Position numbers and translations under genes: made by a program. A stretch of DNA of 64,000 nt from Nitrospirota bacterium (GTDB lineage: Bacteria > Nitrospirota > Nitrospiria > Nitrospirales > Nitrospiraceae): positions 928,001 through 992,000 of the forward strand of contig CAVPBK010000006.1 in the NCBI GenBank assembly GCA_963701855.1. Direction: 5' to 3'. Numbering within the stretch: the stretch's first letter is position 1; every line of letters starts with the position of its first letter. The notes beneath the pieces were generated by a model. The model was not told where the DNA came from. It saw nothing but the letters and a program-made list of their open reading frames with translations, and did not search any database. Shown piece by piece: positions 1-64,000 of this stretch.

Positions 1-948
1 GCCACGCACAGCTTTTCCAACCAGCGACGTCACTGCAGCTTCAGCACGCAAGGCATCGCGGGCTACTCGGGCCAAATCCTCAAGAGGGATTGGAGGATGA
101 TTAGCATCGAATTCAGGGTAAGGCGACTCCTGGGGGTTCGATCCCACTCGTAATGCGGTCGCACCGTGGACGGCCGGTACTCGAAAGGCCGTGTCGAATA
201 AGGCCTCCAGGAAGATGCGCGCCAGATCGGCGCTGACACGTTGCGAGTCGACTGTGGTGGCCGACATACGGACTGAATTGGCAGGGCTCACTTCAATTTC
301 CGCCGAGATCCCTGGAAACAGCAAGGCGTTGCCGCTTCGATCAACGAACCCTTTCGATGTCACTTTGACGACTCCGAGGAAGTCACCTCCTGATGACGCT
401 GGTCTTGCCGCGAAACTGAGATCGCCGAAATAGGCTTTGTTGTATGCCAAAAGCATCCGAGCGAAGCGAGAGGAATCCTGTTCGAGTTGATCCTCATCCA
501 GACCGAGATTCCCATGCCATCGTCCGATCGTTTCGATGACCTGTGTGAGTTTGTCCAAATCGATGCGCGCAGTCGCGTCATTGGTCACGTCATCGAGGAC
601 CTTGGCGAGGAGGGCGATGGAAGTTTCCTTGTCGTGATGGCGTCGGCGAATCGTGTCGATGACGGCTGCCAGGGGAAGGACGCTTGTTGCTTGCCCCTCT
701 GGTGTTTGTAGGGACAGGGGTTCCGATGCGGTTCCGGCATCGCGGCGCTCGTTCAATGGTTCGTCGTGGGCTTGCTTGGTGCAAGCGAGAAACTTCGTTG
801 CGAGCTCCTTCTTGTCGGCCAACTTTTGGCGGAACCCTCCGTGATAGATATCTGGTTGATCGCGTAGTTGCAAGACTGAAGAACTACAGCCTGCTTGCAC
901 GAGAAATATGACCAGCAGGACAAATAGGGAATGTGGTAATCGCTTCAT
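1..948 (-). CDS. Hypothetical lipoprotein, 3' end outside the window
   Basis: Not in the ORF track. ATG at 948 with GAGG upstream. Reads MKRLPHSLFVLLVIFLVQAGCSSS (signal peptide + lipobox-like QAGC) and stays open for 316 codons to base 1. Confidence 0.75.
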   Translation of the reverse strand, partial: MKRLPHSLFVLLVIFLVQAGCSSSVLQLRDQPDIYHGGFRQKLADKKELATKFLACTKQAHDEPLNERRDAGTASEPLSLQTPEGQATSVLPLAAVIDTIRRRHHDKETSIALLAKVLDDVTNDATARIDLDKLTQVIETIGRWHGNLGLDEDQLEQDSSRFARMLLAYNKAYFGDLSFAARPASSGGDFLGVVKVTSKGFVDRSGNALLFPGISAEIEVSPANSVRMSATTVDSQRVSADLARIFLEALFDTAFRVPAVHGATALRVGSNPQESPYPEFDANHPPIPLEDLARVARDALRAEAAVTSLVGKAVRG

Positions 949-1042
949 CGTTGCCTCGTGGAGGTAGATAGGCTGAAGGCTATTAGGGGGCAGAAACCAA
1001 CTTCAGCTTTCAGCCTGAACACCTGGGCATTGGCACATTGGG

Positions 1043-1606
1043 TCAATGCTTGCGTTCTTTCTGCATGATCTTGTCGGTCCAGGCCAACAGGATGGCGGAC
1101 CCCAGGAAGGTCATGTGAATAAAGATCTTCCACTTGATGTGTTCGGGGTCTTCGTGTTCGATATCGACGAACGCTTTGAGAAGATGAATGCTGGAAATAC
1201 CGATCAATGAGGCTGCAAGTTTAATCTTGATGGTGCCGGGATCGATGTGCGTCAGCCATTCCGGTCGATCGGCATGCCCCTCTAAATCCAATTTGCTCAC
1301 GAAGGTAGCGTAGCCACCGATGATCACCATCGTGAGCAAGTTCGCCACCATCGTGACGTCAATCAGCCCCAGGACGCCAAGCATGAAGACGGTTTCATGT
1401 TGTTGATTGATGTGCCAAACCATCTCCCACAGTTCGACGAGAAATTTGTACGCGTACAGCAGCTCGGCCACGATCAAGCCGCCATAGAGCGGAGCTTGAA
1501 TCCACCGACTGGCGAACACGACGGTTTCAAACAGGTGCTCAACGCGGTTAATGGGAGCGTGTGCGTGCTTCACTGGGGCGGGTTCTGAATGATCAGGATG
1601 ACTCAC
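1043..1606 (-). CDS. YqhA / UPF0114 family membrane protein
   Basis: SRWIQAPLYGGL, LGLIDVTMVANLLTMVIIGGY and KIKLAASLIGISSIHLLKAF motifs. Confidence 0.85.
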   Translation of the reverse strand: MSHPDHSEPAPVKHAHAPINRVEHLFETVVFASRWIQAPLYGGLIVAELLYAYKFLVELWEMVWHINQQHETVFMLGVLGLIDVTMVANLLTMVIIGGYATFVSKLDLEGHADRPEWLTHIDPGTIKIKLAASLIGISSIHLLKAFVDIEHEDPEHIKWKIFIHMTFLGSAILLAWTDKIMQKERKH

Positions 1607-1778
1607 GGCGCGCTATCCTAGTCGGCAAGAGTGGGAGCTGTCAATTTGAACAACCCTACAAGGCTGAGCAATCATCGTATGATCTTCTCTGGCATTTTCA
1701 GAAAAGGAAGCGGTCCGGCAAGCCGCTGCATCCATCGACAAGTTATTTGTAGTCCTAGCAAGCTGCGGTAGAACGATC

Positions 1779-1974
1779 GCAGGATGCTCAAAATGGCCCG
1801 ACTTCTCACCCGTCCAATCCGGGCGCGCTGAGATGCGCCTTATCCCAAGCGCGGCTGCGGCGAGCAGGTAGGCTGAGGTCAAGGTTGAGTGAAGATTCGA
1901 TGTGCTCATCTGAGCCTCAATCCTTAGCCTGAATCTCAACCTTCTCCCCGCTGGCGGATTTTTTCAGCATCCTG
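1779..1974. mobile_element. MITE-like dispersed repeat, family A
   Basis: Ends GCAGGATGCTCAAAA ... TTTTCAGCATCCTG form an inverted repeat. The left end closely matches 12886 onward. No transposase. Confidence 0.6.
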
Positions 1975-1975
1975 A

Positions 1976-2164
1976 TAGGAGCCTGTCCGGCATTGCCTTC
2001 GTGATGAGACGAAGGAGGCTCGACCAGAGGCGCGAGGCCGCAAGCCCGGAAAAACCGGAGGCGGGCTCGCTGGAATACGTTGAGGATTGTCCCTGGTCGT
2101 GAACGACGCAGATGGTCACGGATCGTTCGCCGCAGTAGAACGGTCAATGTCTAATAGGCTCCTA
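1976..2164. mobile_element. MITE-like element, family B
   Basis: Imperfect terminal inverted repeats TAGGAGCCTGTCCGGCATTG / CAATGTCTAATAGGCTCCTA with TA at both ends. The right end contains the stop codon of the response regulator. Confidence 0.55.
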
Positions 2165-2821
2165 ATCAACCAAATGATGGTCGAAGGCGTAGCGAATCAG
2201 TTCGGCGGTGTTCCTGAGTTGTAACTTGTCCATGAGGCGGGCTCGATAGGTACTGACTGTCTTGATGCTGAGCGTGAGGGACTTTGCAATGTGCTTGACG
2301 GACTGGCCCTGGGCTAACAATCCAAGAACTTCGAGTTCTCGCTCAGATAATGTGTGATGGTCTGGACCGATCGGGGTCTTGTTCAGGCTGCCGGCCATAT
2401 ACTCTCCAAGGGAGGCGCTGACATACATTCGGCCGGTCAGGACTTGCCTAACCGCCCTTGTCAGCTCTTCTGGCGCAGTATGTTTGGTGAGATAGGCCAT
2501 AGCCCCGGCCCGGAAGGCACGAACGGCGTATTGCTCCTCGGGATGCAGGCTCAAAACCATAAGAGGCAGTTGTGGGGCTGTGCTGTGCAACTCACACAGC
2601 AGCGACAATCCACTCTGATCAGGAAGGCCGATATCCACGATGGCCAGATCCCAAGGCTCCTGCTGTACCGCCGCAACCCCCTTTTGGCTGGTTTCGGCCT
2701 CTCCAACTTCGACGTAAAGGAAACTCTCCTCAAGAATCTGTTTCACACCTCGGCGCACGACCTCGTGATCGTCGATGATAAGAATTTTTACCAGCTGTGT
2801 CCCGATCATGAGGCAACGCAC
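2162..2821 (-). CDS. NarL/FixJ-family response regulator (REC + LuxR-type HTH)
   Basis: IIDDHEVVRRG, DLAIVDIGLPD (phospho-Asp), C-terminal LSERELEVL...SIKTVSTYRARLMDKL. Confidence 0.93.
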   Translation of the reverse strand: MRCLMIGTQLVKILIIDDHEVVRRGVKQILEESFLYVEVGEAETSQKGVAAVQQEPWDLAIVDIGLPDQSGLSLLCELHSTAPQLPLMVLSLHPEEQYAVRAFRAGAMAYLTKHTAPEELTRAVRQVLTGRMYVSASLGEYMAGSLNKTPIGPDHHTLSERELEVLGLLAQGQSVKHIAKSLTLSIKTVSTYRARLMDKLQLRNTAELIRYAFDHHLVD

Positions 2822-4002
2822 CTCCCAACCGGCACGGATGCAATGGCCTTGGTTCCGGCACCGGACGTGCCTACAATATGAAAATGGCCGCCTAGGAGAG
2901 CAACTCGCTCCCGCATTCCACGAAGCCCAAAGGAATGAAGCGGAGCCATTCTCTCGCGGGTAATCCCCTTCCCGTTGTCAGTCACTTCTAGCGTCACCCT
3001 GGTGCCGTCTTGGTACAGCCGCATGTGAACCAGAGAGGCGGAGGCGTGACGCATCACATTCGTCAGCAATTCCTGCGCGATTCGAAACAGCGCGGTAGAC
3101 GTTTCGGATGGCAGCGCGATGGATGACAAGCCCGGAGCCACATCTATCGCGCACCGTGTGCCTGTGCAATCCTGATGCCTTGTGGCGAGGCATTCCAACG
3201 CAGAAACTAATCCGAGATCGTCCAGTATCGCGGGGCGCAGGGCCGCCGCTGTCGCGTGGACGGACTCCAAGAGTGCGTCCACCGATCCCGACATGGCTTG
3301 GACTTTGTTCAGCAGCGCCTGGCCACCGATTGGAGCAGGCGATTGCACGAGTCTCCTGCCGAACCATGCCAGATCGTATTTCAATCCGGTCAAGGCCTGT
3401 CCAAACTCGTCGTGCAACTCACGTGCAATTCTGCGTCGTTCCTCTTCTATGGCTCTCTGCGCCCGGCAAGCCTCGCTACGTAATTGAGCATGGGCCAGCC
3501 GGAGTTTCTCCTCTATCCGGATATCCGGGACGACGGCAGTCCCGATGGCCATAAGGCCGATCAGACTCCCGTGAGTCCCCAGCACCCGCCTGATATTCCA
3601 GGTGAGCATCGTCTGTGATCCCGTGCGTGCCAGGAAAGGGAACTTAAGTCCCTTCACGTCGCTCCCCTCGGCGACTCGGGTGAGTTCGGTCAGGAAGGAT
3701 TCACGCACCGTGATCGGAAGGCACAGTTCCACATAGCTGCGACCCAGGGCTTCGCCGGCTATCCAACCGGAGACTGTTTCGGCTGCGCGATTCCACTCCA
3801 GAATGATGGATTCGGGCGAGAGAAACAGGATTACACTGCTGGAGGTCTCCAAAAGTGCGCGATAGCAATGATCCATCAACTCCGCTGAGCGGGTGGCCGG
3901 CGCTGGAGCACGTATTGTCCCGGCCCTGTTGCTCCTTCGCACGCCTCGACTGGGAGCCTGAGACAATGAGGCCGTGACAAATTTCGAGCGTGAGTGTTTC
4001 AT
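2806..4002 (-). CDS. PAS-domain sensor histidine kinase (HisKA_3)
   Basis: PAS segment (WNRAAETVSGW), H-box ERRRIARELHDEFGQ, N-box QELLTNVMRHA, DNGKG, FGLRGMRER. No obvious transmembrane helix. Confidence 0.92.
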   Translation of the reverse strand: MKHSRSKFVTASLSQAPSRGVRRSNRAGTIRAPAPATRSAELMDHCYRALLETSSSVILFLSPESIILEWNRAAETVSGWIAGEALGRSYVELCLPITVRESFLTELTRVAEGSDVKGLKFPFLARTGSQTMLTWNIRRVLGTHGSLIGLMAIGTAVVPDIRIEEKLRLAHAQLRSEACRAQRAIEEERRRIARELHDEFGQALTGLKYDLAWFGRRLVQSPAPIGGQALLNKVQAMSGSVDALLESVHATAAALRPAILDDLGLVSALECLATRHQDCTGTRCAIDVAPGLSSIALPSETSTALFRIAQELLTNVMRHASASLVHMRLYQDGTRVTLEVTDNGKGITRERMAPLHSFGLRGMRERVALLGGHFHIVGTSGAGTKAIASVPVGRCVAS

Positions 4003-4874
4003 ATTGTCGTGAGTATCGGTTCAAGATAGATTTCAGCGGTGATGCAGGTACCTCGACCTACCTTGGATTGGATATCCAGACGACCACCGATCTTTCGAAC
4101 CCGTCCCTCCATATGCGTAAACACAATTCCCTTCGCCGGTTCGCGTTCGATGTCGAAGCCTGATCCGTCGTCGTTAATGCGCAGTTGGACTCGTGAGCCG
4201 ATGCGCCGAAGGACAATCTCAATTCGTGTGGCACGGGCGTAGCGGACACAATTGCTCAAAGCCTCTCTGGCGATCGTAACGAGTTCACGTGCTTCTTCGC
4301 CGGTCAGAATCTCCTCCGCCGCTGACTCGACCTCCACATGAATCTGTAATTTGCTCACCCGCTCAACGGTCTTGGCGAGGACCTGTAACTCGGTAATCAG
4401 CCTAAACGGATCCACACGGTCGGATTCCACACTCAGAATCATGCGTCGGATGTCTTGGATGAGCCGGTGGAGCTGGTCGGCAGCCTGATCTCTAAAGCAT
4501 GCCACAGCTAGTGGCGTCTTCTCGCGCAATCCAGGGGCTTGCTCAAGGGTCAACCCGATCGCATAGAGCGCTTGCAGCACAGATTCGTGCAATTCCCGCC
4601 CGATGCGGCTGCGATCGTGAAGCAAGGCGCTCAATCGTCGCTCGGATGCTGTGAGGGCCGTGGCAAGGCCTTGTTCAACCTCTTCATGCAGTGCGCAAGA
4701 AAGCGACTGATCATTTTCTCGGATAATCCCTGGGGCGAGAGCCGCACGCTGGTACCCCAGCTTGCCGGGAGATTGCCGAAGCCCGTCGATAATCCGGAAC
4801 CTTCGCCGATCTTTCATTGGAGTGCCCTTTCCAATCATGTAACGCGGAGTATCGTTTGGAATATTTTCTCTCAC
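3999..4874 (-). CDS. HisKA_3-type histidine kinase without an obvious sensor domain
   Basis: RSRIGRELHES H-box, REALSNCVRYA, DDGSGFD, GRGT. GAGG before the GTG start. Stop overlaps the next kinase. Confidence 0.8.
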   Translation of the reverse strand: MRENIPNDTPRYMIGKGTPMKDRRRFRIIDGLRQSPGKLGYQRAALAPGIIRENDQSLSCALHEEVEQGLATALTASERRLSALLHDRSRIGRELHESVLQALYAIGLTLEQAPGLREKTPLAVACFRDQAADQLHRLIQDIRRMILSVESDRVDPFRLITELQVLAKTVERVSKLQIHVEVESAAEEILTGEEARELVTIAREALSNCVRYARATRIEIVLRRIGSRVQLRINDDGSGFDIEREPAKGIVFTHMEGRVRKIGGRLDIQSKVGRGTCITAEIYLEPILTTI

Positions 4875-4916
4875 GGATTCCTCAGTTTCGGATCACACCA
4901 CTAGTACGCGACTATC

Positions 4917-4960
4917 ACGTATTCCGTCACCTGGCGGAAACGCCAGGTGACGGAATACGT
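4917..4960. promoter_or_regulatory. Perfect 20-bp-arm palindrome containing a lux-box-like core (4929-4948)
   Basis: ACGTATTCCGTCACCTGGCG-GAAA-CGCCAGGTGACGGAATACGT. The core ACCTGGCGGAAACGCCAGGT fits the lux-box frame ACCTG-N10-CAGGT and lies upstream of luxI. Confidence 0.7.
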
Positions 4961-5026
4961 AGATTATGAAAAACCAGTTGCCGTAGGAAATGGTGCGAAC
5001 TTCATGCTCTGGAAAGGAGACAGCCG

Positions 5027-5740
5027 ATGCGTCGAGTGAAAGATATCGAATTCAGCGAAAATGGCTTTATCGTGAAAACGTTGCACGGTGAGCAACTGGC
5101 CCAATCCTATCGCCTCCGGCATAAAGTGTTTGCCGAGTCACTGAAGTGGGTTCCTGAGACGGATGACAGACAGGAGATGGATCTATACGATTTGTGGGGG
5201 ACAACCGTTGGCCTGGTCAGAGACGATGGAGCAGTGGTCGGGTTGGCTCGACTTCTTCCCTCTTCTGGGCAATTCATGCTCGAAAAAGAGTTCGGTGCCT
5301 TGCTCCCAGCCGGCTACCAAGTCAGAAAAAATTCAGATACTGCGGAGATCACCAGGCTTGCGGTTGATCCTGAGATCCGAGACAGAGGACTCTCGTCCAA
5401 GATAATGCTTGCGCTACTGAAAGGCGTCTATCAATGGGCCGTTGAAAACGACATTCGGTACTACTACCTTGAGGTCGAACACCGATTCTTTCGAACACTT
5501 CGAGCTCTAGGGTTTCCTTGTGAAATGATAGGAGAGCCAGTGGTGCTTCCTCCAGCTGGAGCCAGTTCCGTGGCAGCGCTGTACGACATGGTTCGATTTG
5601 ACAAAGAAAACGCCATCAAAAAACCGCAGTTACTGAACTGGATGTCCTCAATTGAGACGCTACAGGGCGATATGATTGTGGGTCGGACTTCTGCCTATTC
5701 AAACTGCGAGCAGTTGGCGGTAGTGGGTGAGGCGGCGTGA
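5027..5740 (+). CDS. luxI: Acyl-homoserine-lactone synthase (LuxI family)
   Basis: YRLRHKVF..LKW, EMDLYD, ARLLP, FMLEKEF and EITRLAVD conserved residues. RBS AAGGAG. Confidence 0.9.
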   Translation: MRRVKDIEFSENGFIVKTLHGEQLAQSYRLRHKVFAESLKWVPETDDRQEMDLYDLWGTTVGLVRDDGAVVGLARLLPSSGQFMLEKEFGALLPAGYQVRKNSDTAEITRLAVDPEIRDRGLSSKIMLALLKGVYQWAVENDIRYYYLEVEHRFFRTLRALGFPCEMIGEPVVLPPAGASSVAALYDMVRFDKENAIKKPQLLNWMSSIETLQGDMIVGRTSAYSNCEQLAVVGEAA

Positions 5741-5815
5741 TGACGGCGATGTGAGCCTCGGTCCAGGAGAGGCCTGCGGTCCTTCCTGTGAGGAACTCAA
5801 GGAAGCCGACTCTGA

Positions 5816-6616
5816 CTACACGACATTAGGGAGGCCGTGTTGGATGGCGGTCGCAACCGCATGGGATCGCGAGGTGACGTCTAGCTTCGAGAAGATGCTT
5901 TCCACGTGGAACCGTACGGTTCGTTCCGTCACGCCTATGATTTTAGCGATCTCCCAGTTCGTCTTGCCGTTCTTCACCCAATTTAGGATGGTCATCTCAC
6001 GCAGCGTAAGCTCTCTGACGCAGGGAGCAACCGCTTGCGAACTCTTTGGGGCGGTGCGTAATAGAGCAAGATGGACGTGGTATCCAAAATACTCGACTAG
6101 CGGCACATAGCGTTTTGCATCGATCCGTTCGGCAGAGGCAAATGAGCAAAAGGTCCCGACTCCGCATGCGGGGTCGGCTGATCCTGTTGTGATCCCATCC
6201 CCTAGACCATACTCCTTCGCCGCTTCCATAAATTCGCGCTGCTTGTCCGAGTTTGCGACCTTGTAGGTGGCTTCCCAATGTTGAGTCCCTGGTTTCCCTA
6301 AGGCTGTCTGGAAGACCGGGTCGACTTCAAAGTACCCCTTCTGCCAATAGAGGCGGAGCCATTCTTCCGGATAGCTGACATTGAGTACATTGGTAAAGCC
6401 TTCAAACGCGCCCGTGCGACTGAGTTTTGCAAGTCCACCGATTACCCGGGTAAAAGGAAACAGAGTTTGAAACCGTGCAAGCACATCTTTCACATCTTCG
6501 GAGCTTTCTGATTGCGCCGCAAAATGCAAAACCTCGATAAACCTTTCACACTCCGTCTTGGTTAATCGAGTAAATAGGTCTTTGGGAAATGGACGTTTCT
6601 TCTGAACATGTGCCAT
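5816..6616 (-). CDS. luxR: AHL-binding LuxR-family regulator
   Basis: Autoinducer-domain residues in YPEEWLRLY...DPV...W...YGLGDG, plus HTH LTLREMTILNWVKNGKTNWEIA...TVRFH. Convergent with luxI. Confidence 0.92.
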   Translation of the reverse strand: MAHVQKKRPFPKDLFTRLTKTECERFIEVLHFAAQSESSEDVKDVLARFQTLFPFTRVIGGLAKLSRTGAFEGFTNVLNVSYPEEWLRLYWQKGYFEVDPVFQTALGKPGTQHWEATYKVANSDKQREFMEAAKEYGLGDGITTGSADPACGVGTFCSFASAERIDAKRYVPLVEYFGYHVHLALLRTAPKSSQAVAPCVRELTLREMTILNWVKNGKTNWEIAKIIGVTERTVRFHVESIFSKLDVTSRSHAVATAIQHGLPNVV

Positions 6617-6784
6617 AGAATGGACTTCCGACTTTGGATGAGTCTCTCTAAGGGTACCATATTAGAAGCAACGTTGCGATAGGGAGTTTTGGCCCTAACG
6701 AGATCGCTATAGATGGGGTATATCATCAAACGCCTTTTAGGAACCTGACTTCTGATGATACGTAATCTTAACCCTGTCGACTAA

Positions 6785-8149
6785 ATGACGATGCTCTATA
6801 AGGATTATGGCATGTGGAACCAAGGATACCTCTTGGCTCTAGGATTAATCTGTTTACTGTGTCCGTCGCTTGGATATGCGCAGGCACTTCGGTTCCAACC
6901 GCAAAGCGCCGCGGCAGCTGGGCAGGGGAATGCCTTTGTCGCACAAGCCGACGATGCCTCAGCTATTCACTACAACCCAGCCGGACTGAGCCAAGTGAAC
7001 GGAGTCCAAGTCGTCACCGGAACAACCCTGCTGGGGGGGTCCGTCAAGTTCACGAGCCCTACCGGGACAGACAGTCGAGGGGACTTTGGAGGAAGTATTG
7101 CGTCTCCCCCACCGAGCTATTCCTACGTGAGTGCGAACCTGGGATCTCTCGGATGGGATGCCCTGTCGAATGTGACGGTCGGTCTTGGCCTCAACTCTCC
7201 GTTCGGTTTGAACATCCGCTATCCGGTGGATGGCCCCTTCAATACCGCCGTCACCTCTGCAGCGCTTCCACTCATCGATATCAAGCCGACCGTGGCCTAC
7301 AAGTTTAATGATCAGTTGGCCATCGGAGTAAGCGCGGACATCTACACCTTCGCGAGTTTTCTTGGACAGGGGCATGCGGAACAGAAACAAATCTTGGGTG
7401 GCGCGTCCGCCGAATTCAACGGCAAAGGCACCGGGGCGGGCGCGACCTTCAGCCTGCTCTATACACCACTGAGAAACAACGATGGCAAACCGGTTGCCTC
7501 CGTCGGGCTGGTCTATCGCACCCAGGCTGTGGTGCCATTGAGTGGATCGTTCTTAGTCAACGGGGAGAAGGTTGCCGATGCCTCCACCAATCTCGTGCTG
7601 CCGCAGATCTATACAGGAGCCATTGCGATCTGGCCGGTTCGCACGAGTGAGCGGGAATGGAAATTGGAGCTCGACGTGGAATATGTCGGGTGGAAGTCGA
7701 ATCGTGATCTCGACATCCACCTCTCCCCCGGCGGGGTCTTCCCACAACCGCAACAATGGAAGACTGTGCCGGTCGTGGCGATCGGCACCGAATACAAATG
7801 GCTCGACCCCGGGTGGTTGCCTAATTGGGATTTGGCGGTGCGGTCGGGGTACACGCGAACTGAGGATCCCGTTCCTGATAGGACCTTCAACCCGGCGACG
7901 ATTTCTCTATCTTCCAACACGCTGTCAATTGGAGCCGGACTCTTGTGCAAAAGCCAGGGCCGGTTTCTGGGGCTGGTGCCTTGCGGAGGCGCATCTGCGC
8001 TCTGGCCGAAAGCGATTGGTTTCGATGTGGCGTTTCAAGAATGGTTCTACGAGTCGCGGACGGTTACCGGCAATCTCAACCCCACCGTTGACGGGACATA
8101 TCATGCCTATGTCCATTTGGGGACCTTCAGCTTCAAATTCATATTCTAG
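6785..8149 (+). CDS. FadL/OmpP1/TodX-family outer-membrane transporter
   Basis: Signal peptide, hatch motif GQGNAFVAQADDASAIHYNPAGL, alternating beta pattern, C-terminal F. Confidence 0.88.
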   Translation: MTMLYKDYGMWNQGYLLALGLICLLCPSLGYAQALRFQPQSAAAAGQGNAFVAQADDASAIHYNPAGLSQVNGVQVVTGTTLLGGSVKFTSPTGTDSRGDFGGSIASPPPSYSYVSANLGSLGWDALSNVTVGLGLNSPFGLNIRYPVDGPFNTAVTSAALPLIDIKPTVAYKFNDQLAIGVSADIYTFASFLGQGHAEQKQILGGASAEFNGKGTGAGATFSLLYTPLRNNDGKPVASVGLVYRTQAVVPLSGSFLVNGEKVADASTNLVLPQIYTGAIAIWPVRTSEREWKLELDVEYVGWKSNRDLDIHLSPGGVFPQPQQWKTVPVVAIGTEYKWLDPGWLPNWDLAVRSGYTRTEDPVPDRTFNPATISLSSNTLSIGAGLLCKSQGRFLGLVPCGGASALWPKAIGFDVAFQEWFYESRTVTGNLNPTVDGTYHAYVHLGTFSFKFIF

Positions 8150-8255
8150 CAGGATGCTGGAAAAGTCCGTCAGCCCGTCTTGTTTATTTGGTTGAGCCAG
8201 ACCAACGAAATAAACGAAACACGCCAGATAGACCAGATGAACCAGACCGACCTAG
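8146..8255. repeat. Family-A end followed by a 9-nt periodic hairpin array
   Basis: CTAGCAGGATGCTGGAAAAGTCCG then a TTTGG/CCAGA-type array. An inverted relative lies at 62025-62127. Confidence 0.6.
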
Positions 8256-8268
8256 CAGATGACTGCGT

Positions 8269-10104
8269 TCAGCTGCGAGACGGAGTCGTGTTCGCAAGCG
8301 CTTTCCGCATCTCCGCAACGGTCTTGGCATCGAGGCCGGCTGCCGTCAATTCGTTGTCCGAGGCTGCAGCGATGTTCGCCAGATTGCCATATTGTTTGAG
8401 CAGACGGGCTCGTTTGATCTCACCGATGCCGATTATCTGATCGAGTGGAGAGGCCATAAGGGCTTTGCCGCGCAACTTGCGATGGAACGTGATCGCAAAT
8501 CGATGGGCCTCGTCGCGAATGCGTTGTACAAGATGGGTGGCTGGGGAATTCGTGCGCAGCACAATAGGATTTTTTCGACCAGGCAGGAAAATCCGCTCGT
8601 CTTTTTCGCCGCGTGCTTTGGCTAATCCTATTATTGCCAGGCCTTGATGGCCGACCTGTTTCAGCCCTTCCATCGCTGCGGCGAGCTGGCCTAATCCTCC
8701 ATCGATGAGGATGAGATCCGGGCGCGCGAGATTCTCACTCTCTCCATAGCGCCGCGTGACGACTTCCTGCACGCTGGCGAAATCGTTGGCGCCGGTCACG
8801 GTTTGGATTTTGAACCGGCGGTAGTCTGATTTTTTCATCTGGCCGTCTTCCCATACGACCATGGAGGCAACGGACTGGTTACCCATGGTGTTCGAGATGT
8901 CGAACCCTTCGATACGCCGAGGTGCGAAGTCCAATCGTACAAGCCGCTTGAGTTCTTCAACGGCCTGCCGTCCGATTTCTTCATCTCTCAGGTGATTGGC
9001 GACGGCGGCGCCGGCGTTCTCTTCCGCCAGAAGAAGCAATTGGTGCTTGACGCCCCGCTCGGGTGCCACAACGCGAACAGCGTTTCCGCGCTTGCCTGAG
9101 AGCCATTCTTCGATCACTCTGGCATCGTCGAGATCAGCGGGGATAAGCAGCTCTTTGGGCGGCTGCCCGTCTTTGTTGTAGAACTGTTCAATGGCGGATC
9201 GAACGAGTTCTTCGTCTCCGGTGTCGGCTGCATGAGGCCAAAAGAAGTCTTTACGTCCGATCAAGAGGCCGCCGCGCACGAAGAGGATCTGGAGATCGAC
9301 CGCCGAGCCTTGCCGCGCCAGGCCGATCACGTCTTGATCGGTCGTCGTCGTTTGGGTAATGCGCTGTTTCTCAAGCGTACGTTCGATGTTGAAGAGCCGA
9401 TCACGCAAGCGCACTGCCTCCTCGTATTCTTCACACTCAGCCGCCGCTTCCATCTGAGTGCGCAAATCGTCCAACAATTCATGGTCACGCCCTTCGAGAA
9501 ACTGACGCACCTGCTCGACGATGTGGCGGTAGTCCTCCTTCGATTGATTGCCGGTGCAGGGCGCCATACACCGCTTGATCTCGAATTCGATACAAGCTCG
9601 CTCCGCTTTGCCATTGATCTCAATGGTGCAGGTGGCCAAGGGAAAGGCTTTCTTTATGACTTTCAATGTCTCCCGTAAAGCGCCGGCCGGCGTGTAAGGA
9701 CCATAGTAGAGCGCGCCGTCTTGTTGCACGCGGCGGACGATGGAGAGACGCGGGAAGTCCTCTTTAATCGGCAAACGAAGATAGGGATATTGTTTGTCGT
9801 CCCGTAAGACCACGTTGAACCGAGGCCGATGCTGCTTGATCAAATTGCTTTCGAGGATGAGCGCTTCGAGTTCTGAGCGGGTCACGATCGTTTCGAGATC
9901 GGCGATGTGGCTGACCAAGACGGTGTTTTTCGGGGAATGGCCGGTCCCTTTTTGAAAGTAGGATCGCACACGGTTGGATAGGACTGCCGCTTTCCCGATG
10001 TAGAGCAAATCACCCTGCTTGTCTCTGAACAAGTAGACGCCTGGCTGGTCCGGGAGATGGTCAAGTTTGGATTGGAGTTCGACGGAAGTAGCCATCAGCC
10101 GCAT
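8269..10104 (-). CDS. uvrC: Excinuclease ABC subunit C
   Basis: GIY-YIG (PGVYLF..LYIGKA), RIEGFDISN, DLILIDGG.GQ, IRDEAHRFAITFHR, HhH tail. Start may be the Met near 10095. Confidence 0.97.
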   Translation of the reverse strand: MRLMATSVELQSKLDHLPDQPGVYLFRDKQGDLLYIGKAAVLSNRVRSYFQKGTGHSPKNTVLVSHIADLETIVTRSELEALILESNLIKQHRPRFNVVLRDDKQYPYLRLPIKEDFPRLSIVRRVQQDGALYYGPYTPAGALRETLKVIKKAFPLATCTIEINGKAERACIEFEIKRCMAPCTGNQSKEDYRHIVEQVRQFLEGRDHELLDDLRTQMEAAAECEEYEEAVRLRDRLFNIERTLEKQRITQTTTTDQDVIGLARQGSAVDLQILFVRGGLLIGRKDFFWPHAADTGDEELVRSAIEQFYNKDGQPPKELLIPADLDDARVIEEWLSGKRGNAVRVVAPERGVKHQLLLLAEENAGAAVANHLRDEEIGRQAVEELKRLVRLDFAPRRIEGFDISNTMGNQSVASMVVWEDGQMKKSDYRRFKIQTVTGANDFASVQEVVTRRYGESENLARPDLILIDGGLGQLAAAMEGLKQVGHQGLAIIGLAKARGEKDERIFLPGRKNPIVLRTNSPATHLVQRIRDEAHRFAITFHRKLRGKALMASPLDQIIGIGEIKRARLLKQYGNLANIAAASDNELTAAGLDAKTVAEMRKALANTTPSRS

Positions 10105-10218
10105 CCTTCAGCAATCAGCAAGAGACGGACACTTGTGTGGCACCATTCTAAGGCCCGAGCCATTCTGGGGCAACTTGGTAGTGGGATTGAGACGGATAGC
10201 TGACGGCTGATTGCTCGC

Positions 10219-11088
10219 TCAGCGCAAGCTACGCACAAAGGAGGGACTGAGGCTTCCCCGCGCGACTTCCGCGACTGGACCCTTCATGGTGAGGCTAAAG
10301 TCTGCGGCAACCTCGATGTTGAGCCGGCCTCCTGGCATCTTTACTGTGACGGGGCTCTTCACCAACCCAAGCCGAACAGCCGCACTCGCAGCAGCGCAGG
10401 ATGAGGATCCGGAGGCCTGAGTTTCACCGGCGCCGCGCTCCCAAATCAAGATAAAGAGTTCCTTCGGACCGGTCGGCACGGCGAGTTGTACGTTCGTTCG
10501 CTTCGGGAACAGGGAATGATTTTCTAATGCCGGTCCCAATTTCAGGAGATCCTCTCGCGACCATGATTGCCCGGCTGGTTTGAAGACGACACAGTGGGGA
10601 TTCCCCACACTTACGCCTGTGAAGGTGAGTGACTGACCTGCGGCGTTGATGGGTTGTTCGATTAGTTCGCCGGCTGTGAGGGTACAGGGGAGTGCCGCTG
10701 GCTTGAATGTGGCTCGGCCCATTTCGACGGTGACGGCACTCGCATCCCCATGCCGGTCCACATGCAGCGCAATCGTGACCAGCCCACCTTTAGTCTCAAC
10801 GGTGAAGTGATTTTTTTTTGCCTTGCCGGTGGCGTGAAGATAGCGGGCAAAGATCCGCAGACCGTTGCCGGATTTTTCCGCCTCGCTGCCGTCAGGGTTG
10901 AAGATGCGCAGACCGAAGTCCGCTCTCTTTGACGAGACCGGCGCAAGGATTCCATCGCTGCCGAGGCCCCAGTTGCGATCGCAGATCGCTTTGATTCTTA
11001 ATGGGGAGAGCGAGAACGACAGGTCTTTGGGGTCCATCACCACATAATCATTGCCCAGTCCATGCCCGCGGAAGAATCCATTCTTCAT
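10219..11088 (-). CDS. dapF: Diaminopimelate epimerase homologue with Ser at both catalytic Cys positions
   Basis: HGLGNDY, GLGSDG, FNPDGSEAEKSGNG, VGNPH, FPKRTNV, WERGAGETQASGSS. Confidence 0.85.
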   Translation of the reverse strand: MKNGFFRGHGLGNDYVVMDPKDLSFSLSPLRIKAICDRNWGLGSDGILAPVSSKRADFGLRIFNPDGSEAEKSGNGLRIFARYLHATGKAKKNHFTVETKGGLVTIALHVDRHGDASAVTVEMGRATFKPAALPCTLTAGELIEQPINAAGQSLTFTGVSVGNPHCVVFKPAGQSWSREDLLKLGPALENHSLFPKRTNVQLAVPTGPKELFILIWERGAGETQASGSSSCAAASAAVRLGLVKSPVTVKMPGGRLNIEVAADFSLTMKGPVAEVARGSLSPSFVRSLR

Positions 11089-11173
11089 GCACAGCTCCTT
11101 GAGTTGAGAGGAAAACAGGAGGAAATACCTAGCATGAACGGCGTGGAGAGGGAAAGAGGAGCGTGAAAAGTGT

Positions 11174-11572
11174 TCAGACGATCTTCACGCCAGACGGTCG
11201 TTCAATGAGTTCGACTTCGTATCCGTCTGGGGCATCGATGAAGATGAAACGGTTTCCGGAGGATGTCTGGGTCGGGCCATCGGTCACCTTGATGCCCTGC
11301 GAATTGAGCGATGCAATGGTGTCGTCGAGACTTTCCACCTGAAAGGCCAGATGGACGAGATCTTCCTGCACTCTCACTGGTCCGCTCTGAGGGAAACTGG
11401 TCAGCTCAATCAGCTCCTCGCTGTTGGGAACTCTCAAGAAAGCCAGCTGCGAGCCACGCGGCGAGACCTTCCGCTCCAAAACCTCCAACCCGAGAACGTT
11501 GGTGTAGAAGTTGATCGTTTGGTCCAAGTCGCTGACGCGCATGCGGGTGTGGAGGAGCTTTTGGACTTGCAT
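11174..11572 (-). CDS. VOC/glyoxalase I family protein (lactoylglutathione lyase-like)
   Basis: LLHTRMRVSDLD, IELT, HLAFQV, FIDAPDGYEVELIE. Confidence 0.88.
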   Translation of the reverse strand: MQVQKLLHTRMRVSDLDQTINFYTNVLGLEVLERKVSPRGSQLAFLRVPNSEELIELTSFPQSGPVRVQEDLVHLAFQVESLDDTIASLNSQGIKVTDGPTQTSSGNRFIFIDAPDGYEVELIERPSGVKIV

Positions 11573-11670
11573 AGCGTGTCTCAGGTTAGGAGCTTATAGC
11601 AGATAGCGTATAGACTATGGCCGGAAAGGCATCTCTCTGATTGGTCTTTCCTCATACCATACGCCATTAG

Positions 11671-12153
11671 TTATAAGCCATCAGCTCTTCTAGCTGGTCC
11701 GCCCGTCTTGCGCAGCAGAATTTCGGCGCTGCCCGGGATCAGAAGATCCGGCATGGGACCAATCTCTTGGTAGCCCTGTTTCTTGTAAAAAATCCTGGCT
11801 TGATCGTTGAAATCCGATACGCAGACGAATAGGTTCTTCACCCTCGCAAAGACCGCTGCTTCGATGTGGGTGAGCAGGCGCTTCCCCAGACCCTTGCCTT
11901 TCGCCCAGTCCGCCACTCCAAGCAGTTCTACATAGTCGCCGAGCAGAAACTTCTGACGAACGACCGCGATGCCGGCCACTCTGCCATTCTGGTCCACGAC
12001 ATAGCTGTCACGTCCCTGCGGGAGCGGTGCGAAATAACTATCCCAGTCGTTGGCTTGGTAGCCCAGTCGTTTCCACGGGTCGGAGCCGGCGAGCAACTCA
12101 ATAACGGCAGCTCGATCTTCCGCCGTCATGGGCCGAACAAATGAGTCGGTCAT
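11671..12153 (-). CDS. GNAT-family acetyltransferase
   Basis: KGKGLGKRLL acetyl-CoA motif and N..ARIFYKKQGY. Confidence 0.88.
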   Translation of the reverse strand: MTDSFVRPMTAEDRAAVIELLAGSDPWKRLGYQANDWDSYFAPLPQGRDSYVVDQNGRVAGIAVVRQKFLLGDYVELLGVADWAKGKGLGKRLLTHIEAAVFARVKNLFVCVSDFNDQARIFYKKQGYQEIGPMPDLLIPGSAEILLRKTGGPARRADGL

Positions 12154-12863
12154 GGGGCTGCTTCACCATTACAGACTAAGAGATCGCTCACGGTCATGGG
12201 GGTGAGATTGCGCTCAGGCAAGAGATGTTGGTGGAGATCTTGCACCACCTCGTGAGTATGTTGGCCTTTCCCGTTGGCATGCATCACGATGACGCTCCCC
12301 TTTCGGACAAACCGCTTCAGCCGGCCCTCGATTTGAAGCGCCGTGAGCGATGGGTCGGGATCGCCGGACACGACATTCCACAGAATAAATTGAAGGCCGA
12401 GGGCGCGGACTACGTTGACCGTGTCATCGTTGAACTCTCCATAGGGAGGACGAAACAGGGTCGCGTCATGATGGTACTTGGTTTTGAGCAGACGTACCGG
12501 TCCAAGAATTTCTTGCTCCTGCTCCCCCGCCGAATGGAGCGGCATATGGGCATGAACTTCCCCGTGGGTGCCGATTTCAAAGAATGGAACCTGAAGGAGG
12601 GCCTTCACTTGCCGATCATGTTTCGTGATCCATTTTCCTGACATGAAGAAGGTGGCGGGGATCTTCTGTTCAATCAAATAGTCAATTAGCCCTTGATCGT
12701 AGCCACCTCCGTTACGCACCGGGCAGAGATCGAATGTCAACGCGACTCCGGGACAGGAAGGCGCGCCTGATTTGATCACTTGGGCTTGCGTGAAGGAAGG
12801 CATCGCCGGGACGAGCAGCATTGCGAGGATAAGGCACAGCATGTGTGGGAAGTAACGCGGCAT
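12150..12863 (-). CDS. Secreted polysaccharide deacetylase (NodB-like)
   Basis: Start reassigned to ATG 12863 (MPRYFPHMLCLIL, signal peptide). LTFD, PATFF, HGEVH, FRPPYG and IVMH motifs. The upstream ORF extension runs through a repeat. Confidence 0.85.
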   Translation of the reverse strand: MPRYFPHMLCLILAMLLVPAMPSFTQAQVIKSGAPSCPGVALTFDLCPVRNGGGYDQGLIDYLIEQKIPATFFMSGKWITKHDRQVKALLQVPFFEIGTHGEVHAHMPLHSAGEQEQEILGPVRLLKTKYHHDATLFRPPYGEFNDDTVNVVRALGLQFILWNVVSGDPDPSLTALQIEGRLKRFVRKGSVIVMHANGKGQHTHEVVQDLHQHLLPERNLTPMTVSDLLVCNGEAAP

Positions 12864-12885
12864 GGTGGCAAGTATACCTGATCCC

Positions 12886-13233
12886 GCAGGCTGCTCAAAA
12901 TGTCCAGACTTCTCACCCGCCCAACCCCGGCGCACCGAGACGCGCCGTTCCGCGGGCAAGGCCGCAGCGAATGAAGCCCGGAGGAGGTACCGACCGCACT
13001 TCGTGTGGACCGTTTGTCCATACAATGGATCTTGGCGAACGGAAAAGTCCCACCAGTGCGTCCGACCTCCAAGGGACTTCTCTTCAACCTTGAGGATCTG
13101 AACAATGCGAGAACGACGCATGGAAAAAGGCGCGTTCCTGGGCAAGGAGGCTGTCTTGGTGGCCTCAGGGCGGGCGGGTGACATAGTTGCCCGGGCTGGG
13201 AGGGTGAGAAAATCGACTTTTTCAACAGCCTGC
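12886..13233. mobile_element. MITE-like dispersed repeat, family A (348 bp)
   Basis: Terminal inverted repeats GCAGGCTGCTCAAAA / TTTTCAACAGCCTGC, with similarity extending to TTCTCACCC. Lies between divergent genes. Confidence 0.65.
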
Positions 13234-13271
13234 CGTTGACGCTCGATTTCCCGCACTGTTACGGTAAACGT

Positions 13272-14423
13272 ATGGCTTTGCCCAATTGGAGAATCGGCCG
13301 TGCGCTCGGCATCCCGATTCACGTGCATGCCTCATGGTTTGCAGTGTTCTTCTTTGTGACCTGGTCATTGGCAACTGGCTATTTGCCTGATACGTTGCCC
13401 GGTCTGTCAGCTCCACGCTATTGGGGAATGGGCGGCATTGCCGCCCTCTTGTTATTCCTCTCCGTCCTTCTGCATGAGCTGGGGCATTCCTATGTGGCGC
13501 TGCGCTACCAGATTCCTATCAAGCAGATTACCTTGTTCATTTTCGGGGGGATGGCGCACATGGGAAAGGAGCCGCCCAGTCCGCGGGCCGAGTTTTTGAT
13601 CGCGATGGCAGGACCGCTCGTAAGCTTGATCCTGGGAGCTGCTTGTTTCGGCGGAACCCTGGCCGTGGAAACATTGTTCGCGCAACCAGGGGTACAAGGA
13701 CTCATCGTCCTCGGGAGCTTGCTCAGCATGGTGAATGTGCAACTCGGACTCTTTAACCTGATCCCGGGGTTCCCATTAGATGGTGGACGAGTCTTACGGG
13801 CTGGACTGTGGGCCCGGAATAAGGATTTCAATCGAGCAACCAGCCAGGCCGCGCTTGTGGGAATAGGATTCGGTGTCGCACTTGGGTTGACCGGCTCGGT
13901 CGTGATGGCAGGGGCTTGGTCTGGCATTCTGGGACAGTCCATTGCGACGAACGGGATCTGGCTGCTCTTTATCGGTGCATTCCTGTTTTCTGCGGCAATG
14001 GCAAGCAAACGTCAGGCGGTCCCGCGATTGTTGTTGGCCTCAGTGACGGTCCGTCAGGTCATGGTCCATCGCGTCGTGACTCTACTGCCGGATATGAGCG
14101 TGCAAGAGGCGGTCGATCAATACTTTGTCGCGCAGGGATTTGGTGAATTCCCAGTATGCGAAGAGAGACAGGTTCTCGGGGTGGTCTCGGTGGGAGACGT
14201 GCAAGCGCTTCCCACAACGCTCTGGCCATGGCGCCGCGTTCGCGAGATTATGCGTCCGACGTCGCCAGACTTCTGTATCCCTCCAGACTGGCCCATCATG
14301 CAGGCGATGGACCGCATGGTCCAGGGTGGATGGGATTGTCTCGTGGTAATGGAGAATGGAGAGATCGTAGGGCTCGTCACCCGATCGGCCATCGCGCATT
14401 ACGTACAGCTGCACAAAGCGTGA
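13272..14423 (+). CDS. Site-2 protease (M50, SpoIVFB-like) with CBS domains
   Basis: HELGH and NLIPGFPLDGG motifs, two C-terminal CBS repeats. Start at ATG 13272. Confidence 0.92.
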   Translation: MALPNWRIGRALGIPIHVHASWFAVFFFVTWSLATGYLPDTLPGLSAPRYWGMGGIAALLLFLSVLLHELGHSYVALRYQIPIKQITLFIFGGMAHMGKEPPSPRAEFLIAMAGPLVSLILGAACFGGTLAVETLFAQPGVQGLIVLGSLLSMVNVQLGLFNLIPGFPLDGGRVLRAGLWARNKDFNRATSQAALVGIGFGVALGLTGSVVMAGAWSGILGQSIATNGIWLLFIGAFLFSAAMASKRQAVPRLLLASVTVRQVMVHRVVTLLPDMSVQEAVDQYFVAQGFGEFPVCEERQVLGVVSVGDVQALPTTLWPWRRVREIMRPTSPDFCIPPDWPIMQAMDRMVQGGWDCLVVMENGEIVGLVTRSAIAHYVQLHKA

Positions 14424-14450
14424 AAGGGTTTTTCCTGTCACGTCTTACGC

Positions 14451-15809
14451 TCATTCGTTGGCGCGGGCGATGGAAATGTTCTGCGCGATGGAAATACGCA
14501 CGAGGTGGACTACCAGCAGGAATCCGTACACAACGCAAAAGAACTTGAAGGTGGCGCGGTAAAAGTCCGTCAAGAGAATGGGGAGGCAGAGTGCGAAGAG
14601 CAGACTTGCGATCAGCGTCACGAAGGTCAGCCGCTTGCAGAATTCATGGGAAGCTTCCCGTCCGATCTGTTTCAGCGCGCGAGCATAGCGATCGGCTCGT
14701 TGAAGTTTGGCGGCCCGCAAGGCGGCCTCCCCTGTGCCCCAGTAGCGCAAGTAGAAATAGCCACCCAGAATCAACAGCCATGGCAATCCCCACAAAGGCC
14801 AGTAGGCCGCTCCTCCGTAGGTTTCACTGCTGAGCAAGGCGGCGAAGGAGGGGGCGTAGAGCAACCCCATCACCAACGGCAGGACGCGCTCATCATTCGG
14901 ACGCTCGCCCTCCGGTCCGCCATGAATCAACTCCCGCTCAAAGAGAGGGTAGCCGTACTTGAGGACCACAAGCGCGATCGCCGCGCTCATGGTTTTGTCC
15001 GGAATATAGCGAATCCAATTCTGAAACCAATTCACGATCCACCAACTCAAACTTTCCCCCCAAGTAATTCCGAATAAGGATTCGAGGTAGAGATGCGCCG
15101 TTTGCTCCCATTTCAGTACGCGCAGGCTCACCGACTCAGCGACATCGGGATTCAAGGCAAAGATCGTTTGCTCATGCAATGCCGCTTGCACAAAAGTCCC
15201 CGGCAGGCTCATGACGATCGCGCCGCCGAACCCAAAGATATAGAGAAACCAGGCATGGGACAGGGCGGAATTGCGTCCCGCGCGAAGATATTTTTGAAAG
15301 CCTAGCTGCCTGGCCATCCAGCCCCAATAAAACGCACCGGCGATGTTCACCAACGACCAAGGGAAGATCACCACATCCGCCCCGGTTTCCGGATACAACA
15401 GCCAGTTGACGACGGAATTCGAGAGAAGGGCCACGATGGCTCCCCACCAGGGGCCCAAGAGAAACGCAACCAGCGCCGTTCCCGTCATGTCGAGAAACAG
15501 TATGCTCTCCAGATGGCGGCTCAACGTCAGCCCAATATAGTTGAGAAGCAGGCCAGCTGCGATGATGACGCCGGTTTCGTACAAGAAGAGATAGGAAACC
15601 CCGCGGAGAGGCTTCGACGAGAATAAACTGAACGAGGAAGGCGCATCAGCGGCCGGGCGCTCGGTTGGAGACGGCGACTTTCGTTCCTTCGTCGGGGTCA
15701 GCCGGTTTTTGACATCCAGCAGCTTCTCCAAGAGAGTCAACAGCGCCGCGATGAAGCCGATCACGGTGCCACCGAGCATGAGCATGTCTTTCCCAAAATC
15801 TTCTGGCAT
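14451..15809 (-). CDS. Polytopic membrane protein with an ECF S-component-like segment
   Basis: LFLDMTGTALVAFLLGPWWGAIVALLSN segment, many transmembrane helices, RBS GGAA. Confidence 0.6.
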   Translation of the reverse strand: MPEDFGKDMLMLGGTVIGFIAALLTLLEKLLDVKNRLTPTKERKSPSPTERPAADAPSSFSLFSSKPLRGVSYLFLYETGVIIAAGLLLNYIGLTLSRHLESILFLDMTGTALVAFLLGPWWGAIVALLSNSVVNWLLYPETGADVVIFPWSLVNIAGAFYWGWMARQLGFQKYLRAGRNSALSHAWFLYIFGFGGAIVMSLPGTFVQAALHEQTIFALNPDVAESVSLRVLKWEQTAHLYLESLFGITWGESLSWWIVNWFQNWIRYIPDKTMSAAIALVVLKYGYPLFERELIHGGPEGERPNDERVLPLVMGLLYAPSFAALLSSETYGGAAYWPLWGLPWLLILGGYFYLRYWGTGEAALRAAKLQRADRYARALKQIGREASHEFCKRLTFVTLIASLLFALCLPILLTDFYRATFKFFCVVYGFLLVVHLVRISIAQNISIARANE

Positions 15810-15971
15810 AGGAGACGGTTCCCTTATAGATAGTGCTGAGTGCCATTCTATCCACGAAGGGATATCCCCGCCAGCAAAAGTCCAGAAGCCGACAGGTTGA
15901 TTTGGTTCATCTGGTTAGTTTCATTCAACCAAATAAACAAAACAGACCAGACAAACCAAATAGCGGTCTTC

Positions 15972-16856
15972 TTATGTTGGCGGACCATTCGGCTCGATCA
16001 GGTCTGATTGAGCGGCTCTTGTGGCAACGGCTGACTGAACCTGCGCCTGTTGCTGGAGGTGGTGGGCGACCTCGGCACCGATCAGCAAGAGGGCCGCGGA
16101 GTAGTAGAACCATAAGAGCGTCAGAATGACTTCCAAAAGAGATCCATAGAGGTCGCCGTATACGGTCGCGTAGGTGCTATAGATCACGAACAAGAGTTTG
16201 GCAGCGACCCAGAGAAGACTAAACGTCAGCGCCCCGATCATCGCCTCACGCCATTGCGGCCGCCGCCGTGGGACGAGCCGATATAATCCCGTGACCGTGA
16301 AAAAGGCCAGCGAAAAGGGAAGCGTATAGGTGAGAAACAGATCATGGGCTGCGAGGGCTAGGAGGTCGAGCCCCCAGAGTCTTGGCGCGTATGCAGTTAA
16401 GAAATTGACCGCTTGAGTCGCGACGTAGGAGAGAATCAGTACGAGTCCGGTCACGCCGAGTGAGGCCACTGCGATAGCAGTTGAGATGAGGGGGTGCCTG
16501 CGCCAGGTGCTCTCGAACACGACGTTCAGCGCATAGTCGAGTTCGTAGAACACCAACGCGCCGAACCAGACGAACGCCAGAAACACGGCCCATCGGACGG
16601 TTTCTAAGGCGCTCACCCGTTGCAATTCCGTTACAACATGTTCTCCCATCGATGGGAGGAAGCCCTTGAGAACACTGAGAAGGACCTGTGCCCCGATCAC
16701 ATCCTGACTCACCACGAAACTCAGACCGTAGAGTAAGAGGAAAACGAGCGGAAAGAGGGAGAGCAAAGAGAAAAATGCAAGAGAGGACGCCAGACTGGCG
16801 CATCCATGCCGCAGAAACGATCGTACAAGATCTCGGAGAAAACGAAAAATCTTCAT
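15972..16856 (-). CDS. YihY/BrkB (virulence factor BrkB) family membrane protein
   Basis: ASSLAFFSLLSLFP, LYRLVP, YGDLYGSL, LLWFYYSAALLLIGAE. Confidence 0.9.
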   Translation of the reverse strand: MKIFRFLRDLVRSFLRHGCASLASSLAFFSLLSLFPLVFLLLYGLSFVVSQDVIGAQVLLSVLKGFLPSMGEHVVTELQRVSALETVRWAVFLAFVWFGALVFYELDYALNVVFESTWRRHPLISTAIAVASLGVTGLVLILSYVATQAVNFLTAYAPRLWGLDLLALAAHDLFLTYTLPFSLAFFTVTGLYRLVPRRRPQWREAMIGALTFSLLWVAAKLLFVIYSTYATVYGDLYGSLLEVILTLLWFYYSAALLLIGAEVAHHLQQQAQVQSAVATRAAQSDLIEPNGPPT

Positions 16857-16942
16857 AAGGCGCGCTGGGTAAAGAGCTTGTCACCAACGTAACACGAGTC
16901 GCCCTCTCGTGCACCTGTTGAGGGTGTCGACCGGTGAGAGGA

Positions 16943-18430
16943 CTATTTAAGCGTCAAGACGGATTGGAGCGCGAAGCTGACAAGAGGGTTGGGGTAAAGG
17001 CCGAACAGAATCACACCCGCGACGGCACAGGCCAACACAAAGGATAAGGCTGGTGAGGTCACGAGACGCGGGGGCGTGACGGAAGAGGGTTCAGGATCAC
17101 GCATATACATCACCATCACCACGCGCATGTAGTAATAGGCCGATACGACAGCGAAGAGTAGGGCAATGGCGGCGAGCCAAGCCAACCCTGCTTCAACCGC
17201 CGCCATGAACACATAAAACTTTCCGACGAAGCCTGCGGTCGGCGGAATGCCCGCAAGTGAGCCCATGAAAATCAGCATGAGAAAGGCCGCGAACGGCTGG
17301 CGTTTTGCAAGTCCAGTGAAATCGTCGATTTCTTCTCCCTCGATCCCGCCCTTCCTCAGCATACCGATAACGGCGAAGGCGCCGAGCGTCATGAACGAAT
17401 AGAGCGTGAGGTAGATCATGATACTCGCGAGGCCTGGCGTTCCACCGGACGCGCCGACCCCACGGCCTGCCGCCACAAATCCGATCAGCGCGTAGCCGGC
17501 ATGGGCGATGCTGGAGTAGGCCAACATCCGTTTGATGTTGGTCTGAACGATGGCGACGACATTGCCGAGCACCAGGGTGACAACGGCGATGAGCAGAAAC
17601 AGAAGCGACCAATCAGCCTTGAGCCCGCCGAGCCCTTCGACAAAGACGCGCATGAATGCGGCGAAGCTGGCAGCTTTTGCGGCAACCGCCATGAAGGCCG
17701 TGACGGAGGTCGGGGCGCCCTGATAGACGTCGGGCGTCCACATATGAAACGGCACCGCGGCAAGCTTAAAGAAGAAGCCGACGGCAATCAGAATCGTGGC
17801 GATCAGCACGAGAGGATCGTCCGCCCCGCGAGTTCCGATAGCGCCCGCGATCGATGCCAGTTTGGTGCTGCCGGCCACGCCGTAGAGTAACGAGATGCCG
17901 TACAGCAGAATCCCCGAGGAGAAAGCGCCCAGGACGAAATATTTTGCTGCAGCCTCCAGCGAACGAGGCTTAGACCGGTTGAGCCCTGTCATGACATAGA
18001 GCGAGAGGGACATGAGTTCGGTGCCGAGATAAATCGTCAGCAAGTCGGCCCCGGAGACCATGACCATCATGCCGGAGAGGGCAAGGAGGATGAATCCATA
18101 GTACTCACCGAGCTGTATGCGCTCCGCTTTCAGATAGGGCATCGACATGAAAATGGTCAGGCCGGCCACGCCATAGAGGAGGATTTTCCAGAATCTCGCA
18201 TAGGCATCGATCACCACCAGATCGCTAAATGCGGACACCCGGATGTTCAGTGCGTTGATCTGCCAGCCGGTAAGCCCAAGACAGAAGGCGAGGGCGCCCA
18301 CGCTCAGCCAAGCCAGGAGGTCTTGTCGTGAAGCGGGGGTAATGGGGTCTAATGAGATGACGAGACAAGCAGTAACCACGACGATAAGTTCGGGAAGCAG
18401 GGCTAAGAGATCAGCGCCGTACAGACTCAT
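16943..18430 (-). CDS. nuoN: NADH-quinone oxidoreductase subunit N
   Basis: EAAAKYFVLGA, FKLAAVPFHMWTPDVYQGAP, KRMLAYSSIAHAGY. Start at 18430 gives an ATGA overlap with nuoM. Confidence 0.96.
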   Translation of the reverse strand: MSLYGADLLALLPELIVVVTACLVISLDPITPASRQDLLAWLSVGALAFCLGLTGWQINALNIRVSAFSDLVVIDAYARFWKILLYGVAGLTIFMSMPYLKAERIQLGEYYGFILLALSGMMVMVSGADLLTIYLGTELMSLSLYVMTGLNRSKPRSLEAAAKYFVLGAFSSGILLYGISLLYGVAGSTKLASIAGAIGTRGADDPLVLIATILIAVGFFFKLAAVPFHMWTPDVYQGAPTSVTAFMAVAAKAASFAAFMRVFVEGLGGLKADWSLLFLLIAVVTLVLGNVVAIVQTNIKRMLAYSSIAHAGYALIGFVAAGRGVGASGGTPGLASIMIYLTLYSFMTLGAFAVIGMLRKGGIEGEEIDDFTGLAKRQPFAAFLMLIFMGSLAGIPPTAGFVGKFYVFMAAVEAGLAWLAAIALLFAVVSAYYYMRVVMVMYMRDPEPSSVTPPRLVTSPALSFVLACAVAGVILFGLYPNPLVSFALQSVLTLK

Positions 18431-19986
18431 CGCGATGGGCCTTGAGTCATCTGTTGTTCTCCGCTGCCCACCAGCAGTGGTGCGGTCCCTCCTGCAGAGG
18501 GGTGGGCAGTCGGCGCCACCTTCGCGCGGGACATCGAGGCAATTGTGTTGGTCACGCTCTGGTGCATTCGACTCACGAACGGATTGGGAAAGAGCCCGAT
18601 CCAAAATATCAACAGAGCCAGCGGCACCAGCATGGCGAGTTCCCGTTGGTTAAGATCCTTGAGTTTCGGGAGATGGTGCTGGGATGGAACCCCGAAGACC
18701 ACTCGTTGGATCATCCACAGGAGATACGCGGCGGCGAGAATGACGCCCAGCGACGCAAAGGCGGTCGCGACCTTGCTCCAGAGAAACGTGCCGACGAGCA
18801 CGAGAAATTCTCCGACAAAACTATTGGTGCCAGGGAGACCGAGCGAAGACAAGGCAAAAATCACCAACAGGACCGCATACTGCGGCATCGGCGCGGCCAA
18901 TCCGGTATTGTCGGCGATCAACCGGCTATGGGTGCGCTCATAGATGATGCCGACGCAGAGGAACAGCCCGCCGGTCGTAATTCCATGGTTGACCATTTGA
19001 AGAACGGCTCCTTCGATGCCCTGTTGGTTCAAGACAAACAGGCCAAGGGTCACGAACCCCATGTGGCTCACACTTGAATAGGCAATCAGTTTCTTGAGAT
19101 CGACTTGGGCCAGCGCCATATAGGCGCCGTAAATGATCGCAATGATGGAGAGCGCAACCATCATGGGAGTAAAGATGCGGCTGGCGTCCGGCAACATCGG
19201 TAAACTGAATCGCAGGAATCCATAGGTGCCCATTTTCAGGAGAATGCTGGCGAGGATGACGCTGCCGGCGGTCGGGGCCTCGACGTGGGCATCCGGGAGC
19301 CACGTGTGAAACGGAAACATGGGAACCTTCACCGCGAAGGCGGCGAAGAATGCCAGGAAGAGCCATGTTTGCAACGACGCAGGGTAGGTGCCCTGGCTTA
19401 AGGCGAGGATGTCGAACGTGTGCCCTCCGTAAAAGTAAAGGACGAAAATGGCCACAAGCAGAAGTACGCTCCCTGCGAGGGTGTACAGAAAGAATTTGAT
19501 GGCCGCATAGAGCCGGTTGGGTCCTCCCCAGACGCCGATAAGGAGGTACATCGGAATCAGCATGGCCTCCCAAAACACATAGAACAGTATGAAATCCAAC
19601 GCAACAAATACCCCCACCATGGCCGTTTCCATCACCAGCAACACGGCCATGAAGCCCCGGATACTTGTGGTGATTGCATTCCAGGATGCCAAGACGCAGA
19701 GGGGCATGATCCCGACGGTCATCAGGACCAGCGGAAGGCTGATTCCGTCGAGACCCAGGCTGTAGTAAATGGGAGGGGCCGTGATCCAGGCGACATGTTC
19801 GGTGAACTGCATCTGACTGGCCTGTGGATCGAAAAGCCACCAGAGGGGAAGGGCCACAAACAGGTCGGCTAAGGTTGCGGCCAGCGCAATCCATCGAGCG
19901 GCCGACTCTGCCACAAAATACATCGCGACAGCACCCGCAAGGGGCAGCACGAGAAGCAGTGAGAGCCAGGGGAAGGAACTGGTCAT
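18427..19986 (-). CDS. nuoM: NADH-quinone oxidoreductase subunit M
   Basis: FYVFWEAMLIPMY, KVPMFPFHTWLPDAHVEAPT, DLKKLIAYSSVSHMG. Confidence 0.97.
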   Translation of the reverse strand: MTSSFPWLSLLLVLPLAGAVAMYFVAESAARWIALAATLADLFVALPLWWLFDPQASQMQFTEHVAWITAPPIYYSLGLDGISLPLVLMTVGIMPLCVLASWNAITTSIRGFMAVLLVMETAMVGVFVALDFILFYVFWEAMLIPMYLLIGVWGGPNRLYAAIKFFLYTLAGSVLLLVAIFVLYFYGGHTFDILALSQGTYPASLQTWLFLAFFAAFAVKVPMFPFHTWLPDAHVEAPTAGSVILASILLKMGTYGFLRFSLPMLPDASRIFTPMMVALSIIAIIYGAYMALAQVDLKKLIAYSSVSHMGFVTLGLFVLNQQGIEGAVLQMVNHGITTGGLFLCVGIIYERTHSRLIADNTGLAAPMPQYAVLLVIFALSSLGLPGTNSFVGEFLVLVGTFLWSKVATAFASLGVILAAAYLLWMIQRVVFGVPSQHHLPKLKDLNQRELAMLVPLALLIFWIGLFPNPFVSRMHQSVTNTIASMSRAKVAPTAHPSAGGTAPLLVGSGEQQMTQGPSR

Positions 19987-20075
19987 CGGTCAATAGTCAA
20001 CGGGCAATCGTCTTTGGCAAGAGAACGGCTGTTCGTGGTTCCCCTTGACCAGTGACCGTTGACCATTGACGCTCC

Positions 20076-21974
20076 TTATAAGAAGAAGAACATCGTAACA
20101 AGGACCACAGCCCCAAGCGCCATGCCGAGCGCATAATGTTGCGCCTGCCCGCTTTGCGTAAGCCTTAAGAGCCAGCCTCCCCAGGCGATCGCGCGGGCCA
20201 CGCCGTTCACTGCGCCGTCGACCACGTTCACATCCACCCGCTTCCACAGCTCGGTTGCAGCAAAAAATGTGGGGCGGACAATCGTTCGATCGTAGGCCTC
20301 GTCGACATACCATTTGTTCAGCGAGGCTCGATACAACGTCTGCCACTGTCGCGCAAACCGATCCGGCAGCGCCGGATTAATCACATAGACATAATAGGCG
20401 CCGGCGATCCCAAGCAATCCCATGCCCGTGGCCACGGCCATGATGCCGGCAGCGGCCCCTCCCTCGTGAACTGCGCCGCCTGCGCCTGTCTCAAACATCG
20501 GTCGAAGAAACTCCGGAATGCCCAGATAGCCTGTGACGATGCTGAGCAAGGCCAGGATCATCAGCGGTATGGTCATGGCTTTCGACGGTTCATGTACGTG
20601 GCCTGCGTGGTGAGGATCAACATGCGAGGGGCCCCAAAACGTAACAAAGACCAGCCGGAAACTATAGAACGCCGTCATCAACGCCGTCACAAGGCCGAGC
20701 ACCGTAAGGACTTGACCGAGGGGTCCGGACGACCAAGCCGAGATCAGCAGATCGTCCTTGCTGAAGAATCCAGACGTCAGAGGGAATCCCGCAAGCGCGA
20801 GCGAACCCACGACGAACGTCCAATAGGTGACCGGCAATTTGTCTTTCAACCCGCCCATGCGACGCATGTCCTGCTCGTGATGCAGGGCGATGATGACGGA
20901 TCCGCAACCGAGAAATAGGAGGGCTTTGAACGCGCCATGGGTCAAGAGATGGTACATGCCGGCGGCATAAGCGCCGAGACCGCAAGCCATGATCATGTAG
21001 CCAAGCTGGCTGACTGTCGAATAGGCCACGACTCGCTTGATGTCGGTCTGAGTCAAGGCGATGGTCGCCCCCACGACCATTGTGATCCCGCCGGTGATCG
21101 CCACGACTGTCATGGCGGTGGGAGACAGGTTGTAGAGCGGGGCCAATCGCGCGACCATGAATACGCCAGCTGTGACCATCGTCGCAGCATGAATGAGCGC
21201 CGAGATGGGAGTGGGACCTTCCATCGCATCCGGCAGCCAGACGTGGAGCGGCACTTGGGCCGATTTGCCGATTGCACCGGTGAACAATAAGACACAGATG
21301 AGCGTAAGCACCGAGACGTCCCAGGTTCCTCCGAACGGGCCGAGGACATTCATGACCTCCCCAACCGACTCGTGCGCACGGGGGAAAATTTCCTGATAGT
21401 CAAGTGATCCGAAGCTATACCAGACCAACAGGAGGCCGAGCATGAAGCCGAAATCACCGACACGGTTGACGAGGAAGGCCTTCGTGGCCGCGGCGCAGGC
21501 AGCCGGCCGATCATACCAGTGGCCGATGAGCAGATAGGAGCAGAGTCCGACTGCTTCCCAGAAGATGAAGAGTTGCAGCAGGTTGTCCGCCATGACTAGC
21601 ATCAGCATCGAGAAGGTAAAGAGAGCGATGTAGCTGAAGAAACGGGCATAGCCAGGATCTCCACGCATGTATCCGATAGTGTAGATGTGGACGAGCGAAC
21701 TCACGGTCGTGACGAGAAGCAGCATGACGACGGTGAGCCGATCGATAGAGAAACCGATGTGAATATCGAGCATGCCCGAGGTCAGCCAAGTGTAGAGGGG
21801 GAAGCTCGTCTGGTGGCCGCCTGCCACATCGAAGAAGACCAAGAGAGAGAGCAGCCACGACACGAGGACTGCCGGGACTGCGACGAGATGGGCGTTGCCC
21901 TTGATCCAATGGCCGAAAAGCCCGAGGATCAGGAACGAAACCAACGGAAGGAGTGGAATGAATTCGTAGGTCAT
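20076..21974 (-). CDS. nuoL: NADH-quinone oxidoreductase subunit L
   Basis: GKSAQVPLHVWLPDAMEGPTPISALIHAATMV. Confidence 0.97.
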   Translation of the reverse strand: MTYEFIPLLPLVSFLILGLFGHWIKGNAHLVAVPAVLVSWLLSLLVFFDVAGGHQTSFPLYTWLTSGMLDIHIGFSIDRLTVVMLLLVTTVSSLVHIYTIGYMRGDPGYARFFSYIALFTFSMLMLVMADNLLQLFIFWEAVGLCSYLLIGHWYDRPAACAAATKAFLVNRVGDFGFMLGLLLVWYSFGSLDYQEIFPRAHESVGEVMNVLGPFGGTWDVSVLTLICVLLFTGAIGKSAQVPLHVWLPDAMEGPTPISALIHAATMVTAGVFMVARLAPLYNLSPTAMTVVAITGGITMVVGATIALTQTDIKRVVAYSTVSQLGYMIMACGLGAYAAGMYHLLTHGAFKALLFLGCGSVIIALHHEQDMRRMGGLKDKLPVTYWTFVVGSLALAGFPLTSGFFSKDDLLISAWSSGPLGQVLTVLGLVTALMTAFYSFRLVFVTFWGPSHVDPHHAGHVHEPSKAMTIPLMILALLSIVTGYLGIPEFLRPMFETGAGGAVHEGGAAAGIMAVATGMGLLGIAGAYYVYVINPALPDRFARQWQTLYRASLNKWYVDEAYDRTIVRPTFFAATELWKRVDVNVVDGAVNGVARAIAWGGWLLRLTQSGQAQHYALGMALGAVVLVTMFFFL

Positions 21975-22071
21975 AGGCGGTCAATGGTCAATGGGTTACG
22001 GAGGAAAAGTGGGCTGGAGCCATACTCTCTCACCGATGACTGTTGACTCATGACCGTTGATATCCTCTCCT

Positions 22072-22377
22072 CTACCATTTCAGCAATTGGAATTCATCGA
22101 TGTTGATCGCAGACTTGGCGCGATACAAGGCAATGATGATGGCCAACCCGACCGCAACCTCTGCTGCGGCAACCGTGAGGGCAAAGAAGACGAAAACTTG
22201 CCCTGCGACATCGTGAAAGTACTGCGAGAAGGCGACGAAGTTGATATTCGTCGCGTTCAACATTAATTCGACCGACAGCAAGATGATGATGATGTTCCGG
22301 CGAAGGAGTACACCGACGACTCCGGTCAGGAATACGATGCCGCTCAGCACGAGATAGTAGGACAGGGGAATGGTCAT
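22072..22377 (-). CDS. nuoK: NADH-quinone oxidoreductase subunit K
   Basis: [17 protein letters not shown] and [11 protein letters not shown]. Confidence 0.97.
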
Positions 22378-22383
22378 TACCGC

Positions 22384-22902
22384 TCACACCTCATGTTCGC
22401 CGATGTCTTTCTTGGCGAGAACGATCGCGCCGATCATCGCCACGAGTAGAATCAAGGACGCTACTTCGAAGGGAAACAAATAGGTGGAGTAGAGTACGTC
22501 ACCGATCGCCCCGGTATTACTGATTCCTCCGACGGTGGTCTCTGTGCCGGTCGCCACAACAGGGGCTGTCCAGCCCTTCATCACCGTAAGGATGACGGCT
22601 TCGATAGCCAGCGTCACCCCCACCGCTGCCGCCGTGGGCCATTGCCGATGGTACCGGTCATCCTGTCTCAGATTCAGCAACATCACAACGAAGAGGTACA
22701 GGACCAAGATGGCGCCGGCATAGACGATGATCTGGACGGCTGCAAGGAATTCTGCGTGGAGCGTGACGTAGAGTCCCGCCACGTGAAAAAACATGACCAG
22801 CAGCGCCAATGCGCTGTAAATGGGTTTGAGCACCGCGACAACGAGCACCGCTGTAGCAGCGATCACGAATGCAAAATAGAAAAAGAACACCTGTTCCATC
22901 AC
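22384..22902 (-). CDS. nuoJ: NADH-quinone oxidoreductase subunit J
   Basis: AEFLAAVQIIVYAGAILVLYLFVVMLL and PFEVASLILLVAMIGA. Confidence 0.96.
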   Translation of the reverse strand: MMEQVFFFYFAFVIAATAVLVVAVLKPIYSALALLVMFFHVAGLYVTLHAEFLAAVQIIVYAGAILVLYLFVVMLLNLRQDDRYHRQWPTAAAVGVTLAIEAVILTVMKGWTAPVVATGTETTVGGISNTGAIGDVLYSTYLFPFEVASLILLVAMIGAIVLAKKDIGEHEV

Positions 22903-23011
22903 ACGTTTTCCTCTATCGCCTCATTACGAACGGCAAGGTCGGACAGGTTCCTACCAGAATGCCGCACAGTCTGCCGGCCCAACAGACCGTCGCATGTGGA
23001 ACACGGGCGAT

Positions 23012-23551
23012 TCAGCTGGGTTTTTGCGGAAGGTGCTTGAACGCAACGTTGAAGAACGCCACATTCGGGTGTTGGAGCTCCAACTGCTTCTCGCGAACAG
23101 GGAACGACCGGTCGCCGATGGCGAGCAATTGTTCCTTGTTGAGATTCAGTTGCCGCTTGTCGTACACCGACCACTCGAATTCGCGCGTCATGCCGAGGGC
23201 ATCCACCGGACAGGCATCGACACACAACCCGCAAAACAGACAGCGGGTCATGTCCATGTAATACTCTTTCGCGTAGCGCTTCGTCGGCTCGTCCGGCACT
23301 TCCGCGCTGACCACGCGAATCACCCGCGAGGGGCAGGCGGCTTCGCACAGATCGCAGCCGACACACTTTTCCGTCCCGTCGTCGTACCGCAATAAGGACA
23401 GCATTCCGCGATAGTTGTCCGGCAGCGTCCGTTTTTCATGCGGGTACTGCATGGTCACCGGCTTGTAGTGCAACATGTGCGACATCGTCACCTTCATCCC
23501 AACAAGGATGTCGTAGAAAGTGATCGTCTTGATCCAAGCGTTGAAAGTCAT
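23012..23551 (-). CDS. nuoI: NADH-quinone oxidoreductase subunit I
   Basis: Two CxxCxxCxxxCP ferredoxin motifs and TMQYP. Confidence 0.97.
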   Translation of the reverse strand: MTFNAWIKTITFYDILVGMKVTMSHMLHYKPVTMQYPHEKRTLPDNYRGMLSLLRYDDGTEKCVGCDLCEAACPSRVIRVVSAEVPDEPTKRYAKEYYMDMTRCLFCGLCVDACPVDALGMTREFEWSVYDKRQLNLNKEQLLAIGDRSFPVREKQLELQHPNVAFFNVAFKHLPQKPS

Positions 23552-23648
23552 GTCGGTCTGGTCTGTTTGGTTTATTTGGTTGTTTTGGCCTGTCTAGTTG
23601 ATTTCGACATCTGTGCCTTTTACCGAAGAAACGAACCAATAACCCGTT

Positions 23649-24773
23649 TCAGCTTCTCGGAAAGAAATACAGTGTGATGGACGTAATGATGATATTGGCC
23701 AGCGCGATCGGCAACATGACCTTCCAGCCGAACCGCATCAATTGATCATAACGCAGTCTGGGCAACGTCGCGCGGATCCAGATAAACAGGAAGAGGAAAA
23801 AATAGACCTTCGCCGCAAACCAGGTGATGTGTTCCACCCAGGCCAGCTGTTCGAGTCCGACATACTCGAAAATCGTGCCAGGATAGGGGGCGTTCCAGCC
23901 TCCCAAGAACAGCGCGGCGGCAACGCAAGACACAAGAGTCATGTTGGCGTATTCCGCGCTGACAAAAAAGGCGAACCGCATGCCGCTATATTCCGTAAAG
24001 AATCCGGCCACGAGTTCGCTTTCAGCCTCCGGCAGATCGAATGGGATACGATTGGTCTCAGCCACGGCGGAAATGATGAAGACGACAAAGGCGAAGATTT
24101 GGGTATGAATAGGAAAGAATCCGTCGGGGCGGCCTCCCCAGATGAACCAATGCCAGAAGCCGCCTGCTTGGGCTTCCGTAATCTCCACAAGGCTCAGGGT
24201 TCCTGCCAAAAGCAGCACGCCGACGATGGCCAGCCCGACGTTCAACTCGTAGCTGATGACTTGAGCCGCTGCGCGCAGGCCTCCCAGTAGTGAGTACTTG
24301 CTGTTGGATGCCCAGCCTCCCAGGATAATGCCGTAGGCGCCGATCGAGGCAATCGCCAGAACGTACAAGATCCCGATATTGATGTCGGCGACGACGAAAG
24401 GTTTGATCGTCATCCCATAGATGTCCATGGTCAGGTTCGGGCCGAAAGGGATGACGGCAAACCCGATCATGGAGACAACCATGGTCAACATCGGCGCCAA
24501 GGCGAACATCGCCTTGTTCGCGCCGGCCGGTACAATGTCCTCCTTGAAGAACAGTTTAATGCCGTCGGCGACCGGTTGAAGGAGTCCATAGGGGCCGACT
24601 TCCATCGGGCCCATGCGATCCTGCATCCAGCCGAGCACCTTCCGCTCAAAATAGGTCATGGTCGCGACCGTGACCATCACGATGCTCATCTCCGCCATTA
24701 TCTGGGCGAACGAAATTGCAAGTCTCAAGGTTAGCTCGGTCACGACAACACTCCCGGATAACAAATGAAACAC
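23649..24773 (-). CDS. nuoH: NADH-quinone oxidoreductase subunit H
   Basis: ERKVLGWMQDRMGP, GLLQPVADGIKL, AETNRIPFDLPEAESELVAG. True start may be a downstream GTG. Confidence 0.96.
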   Translation of the reverse strand: MFHLLSGSVVVTELTLRLAISFAQIMAEMSIVMVTVATMTYFERKVLGWMQDRMGPMEVGPYGLLQPVADGIKLFFKEDIVPAGANKAMFALAPMLTMVVSMIGFAVIPFGPNLTMDIYGMTIKPFVVADINIGILYVLAIASIGAYGIILGGWASNSKYSLLGGLRAAAQVISYELNVGLAIVGVLLLAGTLSLVEITEAQAGGFWHWFIWGGRPDGFFPIHTQIFAFVVFIISAVAETNRIPFDLPEAESELVAGFFTEYSGMRFAFFVSAEYANMTLVSCVAAALFLGGWNAPYPGTIFEYVGLEQLAWVEHITWFAAKVYFFLFLFIWIRATLPRLRYDQLMRFGWKVMLPIALANIIITSITLYFFPRS

Positions 24774-24792
24774 ACCATTGGTTCTCGTCCAC

Positions 24793-27459
24793 TCACGTCG
24801 TTTTCATCACCGACACGGATGCCGTCCGGTAGGATGGGACCTTCGTGTACGGATCGATGACACAGTCAAAGAGTTGCAGGGCCTCCTGCGCGAAATGATC
24901 GGGAAGCCAAGCCAAGCCCTCGGGCACGCGATCAAACACTTTCGCCGTGGTCGTAAACTCGGCTCGGCTGTTCGAGAGACGGACTCGATCCCCCGTACTG
25001 AGGCCGTATCGGGCTGCATCCAGAGGATTCATCTGCACCGACCCGCTCGGTTCGATCTGCAACAGTCCCTTCGAATAGGTCGACAGCTTCCCTGAGTGGA
25101 ACAAGCTCTGAACCAGCCCCAGCTCAACCGTTCTCTCCTGACGCATAGCTCGCGCGGGCAGAGTATACCGATTTGCAAGGTCCCGGCGATATCCCTCGTT
25201 CACGTATCGGTCGATGGCTGCAGGGTCCACTGCGGGAGGGATCGGCGTGGGGCCGAGCGATCCGTAACCGGGAATCACCTCTCGGATCTCTTTGAGGATC
25301 TCCTTGGCATCGCCGTATTCCAACGGTGCGCCGATGAAGACCGAGAAGGCCGACAAGATTTCCCAGTCGGGGCGGCTGTCCCCCACCGGATCTATCGCGG
25401 GCCGAACGGCCTGGACATGGCCCTCGGTATTGGTGAACGTTCCGGCTTTTTCTATGGCGGAGGCGGCTGGGAGCACCACATGGGCGAGCGCGGCCGTTTC
25501 CGTGAGAAACAGTTCCTGGCACACAAGAAGATCGAGTTTGCTCAGCGCCTCTTTGACTCCGGTCTGGGGCGGAAGACTCCCGACAGGATTTTCTCCGACG
25601 ACGAAGAGGCCCTTGATGATCCCGGCTTGCGCACGGTCGATCATTTCGATGAGTGTGGCTCCCTCCGCCAACGGAAGATCCTCTTTCCAGGAACGAGCGA
25701 TCTGCGCGCGCACGTTCTGATCGGTGAGGTCGAGCGCGCCCGGCAGCAGTGCCGCGACCGCTCCCATTTCCACCGCCCCTTGGTCGTTATTCTCTTCCGC
25801 CAAGGGAGCAAAGCCGCAACCCCGTGCGGTCAACCTTCCGGTCAAGATGAGTAGATCCAGGAGATTGAGACAGATACCGTAGCCGCCTTGGCTGCGCAAC
25901 AGAGTCTGGCCGGCAAGCACGACAACACGACGTCCTCTGCCCAGGGAAGCGGCCATCTGGACGAACGATTCGCGCAACACACCGGTACTCAGGGCCAGAT
26001 CGTCCCAGGTCAGTCGCTGGACTGCTTGGGAGACAGCCGAGACATAATCCGGCATCCGTTGCCGAATTGTACTGTCGACATGGTTGTCCTCAACTATTGC
26101 CTTCAGCAGGCCCAGGACCGCAGCGCCGAACTGAGACGGCGCCACACAGATATGTTGCTGCGACAGGTTGGAAATGTTGCTGATCGTGCCGATTGCAGGC
26201 TGGATCGCCTCAATCGTCAACAATGTCGATTCATTTTTCTTGACGGCTTCTTTCACTTTAAGTCCGGTAATCGGATTGGCCTCTGTGATATTAGTGCCGA
26301 CCAGGAGGAGCACGTCCGCTTGCACAATGTCCTCGAACGTCACGGTCCAGCGATGCGTGCCCTGCACGGATCGCATGGCCTGTACCCCGTTGATATGGCC
26401 ATACCGCGCACTGCTGTCGAGATTATTGGTCCCGATCGTGAGGCGCATGAACTTCTGGAACAGATAGAGCTCTTCGTTGGTACAGCGGCCAGAGATCAGT
26501 CCGCCGAAAGCCTGCGGGCCATGCGCTAACTTGAGCCGGTTGGTCTGTTCGGCTACAAACACCAATGCCTCTTCCCATGTGGCTTCCACCAGCACGCCGT
26601 TCCGCCTGATCAGCGGATGGGTCACTCGGCTTGGATGGCTCGCCGCGCGAAATCCAAAAAACCCTCGCGCGCAGAGATCTCCGCTGTTCCGACCGGCGCC
26701 CTGGGCACTGTTCACCTCGATCAACTCCTGGTCCTTGGTTTGGACCGTGATCTGGCAGCCGTCCCCGCAAAACATGCAGACTGTATCGGCTCGTTTAAGC
26801 ATCCAGGGGCGGTATTCGTACATTGAGAGGCGGCTGGTGATAGCGCCAACCGGGCAAATCTGCACGCAACCGCCGCAGAATTCACAATCCAGGGGATGGG
26901 CGCCGAAGGACTTGATCTCGGTCATTGTGCCTCGTCCGATTGGAGCGAGAGCCTTGACGTCCATGACCTCGTCGCAGTAGCGGACACAGCGCAAACATTG
27001 CACGCAACGGTTCATCTGCGTTTCGATCAGAGGACTGAAATATTCCTTCTGGAAAATGCGCTTGGTTTCCTCAAACCGGCTGGTCGCGGTGTATTGATGC
27101 GAAAAATCCTGGAGGTCGCACTTCCCTCCCTGATCGCAAACCGGACAGTCCAACGGATGGTTAGCCAGGATGAATTCGAGCACCGACTTGTGGGCGTTGT
27201 GAACGACCGTCGTGGCGGTCCGAACAGCCATGCCTTCAGTCGCCACGGTGCTGCAAGAGGTCTGGAGTTTCGGCATCCTTTCAACTTCAACCAAGCACAT
27301 ACGGCAGTTCGCATCCGGCTTGAGTTTCGGATGGTAGCAGAAGTGCGGAACCATCACGCCGACCATGCGAGCGGCTTCGATCACCAGGGTGCCCTTCGGC
27401 ACCGAGACGGAAATACCGTCGATCGTCAAACGAACAGTCTCTGTGGTGACATTACGCAT
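24793..27459 (-). CDS. nuoG: NADH-quinone oxidoreductase subunit G
   Basis: PHFCYH, ANCRMCLVE, NHPLDCPVCDQGGKCDLQ, extra Fe-S motifs, molybdopterin-oxidoreductase-like C-terminus. Confidence 0.95.
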   Translation of the reverse strand: MRNVTTETVRLTIDGISVSVPKGTLVIEAARMVGVMVPHFCYHPKLKPDANCRMCLVEVERMPKLQTSCSTVATEGMAVRTATTVVHNAHKSVLEFILANHPLDCPVCDQGGKCDLQDFSHQYTATSRFEETKRIFQKEYFSPLIETQMNRCVQCLRCVRYCDEVMDVKALAPIGRGTMTEIKSFGAHPLDCEFCGGCVQICPVGAITSRLSMYEYRPWMLKRADTVCMFCGDGCQITVQTKDQELIEVNSAQGAGRNSGDLCARGFFGFRAASHPSRVTHPLIRRNGVLVEATWEEALVFVAEQTNRLKLAHGPQAFGGLISGRCTNEELYLFQKFMRLTIGTNNLDSSARYGHINGVQAMRSVQGTHRWTVTFEDIVQADVLLLVGTNITEANPITGLKVKEAVKKNESTLLTIEAIQPAIGTISNISNLSQQHICVAPSQFGAAVLGLLKAIVEDNHVDSTIRQRMPDYVSAVSQAVQRLTWDDLALSTGVLRESFVQMAASLGRGRRVVVLAGQTLLRSQGGYGICLNLLDLLILTGRLTARGCGFAPLAEENNDQGAVEMGAVAALLPGALDLTDQNVRAQIARSWKEDLPLAEGATLIEMIDRAQAGIIKGLFVVGENPVGSLPPQTGVKEALSKLDLLVCQELFLTETAALAHVVLPAASAIEKAGTFTNTEGHVQAVRPAIDPVGDSRPDWEILSAFSVFIGAPLEYGDAKEILKEIREVIPGYGSLGPTPIPPAVDPAAIDRYVNEGYRRDLANRYTLPARAMRQERTVELGLVQSLFHSGKLSTYSKGLLQIEPSGSVQMNPLDAARYGLSTGDRVRLSNSRAEFTTTAKVFDRVPEGLAWLPDHFAQEALQLFDCVIDPYTKVPSYRTASVSVMKTT

Positions 27460-27471
27460 GGTTCTGTCGAC

Positions 27472-28776
27472 TCAATGTCTTACTGCCGGCTCCAGCTTGA
27501 TCAGGTTCGTTGCCTCCGCTTCCTGAATCAGCGTGACGTATTCAGACCGCCAATGTTTGAGCGTGCTCATAATCGGTGCCACTGATGCATCGCCGAACGC
27601 GCAGACCGTTCGGCCCTCAATGTTCTTGCATAGATCGACCAAGGTTTCAAGATCCTCCATCCGCCCCCGCTTCGCGATGATTCGGCGCATGGTTTGTACC
27701 AGCCAGGAGCTTCCCTCGCGGCAGGGACTGCACTTGCCGCAGGACTCATGATAGAAAAACTCCATGAGACGAAGTGCAGCCCATACCATGTCCGTGCCCT
27801 CTTCCATCACCGTCACCCCGCCGGAGCCGAGCATGGAGCCGGCTGCGGCAACAGATTCAAAATCGAGCTTGACCTCAAGGTGGTTCGGCGTGAGGAGTGG
27901 CGCTGACGCTCCCCCTGGGATAAAAGCCTTGAGCGGTTTGTCGGAGCGCATGCCTCCGGCTTGCTCGTAGATCAATTCGCGGAAGGTGACCCCCATCGGC
28001 ACTTCGTAGTTCCCTGGGCATTTCACATGGCCGCTGACGCAGAATACTCTGGTGCCGGTGCTCTTCGGGGGAGACCCGATCGATGCAAACCACTCAGGGC
28101 CCCGGCCGACGATGTATGGAAGGTTGGCCAGGGTCTCGACGTTGTTTACCACAGTCGGTTTGTTGTAGAGACCGTTGGTCGCCGGGAAGGGGGGCTTAAA
28201 GCGCGGCAAGCCGCGCTTGCCTTCGAGCGACTCCAGCAATGCCGTTTCTTCTCCGCAGATATAGGCTCCGGCGCCTCGATGTACCCACACATTGGCGGTG
28301 ATGCCTGCGCCCAGAATATTCGCGCCGATATAGCCGGCGGTCCGCGCTTCGGCAATCGCCTGTTCCAAGATCCTGGCTCCGAGGACGAACTCGCCCCGTA
28401 TATAAATGTAGGCGGTTTCTGCTCCTATCGCGTAACAAGCGAGCAGGATGCCTTCTAAGATCTGATGGGGATCTCGCTCAATGAGCTGGCGGTCCTTGAA
28501 CGTGCCTGGCTCGCTTTCATCAGCATTACAACAGAGGTACTTCGGGCCTATATAGTCCTTCGGGAGAAAATTCCACTTCAAGCCGGTCGGGAAGCCTGCG
28601 CCGCCACGCCCCCGGAGCCCTGATTTCATCACCATGCCGGTGACCCCGGCCGGCGGCACCTTCCCCACGACCTTGCGGAGCGCTTGATAGCCGCCTGCGC
28701 GCTCGTAATCTTGGAGCGAGCCGGTATAACCGGGCTGCATCATATTCTTGAGCAATATCAGTTCGTGCTTGGGCAT
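27472..28776 (-). CDS. nuoF: NADH-quinone oxidoreductase subunit F
   Basis: GLRGRGGAGFPTG, NADESEPGTFKDR, GAGAYICGEETAL, ESCGKCSPCREG. Confidence 0.98.
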   Translation of the reverse strand: MPKHELILLKNMMQPGYTGSLQDYERAGGYQALRKVVGKVPPAGVTGMVMKSGLRGRGGAGFPTGLKWNFLPKDYIGPKYLCCNADESEPGTFKDRQLIERDPHQILEGILLACYAIGAETAYIYIRGEFVLGARILEQAIAEARTAGYIGANILGAGITANVWVHRGAGAYICGEETALLESLEGKRGLPRFKPPFPATNGLYNKPTVVNNVETLANLPYIVGRGPEWFASIGSPPKSTGTRVFCVSGHVKCPGNYEVPMGVTFRELIYEQAGGMRSDKPLKAFIPGGASAPLLTPNHLEVKLDFESVAAAGSMLGSGGVTVMEEGTDMVWAALRLMEFFYHESCGKCSPCREGSSWLVQTMRRIIAKRGRMEDLETLVDLCKNIEGRTVCAFGDASVAPIMSTLKHWRSEYVTLIQEAEATNLIKLEPAVRH

Positions 28777-28855
28777 GGCGTTTAAGCTAAGAGCTTATAG
28801 CTGATAGTGAAAATGTCCTAACCTATTCGAGCCATAAGCCATTCGCCATATGCTC

Positions 28856-29386
28856 CTATTTCTTTGCTCCGTTGGGCTCGGGCCACATAAACGGTCCCGT
28901 CTTGAGCGAGCAGATCCCGTTTTGTTTGAGATCGGCCAGAATTCGGTCGAATGTTTGCTCTGTGAGCCGTTCATAATAGTCGTCATTGACCTGCATCACC
29001 GGCGCGGTGCCACAGGCGGCGAGGCATTCGACCACGTTGAGGGTAAAGAGTCCGTCGGTCGTTGTCTCGCCCGGTCCGATTCCAAGTTTTGTTTTGACCC
29101 ACCCGATGACCGTATCCGATCCTGCCAGCGCGCACATCAGGGACTTGCAGACTTGGAGATGAAATTTTCCCACGCGCTTGATATTGATCATCGTATAAAA
29201 CGTGGCCGTCTCATAGACTTGGGGCGGGGTCAGACGCAAGAGCCCCGCAATCTCCATCATTGCCGATTCGGACACGAAGCCTTCGTCCCGTTGCGCCAGG
29301 TAGAGCAATGGAATCAACGCCGAGCGCTTCACGGGATAGCGCGAGATAATCTCGTCAATTTCTTTCTGATACTTTTCTTTCAGCAT
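28856..29386 (-). CDS. nuoE: NADH-quinone oxidoreductase subunit E
   Basis: ATFYTM, VCKSLMC and VECLAACGTAP 2Fe-2S ligands. Confidence 0.96.
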   Translation of the reverse strand: MLKEKYQKEIDEIISRYPVKRSALIPLLYLAQRDEGFVSESAMMEIAGLLRLTPPQVYETATFYTMINIKRVGKFHLQVCKSLMCALAGSDTVIGWVKTKLGIGPGETTTDGLFTLNVVECLAACGTAPVMQVNDDYYERLTEQTFDRILADLKQNGICSLKTGPFMWPEPNGAKK

Positions 29387-29499
29387 CTGCTTTTCCTGTC
29401 CACCCGTTCACGGTGAGGGAACAGAGAGTGCCCTTTGCTGCGCGCGTCCAACGAGTGCCTTCCGAAGGCCGCGCGTTGCGCGAGCGCATTCTCCTTCCC

Positions 29500-31251
29500 T
29501 CACCTATCACATTCCCCCATCACAACATCGTAGGTTCCGAAGATCGTGATGATGTCGGAAATCAGGTAGCCTCGCGCCATATGGTCGAAGGCCCCCATGT
29601 GTACGAATGACGGCGCACGAATCTTCAGCCGGTAAGGGCGGGGGCTGCCGTCGCTGACGATAAAAAATCCCAACTCGCCCTTGGGGGCCTCGGTTGCGCA
29701 ATAGGTCTCGGCCTTCGGCGGCTTGATGCCCTGGGTATAAATGATGAAATGATGGATCAAGCTTTCCATGTCCCGCATGACCAATTCCTTGGGCGGCGGG
29801 ATATATTGCGGCGCCTCGGCCATGATCGGCCCAGCAGGAAGCTGATCGAGACATTGTGCAATGATCCTGGCGCTCTGCCGCATTTCTTCCATGCGGATCC
29901 AGTATCGGTCATAGGTGTCTCCGTTCCTGCCGATCGGTACGTCCCAATCGACTTTGTCGTACACGCCGTAGGGTTCGGCCTTGCGGACATCGTAGGCGAC
30001 GCCCGACCCTCGCAAGACCGGCCCGGTGCAGCCGAAGCTGATCGCATCTTCAGCTGAGAGCAGGGCCACGTTCTTTGTGCGGCCGAGCCAGATGCGGTTC
30101 GATGCGATGAGCGAATCGTATTCCTTGACCTTCTCGGGAAAGATATCGAGGAACGCCTTCATCCGTTGGACCAACTCGGGGGTGAAATCGCTATCGACAC
30201 CGCCGATACGATAGTAGTTCAGGGTCAGGCGGGCCCCACAGAGCTTTTCGAACATGTCCAACAGTATTTCGCGCTCCCGGAAGGTCCAGAAGAACACGGT
30301 CATGGCGCCGATATCGAGCGCCTGCGTACCGAGCCAAAAGAGGTGTCCGATGATGCGTTGCATCTCGGCCACGATGGTCCGGATATATTCGGCCCGGATC
30401 GGCACCCCGATCTCGAGGAGTTTTTCCACGGCACGCACGTACGCGTAGTTGTTGGACATGGCACAGACATAGTCGAGCCGGTCCGTGTGCGGGATGATCT
30501 GCATGTAGGTCAAACCCTCGGACAACTTTTCGACACCTCGATGCAGGTAACCGAGGTCCGGTGTGGCCTTCACAACCCGTTCACCGTCCAATAAGAGCAC
30601 GACACGCAGCACTCCATGCGTACTCGGATGCTGCGGCCCCATGTTCAGCAGCAGTTCCTCTTTCCGTTGGGAAGCGGGCACGTCGGTCTCGGCGCGATAG
30701 AAAACTTTCTGCTCCTCAGGGACTTCGCTCTCGATGACGTCGACAGAGGCCTCATCGAATCTCGGAATAAAGTCGAATTGGCTGCGCCAGCCACGCCCTT
30801 CGGTCGGAAAATCCTTTCTCAACGGGTATCCCTCGGTATAATCCTCCGGCATCAGAATGCGCCTGAGATCGGGGTGGCCGGAAAAATTAATGCCCATCAT
30901 GTCGTACACTTCTCGTTCCAGAAAGTCGGCGCCCTTCCAGACTCCAGTGACCGACGCAATCGTCGGATCATCCTCGGTAATACGCGCCTTGAGACGAAGA
31001 CGCTGCTGAAGGGGAAGCGAGTGCAAGTGGTAGACGACTTCGAATCGCAGCTGATCTTCGGGATAATCGACTGAGCAAATATCGGTGAGATGATCGAAGG
31101 CTGCCTCCGGCGCATCGTGCAAGTAGCGAGCAATCTCCAGCAGACGCGTAGCGGCCACAGAGACAGAGGTCTCGGCACGTGCAGTATCGACGCGGATCGC
31201 GAGGATCGCGTCCGGGAATTTCGTCTTCAGGCTGTCGAGCAGTGCTTTCAT
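29500..31251 (-). CDS. nuoCD: NADH-quinone oxidoreductase fused subunit C/D
   Basis: NuoC motif EREVYDMMGI.F.GHPDLRRILM followed by NuoD NMGPQHPSTHGVLR, ending GECDR. Start reassigned to ATG 31251. Confidence 0.96.
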   Translation of the reverse strand: MKALLDSLKTKFPDAILAIRVDTARAETSVSVAATRLLEIARYLHDAPEAAFDHLTDICSVDYPEDQLRFEVVYHLHSLPLQQRLRLKARITEDDPTIASVTGVWKGADFLEREVYDMMGINFSGHPDLRRILMPEDYTEGYPLRKDFPTEGRGWRSQFDFIPRFDEASVDVIESEVPEEQKVFYRAETDVPASQRKEELLLNMGPQHPSTHGVLRVVLLLDGERVVKATPDLGYLHRGVEKLSEGLTYMQIIPHTDRLDYVCAMSNNYAYVRAVEKLLEIGVPIRAEYIRTIVAEMQRIIGHLFWLGTQALDIGAMTVFFWTFREREILLDMFEKLCGARLTLNYYRIGGVDSDFTPELVQRMKAFLDIFPEKVKEYDSLIASNRIWLGRTKNVALLSAEDAISFGCTGPVLRGSGVAYDVRKAEPYGVYDKVDWDVPIGRNGDTYDRYWIRMEEMRQSARIIAQCLDQLPAGPIMAEAPQYIPPPKELVMRDMESLIHHFIIYTQGIKPPKAETYCATEAPKGELGFFIVSDGSPRPYRLKIRAPSFVHMGAFDHMARGYLISDIITIFGTYDVVMGECDR

Positions 31252-31339
31252 AATTCTTGTTCGCGGGATGGGCGCGCCTCGCGGGAAAAGCGCGATTTGC
31301 TCGTCGCGCACGTCCCGCTTCCCTCGCCTGTCTCGCGGT

Positions 31340-31819
31340 TCATCTCACAAACACCTTTTCCCGCTGAATCTTTTCCTGTAATTTCAGTAACCCATCGAGC
31401 AATGCTTCCGGACGGGGTGGACAGCCCGGCACATAGACATCAACCGGAATAATCTGATCGACGCCTTGAACCACCGCGTAACTATTATAGTGGTTACCTG
31501 ATGTGGCGCAGGAGCCCATAGAAATGACATATCGCGGTTCCGGCATCTGGTCGTAGATACGGCGGATCACCGGCGCCATCTTGCGCGTCACCGTGCCGGC
31601 AATGATCATGAGGTCGGCTTGCCTTGGCGAGGCTCGAAAGACACCGGCGCCGAAACGATCCAAGTCATACCGCGACGACACGGTCGCAATCATTTCGATG
31701 GCGCAGCAGGCCAAGCCAAACGTCATCGGCCACAATGCCGACTTTCGAGACCAATTCACGACCGCATCCAGATTGGTCGTCAGAATATTCGCCTCAAACT
31801 GTCTCTCCAGAAAGCTCAT
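31340..31819 (-). CDS. nuoB: NADH-quinone oxidoreductase subunit B
   Basis: [26 protein letters not shown]. Confidence 0.98.
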
Positions 31820-31916
31820 GAATGACTCCGTGAGACATGAAACGTGAAAGGTGAAATGAAACGAAAACGCCTCTCGTTTTTCCCTTTCACGTCTAACGTT
31901 TCACATTTTACGTTAC

Positions 31917-32288
31917 TTAGTCCCACTCCAGCGCCCCCTTCTTCCAGGCATACCAGAATCCGGCCAGCAGGATGCCGATAAACACGAGCATCTCGATGAG
32001 GCCCAGCAGGCCGAGCGACTGAAACCGGATGGCCCAGGGGATCATAAAAATGACCTCGATATCGAAAATGACAAAGAGCATAGCGATGATGTAGTACCGA
32101 ATCGGAAACTGGATGCGTGCATCGGAAAACAGCGGGCTTCCGCTTTCATAGGGGGCCTGCTTGGCTCGATAAGGACGACTCGGCCTGATGAACGAGCCGA
32201 CGAGCAGCGAGCCGCCGATGGCGACAACGGCGATGCCGATAAACACCAAGATCGGCAGATAATTCAGTGGAACCGATTCGCCACCCAT
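31917..32288 (-). CDS. nuoA: NADH-quinone oxidoreductase subunit A
   Basis: PYESG, FVIFDIEVIF, WKKGALEWD. Confidence 0.97.
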   Translation of the reverse strand: MGGESVPLNYLPILVFIGIAVVAIGGSLLVGSFIRPSRPYRAKQAPYESGSPLFSDARIQFPIRYYIIAMLFVIFDIEVIFMIPWAIRFQSLGLLGLIEMLVFIGILLAGFWYAWKKGALEWD

Positions 32289-32328
32289 AGATTCCTGTTA
32301 ACCGTCAAAAGTTAATGGTCACTAGTCA

Positions 32329-33549
32329 TTAGAAGGAACCAATGGTCGCAGGATTGACCAATGACTGTTGGCTAGCGACCTTGTTTGCCGCCAGCGCCGA
32401 GCCGAAGAAGGGTTTGAATTTCAAGCCGTCCAGTTCCGGACGACTGATGCCCTTGTGTTGAACGAGTACCTTGAACGTGCTGCCCATGCCGTCCGGCTTC
32501 AAGAGTTGAATCGCGGCGTAAAACTCCCGGCTCTCCGGCTCCAACTCCCCGATCATCTCTTCAGCGCCGAGCCCCATCAGAAAACTCATTTGGTTCGTGA
32601 ACCCAGTTACGTGAAGTCCATGCGTCTCACCGACGGCGGCTAGGTTTGAAAAGTCTACATGAGCGGTCATATCCTGCTCGCCGACGCGAATGAATGGATC
32701 CTCGTTCGTCCGTTGTTGGAAATAGCAGAGGAACGTGCCGTCCTTCCGCTCAGGCCCATAGAGATCCTGCGCCGTATGGCCATAATCAATCGTCAAAACA
32801 AATCCACAATCCATCCGCTGAGCAACCTGCTCCATCCAGTTCAGAGCTTGGAGATTCACCTCAGTTCGGTAGCCTTCCAGCCACGTCGCATTCAGGTGCT
32901 CCAGATATTGAGCGAGTGCATCCGTTGACAGAGGCTTGAGACAGTCCTCAAAACATCCGTCGCGATAATCTACATAGAGTTCTTCGGTTCGTCCGGCATT
33001 GACTTGAATTCGGTGCACCGGAAAGGCATCGATTAGTTCGTTGCTCAAGAACAGACCGGTCACGCTCTCCGGCGCCAGCCCATCGAGGCCTTCCACCCAA
33101 GTGACGAGACCGGGCTTGCTGAGCCAGGGAGCCAGATTCTGCTCCTGTAAGCTCCGCATGGCAGGGCTCCGTTCGATCAGGACATAGCGGACACGCGATG
33201 CGAAGTCGTCCTGCCCGGCATAAATTTCCGCCAGGCAGTCTCGTGCTAAAAGTCCTTTGCCTGCACCCATTTCGACGATCGTGAAGGGAGTGGGGCGGCC
33301 CACTAATTCGTCCATTTGCCTGGCCTGTCCGGCAATTGCACGGCCGAGAATCGGGTCCACATCGGAGCTGGTGTAGAAATCGCCGGACCAGCCGATTCGT
33401 TCATGCTCCGCACTGTATGGTTGGCGCATGTAATAGCCGAATTGAGGGTGATAGAGCGCCAGTTCCATAAAGCGGACAAAGGGGATTGGCCCGTTTTGGA
33501 CGATCTCGGACGAAATGGCAGCGATAAGTTCAGGATGCCCGGTTGTCAC
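32329..33549 (-). CDS. SAM-dependent methyltransferase, MidA/NDUFAF7 family
   Basis: FMELALYHPQFGYY, GDFYTS, EMGAGKG, SNELIDAFPVH, IDYG, GEQDMTAHVDF, MGSTFKVL. Confidence 0.9.
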   Translation of the reverse strand: MTTGHPELIAAISSEIVQNGPIPFVRFMELALYHPQFGYYMRQPYSAEHERIGWSGDFYTSSDVDPILGRAIAGQARQMDELVGRPTPFTIVEMGAGKGLLARDCLAEIYAGQDDFASRVRYVLIERSPAMRSLQEQNLAPWLSKPGLVTWVEGLDGLAPESVTGLFLSNELIDAFPVHRIQVNAGRTEELYVDYRDGCFEDCLKPLSTDALAQYLEHLNATWLEGYRTEVNLQALNWMEQVAQRMDCGFVLTIDYGHTAQDLYGPERKDGTFLCYFQQRTNEDPFIRVGEQDMTAHVDFSNLAAVGETHGLHVTGFTNQMSFLMGLGAEEMIGELEPESREFYAAIQLLKPDGMGSTFKVLVQHKGISRPELDGLKFKPFFGSALAANKVASQQSLVNPATIGSF

Positions 33550-33754
33550 AAGCGACTCCTTATAATCCTATCGACAACACAGGAAAAATGACAGCACAAG
33601 CCGAGGAGACACCCCACCCCTCCCTCTTGAAGGGCAAAAGAGGGCAAACACGTATTGTAGAGTAGCCTTGAGTTTGCTGCTAAGTCAAGGCGAAGATACT
33701 GGAAACTCAGGCAAATCTCCCGATTCGAGGAGGAGGGGATGGTGCCCGATGATC

Positions 33755-33925
33755 TTCTGTGTTCGCGCAACGCGCGGCCTCAGAAGGATCGGGTGGGAGC
33801 AGCCAGATGCCCTTCTTGCTCGCAGAACGCGCACGATGAAACTGTACTCATTCGATGCGCGCAGTGGAAGATCAATCAGCCTCCATCCCTGAGGAAATAA
33901 CGAGCGAGCTTGGAAGGATCATTAG
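33755..33925. repeat. Dispersed intergenic repeat
   Basis: TCGCGCAACGCGCGGCCT..GAAGG also occurs, inverted, at ~29460-29485. Boundaries are approximate. Confidence 0.45.
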
Positions 33926-34218
33926 CTCTGCATGCGAGAGCCCGGCGATCCTGTCTGGAGTTTCTACCATGCCGCTCCATCCAAGCCGTGACCCTTCTTC
34001 CCCTTTTCTCTCTCCGGCTCGGCTGGATATGGACTGAGGCGTTCGACATAGCGTCTGCCCTATTTGAATAGGTGGTGACGGCCACGCACGACGGCATTGC
34101 GACCCTTCGGCACAGATTTAGAGTCCTGTGTGGTGAAGTGTAAAAGGCACAGTAGCAGTGGCGGCCCGTCGTATCATGGCGACGCCGAAGTTCCACGCCC
34201 TTCGTCAGCCGAGCCTCT

Positions 34219-36939
<2,721 letters not shown>

Positions 36940-37115
36940 GATATTGTCGCTCGGAGCGAACGCCGACCTCCCTAAAATTATTTGACGCAGTATACAACAT
37001 CTTTTCTCTGAATCCTATAACAAGGCAGGGGCTCAGACTCTCCATAGTTCATTCTTACTTGGCCTAAACCCTCAGCCTTCAGCCTTTTTCGGACTGCAGG
37101 TCTCAAATCGTCGTC

Positions 37116-37145
37116 TTGACAGGCCTCGTGGCGGTCCATTAAACT
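37116..37145 (+). promoter_or_regulatory. Putative sigma70 promoter of the RAPP-leader operon
   Basis: TTGACA (37116-37121), 18-bp spacer, TAAACT (37140-37145), ~30 nt before leader 1. Confidence 0.6.
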
Positions 37146-37174
37146 TCGATCAAGTCACACTGGGTCGTTTACCG

Positions 37175-37480
37175 ATGAACCAAGTCGCCCTCAAATTCCT
37201 GTCGATCGTTCTGGTGATCTGTGTCCTTTCCGTCGGCGGATTGGCTCAGGCGCAGTCGGTCGAACATGCCGGACACCATGCCCAGCATCAGGCTGCCACA
37301 CATGGCACCCTGCTCTGCTCTTGGATGTGTGCCGCCGGAACGATTCTCGATTCGGCGGTGGTCACGTTTCAGGCCGAACTCAGCCCTATTGCTTTCATCA
37401 CACTCCCCCATTCTGCACAGCCTTCCATTGTGGCATGCAGAACTTCACCCAGCCGCGCCCCTCCGTCTTTCTTTCTATAG
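37175..37480 (+). CDS. Putative metal-sensing arrest leader peptide 1 (DUF2946/CruR-like)
   Basis: Signal-like N-terminus, HAGHHAQH, HGTLLCSWMC, 41-aa spacer, RAPP four residues before the stop. Confidence 0.8.
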   Translation: MNQVALKFLSIVLVICVLSVGGLAQAQSVEHAGHHAQHQAATHGTLLCSWMCAAGTILDSAVVTFQAELSPIAFITLPHSAQPSIVACRTSPSRAPPSFFL

Positions 37481-37602
37481 TTTTCGTCGATCATCGGCTC
37501 GCAACGAGAGCCGCATTCCGTCTCTCGTATGATCCACTGAGTGGGTTGTAAGGCAGCCGGATAGGGACGATTCTTAATAGAGAGAAAAGGAACAGCGTCA
37601 TA

Positions 37603-38718
37603 ATGGTACGTAAACGGTTCATACTCGGATTCATTCTCAGTCTTACACTCGTTGTCTTCTCGTGGCCCGGCGCCCAGACCGCACAGGCCTCGTGCGGATC
37701 CGTCACTTGCTTTGTCGTGATCGGGTCGGCGCAGCAAGTCTCGCCGGAAGGTCTCCTCACCGTGAATACGTTTTATAACTATACGAAGCAGTCCACCTTG
37801 CCGCCTGGGGGAAGTGGAATTATCCCGGGTGTTGACGTCGCGAATAGGAATATGATCCTCGACCATCACAAGGAGATTCGTACGATTACACAAATGGTGA
37901 CCTTGGATTTGAACTATGGCATCAGCGATCGGCTCGGCATCGAAGTCGCCATTCCCTACAAGATGCTCGAACATCACCACATTGATGGGCTCGGTGAGGA
38001 CAACGGCGGTGCCGGTGTGGCGACCAAATTCACCGATTCCGGCATTGGAGACATTTTTGTCAATCTGAAGTACAACGCGTTGCCGACGCTGACGAGTATG
38101 GTCGTCACCGGATTTGGCGTCTATCTGCCCACCGGTGAAAATAAAGCCGCAGACCCCAACGGCGGGGTCTTTGAACCGACGGCCCAGCTGGGACGAGGGC
38201 AGGTCGGCCTCCAGGGATCACTGTACGGGACCTATGAGCTCATTCCTCACCGGTTAAACCAGTTCGCCACCGCCAGTTATCGCCACACGTTCCAAAACAA
38301 CTGGGGGTATCAATTCGGCGATCAGTACGACTTGAGTACGGGCGCCAATCTCGTTGCGGCTCCGTGGCTCGTGCTGAACGCGCAGCTCAATTACCGGTAT
38401 ATGGTGCATGACTCCTGTAAATGCTCGCTGTCTCAGTCGCTAGTTCCAGGCGACCTAGGCTTCCCGGGCGAAGCAGCCCTCGTTGACGGTACCATCAAGA
38501 CTCGACCGGTGCCCACCACCGGGTCAACCTTTTTAGCCTTTACGCCCGGATTTTCCCTGAATATGGGAACATTATTGCCGGAGCAAAAGTGGGCCGACAC
38601 GTTGCAGGCCTATTTCTTTGCCCAGATTCCGGTGCAGGCGGACTTCAACGGGAACCTGCAGCAGAGCACAAGTTTCATGGCCGGGCTCACGAAGTATTTT
38701 AATTTCACCAAGTCCTGA
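37603..38718 (+). CDS. Secreted, probable outer-membrane beta-barrel protein with Cys/His motifs
   Basis: Signal peptide ending AQA, then SCGSVTC. HHKE and EHHH motifs. SGIGD and YLPTG segments resemble MetA-pathway/transporter barrels. Confidence 0.6.
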   Translation: MVRKRFILGFILSLTLVVFSWPGAQTAQASCGSVTCFVVIGSAQQVSPEGLLTVNTFYNYTKQSTLPPGGSGIIPGVDVANRNMILDHHKEIRTITQMVTLDLNYGISDRLGIEVAIPYKMLEHHHIDGLGEDNGGAGVATKFTDSGIGDIFVNLKYNALPTLTSMVVTGFGVYLPTGENKAADPNGGVFEPTAQLGRGQVGLQGSLYGTYELIPHRLNQFATASYRHTFQNNWGYQFGDQYDLSTGANLVAAPWLVLNAQLNYRYMVHDSCKCSLSQSLVPGDLGFPGEAALVDGTIKTRPVPTTGSTFLAFTPGFSLNMGTLLPEQKWADTLQAYFFAQIPVQADFNGNLQQSTSFMAGLTKYFNFTKS

Positions 38719-38749
38719 CCGTCAGGACGCGGGCCGAGGAGGAGGATCT

Positions 38750-39304
38750 ATGAGCAAGCGTACGGTATTGGCACTCGGGATAGTGATGGGGCTGACATTC
38801 GTTAGTCTCTGGCTCCCGACGATCTCGGTCTGGAGCATGGGCTCGCGAGTCCCGACGGTCGGAATGCAAGCTGAGGATTTTCGCTTGCCCGATCTGGCAG
38901 GCAAGGAACAGAGCCTCAGCCAGTATCGCGGCAAGATCGTGCTCCTAAACTTCTGGGCTACCTGGTGCAAACCCTGCACAACAGAAATGCCGGCCATGCA
39001 AACCATTTATGACAAGCTGCGAGACAAAGGCTTCGTGGTCCTCGCCGTCAACGAGTTAGAGGACGACGCCAAAGTGCGCGAGCACATCAAGCAGTATGGC
39101 CATACATTCCCGGTCCTGATGGATCACGACAACAAAGTCGCCAACCAGTTCGGCGTGTTCGGATTGCCCGTGAGCGTCTTCATCGACCAAGAGGGCCGAG
39201 TCCAGGAATATATCAAGGGCGGGCTGCTCACCGAACAGAAGATCGAGGAAACCGTCGCACGGATTCAGAAACAGGAGCCGGTAAAGGCAGCGGCTCTTCG
39301 ATAA
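38750..39304 (+). CDS. TlpA/ResA-family thiol-disulfide reductase
   Basis: LNFWATWCKPCTTEMP, cis-Pro GLP, N-terminal anchor. GGAGG RBS before ATG 38750. Confidence 0.92.
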   Translation: MSKRTVLALGIVMGLTFVSLWLPTISVWSMGSRVPTVGMQAEDFRLPDLAGKEQSLSQYRGKIVLLNFWATWCKPCTTEMPAMQTIYDKLRDKGFVVLAVNELEDDAKVREHIKQYGHTFPVLMDHDNKVANQFGVFGLPVSVFIDQEGRVQEYIKGGLLTEQKIEETVARIQKQEPVKAAALR

Positions 39305-39310
39305 AGACTT

Positions 39311-39610
39311 ATGAACCCTAGGACTCGACAATTTGTAATCGGAGGGTTCGCGCTCTGGCTTGTGGCGCTCAGCGGAATTGTGTACCCGCAGCTCACCACC
39401 CACATGGGGCAACATGAGCATCACAACGCAACGACTCACGCCACCGCACTCTGTTCATGGCTCTGCATCGCGGCCGACGCGGTCGAGGGCACTTCAGTGT
39501 CCTTCATTCCCGTTGAACTAGTAGACTCTATCGAACAGGAGTCCCTCAGACCACAGATCAGTGCTCTCATTAGTTTTCAGCCACCAGCACGTGCCCCGCC
39601 CTTCGCATAA
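39311..39610 (+). CDS. Putative metal-sensing arrest leader peptide 2
   Basis: Hydrophobic N-terminus, HMGQHEHH, HATALCSWLC, 41-aa spacer, RAPPFA-stop. Confidence 0.8.
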   Translation: MNPRTRQFVIGGFALWLVALSGIVYPQLTTHMGQHEHHNATTHATALCSWLCIAADAVEGTSVSFIPVELVDSIEQESLRPQISALISFQPPARAPPFA

Positions 39611-39785
39611 TTCCTCCTCCTTTCCAATCTTCAGAGCTTGTCAGTGATAGCGCTCACAACTTCTTTCCCCTGACAGAGGTTGCGGTCGGTCATCGATCTG
39701 ACTTGGGGGAAGGGAAGCAGCTTGACTGAAATCGCGCCTGCATGTCGCATCTTTGAAATAGAATCAGACTGAGGAGAATGAATCG

Positions 39786-39920
39786 ATGAGACACAGTCGG
39801 TCTTCGACTCGATGGTTAGGGACATCTTTCCTGACGTTCTTTTCCCTTGGTCAGTTGAAGGAAGAGACAAGGACTGAGCCTAAAGCCGAGCATACATTCA
39901 CACCGGTGGTGCTCAAGTGA
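39786..39920 (+). CDS. 44-aa ORF coupled to tonB, possibly a deletion remnant
   Basis: GAGGAG RBS at 39771-39776. Reads MRHSRSSTRWLGTSFLTFFSLG...PVVLK. Its TGA overlaps the tonB GTG (GTGA). Confidence 0.45.
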   Translation: MRHSRSSTRWLGTSFLTFFSLGQLKEETRTEPKAEHTFTPVVLK

Positions 39921-40813
39921 CACTCAATACGGATTGGCGGTATCGCGTACAAGGATGGGTGGTGTCCGCGGCTTTTCACGGCCTTGCGCTCACCGTGGCC
40001 CTTGGGCTCATGGCTCAGGTCAAACCGGCAGTGCCGAAAGAGGTGTTTACGTGGGACGTCGCCTTGGTCGAACCAGAACGGATTCCAGAAACACGTCAGG
40101 CTGAATTCACGCCAACCCAGGAACCTGCAAAACCAACTCCGCGTCCGTCAACTCCCACCCCCAGACAGCCCCAAATGGTCACCCGGGAAGTGCGGCCACG
40201 CGAGGTAACACCGATTGTGCAGCGCGAAATCCGCCAGGTGGTCGAGACGAGTCAGCCGACTCAACAGATGGTGGCGGTGCACACGAGTACCGAGGCAGTC
40301 ACGCCGGTCCAGGAACAGCCTCCAGCAGAGGTTCAGCAGACCACGCAGGCTGTGGTTGAGTCGATAGCCCCTGTCGTTCAGCATGAAGGAGTGACTGCTG
40401 AACCGGCGATTAGCTCAGCGCCGGAGACTGCTGCTGCGAGCGACGCCAAACCGACTGAATCTGTCGCACAGGAGTCCGCACCACAAGTAGCAATGGCAAC
40501 CCGTCCGACTCCCGTGGTCAAAGTCGATCATGGCTGGTTGGCCGAATCGCTGAGGCGGAGACTGGCTGAGATCAAACGCTATCCAAGCACCGCGCGCCTC
40601 AATGGCTGGGAAGGGAAGGTCGTGCTGCGCGCAGTCATTCGAGCCGATGGCCATTTGTCAGAGGTAAAGGTGCATCGCAGTTCCGGCTATGAGTCACTCG
40701 ATAATGCGGCCATAGAAGCCATCCGCTTGGTCTGTCCGCTCCATATGCATCAACCACTCGGTACGCCCGAAGTAGCGGTGTATGTGCCGATGGTCTATAG
40801 CCTCGGAAGTTAG
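39917..40813 (+). CDS. tonB: Energy transducer TonB
   Basis: TM SAAFHG (SxxxH), Pro/Glu/Thr-rich linker, YPSTARLNGWEGKV and SSGYESLDNAA. Confidence 0.92.
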   Translation: MTLNTDWRYRVQGWVVSAAFHGLALTVALGLMAQVKPAVPKEVFTWDVALVEPERIPETRQAEFTPTQEPAKPTPRPSTPTPRQPQMVTREVRPREVTPIVQREIRQVVETSQPTQQMVAVHTSTEAVTPVQEQPPAEVQQTTQAVVESIAPVVQHEGVTAEPAISSAPETAAASDAKPTESVAQESAPQVAMATRPTPVVKVDHGWLAESLRRRLAEIKRYPSTARLNGWEGKVVLRAVIRADGHLSEVKVHRSSGYESLDNAAIEAIRLVCPLHMHQPLGTPEVAVYVPMVYSLGS

Positions 40814-40833
40814 CCGATAGGAATTGATGTCCT

Positions 40834-41181
40834 ATGTCTCTGCTGTCAGGCCAAGGATTGAAGATGGTCAAGCTGGCGTTGGGCCTTCTAGGCATGGTGA
40901 CTATGCCAATCTGGGCTGAGGAGAAGCAGGATGTGATGAGCGAATCGGCACGAGCGGCGCGTATCCAGCAACTGCAGCGGGATCGCGCGAAGGTCGAACG
41001 GAAATTGCGTCAACTCCGTTCGCACCCGGAAGGCACAGCTCGATTATCCGCTCCCAGAACCGAACTCTCGGACCAACCGACGAGAAGTCTGAAGGAATCG
41101 CTCGAATCCTTGCCAGGAGTGAGTGCGCGGCAAAGTTTCAGTGGGCGCGATGTACCCTTATCCATTCGTGGCTTGAAGTGA
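40834..41181 (+). CDS. Small secreted protein resembling the N-terminal plug region of the neighbouring TonB-dependent receptor
   Basis: QPTRSLKESLESLPGVSARQ...LSIRG versus QPTRTMKESMESLPGVVLRQ...IMIRG in the receptor. Confidence 0.65.
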   Translation: MSLLSGQGLKMVKLALGLLGMVTMPIWAEEKQDVMSESARAARIQQLQRDRAKVERKLRQLRSHPEGTARLSAPRTELSDQPTRSLKESLESLPGVSARQSFSGRDVPLSIRGLK

Positions 41182-41189
41182 GGTGCCCT

Positions 41190-42476
41190 ATGGTCGAACG
41201 GAAACTCAGAATTAGGCGATTAGTATGGATGGTCGGAATTGGGATCAGTACCGTCTCGCTCGCGTCAATGGCGCTGGCTGAGCCGGATCAGGCATGGCGA
41301 TTCGGCCCGAAACTGACGACTGATCACAAGGTTCGGGCCATGGTAGGTCCTTCTGTCAGAATCGACGACGAAGGTCGTATCGCACTTGCCTGGGTTGAAG
41401 AGGACAAGGACACTCGCACGGTGTTCTATGCCGGAACTAAGAGGCCGGAAGGACCGATTGGCGCTCAGGTGAAAGTGAATCAGACGAATGAGGCGCCCTA
41501 TATGCGACAGGAAGCACCAGCGCTAGCGGTGGTTGGAGACGACGTGTTTCTAACATGGGCATTAACCCATCCCAAACTGACCACGGACAAGCCGTTTTCG
41601 AACGAATTGAGGCTAAGCCGGTCCATCGACGGCGGCAAAACATTTCTGCCCTCCATCCTGGTGAATGATGACGAGCAGGTCATCGGCCACAGTTTTGACT
41701 CGATCCACGTCGCTCCTGACGGCGAGGTGCACATGTCCTGGATTGACGGGCGGGAAGGCCGGAGGGAACCCGACATATTCGTGACCCGTTCGAAGGATCA
41801 CGGTCGCACCGTCGCGAAGAACCTCAAAGTGGACGAGAATGCCTGTGTCTGTTGCCGGACCGCTCTCACTACTGGGCTTGACGGGACGCTCTTTCTGGCC
41901 TGGCGCAAGGTGCTCCCTGGCGATCTACGCGAAACGGTGGTCGCGCGTTCCACAGACGGGGGGGGCACGTTTTCTTCGCCGGTAATCGTGGGGCACGATA
42001 AGTGGGTGTTCCCCGGCTGTCCGCATCGACCTGCCTCAATCGGAACGGATCGCCTGGGGCGTCTCTATGTCGTTTGGTATACGGAAGGCGAAGATGACAC
42101 GCCGGCGATCTATGTCGCCTACTCAGATGATCGTGCAAGCTCGTTCTCCTCCAAACACAAATTGAATCTGTCCAAGGGAACCTTTCCCGACCACCCACAA
42201 ATGGCCGTTGATCCTGAGGGCCGGCTTGTCATCGCCTGGGAAGAACAATCGCCGGTTCGCCGCGAAGTCGTCGTGAGTGTCTCACTCGATCGTGGACAGA
42301 CATTTAGTCCGCCGCAGAAATTGAATGACAAGAAAGGCCAGACCCCGGCCGTCTCGATAAATTCGAAGGGGCTCGCTGCCTTGGCTTGGATGGAACACGC
42401 GATGCCGGCTCATCGCATGGTGGTCCAGACCATTCAACTCCCCCCCATAAACGTCCTCGCGAGGCAAGAGCCATAA
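41190..42476 (+). CDS. Periplasmic BNR/Asp-box (sialidase-like) beta-propeller protein
   Basis: Repeated SxDxGxTF boxes, ACVCCRT and GCPH motifs, signal peptide. GTG 41178 is an alternative start. Confidence 0.85.
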   Translation: MVERKLRIRRLVWMVGIGISTVSLASMALAEPDQAWRFGPKLTTDHKVRAMVGPSVRIDDEGRIALAWVEEDKDTRTVFYAGTKRPEGPIGAQVKVNQTNEAPYMRQEAPALAVVGDDVFLTWALTHPKLTTDKPFSNELRLSRSIDGGKTFLPSILVNDDEQVIGHSFDSIHVAPDGEVHMSWIDGREGRREPDIFVTRSKDHGRTVAKNLKVDENACVCCRTALTTGLDGTLFLAWRKVLPGDLRETVVARSTDGGGTFSSPVIVGHDKWVFPGCPHRPASIGTDRLGRLYVVWYTEGEDDTPAIYVAYSDDRASSFSSKHKLNLSKGTFPDHPQMAVDPEGRLVIAWEEQSPVRREVVVSVSLDRGQTFSPPQKLNDKKGQTPAVSINSKGLAALAWMEHAMPAHRMVVQTIQLPPINVLARQEP

Positions 42477-42477
42477 C

Positions 42478-43026
42478 GTGGATGTGTTGGTGAAACGAGT
42501 TGTGATTGCAGCAATGCTCTCTCTCATGAGCATCGGGTCGCCTGGTCCCACACTTGCCGGCGATCCCTTTGTCGCGCTCAAAATGAGCCGGCTGCCGGCC
42601 GGCAGCATGGCGGCGCCCTTTGAACTTACGACGCTGGACGGCACTATCGTGAAGTCGAACGAGTTCGCTGGGAAGGTCGTGCTGGTGAATTTTTGGGCCA
42701 CATGGTGCGGGCCCTGCAAAGAGGAAATGCCGTCACTGGCGCATTTACAGAAGCAGTTAGACCCAACACAATTTGCCCTCCTGACCGTCACGACGGACCT
42801 GCAGCGCCATGGTATCACACACTTTCTGGCTCAGTTGGGAGTCAGTCTGCCGGTGCTCTTCGATGAAAATCAGGAAGTATCTCGGTCCTTTATGGTGCGC
42901 GGCCTCCCGACTACGATCGTGATTGCACGGGATGGCACGTTGGTCGGGCGAGCGGTCGGGCCTCGCGCCTGGGATAGTCCAGAGGCAGAGGCGGCGATGC
43001 GGCAGGTGATGGAGCACGGGAGATGA
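42478..43026 (+). CDS. TlpA/ResA-family thiol-disulfide reductase
   Basis: VNFWATWCGPCKEEMP, GLPTT, GPRAWD. Confidence 0.92.
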   Translation: MDVLVKRVVIAAMLSLMSIGSPGPTLAGDPFVALKMSRLPAGSMAAPFELTTLDGTIVKSNEFAGKVVLVNFWATWCGPCKEEMPSLAHLQKQLDPTQFALLTVTTDLQRHGITHFLAQLGVSLPVLFDENQEVSRSFMVRGLPTTIVIARDGTLVGRAVGPRAWDSPEAEAAMRQVMEHGR

Positions 43027-43331
43027 GAAAGTGTTTCGTCCCACTGGCTCTGGGCATCGCGATGCTGTACCTGACGCTATCGGTCACTGCCATGGCCTGC
43101 CTCTTGGCACACAAGAGCCAGCCACGCTCAGCCCATCATCACACGGGCGGAATGACGCATTCTTCTCTGTGCGCCTGGGCCTGCCATGCCAACCCAACCG
43201 TTGACCTTCCGGTAACCACCCTGCAGACGCAGCCCGTTCCACTCGTGTCAATGCTGCTGTTGGTTGACTCTTCCGTCTCGTCGTTCCTCTCCCAGCAATC
43301 GACCCGATCCCGCGCGCCTCCCCAATCGTAG
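43023..43331 (+). CDS. Putative metal-sensing arrest leader peptide 3
   Basis: Hydrophobic N-terminus, AHHH, HSSLCAWAC, 42-aa spacer, RAPPQS-stop. ATGA overlap with the upstream tlpA. Confidence 0.8.
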   Translation: MRKCFVPLALGIAMLYLTLSVTAMACLLAHKSQPRSAHHHTGGMTHSSLCAWACHANPTVDLPVTTLQTQPVPLVSMLLLVDSSVSSFLSQQSTRSRAPPQS

Positions 43332-43451
43332 CTTCGCATCCACTTCAACGCAACATTCATCAACCGTCTCTCTGTGTGGGCAGCGCTATGAACTTTGTAG
43401 CCTGTCACCGGCTTGAAGGCGGTGTGTCGTGTCTATTTTCCAAGAAGGAGC

Positions 43452-45812
43452 ATGGCTATGGTGTCGTTCAAGATATTTACGCAAATCATTGTGGCAATCA
43501 CAGCACTCGAAGGCATTGCCGCTATGGATTTCGTCGCGCTGGCACAAGACTCCGCCCCGGCAGAAGCCGGGCAACAAAGTCCACGGGAACAACAACTGCG
43601 TGAACAGCTAAAAGGAATCTTGCAAGAGCTGGAGGATCTCCAGAAGAGTCATGAAAGTACGTTGCCTCCGGCCGAACGGCCCAAGACAGTGACCGAGAAA
43701 GTTGCGCCAGATCAATCGGAAGGTGCGGGAGCAATTCCAGAATATGAGTTGTCCAATCTCAGCATCGTCAGCAAACGCGTTTCCAAGCGACCGGAGGGTG
43801 TTGCGTTGTCCGCAACCATTCCAGCCGAAACGGATTCTCAGCCGACGAGAACGATGAAGGAGTCGATGGAATCGCTCCCCGGCGTGGTTTTGCGCCAAGC
43901 GAATGGACCGCGCGACTTCAGCATCATGATTCGTGGCCAAGGCGCCAAGACGACCTTCGCCATTCGGGACATTAAAATATATGAAGATGGATTTATCCAG
44001 ACGCAATCAGATGGCCTCTCACGACTTGACATTCAGGATCCCTGGTTCATGCGCAGCGTCGAGGTGACTCGCGGCGCGTCGTCCTCCTTGTACGACAACT
44101 ATGCGCTCGGCGGAATGGTGCAGTTCAGGACTAGACGAGGGAGCGACATCAATGGAGTGGAAACCTTCTTGTCCGGCGGGTCCTTCGGGTACCAAAAGTA
44201 CGGTCTCGCCGTCGGGCAAGAAACGGACAAAGTTGACATCGCGATGTTTGCGAGCCAGGTCATGGAAGACGGCTTTATCCAGAACAGTAATTACAATACC
44301 CAGACGCTCAACTTCAATTTTCGCTTCAAGGTGGATGACAAGCAGAATTTCTACTTCAAGGCGATCTCCAACTGGCTGAATACGAAAGTGCCGACCAGAC
44401 TTACCCAATCGCAGTTTATCACCAACGAACGGCAGGCAGGCGGAGCGCAAACGACATGTACGCCCGGCACCTACAACCCCGGTTGTGCCAACGCGCTCTT
44501 GCTCAATCAAAGCCGCGTCGATCATCGCACCATCTTGGGGGGTATGTACGAGCGGCAGCTCAATGCGAATACCGTTCTGACGATTGAGGCCGACTATGAC
44601 GTCAAAGATATCCAGCAAACATTTTCGCAGATCTCGGAGAATACAAATCCCAACTATAAGACCTATAGCGATTTGCGACACGATGGCCAACTTGGAGAGA
44701 TGCCGCTCAAGAGCTATGTCGGCTTCTTTGTGAATGAGATGGACCAGAAAGCCAACCAGTTTCAAAATCTTGCAGACGGTTTTGGAACGAAAGGAACCTT
44801 GCTTCAGAACTCCCGTGGATCGATTTTCAACATTGGCGCCCGCTTCCGCGAAGAACTGGAGTTCGTGCCGACTTGGACCCTGGCGGCGGGGCTTGGGTTC
44901 GAACAGTCCCGCGTCAGCACGCAGGCGACTAACTATAATAATGCTGGCGCGGTGGCCTCTCGTGCCAATGCGAGTCTTGATTACTCAAACTGGGCCCCGG
45001 AAATGTCGCTCACCTGGAAACCAGCGGAAGCCTATCGACATTGGACTCGGGCCTCGACGGGGTACGGTATCCCACAAATGAGCCAGCTCTTGCGCGATCC
45101 TATCACCGGGCTTCCCGGAACCAACTTTAATCTGAAACCGCAGAAGAACCTCAACATAGAAATCGGCACGGAGTCCAAGCTCCACAAGACCCTCACCGTC
45201 CAACTTGTCGGGTTCTTGACCTTCTTCAAAGACGAGATTATCACGCAGACGGTATCAGGGAATAACACGGCTTCCATCAATGCAGACTCCTCCAAGTACA
45301 TGGGCATTGAAGCCTCCTATGATTGGCGACCGATGACAGGCCTGCGACTCTCCGGTGCCTATACACACATTGATGCCAGATACGTTAATTTCAGCGACAA
45401 AAGTTCGGTGGGTGGAGTGCCAACGGTGTTTGTGCGTGACGGGAGGCAAGTCCCCAACGTTCCGACCGATGTGGTAAATTCCAAAGTTGCTTATGACCAT
45501 GCGCCCACCGGGTGGGGCGGCTGGCTCGAAGGCAGTTATTATAATAGCTATTTCCTAAACAACAGCAACACGTTCAGCATTCCATCCTATGTGGTCGCGA
45601 ATGTGAATGTGCACAAGAGTTTCGAGCTGGAAAACTCCTGGTTCCGATTCGCTAAGTTGTATCTGGAGGTGGACAACATCGCGGATAAGAAATACGCCGC
45701 ATCCGGCGCAGTGATCGGAGGTGAAACTGCCGCCACTGCTTCGGGCAATCAGGCTTTTTTCGCTGGCTATGGCCGGGCCATCTATGGCGGGGTGACGCTG
45801 GGGCTGTTCTAG
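43452..45812 (+). CDS. TonB-dependent receptor
   Basis: Plug motifs (LPGV, IRG, VEVTRGASSSLY...GG), barrel strands, DNIADKKY, terminal F. AAGGAG RBS before ATG 43452. Confidence 0.95.
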   Translation: MAMVSFKIFTQIIVAITALEGIAAMDFVALAQDSAPAEAGQQSPREQQLREQLKGILQELEDLQKSHESTLPPAERPKTVTEKVAPDQSEGAGAIPEYELSNLSIVSKRVSKRPEGVALSATIPAETDSQPTRTMKESMESLPGVVLRQANGPRDFSIMIRGQGAKTTFAIRDIKIYEDGFIQTQSDGLSRLDIQDPWFMRSVEVTRGASSSLYDNYALGGMVQFRTRRGSDINGVETFLSGGSFGYQKYGLAVGQETDKVDIAMFASQVMEDGFIQNSNYNTQTLNFNFRFKVDDKQNFYFKAISNWLNTKVPTRLTQSQFITNERQAGGAQTTCTPGTYNPGCANALLLNQSRVDHRTILGGMYERQLNANTVLTIEADYDVKDIQQTFSQISENTNPNYKTYSDLRHDGQLGEMPLKSYVGFFVNEMDQKANQFQNLADGFGTKGTLLQNSRGSIFNIGARFREELEFVPTWTLAAGLGFEQSRVSTQATNYNNAGAVASRANASLDYSNWAPEMSLTWKPAEAYRHWTRASTGYGIPQMSQLLRDPITGLPGTNFNLKPQKNLNIEIGTESKLHKTLTVQLVGFLTFFKDEIITQTVSGNNTASINADSSKYMGIEASYDWRPMTGLRLSGAYTHIDARYVNFSDKSSVGGVPTVFVRDGRQVPNVPTDVVNSKVAYDHAPTGWGGWLEGSYYNSYFLNNSNTFSIPSYVVANVNVHKSFELENSWFRFAKLYLEVDNIADKKYAASGAVIGGETAATASGNQAFFAGYGRAIYGGVTLGLF

Positions 45813-45846
45813 CTTCTCGGGATATGTGGATCAGTCCTAGTCTGAG

Positions 45847-45873
45847 ATGAGGGCGTCCTTGAGACGCCCTCAT
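45847..45873 (+). terminator. Stem-loop after the receptor gene
   Basis: ATGAGGGCGTC-CTTGA-GACGCCCTCAT, a perfect 11-bp stem with only a weak U-tract. Confidence 0.45.
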
Positions 45874-45932
45874 TCAACGGGTGCCCTCGAACAACACAAT
45901 AAGTCCAACGACAACACAAAGCGAGGTACATC

Positions 45933-46112
45933 ATGGACAAACAACTGCTCAAAATCAATGAAGCGGCGGTGGCCTTAAATGTAAGCCGCTGGACAGTCTA
46001 TCGGTGGGTCGAAGAAGGGAGGTTGAGCGCCACAAAAATCGGCAAGCAGAGCTTGCGCGTGATCGGGAACTCGGTCGACAAGCTGATCTCCGAAAATAGG
46101 ACTGATCACTGA
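45933..46112 (+). CDS. Excisionase-like (HTH_17) DNA-binding protein, 59 aa
   Basis: Below the ORF-track cutoff. MDKQLLKINEAAVALNVSRWTVYRWVEEGRLSATKIG..., GAGG RBS. Confidence 0.8.
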   Translation: MDKQLLKINEAAVALNVSRWTVYRWVEEGRLSATKIGKQSLRVIGNSVDKLISENRTDH

Positions 46113-46180
46113 GCGTCCGCTACGTGTGTGCGGGGGATAATATCTGATGCAGGTGCTGGAGGAAGGATTACGGTGTATTG

Positions 46181-46607
46181 ATGGATGGACTCAAGGAACT
46201 CGTCGAGTACGGCGTCATCGGGCTTTTGCTAGGGCTGAGTTTCTGGGCCATCGGGGTGGCGAGTGGAGCGTTGGCTGTTCTATCGGCAGGTGGATATCAG
46301 GCAGTTTCCCACGCTGGATCTGTGCGAGATGACGTTGACCAAGCGGCTAGTGGTGATCGGTACCGTGGCGGCCAATGCGCCCTATATCGGACTGCTCGGA
46401 ACAGTGCTCGGCATTATGCTCACGTTCCATGCGATGGGCACATCCGGCGCATTGGCGGTGGCATCGATCATGATCGGCTTGAGCCTTGCGCTCAAGGCCA
46501 CCGCGGCGGGGCTACTGGTCGCCATTCCTTGCGTGGTCATGAACAACGTGCTCCGGCGTCGGGTGAGCGAACTGCTCGCGCAGTACAAGGCACAGCATGG
46601 ATCGTGA
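46181..46607 (+). pseudogene. exbB: ExbB, frameshifted
   Basis: MDGLKELVEYGVIGLLLGLSFWAIGVA joins VERWLFYR...APYIGLLGTVLGIM...ALKATAAGL if one extra base near 46262 is removed. Confidence 0.8.
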
Positions 46608-46816
46608 GCTGAATCAAATCAATGTTATCCCGCTGGTCTATGTCATTGTTGGTGCTCCTGGTCATCGTGTTGACCACCGCCACCTTCATTACGGCGGGCC
46701 ATGGCCATGCCGTGGTGACAATTGACGTAGGGAAGGTCAAAGCTGATCAACTGGTCGGAGCGGTGAATGGGGTCAAAGGTGACGTCTGGCATTGTACCGG
46801 ACGTGCGATGAAGTAG
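46597..46816 (+). pseudogene. exbD: ExbD 5' fragment, frameshifted and fused to an unrelated C-terminal fragment
   Basis: MDRELNQINVIPLVYV / LVLLVIVLTTATFI, with the conserved Asp read as Tyr and a +1 shift. It then switches to HAVVTIDVGKVKADQLVGAVNG..., possibly an HMA-like tail. Confidence 0.7.
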
Positions 46817-46969
46817 GTGCGGTGCGAAGGGGATCAACGCAAAAGGCGGTCGACGATGAGCAAATGGACTGTGGTGTTGTGAAGGTGCAGGGAAATGGGT
46901 GAAAATCCGACAGCGACTGCACCGCCTGAGCCAAAAGATGGCGAATGCACATGGCAGAATAGGTGAATC

Positions 46970-47218
46970 GTGGAGCCGGTGTTACTCCGCATCCAGGAAA
47001 CGGCGAAGTTGTTAAAGGTCAGCAACTGGACGATCTACCGATGAATCGAGGAAGGCCGTTTGCGAGCTACCAAGATTGGCCAGGGCAGTTTGCGGGTGTT
47101 TCGATCATCGGTGGACGGGCTTATCGCGGGGGCTCAGATCGATCACCGAAAGGCTCAGCGTGGTTCGCCCAGCACCGTGACTCCCGTGCGGGTCACGGGC
47201 CCTGAAAAGAAAAAGTAA
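46970..47218 (+). pseudogene. Second excisionase-like HTH copy with an in-frame stop
   Basis: VEPVLLRIQETAKLLKVSNWTIYR*IEEGRLRATKIG. TGA at 47042 sits where the paralog has Trp. Confidence 0.75.
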
Positions 47219-47415
47219 AAAGCCGTAGAAAACGGGTCCGGTAGTTGCCCCCTCTCTTCCGGACCTGCCTGGGGACTCGGAGCCAACCTCCCTCCAAGTC
47301 CCCGGCCCTTCGGGAGAGGAATTGAAAGTCGTCATGAAAAATGAGAGTTGTAAATATTTGCCGCTGATGTATGATCCTGTCAGATGACACGTTCACCATC
47401 ACACAAGGAGGAGTT

Positions 47416-47715
47416 ATGAGCCGAGTGAAAGCCGTCGTTATGGCAGTCGCTGTCTGTGGTCTTATCGCAGGAGGCATGACGAGTCCAGTATTCGCGGGTG
47501 AAAATGGGCATGTCAAGGAAGTAATCAAGCATGCCAAGGAAGGCATTGCGCACGAGAAAGAAGCCATCACGCATCTGGAAGAAGCCATAAAGGGAAGCGA
47601 GAATGCCCACGCGAAGGAAGCGCTCGAACATGCGAAGGAATCGCTGAAGCATGCGGAGGAATCGCTGGCTCATGCCGAGCAAGCCTCGCAGAAACCGAAA
47701 GGCAAAAAGAAGTAG
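47416..47715 (+). CDS. SmbP-like periplasmic small metal-binding protein
   Basis: Signal peptide, then eight His in two runs with 7-residue spacing on predicted helices. GGAGG RBS. Confidence 0.8.
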   Translation: MSRVKAVVMAVAVCGLIAGGMTSPVFAGENGHVKEVIKHAKEGIAHEKEAITHLEEAIKGSENAHAKEALEHAKESLKHAEESLAHAEQASQKPKGKKK

Positions 47716-47928
47716 CTTACGGAATCTCGCCAGCTTGCATCGACTCAGTTCCAGGTAGTTTCTTTCTTAGACTCACCGCGCGGCGTGTCTTATCAAGCGC
47801 CGCGCAATGAGTGCCTTACCCCTCGTTGCTCATGAACATTTCTGCTGTAATTGCTGATATCTGGCTGAAGCGAGACGGGCGGGAAAAGCGCGACTTGAAG
47901 CACGAATACTTCGGCCTTCAGACTGCCT

Positions 47929-48666
47929 TCACCGATTCCGCTGCAACAATGGCTCAAGCGTTGGAAAGACCTTCTCGACGATGATGCGATAGCCTTCTCC
48001 CGTCGGATGAATGCCGTCGGCCTGGTTGAGCGAGGATGAGCCTGCCACCCCATCGAGAAAAAATGAAATCAGTGTCAGGCGGTATTGCTTGGCTAAAGCC
48101 TGGTAGAGCGATTCAAACCCTGTCGTATAGTCCTGTCCATAATTCGGAGGGAGTTTCATTCCCGCTAACACAACGATGACTGAGGCCTGTTGGAGTTGTT
48201 GAATAATCCGTTCGAGGTTGGCTTTCGTCTCCTGCAGACTCAGGCCTCGGAGCCCATCGTTCCCGCCGAGTTCAAGAATGACGATTGCCGGCTTGTTCTT
48301 CAGAGCCCAGGAGACCCTTCTGGCTCCGCCAGCCGTCGTCTCACCGCTGACTCCCGCATTCACGACTCGATAGGCATAGCCTGCTGCGTCCAACTTCCGT
48401 TGTAGATGCGCGGGATATGATTGATCCGGCGCCACGCCTAAGCCTGCAGTCAGGCTGTTGCCGAAGGCAACGATGCTGGGCCGTTCGGCAGAAATAGGCC
48501 TTGGTCCCACACCCTCGCCCGCGGGGCTCGACGACGGGGATTGGGTAGCGGGCGCACTGCTGCGGTCATATCCACAGAGGAAGATCAACGAGAGACAGAA
48601 GCAGGAAAATAGTTTTGTGAGAATCCATGGGCAGCGCATCGTCATCCAGTATAATATACCCTTCAC
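47929..48666 (-). CDS. Arylesterase / acyl-CoA thioesterase I (SGNH, TesA-like)
   Basis: FGNSLTAG, NAGVSGETT, LGGNDGLRG, DGIHP. Confidence 0.92.
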   Translation of the reverse strand: MKGILYWMTMRCPWILTKLFSCFCLSLIFLCGYDRSSAPATQSPSSSPAGEGVGPRPISAERPSIVAFGNSLTAGLGVAPDQSYPAHLQRKLDAAGYAYRVVNAGVSGETTAGGARRVSWALKNKPAIVILELGGNDGLRGLSLQETKANLERIIQQLQQASVIVVLAGMKLPPNYGQDYTTGFESLYQALAKQYRLTLISFFLDGVAGSSSLNQADGIHPTGEGYRIIVEKVFPTLEPLLQRNR

Positions 48667-48698
48667 CTAGACAATAAGGCGGAAACCAGAAAGACAAT

Positions 48699-49403
48699 AT
48701 GATCGCCCTCTCTCACCTCACGATGCGCTTGGCCGGCGGCGGTCATCAGATCACGATCCTCGACGATGTCACGCTCGAGATTCCCGATAAACAGCGCGTG
48801 GCCATCGTCGGCCCCTCCGGAAGCGGTAAGTCCACCTTGCTGGGCCTCATTGCGGGATTGGATCGGCCCACGTCCGGCTCCATCATCTTGAATGGCGTAG
48901 AGATCTCGGCCATGCGCGAGAGCGCCTTGGCGCGTTATCGTCGCGATCACATCGGCTATATCTTTCAATCCTTCCATCTCATTCCCACCCTCACAGCCCT
49001 GGAAAACGTCCTGGTGCCGCTGGAGTTGGCGAGGGTGAGCACGGCGCAGGATCGTGCAACGGAGCTGTTGCACACCGTCGGCCTGGGAGAACGGTTGCAT
49101 CATTATCCGGTCCAACTGTCGGGAGGCGAACAGCAGCGGGTGGCGGTGGCCAGAGCCTTCGCCTGTCACCCACCGATTCTGTTGGCCGACGAGCCGACCG
49201 GCAACCTGGATTCGATCACAGGCCAGCATGTGATGCAGCTGCTCCATGCGCTCCATCGCGATTTTGGCACAACCTTAGTCCTCGTCACACATGATCGAAC
49301 CATGGCATCTTCAATGGAGCGCGTAATTGCGTTGCGTGACGGCCGCATCGAATCCGACACCCTCACCGACCCAGACCATCGGACCGCAGAGTCATCCCAG
49401 TGA
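48699..49403 (+). CDS. ABC transporter ATP-binding protein (YbbA-like)
   Basis: GPSGSGKST, LSGGEQQRV, LLADEPTGNLD. Divergent from the TesA-like gene. Confidence 0.93.
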   Translation: MIALSHLTMRLAGGGHQITILDDVTLEIPDKQRVAIVGPSGSGKSTLLGLIAGLDRPTSGSIILNGVEISAMRESALARYRRDHIGYIFQSFHLIPTLTALENVLVPLELARVSTAQDRATELLHTVGLGERLHHYPVQLSGGEQQRVAVARAFACHPPILLADEPTGNLDSITGQHVMQLLHALHRDFGTTLVLVTHDRTMASSMERVIALRDGRIESDTLTDPDHRTAESSQ

Positions 49404-52066
49404 ATCATTTCATCTTCAGGATGGCCTGGCGTGAAACCAGGGGTGCCTGGCGGCACTTTCTCTATTTCTTCGCCTGTATCGCGATCGGCGTGGGAGCCTT
49501 GGTCGGGGTGTCGCTCTTTGGCGCGAATATGGAGCAAGCTGTCACGAGAGAAGCGCGGGGATTGTTAGGCGGCGATCTTGAAATTCGCCTCACTCGCTCC
49601 CTGAGTTTCCCAGGACAGGCGGTGCTGAACTCGCTGAGCGAACGAGATATAGTTTTCACCCATGTGAGCGAGCTTGTCGCGATGGCCGCGCGCGCGGATC
49701 CCGGGTCCTTTATGACCCAATCGACCCAGATCATTGAATTGAAAGCGGTGGAATCGGCCTATCCTCTATACGGGGTGATCCGGCTCGACCCAGCCCAATC
49801 GCTTGATGTCCTGCTCCATCCGGATAAAAATCGCTGCGGCGGGCAATCCTGTTTTGGCGCGGTGGTGCAAGAGTCGCTGCTGATTCGGATGGGCCTCTCG
49901 GTCGGGGATCGTTTGAAGATCGGTCAAGCGATGTTTCTGATCACAGGAATCGTCAGAACCGAGCCGGATCGAATGGCCAATGCCTTCACCTTGGGTCCAC
50001 GGGTGATGGTTGCGCAGGAAGGATTACGGGCGGCGGAACTGATTAAGCCAGGAAGCCGGGTACGGGAACGGTATCTGCTGAAGATCGCCGCCGATATTCC
50101 GCTGGAGCCGCTACGCACCGAGCTGCGAGATCGGCTGGAGGCAGAGTCGGCGCGCGTATCCAGCTATCGCACGTCCCAGTCGCAGTTGAGGCAATTTCTC
50201 GAACAACTCTCCCGCTATCTCGGGCTGATCGGCCTCACCGCGCTGTTCATCGGCGGGCTGGGTGTCGGGACCTCGATTCATGCGTTCTTACGGGACAAGT
50301 TGCGGACGATCGCCATTTTGAAAGCAGTCGGCGCTGATTCTGCCACGGTCGTCTCAACTTATGTGGTGCAAGCGATCTTCTTGGGGTGTATTGGAAGCCT
50401 CGCCGGCATCTTGTTGGGAATTGCGCTTCAACGAGGACTGCCTCCCCTTGCGGCTGCTCTCTTTGCGTCAGACATTCTCGATCAGTTAGGCGTTTCCTCG
50501 GAATTGTCATGGTACTCGGTTTGGCCTTTGCTGAAAGGGGCAGCGCTGGGACTGTTGTCGACGCTGCTGTTTACCCTATGGCCACTGTTGAAGATTCGAG
50601 AGGTTCATCCAGGTGCGATCTTTCGGCGCGATGCAGAACAGGCGACGGTCGAGCAGGGAACTCCTCGGTCACGATGGTGGGTGAAATGGGGACTGACTGA
50701 TCCCTGGAATGTCGGCACGGCAGGAGGGATCATCCTCGGGCTCTGCGCTCTCTCGGTGTGGCAAGCCGGGTCATGGTCGATCGGCTTCTTGTTTATCGGG
50801 GCGATGTCCCTCGCCATCACGGTCCTCTTTGTCTGTGCGCGGGTGTTCCTGCGAGGGTTGACCTGGGTGCCGCTGCCTCGCGTCTTGAGCCTTCGATATG
50901 CCCTGGGTAATGTCGTACGGCCAGGGAGCCAGGCGACGGGGATCATGGTCGCCATCGGCATCGGCGTGATGGCTATTGTCACAGTGTCGCTGGTGGAACA
51001 GGCGTTGCTCCGACAAATACAGGAGAATCGGCCTGCGGATGCCCCGACCTTTTTCTTTATCGACATCCAGCCCGATCAAGCGAAGAAGTTTGTGTCGTTG
51101 GTCGATCGACAGACCGGCCAAGCACGTCCTGAGCTCATGCCGCTGGTGCGTTCACGGCTCCATGCGGTCAATGGACATGTCGTCACGGCAGAAGAAGGAA
51201 TGGAGAAGGACGACAAACGTACAGAAGGAAAAGAGGCGCGGGGCAAACAGTGGTATTTCACCAGAGAGTATGTCCTGACCTTTCTCGATCAGCTACCGAA
51301 AGACAATACGTTGGTCAAAGGAGAATGGTGGAAGCCTGGACAAGTCTTCTCGACTCCACAAGTTTCAGTGGAGGAAGATGCCGCCATGCATTTAGGTCTC
51401 GCGGTCGGCTCGACCGTGGAGTTCGATATTCAGGGAGCCACGGTGTCGGCGGAAGTGAGTAGTATTCGCAAAGTCGAGTGGGGAAATTTCTCGACGAATT
51501 TCTACATGATCTTGTCCCCGGGCTCGATAGAAGGGGCGCCCTTTACCTATGTGGCCACGGTACGGGTCTCGCCACAAGAAGAGCTGCCATTGCAGCAGGC
51601 AGTCGTCGCCTCATTTCCAAACATCAGCGCCATTCATATCGGCGACGTGCTCGAGGGGTTCGCGCGCGTGCTCGATCGTCTTTCGCTGGCGATCAGGGCC
51701 GTGGCCTTATTCTGTGTTGTGGCCGGAGGGCTGGTCATGGCGGCGGCACTCGCAGCGACACGCTACCGGCGTCTCTACGAGTCGGTCATTCTGAAATCGC
51801 TCGGCGCGACTCGTAGCTTGATTGCGCGCGCCTTTGCCATGGAGTATGTCCTGCTGGGCGCCGTCGCCGGGTTGATCGGACTGACCCTCGGGACTGTCTT
51901 GTCATGGATTCTAGTGCGATACGTGTTTGACCTTCCCTGGACCATACATCCACAGGTGCTTGGTATCGGCCTCCTTCTCACGATGTTGCTGACGCTGATC
52001 GTGGGGTTTGCCAGTACTTACCGAATTCTCGGCCAGCGGCCACTGGCTGTGCTCCGGCATGAATAG
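49400..52066 (+). CDS. ABC transporter permease (YbbP/FtsX-like)
   Basis: MAWRETRG, LLGGDL, EPDR, PTFFFIDIQPDQ, RKVEWGNFSTNF, ILKSLGA. Confidence 0.92.
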   Translation: MNHFIFRMAWRETRGAWRHFLYFFACIAIGVGALVGVSLFGANMEQAVTREARGLLGGDLEIRLTRSLSFPGQAVLNSLSERDIVFTHVSELVAMAARADPGSFMTQSTQIIELKAVESAYPLYGVIRLDPAQSLDVLLHPDKNRCGGQSCFGAVVQESLLIRMGLSVGDRLKIGQAMFLITGIVRTEPDRMANAFTLGPRVMVAQEGLRAAELIKPGSRVRERYLLKIAADIPLEPLRTELRDRLEAESARVSSYRTSQSQLRQFLEQLSRYLGLIGLTALFIGGLGVGTSIHAFLRDKLRTIAILKAVGADSATVVSTYVVQAIFLGCIGSLAGILLGIALQRGLPPLAAALFASDILDQLGVSSELSWYSVWPLLKGAALGLLSTLLFTLWPLLKIREVHPGAIFRRDAEQATVEQGTPRSRWWVKWGLTDPWNVGTAGGIILGLCALSVWQAGSWSIGFLFIGAMSLAITVLFVCARVFLRGLTWVPLPRVLSLRYALGNVVRPGSQATGIMVAIGIGVMAIVTVSLVEQALLRQIQENRPADAPTFFFIDIQPDQAKKFVSLVDRQTGQARPELMPLVRSRLHAVNGHVVTAEEGMEKDDKRTEGKEARGKQWYFTREYVLTFLDQLPKDNTLVKGEWWKPGQVFSTPQVSVEEDAAMHLGLAVGSTVEFDIQGATVSAEVSSIRKVEWGNFSTNFYMILSPGSIEGAPFTYVATVRVSPQEELPLQQAVVASFPNISAIHIGDVLEGFARVLDRLSLAIRAVALFCVVAGGLVMAAALAATRYRRLYESVILKSLGATRSLIARAFAMEYVLLGAVAGLIGLTLGTVLSWILVRYVFDLPWTIHPQVLGIGLLLTMLLTLIVGFASTYRILGQRPLAVLRHE

Positions 52067-52074
52067 GATGCCAT

Positions 52075-52140
52075 CAGCAAGATGCTGACAAAGCCGCTTT
52101 TCTCACCTTCCCACCCCTGATTGCGCCAAGACGCACCGAT
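52075..52140. repeat. Degenerate family-A repeat end
   Basis: GCAAGATGCTGACAAAGCCGCTTTTCTCACC resembles the reverse complement of 13200-13233. Confidence 0.45.
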
Positions 52141-52470
52141 TACATCGCAAAAGGCCCTCGCCCGGGCTATTGGCACGTCTCGGGAAATCGATTGCGAAGC
52201 AATCGGAGGGTAGGGTGGATGAGAATGTCGCGCACAGTGGAAAACAACCGGTCTGGTTGCTGAGAGGACTGAAAGGAGTAAAGAACCCCTCTCTTATGAG
52301 CAGCGCATCCTGGCAGGTCTTCGTGAATCAACTTTGAGTGGCAACGACAGCCTGCTCAATACATAGCATGATGTAGCGATATCTCCTCCAAGACGACAAG
52401 CCATCCTTCGGGGGCTTGAGGCGAATGAGCCACAGTCATAGCAGCTTCTCTCTACTCTGAATATCTCTTT

Positions 52471-55215
52471 TCACGACCATTTACCGGAAAGGCGGAGGTA
52501 CTGACGCAGCACAATTCCGTCTCGTTCCCACACATTTACACCAATCCGTAGCTGTTCTAAATACTGTTCCAATGTTTTCCCACCGAGATCGATTTTGCGT
52601 GTGGCGAAAAAGTCCCGCACGTCTCGTTCGAGTTCAGGTGTGGCGAGGCTGACGATCCCACCGCACATACGGCGTAGTCCTTGCTTGGGAAACAATTGGT
52701 CCATCTTCTCCCAGTTCGTTTTCAGAAAATCCCAGGCCAACTCTCTGCCATACACATTGCTCAGGATGGCACTGACGAGAAACGGCGCGTCCTGTGTGCG
52801 GATTTTCCCGCTGAGGGTGCGGCTGAGGGTGCGTTCGAGCAATGCCTTGGGTTGGAACGATGCGAGCGAGAAGAGATAGCGCCGTTCTTCTTGCGGGGTA
52901 GCGGCGGTGCGGAACTGCTCGTCAAATTCCTCGTACCTAGTCGCGTCACCCGTGTGCGCGAGGATCGCGACGAGCGAGGGCACGATATTGGGGTCAACGG
53001 CTGCCGGGTCATTGCGGTATGTCCGATACAGCTCAACTGCACGTCGTTGGATGGCCGGATCGTTGCCGAGTTTACCCTGTGCGCCAATCAGTTCACCCCG
53101 AAGTTGTTTCGTCAGCTCGCTCTCGCCGTTTTTTGGCTCCCAACCCAAGTCTGCTACGGCCGAACCGACCCGACCGCGTACGAACGCTTCGAACGCCGGA
53201 CGATCCTCCACGGTGATGATCCGGTTCAGGAAGGAAAAGGAGTCGAGTAATAGGGCCCAGACATTCCTGTCCCGATCCTCGGTGAAGCGGGTTGTCAGGT
53301 CGAGATAGTCCGTGAGGGGCATGAGGCCTGCGACGGTGATGGCCCAGGCGTCGTTGATAAGGTTAAACCGTTCGATGGCGGCGAGTCGGTCGATGCCGTT
53401 CAGTATCCGGTCGAGCAGATCCGGCGCATAGCGTACACGGTAGAAGCCATGGCCTCCCTCGTTGATCAGTATTGACTCCCAATCGTGAGGAAGCGGGATT
53501 GTCGTCTTCTTCTCCGTCAGCAACATGCGTGATGTACCGGCCTTGCCGCCTGCAATGACTCGCATCTGGAGCGGAATCTGCCATGTCTGGTCATGTGATG
53601 GACCGGACTGCTCGTCGCTCAAGTAACTGAACCGTTGTTGAGTGATTGTAAGTTCGGATGACGGACTCAAGTTGGCGGTTACGAGTGGGAACCCTGGTTG
53701 GAAAATCCAGCCGTCCATGAGTTCGGGCACCGGCTGTTTGGCGATCTTCCCCAGCGAAACCCAGAGATCGTTCGTGTCCGCGTTCCCATAAGCATGTGCG
53801 CGCAAGTAGTCGCGGACTCCGTCGCGGAAGACCGTCGGTCCGATGTGCTGCTCTAACATCCGGAGCACCGATGCGCCTTTTTCATAGGTTAGGACGTCGA
53901 ACATCGCGTCGGCATCCTTGGGAGCCTGCACCGGATATTCAATCGGTCTAGTGCTATGCAGTCCGTCTACGGAAAAGGCCGCAGCACGCGAGACGCCAAA
54001 ACTATCCCATCGTTTCCATTCCGGTTTCCAGGCGTCGACGGCCAGCATTTCCATGAAGGTGGCGAAGGCTTCGTTCAGCCAGAGCCCGTTCCACCAAGAC
54101 ATGGTCACTAAATCGCCGAACCACATGTGCGCATTTTCATGCGCGACCACATCGGCCACGCGCTCCAGTTCTCCATGCGTGGCGCTCTGCCGATCGACCA
54201 GCAAGGCCGTTTCACGGTAGGTAATGGCGCCCAGATTTTCCATGGCCCCTGAGGCAAAGTCTGGAATGGCGAGCAGATCGAGCTTGTCGCCTGGGTAGGG
54301 AATCCCATAATAGCGTTCAAAAAATGAAAGTGACGCCGCTGCAATGTCTTGACCAAATTTGGCCAGATGTTTTTTCCCAGGTATGGCCCACAAGCGAAGC
54401 GGGGTTTTGCCGATCATCACCGGTTCAGTCGGTTCGATCTGGCCCACAATGAATGCGACCAGGTAGGTGGACATCTTCATCGTATCGGCGAAACGGACCA
54501 CCTTTTTCCCGCTAACCAGCGTTTCAGCTGCGATCGCGCTGTTGGAGACCGCAATGAGCATTGGATCGACAACCAGCGTCGTGGCAAAGACGGCCTTGAA
54601 GTCCGGTTCATCCCAGCAGGGGAACGCCCGGCGGGCATCGGTGGCTTCGAACTGTGTCGCAGCCATATTGTGAACCGTTCCACGCTCGTCTTTGTAGGTG
54701 CTCCGGTAGAAACCGCGGAGCTTGTCGTTGAGCGTCCCGCAAAATGTCATCGCCAGCTTCCAAGTGCCAGGCGAGAGAGGATTGGTGAATATGAGATGGC
54801 AACGCTGGAGTGCTGCATCCAACGTAATCGTGGCCTGTCTTGCTGGGCCTGAATCTCCCTCAATCTTTGCCGAGATGATGTCGAGTTCAATGGCGTTGAG
54901 GACGATTTCAGAGGTTGGCTGGTGTACCTTGAGGGTGACGACTTCTTGTCCAGTAAAGCTTGAGGCAGGCAGGTCCGGTTCCAATCGTAAATCATAGCGA
55001 ATCGGGACCACATGCCTTGGAAGCCGATATGGATCGAGTGTGCCTGGAGAAAATGCCTGGTTCATATTTTCACCATTCGGTCGTTTGACAGCCGCTTGCA
55101 TGAAGGAACTGTTGAGGCACGAGCTGAGGAATGATGTAAGTGGAATGGTAAGGAGAAATAAGACATGCTTAATAAGCGCCTGTAGGGTCTGTCGCCTGCT
55201 GATGGGATTAGTCAT
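52471..55215 (-). CDS. M1-family aminopeptidase (ERAP1-like C-terminal domain)
   Basis: TQFEATDARRAFPCWDEP, GAMEN, HENAH...LNEAF, YEKGA. Start uncertain and may be ~40-50 codons downstream. Confidence 0.93.
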   Translation of the reverse strand: MTNPISRRQTLQALIKHVLFLLTIPLTSFLSSCLNSSFMQAAVKRPNGENMNQAFSPGTLDPYRLPRHVVPIRYDLRLEPDLPASSFTGQEVVTLKVHQPTSEIVLNAIELDIISAKIEGDSGPARQATITLDAALQRCHLIFTNPLSPGTWKLAMTFCGTLNDKLRGFYRSTYKDERGTVHNMAATQFEATDARRAFPCWDEPDFKAVFATTLVVDPMLIAVSNSAIAAETLVSGKKVVRFADTMKMSTYLVAFIVGQIEPTEPVMIGKTPLRLWAIPGKKHLAKFGQDIAAASLSFFERYYGIPYPGDKLDLLAIPDFASGAMENLGAITYRETALLVDRQSATHGELERVADVVAHENAHMWFGDLVTMSWWNGLWLNEAFATFMEMLAVDAWKPEWKRWDSFGVSRAAAFSVDGLHSTRPIEYPVQAPKDADAMFDVLTYEKGASVLRMLEQHIGPTVFRDGVRDYLRAHAYGNADTNDLWVSLGKIAKQPVPELMDGWIFQPGFPLVTANLSPSSELTITQQRFSYLSDEQSGPSHDQTWQIPLQMRVIAGGKAGTSRMLLTEKKTTIPLPHDWESILINEGGHGFYRVRYAPDLLDRILNGIDRLAAIERFNLINDAWAITVAGLMPLTDYLDLTTRFTEDRDRNVWALLLDSFSFLNRIITVEDRPAFEAFVRGRVGSAVADLGWEPKNGESELTKQLRGELIGAQGKLGNDPAIQRRAVELYRTYRNDPAAVDPNIVPSLVAILAHTGDATRYEEFDEQFRTAATPQEERRYLFSLASFQPKALLERTLSRTLSGKIRTQDAPFLVSAILSNVYGRELAWDFLKTNWEKMDQLFPKQGLRRMCGGIVSLATPELERDVRDFFATRKIDLGGKTLEQYLEQLRIGVNVWERDGIVLRQYLRLSGKWS

Positions 55216-55913
55216 GCCCTCGTCGCAGGGTACGACTCAACCCCGTTGGCGGTGCCTACGATGAGCAGGTCTGTTCGTCCGACAAAGAGGCCTGTCTCGA
55301 CGACTCCGGGAATCAGGTTCAAGGCAATCTCAAGTTCTCGTGGGTTGTCGATCCGTGGAAGATGGACATCCAGTATCACATGGCCTGCTTCCGTGTTGAA
55401 GGGTGATCCGTTCCGTTCCCTGAGCACCACGCGACTCTGCGTGAGGGCCTCAATTTTTCGCGCCGTACTTCCCCAGCCGAAAGGGATCACCTCGATGGGG
55501 AGCGGGAATGATCCCCCCAATGCGGGAACTCGTTTGGTATGGTCGACCAAGACGATGAACTGCTTGGCCGAAGCCGCGACAATCTTTTCCTTCAGGAGCG
55601 CGCCGCCTCCGCCCTTGATGAGATTGAAGCCTGGATCAACCTGATCTGCCCCGTCGATCGCGACATCGATCACCCAGGCATTATCGGCATCGATGAGGGT
55701 AATTCCTTGTTGCACTGCGAGCGTGGCCGTTTCCTTCGACGTGGACACTCCGCGAAGCCTCATTCCCGCACGGACTTTTTCCCCCAGCGCGATGATCATG
55801 TGCTTGGCCGTCGAGCCGGTTCCGAGGCCCACAACCATCCCATCACGGACAAATTTAACGGCTGTTAACGCCGCGGCCTTCTTCAGACTGTCGAGGTCCT
55901 GGTTGCTTATCAT
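55212..55913 (-). CDS. rpiA: Ribose-5-phosphate isomerase A
   Basis: GLGTGST, DGADQV, IKGGGGALLKEKIVA, PGVVETGLF. Confidence 0.97.
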   Translation of the reverse strand: MISNQDLDSLKKAAALTAVKFVRDGMVVGLGTGSTAKHMIIALGEKVRAGMRLRGVSTSKETATLAVQQGITLIDADNAWVIDVAIDGADQVDPGFNLIKGGGGALLKEKIVAASAKQFIVLVDHTKRVPALGGSFPLPIEVIPFGWGSTARKIEALTQSRVVLRERNGSPFNTEAGHVILDVHLPRIDNPRELEIALNLIPGVVETGLFVGRTDLLIVGTANGVESYPATRA

Positions 55914-56983
55914 GGTATGGGGGGCTGGGAGAGGGACGCGGCTATAGATGCGGCGCCAAGTAAGGCGGTCTGCTGATTAAGTACCACTTTCACCGGGATC
56001 GAACTCATCAAGCGAGTATAGCGACCTTTGTTGGTGAAGGCCTTCATGAATGTTCCGTCTTTCAGTTTGGCCAACAACTTCGGTGCGATGCCGCCGCCCA
56101 CATACACGCCGTTGAGTGCCATGGCCTTCAGGGCAAGATTACCGGCTTCGGCTCCATAGATGGAAGCGAACAAGTCGAGCGCCTGCTTGGCGATGTCTGC
56201 CTGTCCCTTGAGCCCAGCTTCTGCGATCACCGCAGCAGGGTTGCCGGCTTTGATTTGCTCCGAGAGCCATGTGGGCTCATTCTTCTTACTGTCCCGGACA
56301 TAGTCATAGATAGCATGCAGACCGGGGCCGGACAATACCCGCTCGTAACTCACATGCAGGTAGTTACCCCGCAGATAGCGTAGCAGTTCAATTTCGTTGT
56401 CATTGTTCGGTGCGAAGTCCGCATGCCCCCCTTCCGACGGCATCGGCTGATAGCGCGAACCATTCCAGAAGAGGATGGATTCGCCCAGTCCGGTTCCCGC
56501 TGCGATCAGGGCGAGCGCCTGGTTGTGCGGTGGAGGAGTTCCGGCGTTGAGGATTTCGACTTCGTCCGATCGGAGCAACAGAATCCCGTGGGCCATGGCT
56601 TCGAGATCGTTGAGCAGCTTCACTCTCGGTATGCCGAAATGTTTTGCCAGGGTTGCGCCATCAATCACCCATGGGAGATTGGTCGTATGGCAACGGTTCT
56701 GAATCACGGGACCGGCGACACCGAAACAGGCCGCGTCGATTGTCAGTGGTTTTTCCGCTTGGCGCTCCGGTTTCAGCTCGGCATCGTCCCCCTCCTCGAT
56801 TGCGAATTCGTCTATGGAGATTGGGGGCTTCGGTGGGACGAGAAATTCCGCGAGCATGTCCTCGAGCGAGGTGTAATCGGCGCTGTGGAATGTCTCCAAT
56901 CGGACGGGATCGACGCGATGCTTCCTCCAATCGAACAGGGCCAAGTGAGTTTTGGTGCCTCCGATATCTCCAGCAACGATCAT
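55910..56983 (-). CDS. glk: Glucokinase
   Basis: Start at ATG 56983 (GAGG RBS). GDIGGTKT, GVAGPV, LLNDLEA, GTGLG, SEGGH, ERVLSGPG, GGGIAPK. Confidence 0.95.
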   Translation of the reverse strand: MIVAGDIGGTKTHLALFDWRKHRVDPVRLETFHSADYTSLEDMLAEFLVPPKPPISIDEFAIEEGDDAELKPERQAEKPLTIDAACFGVAGPVIQNRCHTTNLPWVIDGATLAKHFGIPRVKLLNDLEAMAHGILLLRSDEVEILNAGTPPPHNQALALIAAGTGLGESILFWNGSRYQPMPSEGGHADFAPNNDNEIELLRYLRGNYLHVSYERVLSGPGLHAIYDYVRDSKKNEPTWLSEQIKAGNPAAVIAEAGLKGQADIAKQALDLFASIYGAEAGNLALKAMALNGVYVGGGIAPKLLAKLKDGTFMKAFTNKGRYTRLMSSIPVKVVLNQQTALLGAASIAASLSQPPIP

Positions 56984-57008
56984 CACGTCCTCTTGCGCCC
57001 GCACGTTG

Positions 57009-57699
57009 TTAATGTTTCGGATGCTCGGTTGCTGCAGCTCGGTCGAGGAACCAGTTGAGTCGGCCCTCCTCTGGCTCGACCAGCGCAGCCGAAAGTTGTC
57101 GTTCCGCCTCGGTCTTTGGATCGAGGATGGCTTTGCCGGCTCCCGCGACAAGAAACAATATCATAATCGCCCAGTTGATCACACCTAGAGTCATGGTCAG
57201 TCTGTTGGGTGGTTCTTTCGAAGATTGGGTTGCCGCAATCAGGCGTTGATGATCCCGTAAGATCGGTGTTCCGGGAAAGAGAGAGGCCGTGTGCCCGTAT
57301 TCGCCAGCCCCAAGAGGATGAGTTCAAGGGATGGCTGGGAGGATGATAAGGTCTTCGCGCAAGACGCAGCCGCTGTTCGTACTCAGAGACTGCTGCTTGT
57401 GGGTCACTGGGTTCCCCTACCATACGATAGACCTGCGAGGGCATAATATTTAGAGCAGCGATCAGGGTTTTATCGGCCAAGGCGTAGTTACTCCGAGTAT
57501 CATTCAGAGGGACGCAGAGTTCATCGCTGAACAATGGTGGCCTGGGACCAATCGAAGCAATCGGCGAAGGTGGGAGAGGCCAGCGTTCTGTAGAGGGTTT
57601 CCGGCGTCGTGCCGCCTGAGAGGGCAATGAGGAATCAACCATTCGCGCGAACGATCTCGTTGCCACCTCCAGTACAAACGCAGCTGCAGCTTCAGCCAC
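57009..57699 (-). pseudogene. pgl: 6-phosphogluconolactonase, degraded
   Basis: Fragments in different frames: FSDELCVPLNDTRSNYALA, DPQAAVSEYEQRL, MTLGVINWA..ILFLVAGAGKA and WFLDRAAA. Sits directly before glk. Confidence 0.75.
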
Positions 57700-57733
57700 T
57701 GTATGCCTGTCGCTCTAGAGGCGGGTGCCCCGC

Positions 57734-58882
57734 TCAGGTTTCTTCCTTTCGGTCATCGAACGTCGCTAAGGTCAGCGCCACCGAGTTCTGTTCATGTAGC
57801 GCGCCGACGATGGTGACCGGCGTCCCCTTCGCGACTCGGTCATAGAGAGGGGCCATTAGTGAATTGTCGAGCATGACGCACCCCAATGTTTGGGCCATCA
57901 GTTCGTTCTCAACCCCATGGATTTCGATTTGCCCCCCGATGGCTCTCGATGCTGGAATCTGCCCCGTCTTCTGCCCGAGTTGGTAGCGTCGCCGATCATC
58001 TTTGTTGGGATAGTCGAGAACCAAGGTCTGGTAAGATTGGGTCTGCCCCTGTCTACCCTTGCTGCTGATTCGATATCGGCCTTCCGGGGTGGCTCCGTCT
58101 TCCTGGTATTGCTTCTCCCGAATACCATTGAGCCCGAGACGGACAGGGTATGACAATACTTTTTGTCCGTTTTTGTAGAGAGTCAATACTCGATCTGCCT
58201 TGTTAATGACAATCGCCGAGGTTCGGTGGGTACGTGACCAGGTAATGGTATGCTTGGCCATCTCTTGCCACCGGCTGATTCGATCTCGATCAGCGTACCG
58301 CCCCAATTCGCTGTTCAACCAGGCCGCTTGCGTCGCCAGACTCTGCGTAGCTCGGTCTAATGCGTCGAGAGATCGATCGTACTGACCCTGTTCATAGAGC
58401 GAATGGGCTTGCTTCATAGATAGTTCGATTTCATCGAACCTCTGTCTCGGCAGGAGGCGACTATCGATGGCATTGACTTGCAGGGTCATCACCCGGAATC
58501 GATTCTCGACCCGGACGATCTTATCTTCGGCTGAGCGACGGAGCGATTCACGTTCCTTCGTGAGGCGGGCAACTGTGAGGGATCCTTCTGCTTGAAGCCG
58601 GCGAAGGGCGACTTCCAAGTCGTTGGGTTCCCACGGCCAACGGACCAGATCCTCATCGGCCTGGACACGAACTTTTAGGGCCATCCACTGGTGGGCGAAC
58701 TTGGTATAGTCGGTGGGCGAAAATTCAGCCGCCCGTAATTTCATCAGGTCTCGATCAGTATTTTCAATCGCTTCGACCACGTCTTGAGGCACGGCCTCCT
58801 CACAGCCGGAGACGGAGCCTACGAGTGCCACGGCTCCCCAGCCCAAGAGCATCCATGTTAGTCGTGGACAATGACTGGACAT
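57734..58882 (-). CDS. L,D-transpeptidase (YkuD) family protein, probable lipoprotein
   Basis: VSGC lipobox, coiled-coil N-terminal half, INKADRVL, DGATPEG, IEIHG...TLGC. Confidence 0.85.
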   Translation of the reverse strand: MSSHCPRLTWMLLGWGAVALVGSVSGCEEAVPQDVVEAIENTDRDLMKLRAAEFSPTDYTKFAHQWMALKVRVQADEDLVRWPWEPNDLEVALRRLQAEGSLTVARLTKERESLRRSAEDKIVRVENRFRVMTLQVNAIDSRLLPRQRFDEIELSMKQAHSLYEQGQYDRSLDALDRATQSLATQAAWLNSELGRYADRDRISRWQEMAKHTITWSRTHRTSAIVINKADRVLTLYKNGQKVLSYPVRLGLNGIREKQYQEDGATPEGRYRISSKGRQGQTQSYQTLVLDYPNKDDRRRYQLGQKTGQIPASRAIGGQIEIHGVENELMAQTLGCVMLDNSLMAPLYDRVAKGTPVTIVGALHEQNSVALTLATFDDRKEET

Positions 58883-59321
58883 ACAGCAAATCTACCGTAC
58901 TTCTTCTTGGATGCAGAGTGTTTTCCTTTTCCAATCTTTGCAATGCGCAAGGGTAATGCCAAGGATATCATGGAAAGGGCTAAGAATAAGCGACGCTGTT
59001 ACGACCGTATAAAGATTATGAGAGTACGAGAGGTTCACGAGATCTTGGGGCAGTCTAGTCTGTCAGCAACAAAAACGCCTCGATGCAAGGGGTTATCAAT
59101 GGACTATGACTGATTTCTCCTGGGGTTTAGCAGGCCAGGAATAACGATGTCGGCCTGCCTGAAATCCAATGATCCGCCTGTCTGGGACAAGCCCGGCCTG
59201 TCTGATTCATCTGGTTTGTTTAGTTCGTCTAGTTGGTCTTGTTTAACCAAGTAAACGAAACAAACCAAATAACAGTTTTCCTATGGGCAAGGAGACCGTT
59301 CCAAGATGAATAGCACGAAGT

Positions 59322-59350
59322 TTGACAGGGTATCAGCCCGTCCCTATAAT
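59322..59350 (+). promoter_or_regulatory. Consensus sigma70 promoter of rpmH
   Basis: TTGACA, 17-bp spacer, TATAAT (exact consensus). Confidence 0.85.
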
Positions 59351-59392
59351 GCCCAGGTCACTTGTGAGTCTTCTTAGGCAAGGAGCGATCGT

Positions 59393-59530
59393 ATGTCGTT
59401 TACATCTCAGCAGCCGTCGAACCTCAAGAGAAAACGTGAACATGGATTCCGTAAGCGGATGAGCACGAAGAACGGTCGGAAGGTCTTGGCTCGTCGCCGC
59501 GCCAAGGGACGAGCTCGCTTAACAGTATAG
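59393..59530 (+). CDS. rpmH: 50S ribosomal protein L34
   Basis: Below the ORF-track cutoff. [54 protein letters not shown]. Confidence 0.97.
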
Positions 59531-59694
59531 ATTGAGCGACGCTGACTAGGGCTGCACGAAGGAATCTTTGCCCTCCGTTATGTGCCCCGGACAAGGTAGT
59601 TCCCATCACAGGGTGCCAGTGTGTGGTCATGGCCGAGTCCGTAGATCCGGGCTCGAAGAGGAAGTCCTGTGCAAGCTAGCCTTCTCCCAGGATA

Positions 59695-60057
59695 ATGACG
59701 ATGCCGCAGGGTGGAGGTGACAGGGATCTGTTCCTGAAACGTAGCCGCGACATCGAGTATGCCAAGCAGCATGGCCATCGTATCTCGACCGCCCTCTTTA
59801 ATGTAGTAATTTGCCGGACTGACATGAATGGCAGCCGGATCGGTATTGTGGTGGGAAAACGATTCGGTGGAGCCGTCAGCCGAAATCGGGTAAAGCGTCT
59901 GTTTCGGGAGCTCACGCGTCAACTACGCGGTCAATTGCTCCCTGGACATGCCCTGGTTGTCTTCCCCAAACGGGATTCGATTTCGCAACCCTTTGCTGTC
60001 TTGAAAGAGGTGTGGTTATCGATGCTTCAGCGCCAACGGCTGCTTCGTGCTATATGA
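59695..60057 (+). CDS. rnpA: Ribonuclease P protein component
   Basis: RIGIVVGKRFGGAVSRNRVKRLFRE (RNR motif). Lies after rpmH. Confidence 0.93.
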   Translation: MTMPQGGGDRDLFLKRSRDIEYAKQHGHRISTALFNVVICRTDMNGSRIGIVVGKRFGGAVSRNRVKRLFRELTRQLRGQLLPGHALVVFPKRDSISQPFAVLKEVWLSMLQRQRLLRAI

Positions 60058-60271
60058 GGACTAGTGTGTGCCAGAGGCGTCTGACTATGCTTGCCGGTTA
60101 CCCTATTGGATCTCGTCCCTCCTTAGGCCAACCTGTCATTCTGAAGCGACCTGCTCTGAGTATACGAGGGCCGCGATCAGTCGGTAGAGGGAGCCGGGTG
60201 GAAGCAAGCGTGTGCTCTGCCGTCTGTTGAAAAATTACCCGTTTCTGCCCGAGGGAATGGATTCTCTGTGA
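60054..60271 (+). pseudogene. yidD: Membrane protein insertion efficiency factor YidD, degraded
   Basis: ATGA overlap with rnpA, then a frameshift. YWISSLLRPTCHSEATCSEY...R*...RLLKNYPFLPEGMD, with an internal TAG at 60185. Confidence 0.75.
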
Positions 60272-60315
60272 AGCGGTAGGGGCACAATTGTTCACTTCGT
60301 GGTAGCGGTTTATTT

Positions 60316-62016
60316 ATGGACAAACGCGTTATAGCATTTCTCGTTCTGTCGTTAGCGATCATACTAGGATTTGACTTGGTTCTCAGGCAGATGGGGTGGC
60401 TTCCTGAGCCACCTCCTGCTCAGGATGGCTCTGCCCAGGCCCCCTCTTCCCCGGTGCAAGAGCCAACTTCCTCCCTCCAGACAGGCAAGGACAGTGCTTC
60501 AACCGGTTCGAGTGTCCCAATCCAATCAGGCACAAAGTCTGGCGCTCCTGCGTCGGGTATTTCTCTGCCAGCATCGGAACAGACGGTGACGTTTGAGACA
60601 GATCTAGTTCGGGTCGAGTTGTCGAATCGTGGCGGGGTGATTCGAAGTTGGGAGCTGAAGCGATACCATACGGGGCCTCCTGAAGCAAAGCCAGTACAAC
60701 TTGTCTATCAAGGGGGAAAGTTCAAAGGCCCACTCTCGATTACAGTCGCGAATGCCGACATCGACAAGACGATTCGAGAAGGACTCTACAATATTGAAAA
60801 AGACTTTACGAAGCTCGATGCCGCTCATCCTGTCGGGCATGTCACGATGCGGTTCCACGATGCAGCAACCCATCTCGACGTGGAGAAACGGCTGACATTT
60901 CATCATGATAGTTATTTGGTGGATATGTCGTTCGCCGTCGAGGGAGTGACCGAGTCCTTTGATGTCGGGTTAGGGACGAATTTCGGTATCGTGGAGTGGG
61001 GCGATGGATTCATCGGTCTGATTGGATCAGCCTCGCAGGTCGATAATAAAATAGAAAAAGAGACCCCGGAGAAAGAACTTGAGCGAAAGGGGTCGGTTCA
61101 GTGGGTCGCCTTGCAGGATAAGTATTTTCTATCGGTGTTACTGCCGAAAGAAGGTGCTGCCGCTCTCGCCAAGACGGAAGACCCGAAAATTGTCTCGGCC
61201 GGGGTACGGATGGCCGCGTCAGGGGCAGCCTCCTCGGTTGCGCTTCAGCTGTATGCAGGCCCGAAGGAATACGACACGCTCCGCTCCTTGGGCGCAGGCC
61301 TGGAAGATATGATCGATTTCGGATGGTTCATCTATGGCAGTTGGACTATCGTGAAATCGGTGGCCAAGCCGATCTTTTACGTGCTGCGATTCATCCATGA
61401 CTATGTCGGTAACTATGGGATCACCATCATTCTGCTGACAGTGGCGATCAAAGTGTTATTTGTGCCGTTGCAATACAAAAGCTACAAATCGATGAAAATG
61501 ATGCGAGTGATCCAACCAAAGATCAAAGAAGTCCAAGAGAAATATAAGGGTGACCGCGATCGCCTGAACAAGGAGTTAATGAAGCTGTATCGGGAGCAAA
61601 AAGTGAATCCACTGGGCGGGTTTCTCCCAATGTTCTTGCAGATGCCGGTCTTCATTGCCCTATTCAATGTCCTCTACATGTCGATCGACTTGCGCCAAGC
61701 CCCTTTCATGCTCTGGGTTTCCGATTTATCGTTGCAGGACCCCTATTATGTGCTGCCGGTGATCATGGGAGTGACCATGTTTATTCAACAGAAGATCACC
61801 CCCACTACGATGGATCCGGCACAGGCGAAGATCATGTTGGTGCTCCCGATAGGCATGACATTCTTGTTCGTCAATTTTCCCGCGGGCTTGGTGCTGTATT
61901 GGCTGACGAACAATACCCTGACCATCACTCAACAATTGGTCACGGATCGTTTTCTCTTGACCGACAAGGCCCTGCTCGCGGCAGGGGCTGAACAGAGCGG
62001 CAGCACGAGCGCATAG
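60316..62016 (+). CDS. yidC: Membrane protein insertase YidC
   Basis: LYAGPK, IDFGWF, GNYGITII, LYREQKVNPLGG, QMPVF, PAGLVLYW. Confidence 0.97.
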   Translation: MDKRVIAFLVLSLAIILGFDLVLRQMGWLPEPPPAQDGSAQAPSSPVQEPTSSLQTGKDSASTGSSVPIQSGTKSGAPASGISLPASEQTVTFETDLVRVELSNRGGVIRSWELKRYHTGPPEAKPVQLVYQGGKFKGPLSITVANADIDKTIREGLYNIEKDFTKLDAAHPVGHVTMRFHDAATHLDVEKRLTFHHDSYLVDMSFAVEGVTESFDVGLGTNFGIVEWGDGFIGLIGSASQVDNKIEKETPEKELERKGSVQWVALQDKYFLSVLLPKEGAAALAKTEDPKIVSAGVRMAASGAASSVALQLYAGPKEYDTLRSLGAGLEDMIDFGWFIYGSWTIVKSVAKPIFYVLRFIHDYVGNYGITIILLTVAIKVLFVPLQYKSYKSMKMMRVIQPKIKEVQEKYKGDRDRLNKELMKLYREQKVNPLGGFLPMFLQMPVFIALFNVLYMSIDLRQAPFMLWVSDLSLQDPYYVLPVIMGVTMFIQQKITPTTMDPAQAKIMLVLPIGMTFLFVNFPAGLVLYWLTNNTLTITQQLVTDRFLLTDKALLAAGAEQSGSTSA

Positions 62017-62024
62017 GCGTCCCC

Positions 62025-62127
62025 CGACTGGTCTATCTCGTTTGTTTGGTTGAACCAGACAGACCAAGTAGACCAGATAAACCAAATGAACAAGACAGGC
62101 CGGCGGACTTTTTCTGCATCCTGCTAG
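62025..62127. repeat. 9-nt periodic hairpin array plus family-A end
   Basis: Reverse complement begins CTAGCAGGATGCAGAAAAAGTCCG, matching 8146 onward. Confidence 0.6.
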
Positions 62128-62140
62128 TGAAAGAGACGTC

Positions 62141-63568
62141 ATGCATGGAGGACTCGAAGACACGATCTGTGCTATTGCCACCCCCATAGGGGAGGGCGGC
62201 ATTGGAATTGTTCGCCTGAGTGGCCCTCAATCGCTTGTCGTCGCTTCCAGAGTTGTTCGCTTACGTTCTGGCCGTCCCCTCTCATCCGTTTCTTCACACA
62301 CGCTGTATCTTGCCGATCTTGTACTTCCTGCATTGAGCGGACAAAAAGATAACGGACCCGGTCTTGATCGGCCGTCCGTATCGGCCCTGCTCGATGAAGC
62401 GCTTGTGGTCTTCATGAAGGCTCCGCGGTCGTTTACGGCAGAGAACGTGATAGAGATTCAGTCTCATGGCGGGGCGTTGGTGCTCGGGATGGTTTGCAAA
62501 GTCTGTGTTGATTCCGGTGCACGGATGGCAGAACCCGGGGAGTTTACGAAACGGGCCTTTCTCAACGGACGGCTTGATCTCTCCCAGGCGGAAGCGGTGC
62601 TCGATACGATCAGGGCCACATCATCCGCTGGATTAAATATCGCACAACGCCAGCTAAGGGGCGATCTCGCTCGTGAGGTGGAGCAGGCTCGGGCCTCTCT
62701 CCTGACCGTGTTGGCCCAGATAGAGGCGGGAATCGATTTTGTGGACGAAGGTATTTCCTTTCTTCAACGCGATGAACTGGTGCGTATTGTGAGGGAGACA
62801 TGTGCGGTGGTTCAAAAGCTGGAAGCGACAGCGCAGGAGGGTCGGATCTTGCGCGAAGGAGCGCGCGTCGTCATCCTTGGCCGCCCGAATGTCGGAAAGT
62901 CCAGTTTGTTGAACCGTCTCCTGAGGGAAGAGCGTGCGATTGTGACGGCCATTCCTGGGACGACGAGGGATGTAATCGAGGAGTCCATCGATCTTAACGG
63001 GGTGTTGATTCATTTAGTTGATACGGCAGGAGTGCGGGAAACGGACGATATTGTCGAGCAGGAAGGAATCAAGCGGACGCGTATCGCACAGGGTGAGGCA
63101 GACTTCTTGCTCGTGGTAGTGGATGGAAGTGTGCCCCTCACGAGCGATGATCGGGAGCTCTTGAGTGCGGTCAAGGATTGCAAGCATGTGGTGGTGCTGA
63201 ACAAGGCCGATTTGGCCGATGAGGTCGCGTCGGATGCTGCACTTTCGGACCATTCTATATACAATATTTCTGCAAAAACAGGCTTAGGGATTGAGCGGGT
63301 GAAATCCGCTCTTCGCGCTCAGCTATTGCCCGGAGGCTTTGAGGCGACAGAGAGCGTCACGGTCACGAACGTGCGACACCGTGATGCGTTGCGACGGGCC
63401 GCTGAATCCTTGGGTCATGCGCTTGAGTCCGTGCGGCACGGGATGGCTGGGGAGCTTGTCTCGATCGATGTTCGCGCCGCCGCCGACGCACTCGGTGAGA
63501 TTACCGGCACCATTACGACGGACGAGATCCTTGGTCGGATCTTTTCAGAATTCTGTATCGGCAAGTAG
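62141..63568 (+). CDS. mnmE: tRNA modification GTPase MnmE
   Basis: DTICAIAT, GEFTKRAFLNG, GRPNVGKSS, GTTRD, DTAG, NKAD, terminal FCIGK. Confidence 0.98.
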   Translation: MHGGLEDTICAIATPIGEGGIGIVRLSGPQSLVVASRVVRLRSGRPLSSVSSHTLYLADLVLPALSGQKDNGPGLDRPSVSALLDEALVVFMKAPRSFTAENVIEIQSHGGALVLGMVCKVCVDSGARMAEPGEFTKRAFLNGRLDLSQAEAVLDTIRATSSAGLNIAQRQLRGDLAREVEQARASLLTVLAQIEAGIDFVDEGISFLQRDELVRIVRETCAVVQKLEATAQEGRILREGARVVILGRPNVGKSSLLNRLLREERAIVTAIPGTTRDVIEESIDLNGVLIHLVDTAGVRETDDIVEQEGIKRTRIAQGEADFLLVVVDGSVPLTSDDRELLSAVKDCKHVVVLNKADLADEVASDAALSDHSIYNISAKTGLGIERVKSALRAQLLPGGFEATESVTVTNVRHRDALRRAAESLGHALESVRHGMAGELVSIDVRAAADALGEITGTITTDEILGRIFSEFCIGK

Positions 63569-63580
63569 GAAAGGTGGGCC

Positions 63581-64000
63581 GTGGGACAGACGGTCGACGT
63601 CATTGTGGTGGGCGGAGGTCATGCCGGTTGTGAAGCCGCTTTGGCCGCCGCACGCATGGGTGCGCGAACCTTGCTGTTCACGATGGATCGCGACCGAATC
63701 GCGCAGATGTCGTGTAACCCGGCGATCGGGGGAATTGCTAAAGGACATCTAGTAAAAGAAATCGATGCGCTGGGTGGGGAGATGGCGCGGAACACTGATC
63801 AAGCCGGCATCCAGTTCCGCTTTATCAACACGAGTAAAGGCCCGGCGGTGCGAGCCCTCCGTGTCCAATGCGACAAGAAGCTGTATCGAGACGCCATGCA
63901 ACGAACGTTGGGCCTGCAAGCAGGGCTGATGATCGGCGAAGGGACAGTCGATCGCTTGCTGACGCATGCCGGCGCTATTTCAGGCGTGGTGACGGACCGC
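63581..64000 (+). CDS. mnmG: tRNA modification enzyme MnmG (GidA), 5' part
   Basis: GTG 63581. [46 protein letters not shown]. Runs off the window. Confidence 0.96.

Follow-up and report, generated by a model that had tools for sequence, protein, structure and literature searches.

A chromosomal envelope uptake cluster of Nitrospira-type genomes built of three modules headed by candidate metal-sensing arrest-peptide leaders

The gene run at positions 37116..47715 of the window (the whole 64-kb stretch of DNA that was analysed) lies on the + strand, and every element that the first-pass annotation had listed there is real and in the order given, the ORF list, Pfam and NCBIfam being in agreement. 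The features are as follows.

37116..37145, +, putative sigma-70-like promoter match TTGACA-18-TAAACT (10/12 matches) upstream of leader 1
37175..37480, +, leader 1 (101 aa; ORF, alignment): hydrophobic N-terminus, His-rich stretch, CSWMC, 41 residues, RAPP, SFFL, stop
37481..37602, +, conserved 122-nt spacer from leader 1 to the channel gene (MFE -59.9 kcal/mol, z -2.79)
37603..38718, +, 12-stranded outer-membrane channel of the COG4313/Phenol_MetA_deg family with a FapF-like fold (PF13557 27.3 bits, cut-off 22)
38750..39304, +, TlpA/ResA-like periplasmic thiol:disulfide oxidoreductase 1 (TlpA1), motif WCKPC (AhpC-TSA 109 bits)
39311..39610, +, leader 2 (99 aa; ORF, alignment): CSWLC, 41 residues, RAPP, FA, stop
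39611..39916, +, 306-nt spacer from leader 2 to tonB, ends conserved and middle variable (fold z +0.90)
39917..40813, +, TonB: N-terminal anchor, Pro/Gln-rich linker, TonB_C domain (TonB_C 55.9 bits, TIGR01352 56.4 bits)
40834..41181, +, plug-only mini-protein, 115 aa (Plug 24.3 bits, cut-off 23.9)
41178..42476, +, Cys-rich BNR/sialidase-fold beta-propeller with signal peptide (BNR_2 35.4 bits)
42478..43026, +, TlpA-like thiol:disulfide oxidoreductase 2 (TlpA2), motif WCGPC (Redoxin 86.3 bits; TlpA model 96.8 bits, cut-off 230)
43023..43331, +, leader 3 (102 aa; ORF, alignment): CAWAC, 42 residues, RAPP, QS, stop
43458..45812, +, TonB-dependent receptor with long N-terminal extension (barrel 118 bits, Plug 49 bits)
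45933..46112, +, HTH_17 (excisionase/MerR-like) DNA-binding protein, 59 aa (Pfam, NCBIfam)
46178..46607, +, exbB split by a frameshift near 46258 (114-aa piece, TIGR02805 131.4 bits, cut-off 135.35)
46597..46816, +, frameshifted remnant of exbD (N-terminal ~30-47 residues) running into the 3′ end of a lost HMA-like gene
47060..47218, +, remnant of a second HTH_17 gene, its translation resembling 45933-46112
47371..47715, +, SmbP-like His-rich small metal-binding protein with signal peptide (PF16785 31.2 bits, cut-off 29)

The run forms an envelope uptake cluster on the chromosome, so far known only from Nitrospira-type genomes, and is built of three modules, each a sensor leader followed by its cargo. 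Module 1 carries the channel (passive) and TlpA1; module 2 carries TonB, the plug-only protein, the propeller and TlpA2; module 3 carries the receptor, the small HTH protein and, in broken form in this genome, ExbB and ExbD. The direction is taken to be uptake, which would be switched on under scarcity: the run has TonB, a TonB-dependent receptor, ExbB/D and an outer-membrane channel, and none of the 17 ORFs scanned in it matched an efflux-pump family. The earlier description of a co-oriented envelope cluster with uptake machinery stands accordingly. Its single operon is weakened, as that claim was based on the promoter match, and such matches occur in the region at chance level (7 found versus 5.8 +/- 2.4 in shuffles).

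The structure model of the channel (pLDDT 71) matches FapF (5o65, E 4e-14) and a COG4313 channel (4rl8, E 8e-13), and its N-terminus bears an invariant S-C-G-x-x-x-C-F in which Cys31 and Cys36 are invariant in 34/34. TlpA1 begins at the ATG at 38750 behind a strong Shine-Dalgarno sequence (AGGAGGAGG) and scores 146.9 bits against the ResA subfamily model (cut-off 170). The plug-only protein consists of a signal peptide and a coiled segment followed by ~40 residues from the start of a TonB-dependent receptor plug; it is a paralogue of the N-terminus of the receptor in module 3 (45% identity over 55 aa, E 3e-13), is full length and ends in ...SIRG(SK) in 13/13 type-A loci aligned, and its stop overlaps the start of the propeller. 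In the propeller (structure model pLDDT 83.5, pTM 0.84), CVCC (residues 223-226) and GCPH (280-283) are invariant in 30/30 aligned relatives, the residues concerned being C223-x-C225-C226 and C281-P-H283. Its fold matches are generic (sialidase/lectin propellers, TM 0.5-0.6), and the periplasmic relay formerly proposed is conjecture.

The receptor ORF opens at 43413, but its likely start is the ATG at 43458 behind AAGGAG, both the Shine-Dalgarno sequence and the start being conserved. On comparison with characterised transporters, the receptor grouped with the PQQ transporter PqqU (9c4o) and with YncD (6v81), its nearest characterised relatives (E about 1e-38), and not with a known copper receptor. 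It scores 191 bits against the NCBIfam PqqU model (cut-off 1200), and the NCBIfam scan gave no match to an OprC/NosA-type copper-receptor model at E <= 0.1. The HTH_17 gene is conserved behind the receptor in 12/12 loci that reach that point.

In 34 Nitrospira-type loci, the same chromosomal slot is occupied by leader-plus-cargo cassettes in shuffled order. These loci and the window together contain 88 leader-like ORFs, all on the cargo strand, numbering one to five per locus and falling into five sequence types, each directly ahead of cargo; orthologues of leader 1 occupy the same position in related loci. Behind the fifth leader type in one locus (L013) are HMA-like proteins of 18.5 and 22.0 bits, both sub-threshold, with an intact 98-aa gene at 22.0 bits against a cut-off of 24.8.

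The three leaders are paralogous ORFs of ~100 aa that share a hydrophobic N-terminus, a His-rich stretch, C-x-W-x-C and, 41-42 residues further on, RAPP placed 2-4 codons ahead of the stop. Across the three, H, T-H, L-C-x-W-x-C and R-A-P-P are invariant. The conserved histidine cluster H31, H35, H38 and H43 is invariant or nearly so, and Ni, Co or Zn would suit the His-rich part just as well. The window has 520 stop-to-stop frames that reach 60 codons or more; R[AG]PP occurs in four of them, three being the leaders, each with the motif within its last 16 residues. The leaders are under purifying selection (pN/pS 0.18-0.23, 11-24 orthologues each), and are therefore translated. The RAPP arrest motif at a fixed spacing from the Cys motif is the mechanism-bearing feature; the earlier proposal that these small ORFs are leaders of a regulatory type, made with neither the motif nor its spacing in hand, is supported.

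On sequence comparison, the leaders form a family of their own that lies below the Pfam threshold for DUF2946, and its named sources are all Nitrospira or Nitrospirota. Both C-x-W-x-C and RAPP are carried by 119 of the best 120 of 1059 database relatives, with a spacing of 41 in 118. After clustering at 50% identity (249 representatives at E <= 0.001), RxPP is found near the C-terminus in 139 of the best 150 representatives (RGPP 75, RAPP 57, RSPP 4, RDPP 2, RPPP 1), at 41 residues from the Cys motif in 136 and at 42 in three, and 1-10 residues from the stop in 135 of the 139; the sequence in between is poorly conserved, the distance invariant. Pfam DUF2946 has no match at E <= 0.1 in any of the three window leaders, and none of 92 family representatives reaches its gathering score (best 18.1 bits versus 23.7), but sub-threshold matches in 15/38 family members end at the RAPP end of the profile (best E 7e-4). 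The DUF2946 analogy drawn previously is thus real, the domain plan being equal to that of the copper-sensing arrest peptides CruR and CutF. CruR, in which CXXC is followed by 45 residues and a RAPP three residues short of the stop, puts a TonB-dependent transporter under copper control (PMC9426467); CutF, with a Sec signal, CxxxC and a Pro-rich C-terminus, controls cutO by Shine-Dalgarno unmasking (PMC9973294; bioRxiv 10.1101/2025.02.05.636593). The leaders differ from CruR in having CX3C with a conserved Trp instead of CXXC and a spacing of 41-42 instead of 45, whereas their invariant Cys pair matches the CxxxC of CutF. Leaders 2 and 3 lie within the gene run, in contrast to DUF2946 genes, which were said to come "systematically" first. 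PMC12992588 ranks RAPP and RGPP as the strongest arrest cores and also describes small secreted RAPP/RGPP ORFs as enriched upstream of TonB-dependent receptors and thioredoxin-domain genes.

The reading considered probable, with some reserve, is that the three modules are headed by exported arrest-peptide leaders whose sensing of a metal, most likely copper, gates the cargo genes. Each leader would be a short exported peptide whose nascent chain holds a metal-binding site (the His-rich stretch and C-x-W-x-C) 41-42 residues before the C-terminal RAPP. By analogy with CruR and CutF, it probably stalls its own ribosome, RAPP's two Pro codons occupying the P and A sites; whether and for how long it does so would be set by metal occupancy of the site, which would then sit in the translocon or just beyond the exit tunnel. 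The stall would decide whether the genes behind the leader are expressed, either by uncovering the cargo genes' ribosome-binding site, as with CutF and SecM, or by denying Rho access to the leader's C-rich 3′ end, as in CruR.

The only C-rich/G-poor 78-nt windows in the 10.6-kb run are the 3′ ends of the three leaders and the TonB linker. The RAPP and tail codons of leader 1 are able to base-pair with the channel gene's Shine-Dalgarno region, a pairing kept in 19-21 of 22 loci, and the corresponding pairing of leader 3 is present in 10-12 of 12. The pairing test found no covariation between arrest segment and Shine-Dalgarno sequence: duplex energies within and across loci (kcal/mol) are -17.1 versus -17.3, -13.7 versus -13.5 and -15.1 versus -15.1, and mononucleotide shuffles pair nearly as stably (e.g. 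-15.65 for leader 1, 32% of shuffles being as good). Ribosome-binding-site unmasking and Rho therefore both stay candidate routes from stall to downstream genes. The spacers behind leaders 2 and 3 show no folding advantage over shuffles (z +0.90 and +0.20), and the former contains a weak terminator-like hairpin at 39815-39835.

The Cys- and His-rich leaders, exported and conserved as proteins, could also be seen as ordinary mature periplasmic or membrane-anchored metallochaperones in which the C-terminal RAPP has no regulatory role, but this is highly improbable. RAPP and RGPP are strongly avoided in Nitrospirota proteomes (mean bias 0.14 and 0.09, respectively, in PMC12992588), yet the family keeps the motif close to the stop and at an invariant distance from the Cys motif across poorly conserved sequence, and every leader copy is directly upstream of same-strand cargo. 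An unlikely alternative is that the leaders monitor thiol redox state or oxidative folding instead of metal, and that the PqqU-like receptor imports a non-metal or chelated cofactor. The nascent C-x-W-x-C would then be oxidised to a disulfide or reduced, through periplasmic oxidants or the TlpA proteins whose genes immediately precede leaders 2 and 3, and this would release or prolong the RAPP stall and tune the envelope genes to the periplasmic redox state. TlpA1 indeed stops 7 nt short of leader 2, TlpA2 shares 4 nt with leader 3, and the invariant Cys pair of the channel and the four invariant Cys of the propeller would be TlpA clients; PqqU and YncD are the closest relatives of the receptor, and PMC12992588 reports RAPP/RGPP uORFs upstream of genes for DsbA and thioredoxin-domain proteins, including a uORF whose conserved Cys pair is predicted to be in close proximity. 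However, a disulfide switch would have no need of the histidine cluster, a feature typical of metal sites, the characterised leader proteins nearest to these sense copper, and the SmbP and HMA-like neighbours point to metals.

Rather unlikely, too, is that the same architecture serves another metal (Ni, Co, Zn or chelated Fe) or the uptake of a metallophore or cofactor whose identity is unreadable from sequence. The sensor segment is His-rich; CutF-like clusters with His-only motifs adjoin Ni/Co genes (PMC9973294); SmbP-family membership indicates only a small metal-binding protein; and the 17 ORFs scanned in the run gave no match to a copper-specific receptor, CopC/D, PCuAC or multicopper oxidase family. 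Against this stand the CutF-like Cys pair and the role of TlpA-type reductases as established partners of copper insertion into ScoI/CoxB. The whole window contains no Fur-box consensus with <=3 mismatches (a weak test, 0.01 being expected by chance), and the 17 ORFs match no siderophore-biosynthesis family (Pfam, NCBIfam). By analogy, copper remains the most likely ligand of the leaders. Of the thiophilic-metal substrate proposed in the first-pass annotation, the metal theme has support (two TlpA-type reductases and SmbP in the window, HMA-like proteins in L013), while the receptor is closest to PqqU/YncD; of that interpretation as a whole, the envelope uptake cluster, the regulatory leaders and the DUF2946 analogy are retained, and the substrate, the relay, the single operon and the inclusion of SmbP are weakened or stay conjectural.

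The SmbP-like protein is present, but ~550 bp of degenerate DNA separate its gene from the run, its association with the cluster varies in other genomes, and it has a promoter-like match of its own at 47348-47375. The loci L001, L013 and L020 carry a second HTH copy, and an uninterrupted exbB of 141 aa occurs in L011 and in L001, the closest relative. In the window, exbD breaks off after about residue 47 and is frameshifted as well. With both exbB and exbD broken in the window, module 3 may therefore be decaying in this lineage.

The gene run described in the first-pass annotation is present on the plus strand at 37116-47715, as established by ORF calling, Pfam and NCBIfam. Its features are listed below; the three leaders are ORFs of about 100 codons that head its modules and are candidate metal-sensing arrest peptides.

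Features of the gene run (window coordinates, strand, description, basis)
37116-37145, +, promoter-like TTGACA-18-TAAACT (motif match)
37175-37480, +, leader 1 (ORF)
37603-38718, +, outer-membrane barrel, the channel (Pfam)
38750-39304, +, TlpA-like redoxin 1, TlpA1 (Pfam/NCBIfam)
39311-39610, +, leader 2 (ORF)
39917-40813, +, TonB (Pfam/NCBIfam)
40834-41181, +, plug-only ORF, 115 aa (Pfam)
41178-42476, +, BNR propeller (Pfam)
42478-43026, +, TlpA-like redoxin 2, TlpA2 (Pfam/NCBIfam)
43023-43331, +, leader 3 (ORF)
43458-45812, +, TonB-dependent receptor (Pfam/NCBIfam)
45933-46112, +, HTH_17 protein, 59 aa (Pfam/NCBIfam)
46178-46816, +, exbB and exbD, both broken (NCBIfam)
47371-47715, +, SmbP-like protein (Pfam)

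The promoter proposed ahead of leader 1 does match TTGACA-18-TAAACT, but comparable matches turn up just as often after shuffling (7 in the actual sequence, 5.8 +/- 2.4 in shuffled ones). Upstream of the run are a divergent secA and, beyond it, the nuo operon, and downstream are genes for a GDSL esterase and an ABC transporter; given these housekeeping flanks, the cluster is part of the chromosome, with no obvious sign of mobility. The secA gene (34219-36939, minus strand) adjoins leader 1 (37175, plus strand) divergently, as it does in every related locus that reaches this far. Although secA is a classical target of arrest-peptide regulation, leader 1 is directed away from it. No Fur box with 3 or fewer mismatches was found in the window, by a scan with almost no power, and no Rfam family matched at E <= 0.1 across 36800-47900.

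Several lines of evidence show that the three leaders are real, constrained ORFs. They are paralogues with 30-33% identity to one another, and each consists of a hydrophobic N-terminus, a His-rich stretch, a C-x-W-x-C motif, a linker, the arrest core RAPP, a short tail and a stop codon; the residues invariant in all three are M1, H35, T42-H43, L47-C48-x-W50-x-C52-x-A54, P71 and R94-A95-P96-P97. The linker between C-x-W-x-C and RAPP is 41, 41 and 42 residues long in leaders 1, 2 and 3, placing RAPP at residues 94-97, 94-97 and 97-100, followed by 4, 2 and 2 residues. The N-termini, with a maximum 15-residue hydropathy of 2.1-2.9 at residues 4-10, are predicted to be export signals. The window has 520 stop-to-stop frames with 60 codons or more; R[AG]PP occurs in only four of them, three of which are the leaders, each with the motif at its C-terminus. 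Codon-position statistics across 11-24 orthologues gave pN/pS values of 0.18-0.23; the leader ORFs are therefore translated.

A profile made from the three leaders matched 1059 proteins at E <= 0.01. Among the best 120 of these, all organisms named by the source are Nitrospira, Nitrospiraceae, Nitrospirae or Nitrospirota, no protein carries a Pfam domain, both motifs are present in 119 and the spacing is 41 in 118. An exhaustive HMMER search yielded 249 clusters (50% identity) of the leader family; 139 of the best 150 of these 249 representatives have RxPP near the C-terminus (RGPP in 75, RAPP in 57), with a Cys-to-Arg distance of 41 in 136 of the 139 and 42 in the other three. In alignments of the family, C-x-W-x-C is invariant and the sequence between the motifs is poorly conserved. 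An Atlas look-up of leader 2 returned only unnamed clusters, most commonly of Nitrospirota, the nearest named leads being DUF2607 and DUF2946 clusters, at 0.93. A small ORF in one related locus (L011:19838-20212), with a hydrophobic start, H-C-x3-C-x-H, a C-terminal RAPP and a longer linker, may represent a further type of leader, more distantly related.

The analogy to DUF2946 loci drawn from the first reading extends to the arrest motif, the Cys motif and the hydrophobic N-terminus, but not to membership of the Pfam family: PF11162 (DUF2946) gave no match to the three window leaders at E <= 0.1, and its gathering score of 23.7 bits was reached by none of 92 cluster representatives (best 18.1). 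Sub-threshold matches to DUF2946, ending at the C-terminus of the profile, were found in 15 of 38 family members (best E 7e-4), and the leader family is probably a distant relative of DUF2946. With the threshold missed and the plan alike, the leaders are therefore classified as CruR/CutF-like in their working, but as a separate family.

CruR (Bp2923) is a DUF2946 protein encoded upstream of bfrG in Bordetella pertussis, in which CXXC is followed by 45 residues and by RAPP three residues before the end; stalling at RAPP sustains transcription of the downstream TonB-dependent transporter gene, and copper sensed via CXXC relieves the stall, whereupon Rho terminates (PMC9426467). During the CruR stall, two Pro codons occupy the P and A sites (PMC12992588). 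The window leaders share with CruR the plan of a small uORF, predicted to be exported, in which a Cys motif, a fixed linker and RAPP follow one another and 2-4 residues remain before the stop, as well as a place ahead of a same-strand TonB-dependent transporter gene and the long spacers after the leader. A further likeness is that AhpC_TSA-type genes are listed among the neighbours of cruR homologues. They differ in possessing CX3C with Trp and a His cluster instead of CXXC, and a linker of 41-42 residues instead of 45 (45 +/- 1-2 in DUF2946 generally). DUF2946 genes are reported in first operon position (PMC9426467), whereas the run in the window contains three leaders, of which two are internal and lie directly against TlpA genes. 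All named relatives of the window leaders are Nitrospira or Nitrospirota, whereas cruR homologues belong mostly to Proteobacteria; the string "Nitrospir" does not occur in the supplementary files covered (PMC9426467).

The cutFOG operon of Rhodobacter capsulatus encodes CutF, which combines a Sec signal and CxxxC with a Pro-rich C-terminus (PMC9973294; bioRxiv 10.1101/2025.02.05.636593), and the window leaders resemble this protein in their predicted Sec-type N-terminus, in the CxxxC spacing and in having a Pro-containing C-terminal motif. However, the CutF motif is an EF-P-dependent Pro repeat rather than RAPP, and the CutF cargo is a copper-induced, detoxifying multicopper oxidase, whereas the genes behind the window leaders encode uptake machinery. 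Of the arrest cores, RAPP and RGPP are the strongest; they are depleted in the proteomes of bacteria, Nitrospirota among them (mean bias 0.14 and 0.09), and small secreted ORFs that contain them are enriched upstream of genes for TonB-dependent receptors and thioredoxin-domain proteins (PMC12992588). The monitors of the ApdA, ApdP and SecM type are likewise small secreted proteins with a C-terminal R-A/G-P-P core and a downstream same-strand gene, but they sense Sec/YidC activity (PMC10951233; PMC12992588).

A genome scan with 24 leader-2-type sequences as queries identified 34 related loci, a set thus biased to genomes with that leader type; all are MAG contigs labelled Nitrospira, Nitrospiraceae or Nitrospirota except for two bins with other labels and one without a label. 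Mapping of the window proteins onto these loci revealed a fixed frame, in which secA (minus strand) is followed by leader 1-channel-TlpA1-leader 2, a variable part, and GDSL (minus strand)-ABC-permease. In 13 loci and one cut contig, the variable part is TonB-plug-propeller-TlpA2-leader 3-receptor-HTH-ExbB-ExbD; in a second form it comprises a second channel paralogue (47% identity), a fourth type of leader and a lipoprotein of 500-546 aa that has no Pfam match; and in a third form it is almost nothing. The fourth leader type (CAWHC-42-RGPP) is found in loci that lack the TonB/receptor module and precedes the lipoprotein at, for instance, L012:11527-13542 and L013:8107-10050. A fifth type (CAWAC-42-RAPP-SVxFxLIG) precedes HMA-like proteins in L013, which score 18.5 and 22.0 bits against a cut-off of 24.8. 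In L018:15501-18851, a fifth-type leader, a TPR protein of 380 aa and an SmbP-like protein are inserted between exbB and exbD; therefore, the slot accepts cassettes even inside the exbBD pair. A pattern scan of the 34 loci and the window found 88 leader-like ORFs, 1-5 per locus, every one of them on the cargo strand and ahead of same-strand cargo. Within the window, leader 2 begins 7 nt past the end of TlpA1, and the stop codon of TlpA2 is overlapped by leader 3.

The channel matches PF13557 with 27.3 bits (cut-off 22), and its structural model, of medium confidence (pLDDT 71), was matched by Foldseek to the 12-stranded FapF (5o65) and to the COG4313 channel Pput2725 (4rl8), with TM scores to target of 0.68-0.74 and E values down to 4e-14 (for 4rl8, 0.69 and 8e-13). 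On the basis of the model, the channel is predicted to be a 12-stranded barrel of the COG4313/Phenol_MetA_deg type. A sequence search of the PDB with it found nothing, and the Nitrospira family has 10-14% sequence identity to 4rl8 and 5o65. Those channels are tied to hydrophobic compounds or amyloid secretion; unlike them, the Nitrospira channels have an invariant N-terminal CxxxxC, have HH and HxH in the barrel-1 type, and are partnered by a TlpA gene and an arrest-type leader. All 34 aligned sequences have S-C-G-x-x-x-C-F at the mature N-terminus. The C-K-C pair within the barrel, possibly the cysteine feature noticed at first reading, is not conserved among the aligned sequences.

The propeller was modelled with pLDDT 83.5 and pTM 0.84, and its structural matches were generic sialidase and lectin propellers only; a sequence search of the PDB gave chance-level matches only. 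No variation is seen at its residues C223, C225, C226, C281, P282 and H283, not even in a paralogue with 43% identity. The plug-only protein is a paralogue of the receptor N-terminus (45% identity over 55 residues). In all 13 aligned loci, its ORF has full length and ends in the same C-terminus; it is therefore a conserved gene, and the idea that a frameshift in some larger gene produced it as an artefact was rejected.

The receptor is a TonB-dependent transporter by its matches to PF07715 (Plug, 49.1 bits) and PF00593 (barrel, 118.1 bits). Its best sequence match is PqqU/YncD (PDB 9c4o, 6v81) over about 625 residues (E about 1e-38, 135 bits), compared to which it is extended at the N-terminus by about 130 residues, and its best NCBIfam model is PqqU (NF041535), at 191 bits against an equivalog cut-off of 1200. 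The OprC/NosA-type copper-receptor model, identified by an accession after PMC9426467, is absent among the 17 NCBIfam families listed for the receptor at E <= 0.1. The TlpA-like proteins have CxxC and belong to thioredoxin-fold families, although neither reaches a curated cut-off (ResA model, 146.9 bits against 170 for TlpA1; TlpA model, 96.8 against 230 for TlpA2). The SmbP-like protein matches PF16785 with 31.2 bits, against a gathering score of 29. The exbB gene is frameshifted near 46258 and is intact in the closest relative of the window, locus L001. In both the window and L001, exbD is truncated and joined to the remaining 3' end of an HMA-like gene that has been lost, and in the window it is also frameshifted. 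Intact copies of both genes exist in L011.

The favoured explanation is that each leader stalls the ribosome at RAPP depending on bound metal and thereby switches its cargo. For leader 1, the Shine-Dalgarno region of the channel gene, which is rich in purines, is a possible pairing partner of the last nucleotides of the Pro-Pro codons together with the S-F-F/S-L codons (single-sequence z -2.79), and RNAalifold retained this pairing in 19-21 of 22 loci and a similar pairing of RAPP codons with the receptor start region in 10-12 of 12. With a ribosome stalled on RAPP, precisely the nucleotides that pair with the Shine-Dalgarno sequence would be covered, and that sequence would be unmasked. Such a device would be analogous to CutF, in which copper-induced stalling melts a stem-loop hiding the cutO Shine-Dalgarno sequence (PMC9973294; bioRxiv 10.1101/2025.02.05.636593), but the leader 1 pairing has no covariation support. 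When duplex energies of the arrest segment with the start region of the next gene were computed, the same-locus, cross-locus and composition-preserving shuffled values were indistinguishable (21, 14 and 12 loci), and masking by covariation was rejected; therefore, the RNAalifold pairing is compositional and not proof. The spacers after leaders 2 and 3 yielded single-sequence folds no better than those of shuffles. The only C-rich, G-poor windows of 78 nt in the run are at the 3' ends of all three leaders and in the TonB linker; they are compatible with Rho loading sites occluded by a stalled ribosome, and could merely reflect Pro, Ser and Ala codons. A weak terminator-like hairpin with a T-run is located at 39815-39835, in the spacer between leader 2 and tonB, and is found in only some of the aligned loci.

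By analogy, the best guess for the ligand is copper, because the two characterised relatives, CruR and CutF, sense copper, because CutF uses CxxxC, and because genes for SmbP and HMA-like proteins accompany the cassettes. TlpA-type reductases are partners of copper insertion, which also favours copper. The His cluster of the leaders would suit nickel, cobalt or zinc as well. A serious rival to metal sensing is that the leaders are thiol-redox switches, and the TlpA genes abutting leaders 2 and 3 favour it.

The locus can also be read as a serial, nascent-chain-gated acquisition pathway in Nitrospira with 3-5 paralogous sensor-arrest peptides per run, a reading that is improbable in its entirety. 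The leaders would be tuned differently (CSWMC, CSWLC, CAWAC, CAWHC; RAPP or RGPP), such that tiers would open as metal falls, from the passive channel to TonB with the Cys-rich propeller to the active receptor. Each leader with its cargo would be an exchangeable cassette in a fixed chromosomal slot beside secA, the propeller and the plug-only protein may be a new TonB-linked component for handling periplasmic copper(I), and the locus might be the main high-affinity copper entry of Nitrospira, comammox included.

The class of regulator is already in print, as CruR, as CutF and in the survey of RAPP/RGPP uORFs, which in the parts covered reports classes rather than the Nitrospira leader family (PMC12992588). 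No description of this family, its tandem and internal arrangement or its cargo was found in the literature covered on DUF2946, on CruR/RAPP and on copper in Nitrospira and comammox, which includes part of the supplements of PMC9973294 and PMC12992588; the rest might list Nitrospira leaders. The leaders would extend sensing of the CruR/CutF type to a family outside Pfam and to another phylum. Their use is tandem and internal within one run, and the cargo classes are new, namely a plug-only protein, a propeller rich in Cys and a COG4313 channel (as predicted). The invariant spacing of 41 residues would set a testable geometric constraint on how a signal passes from a ligand outside the tunnel to the peptidyl-transferase centre. 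Nitrification in drinking-water filters is limited by copper supply, and this supply also shapes the competition of comammox Nitrospira with ammonia oxidisers. A 2026 paper on copper and nitrification covers PcoB/CopB, CopCD, CusCBA and CopA, and its main text contains no occurrence of TonB, thioredoxin or SmbP (PMC13374858). If the locus is an uptake system induced by metal scarcity, it would fill a gap in the metal physiology of Nitrospira, and its expression would offer a convenient marker of metal limitation.

Elsewhere in the window, the long nuo operon (NADH:quinone oxidoreductase; 16943-31819, minus strand) has NuoC and NuoD fused and encodes an 888-aa NuoG-like subunit, with a further match to formate dehydrogenase alpha. 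A response regulator of the NarL/MctR type is encoded beside two adjacent MctS/UhpB-like histidine kinase genes (2162-4874, minus strand). A gene resembling acyl-homoserine-lactone synthases (5027-5740, plus strand; NCBIfam TraI/LuxI models at E about 1e-21, below the cut-off) adjoins that of an autoinducer-binding regulator of the LuxR/SdiA/TraR type (5816-6616, minus strand), the two constituting a quorum-sensing pair in a Nitrospira-type genome.
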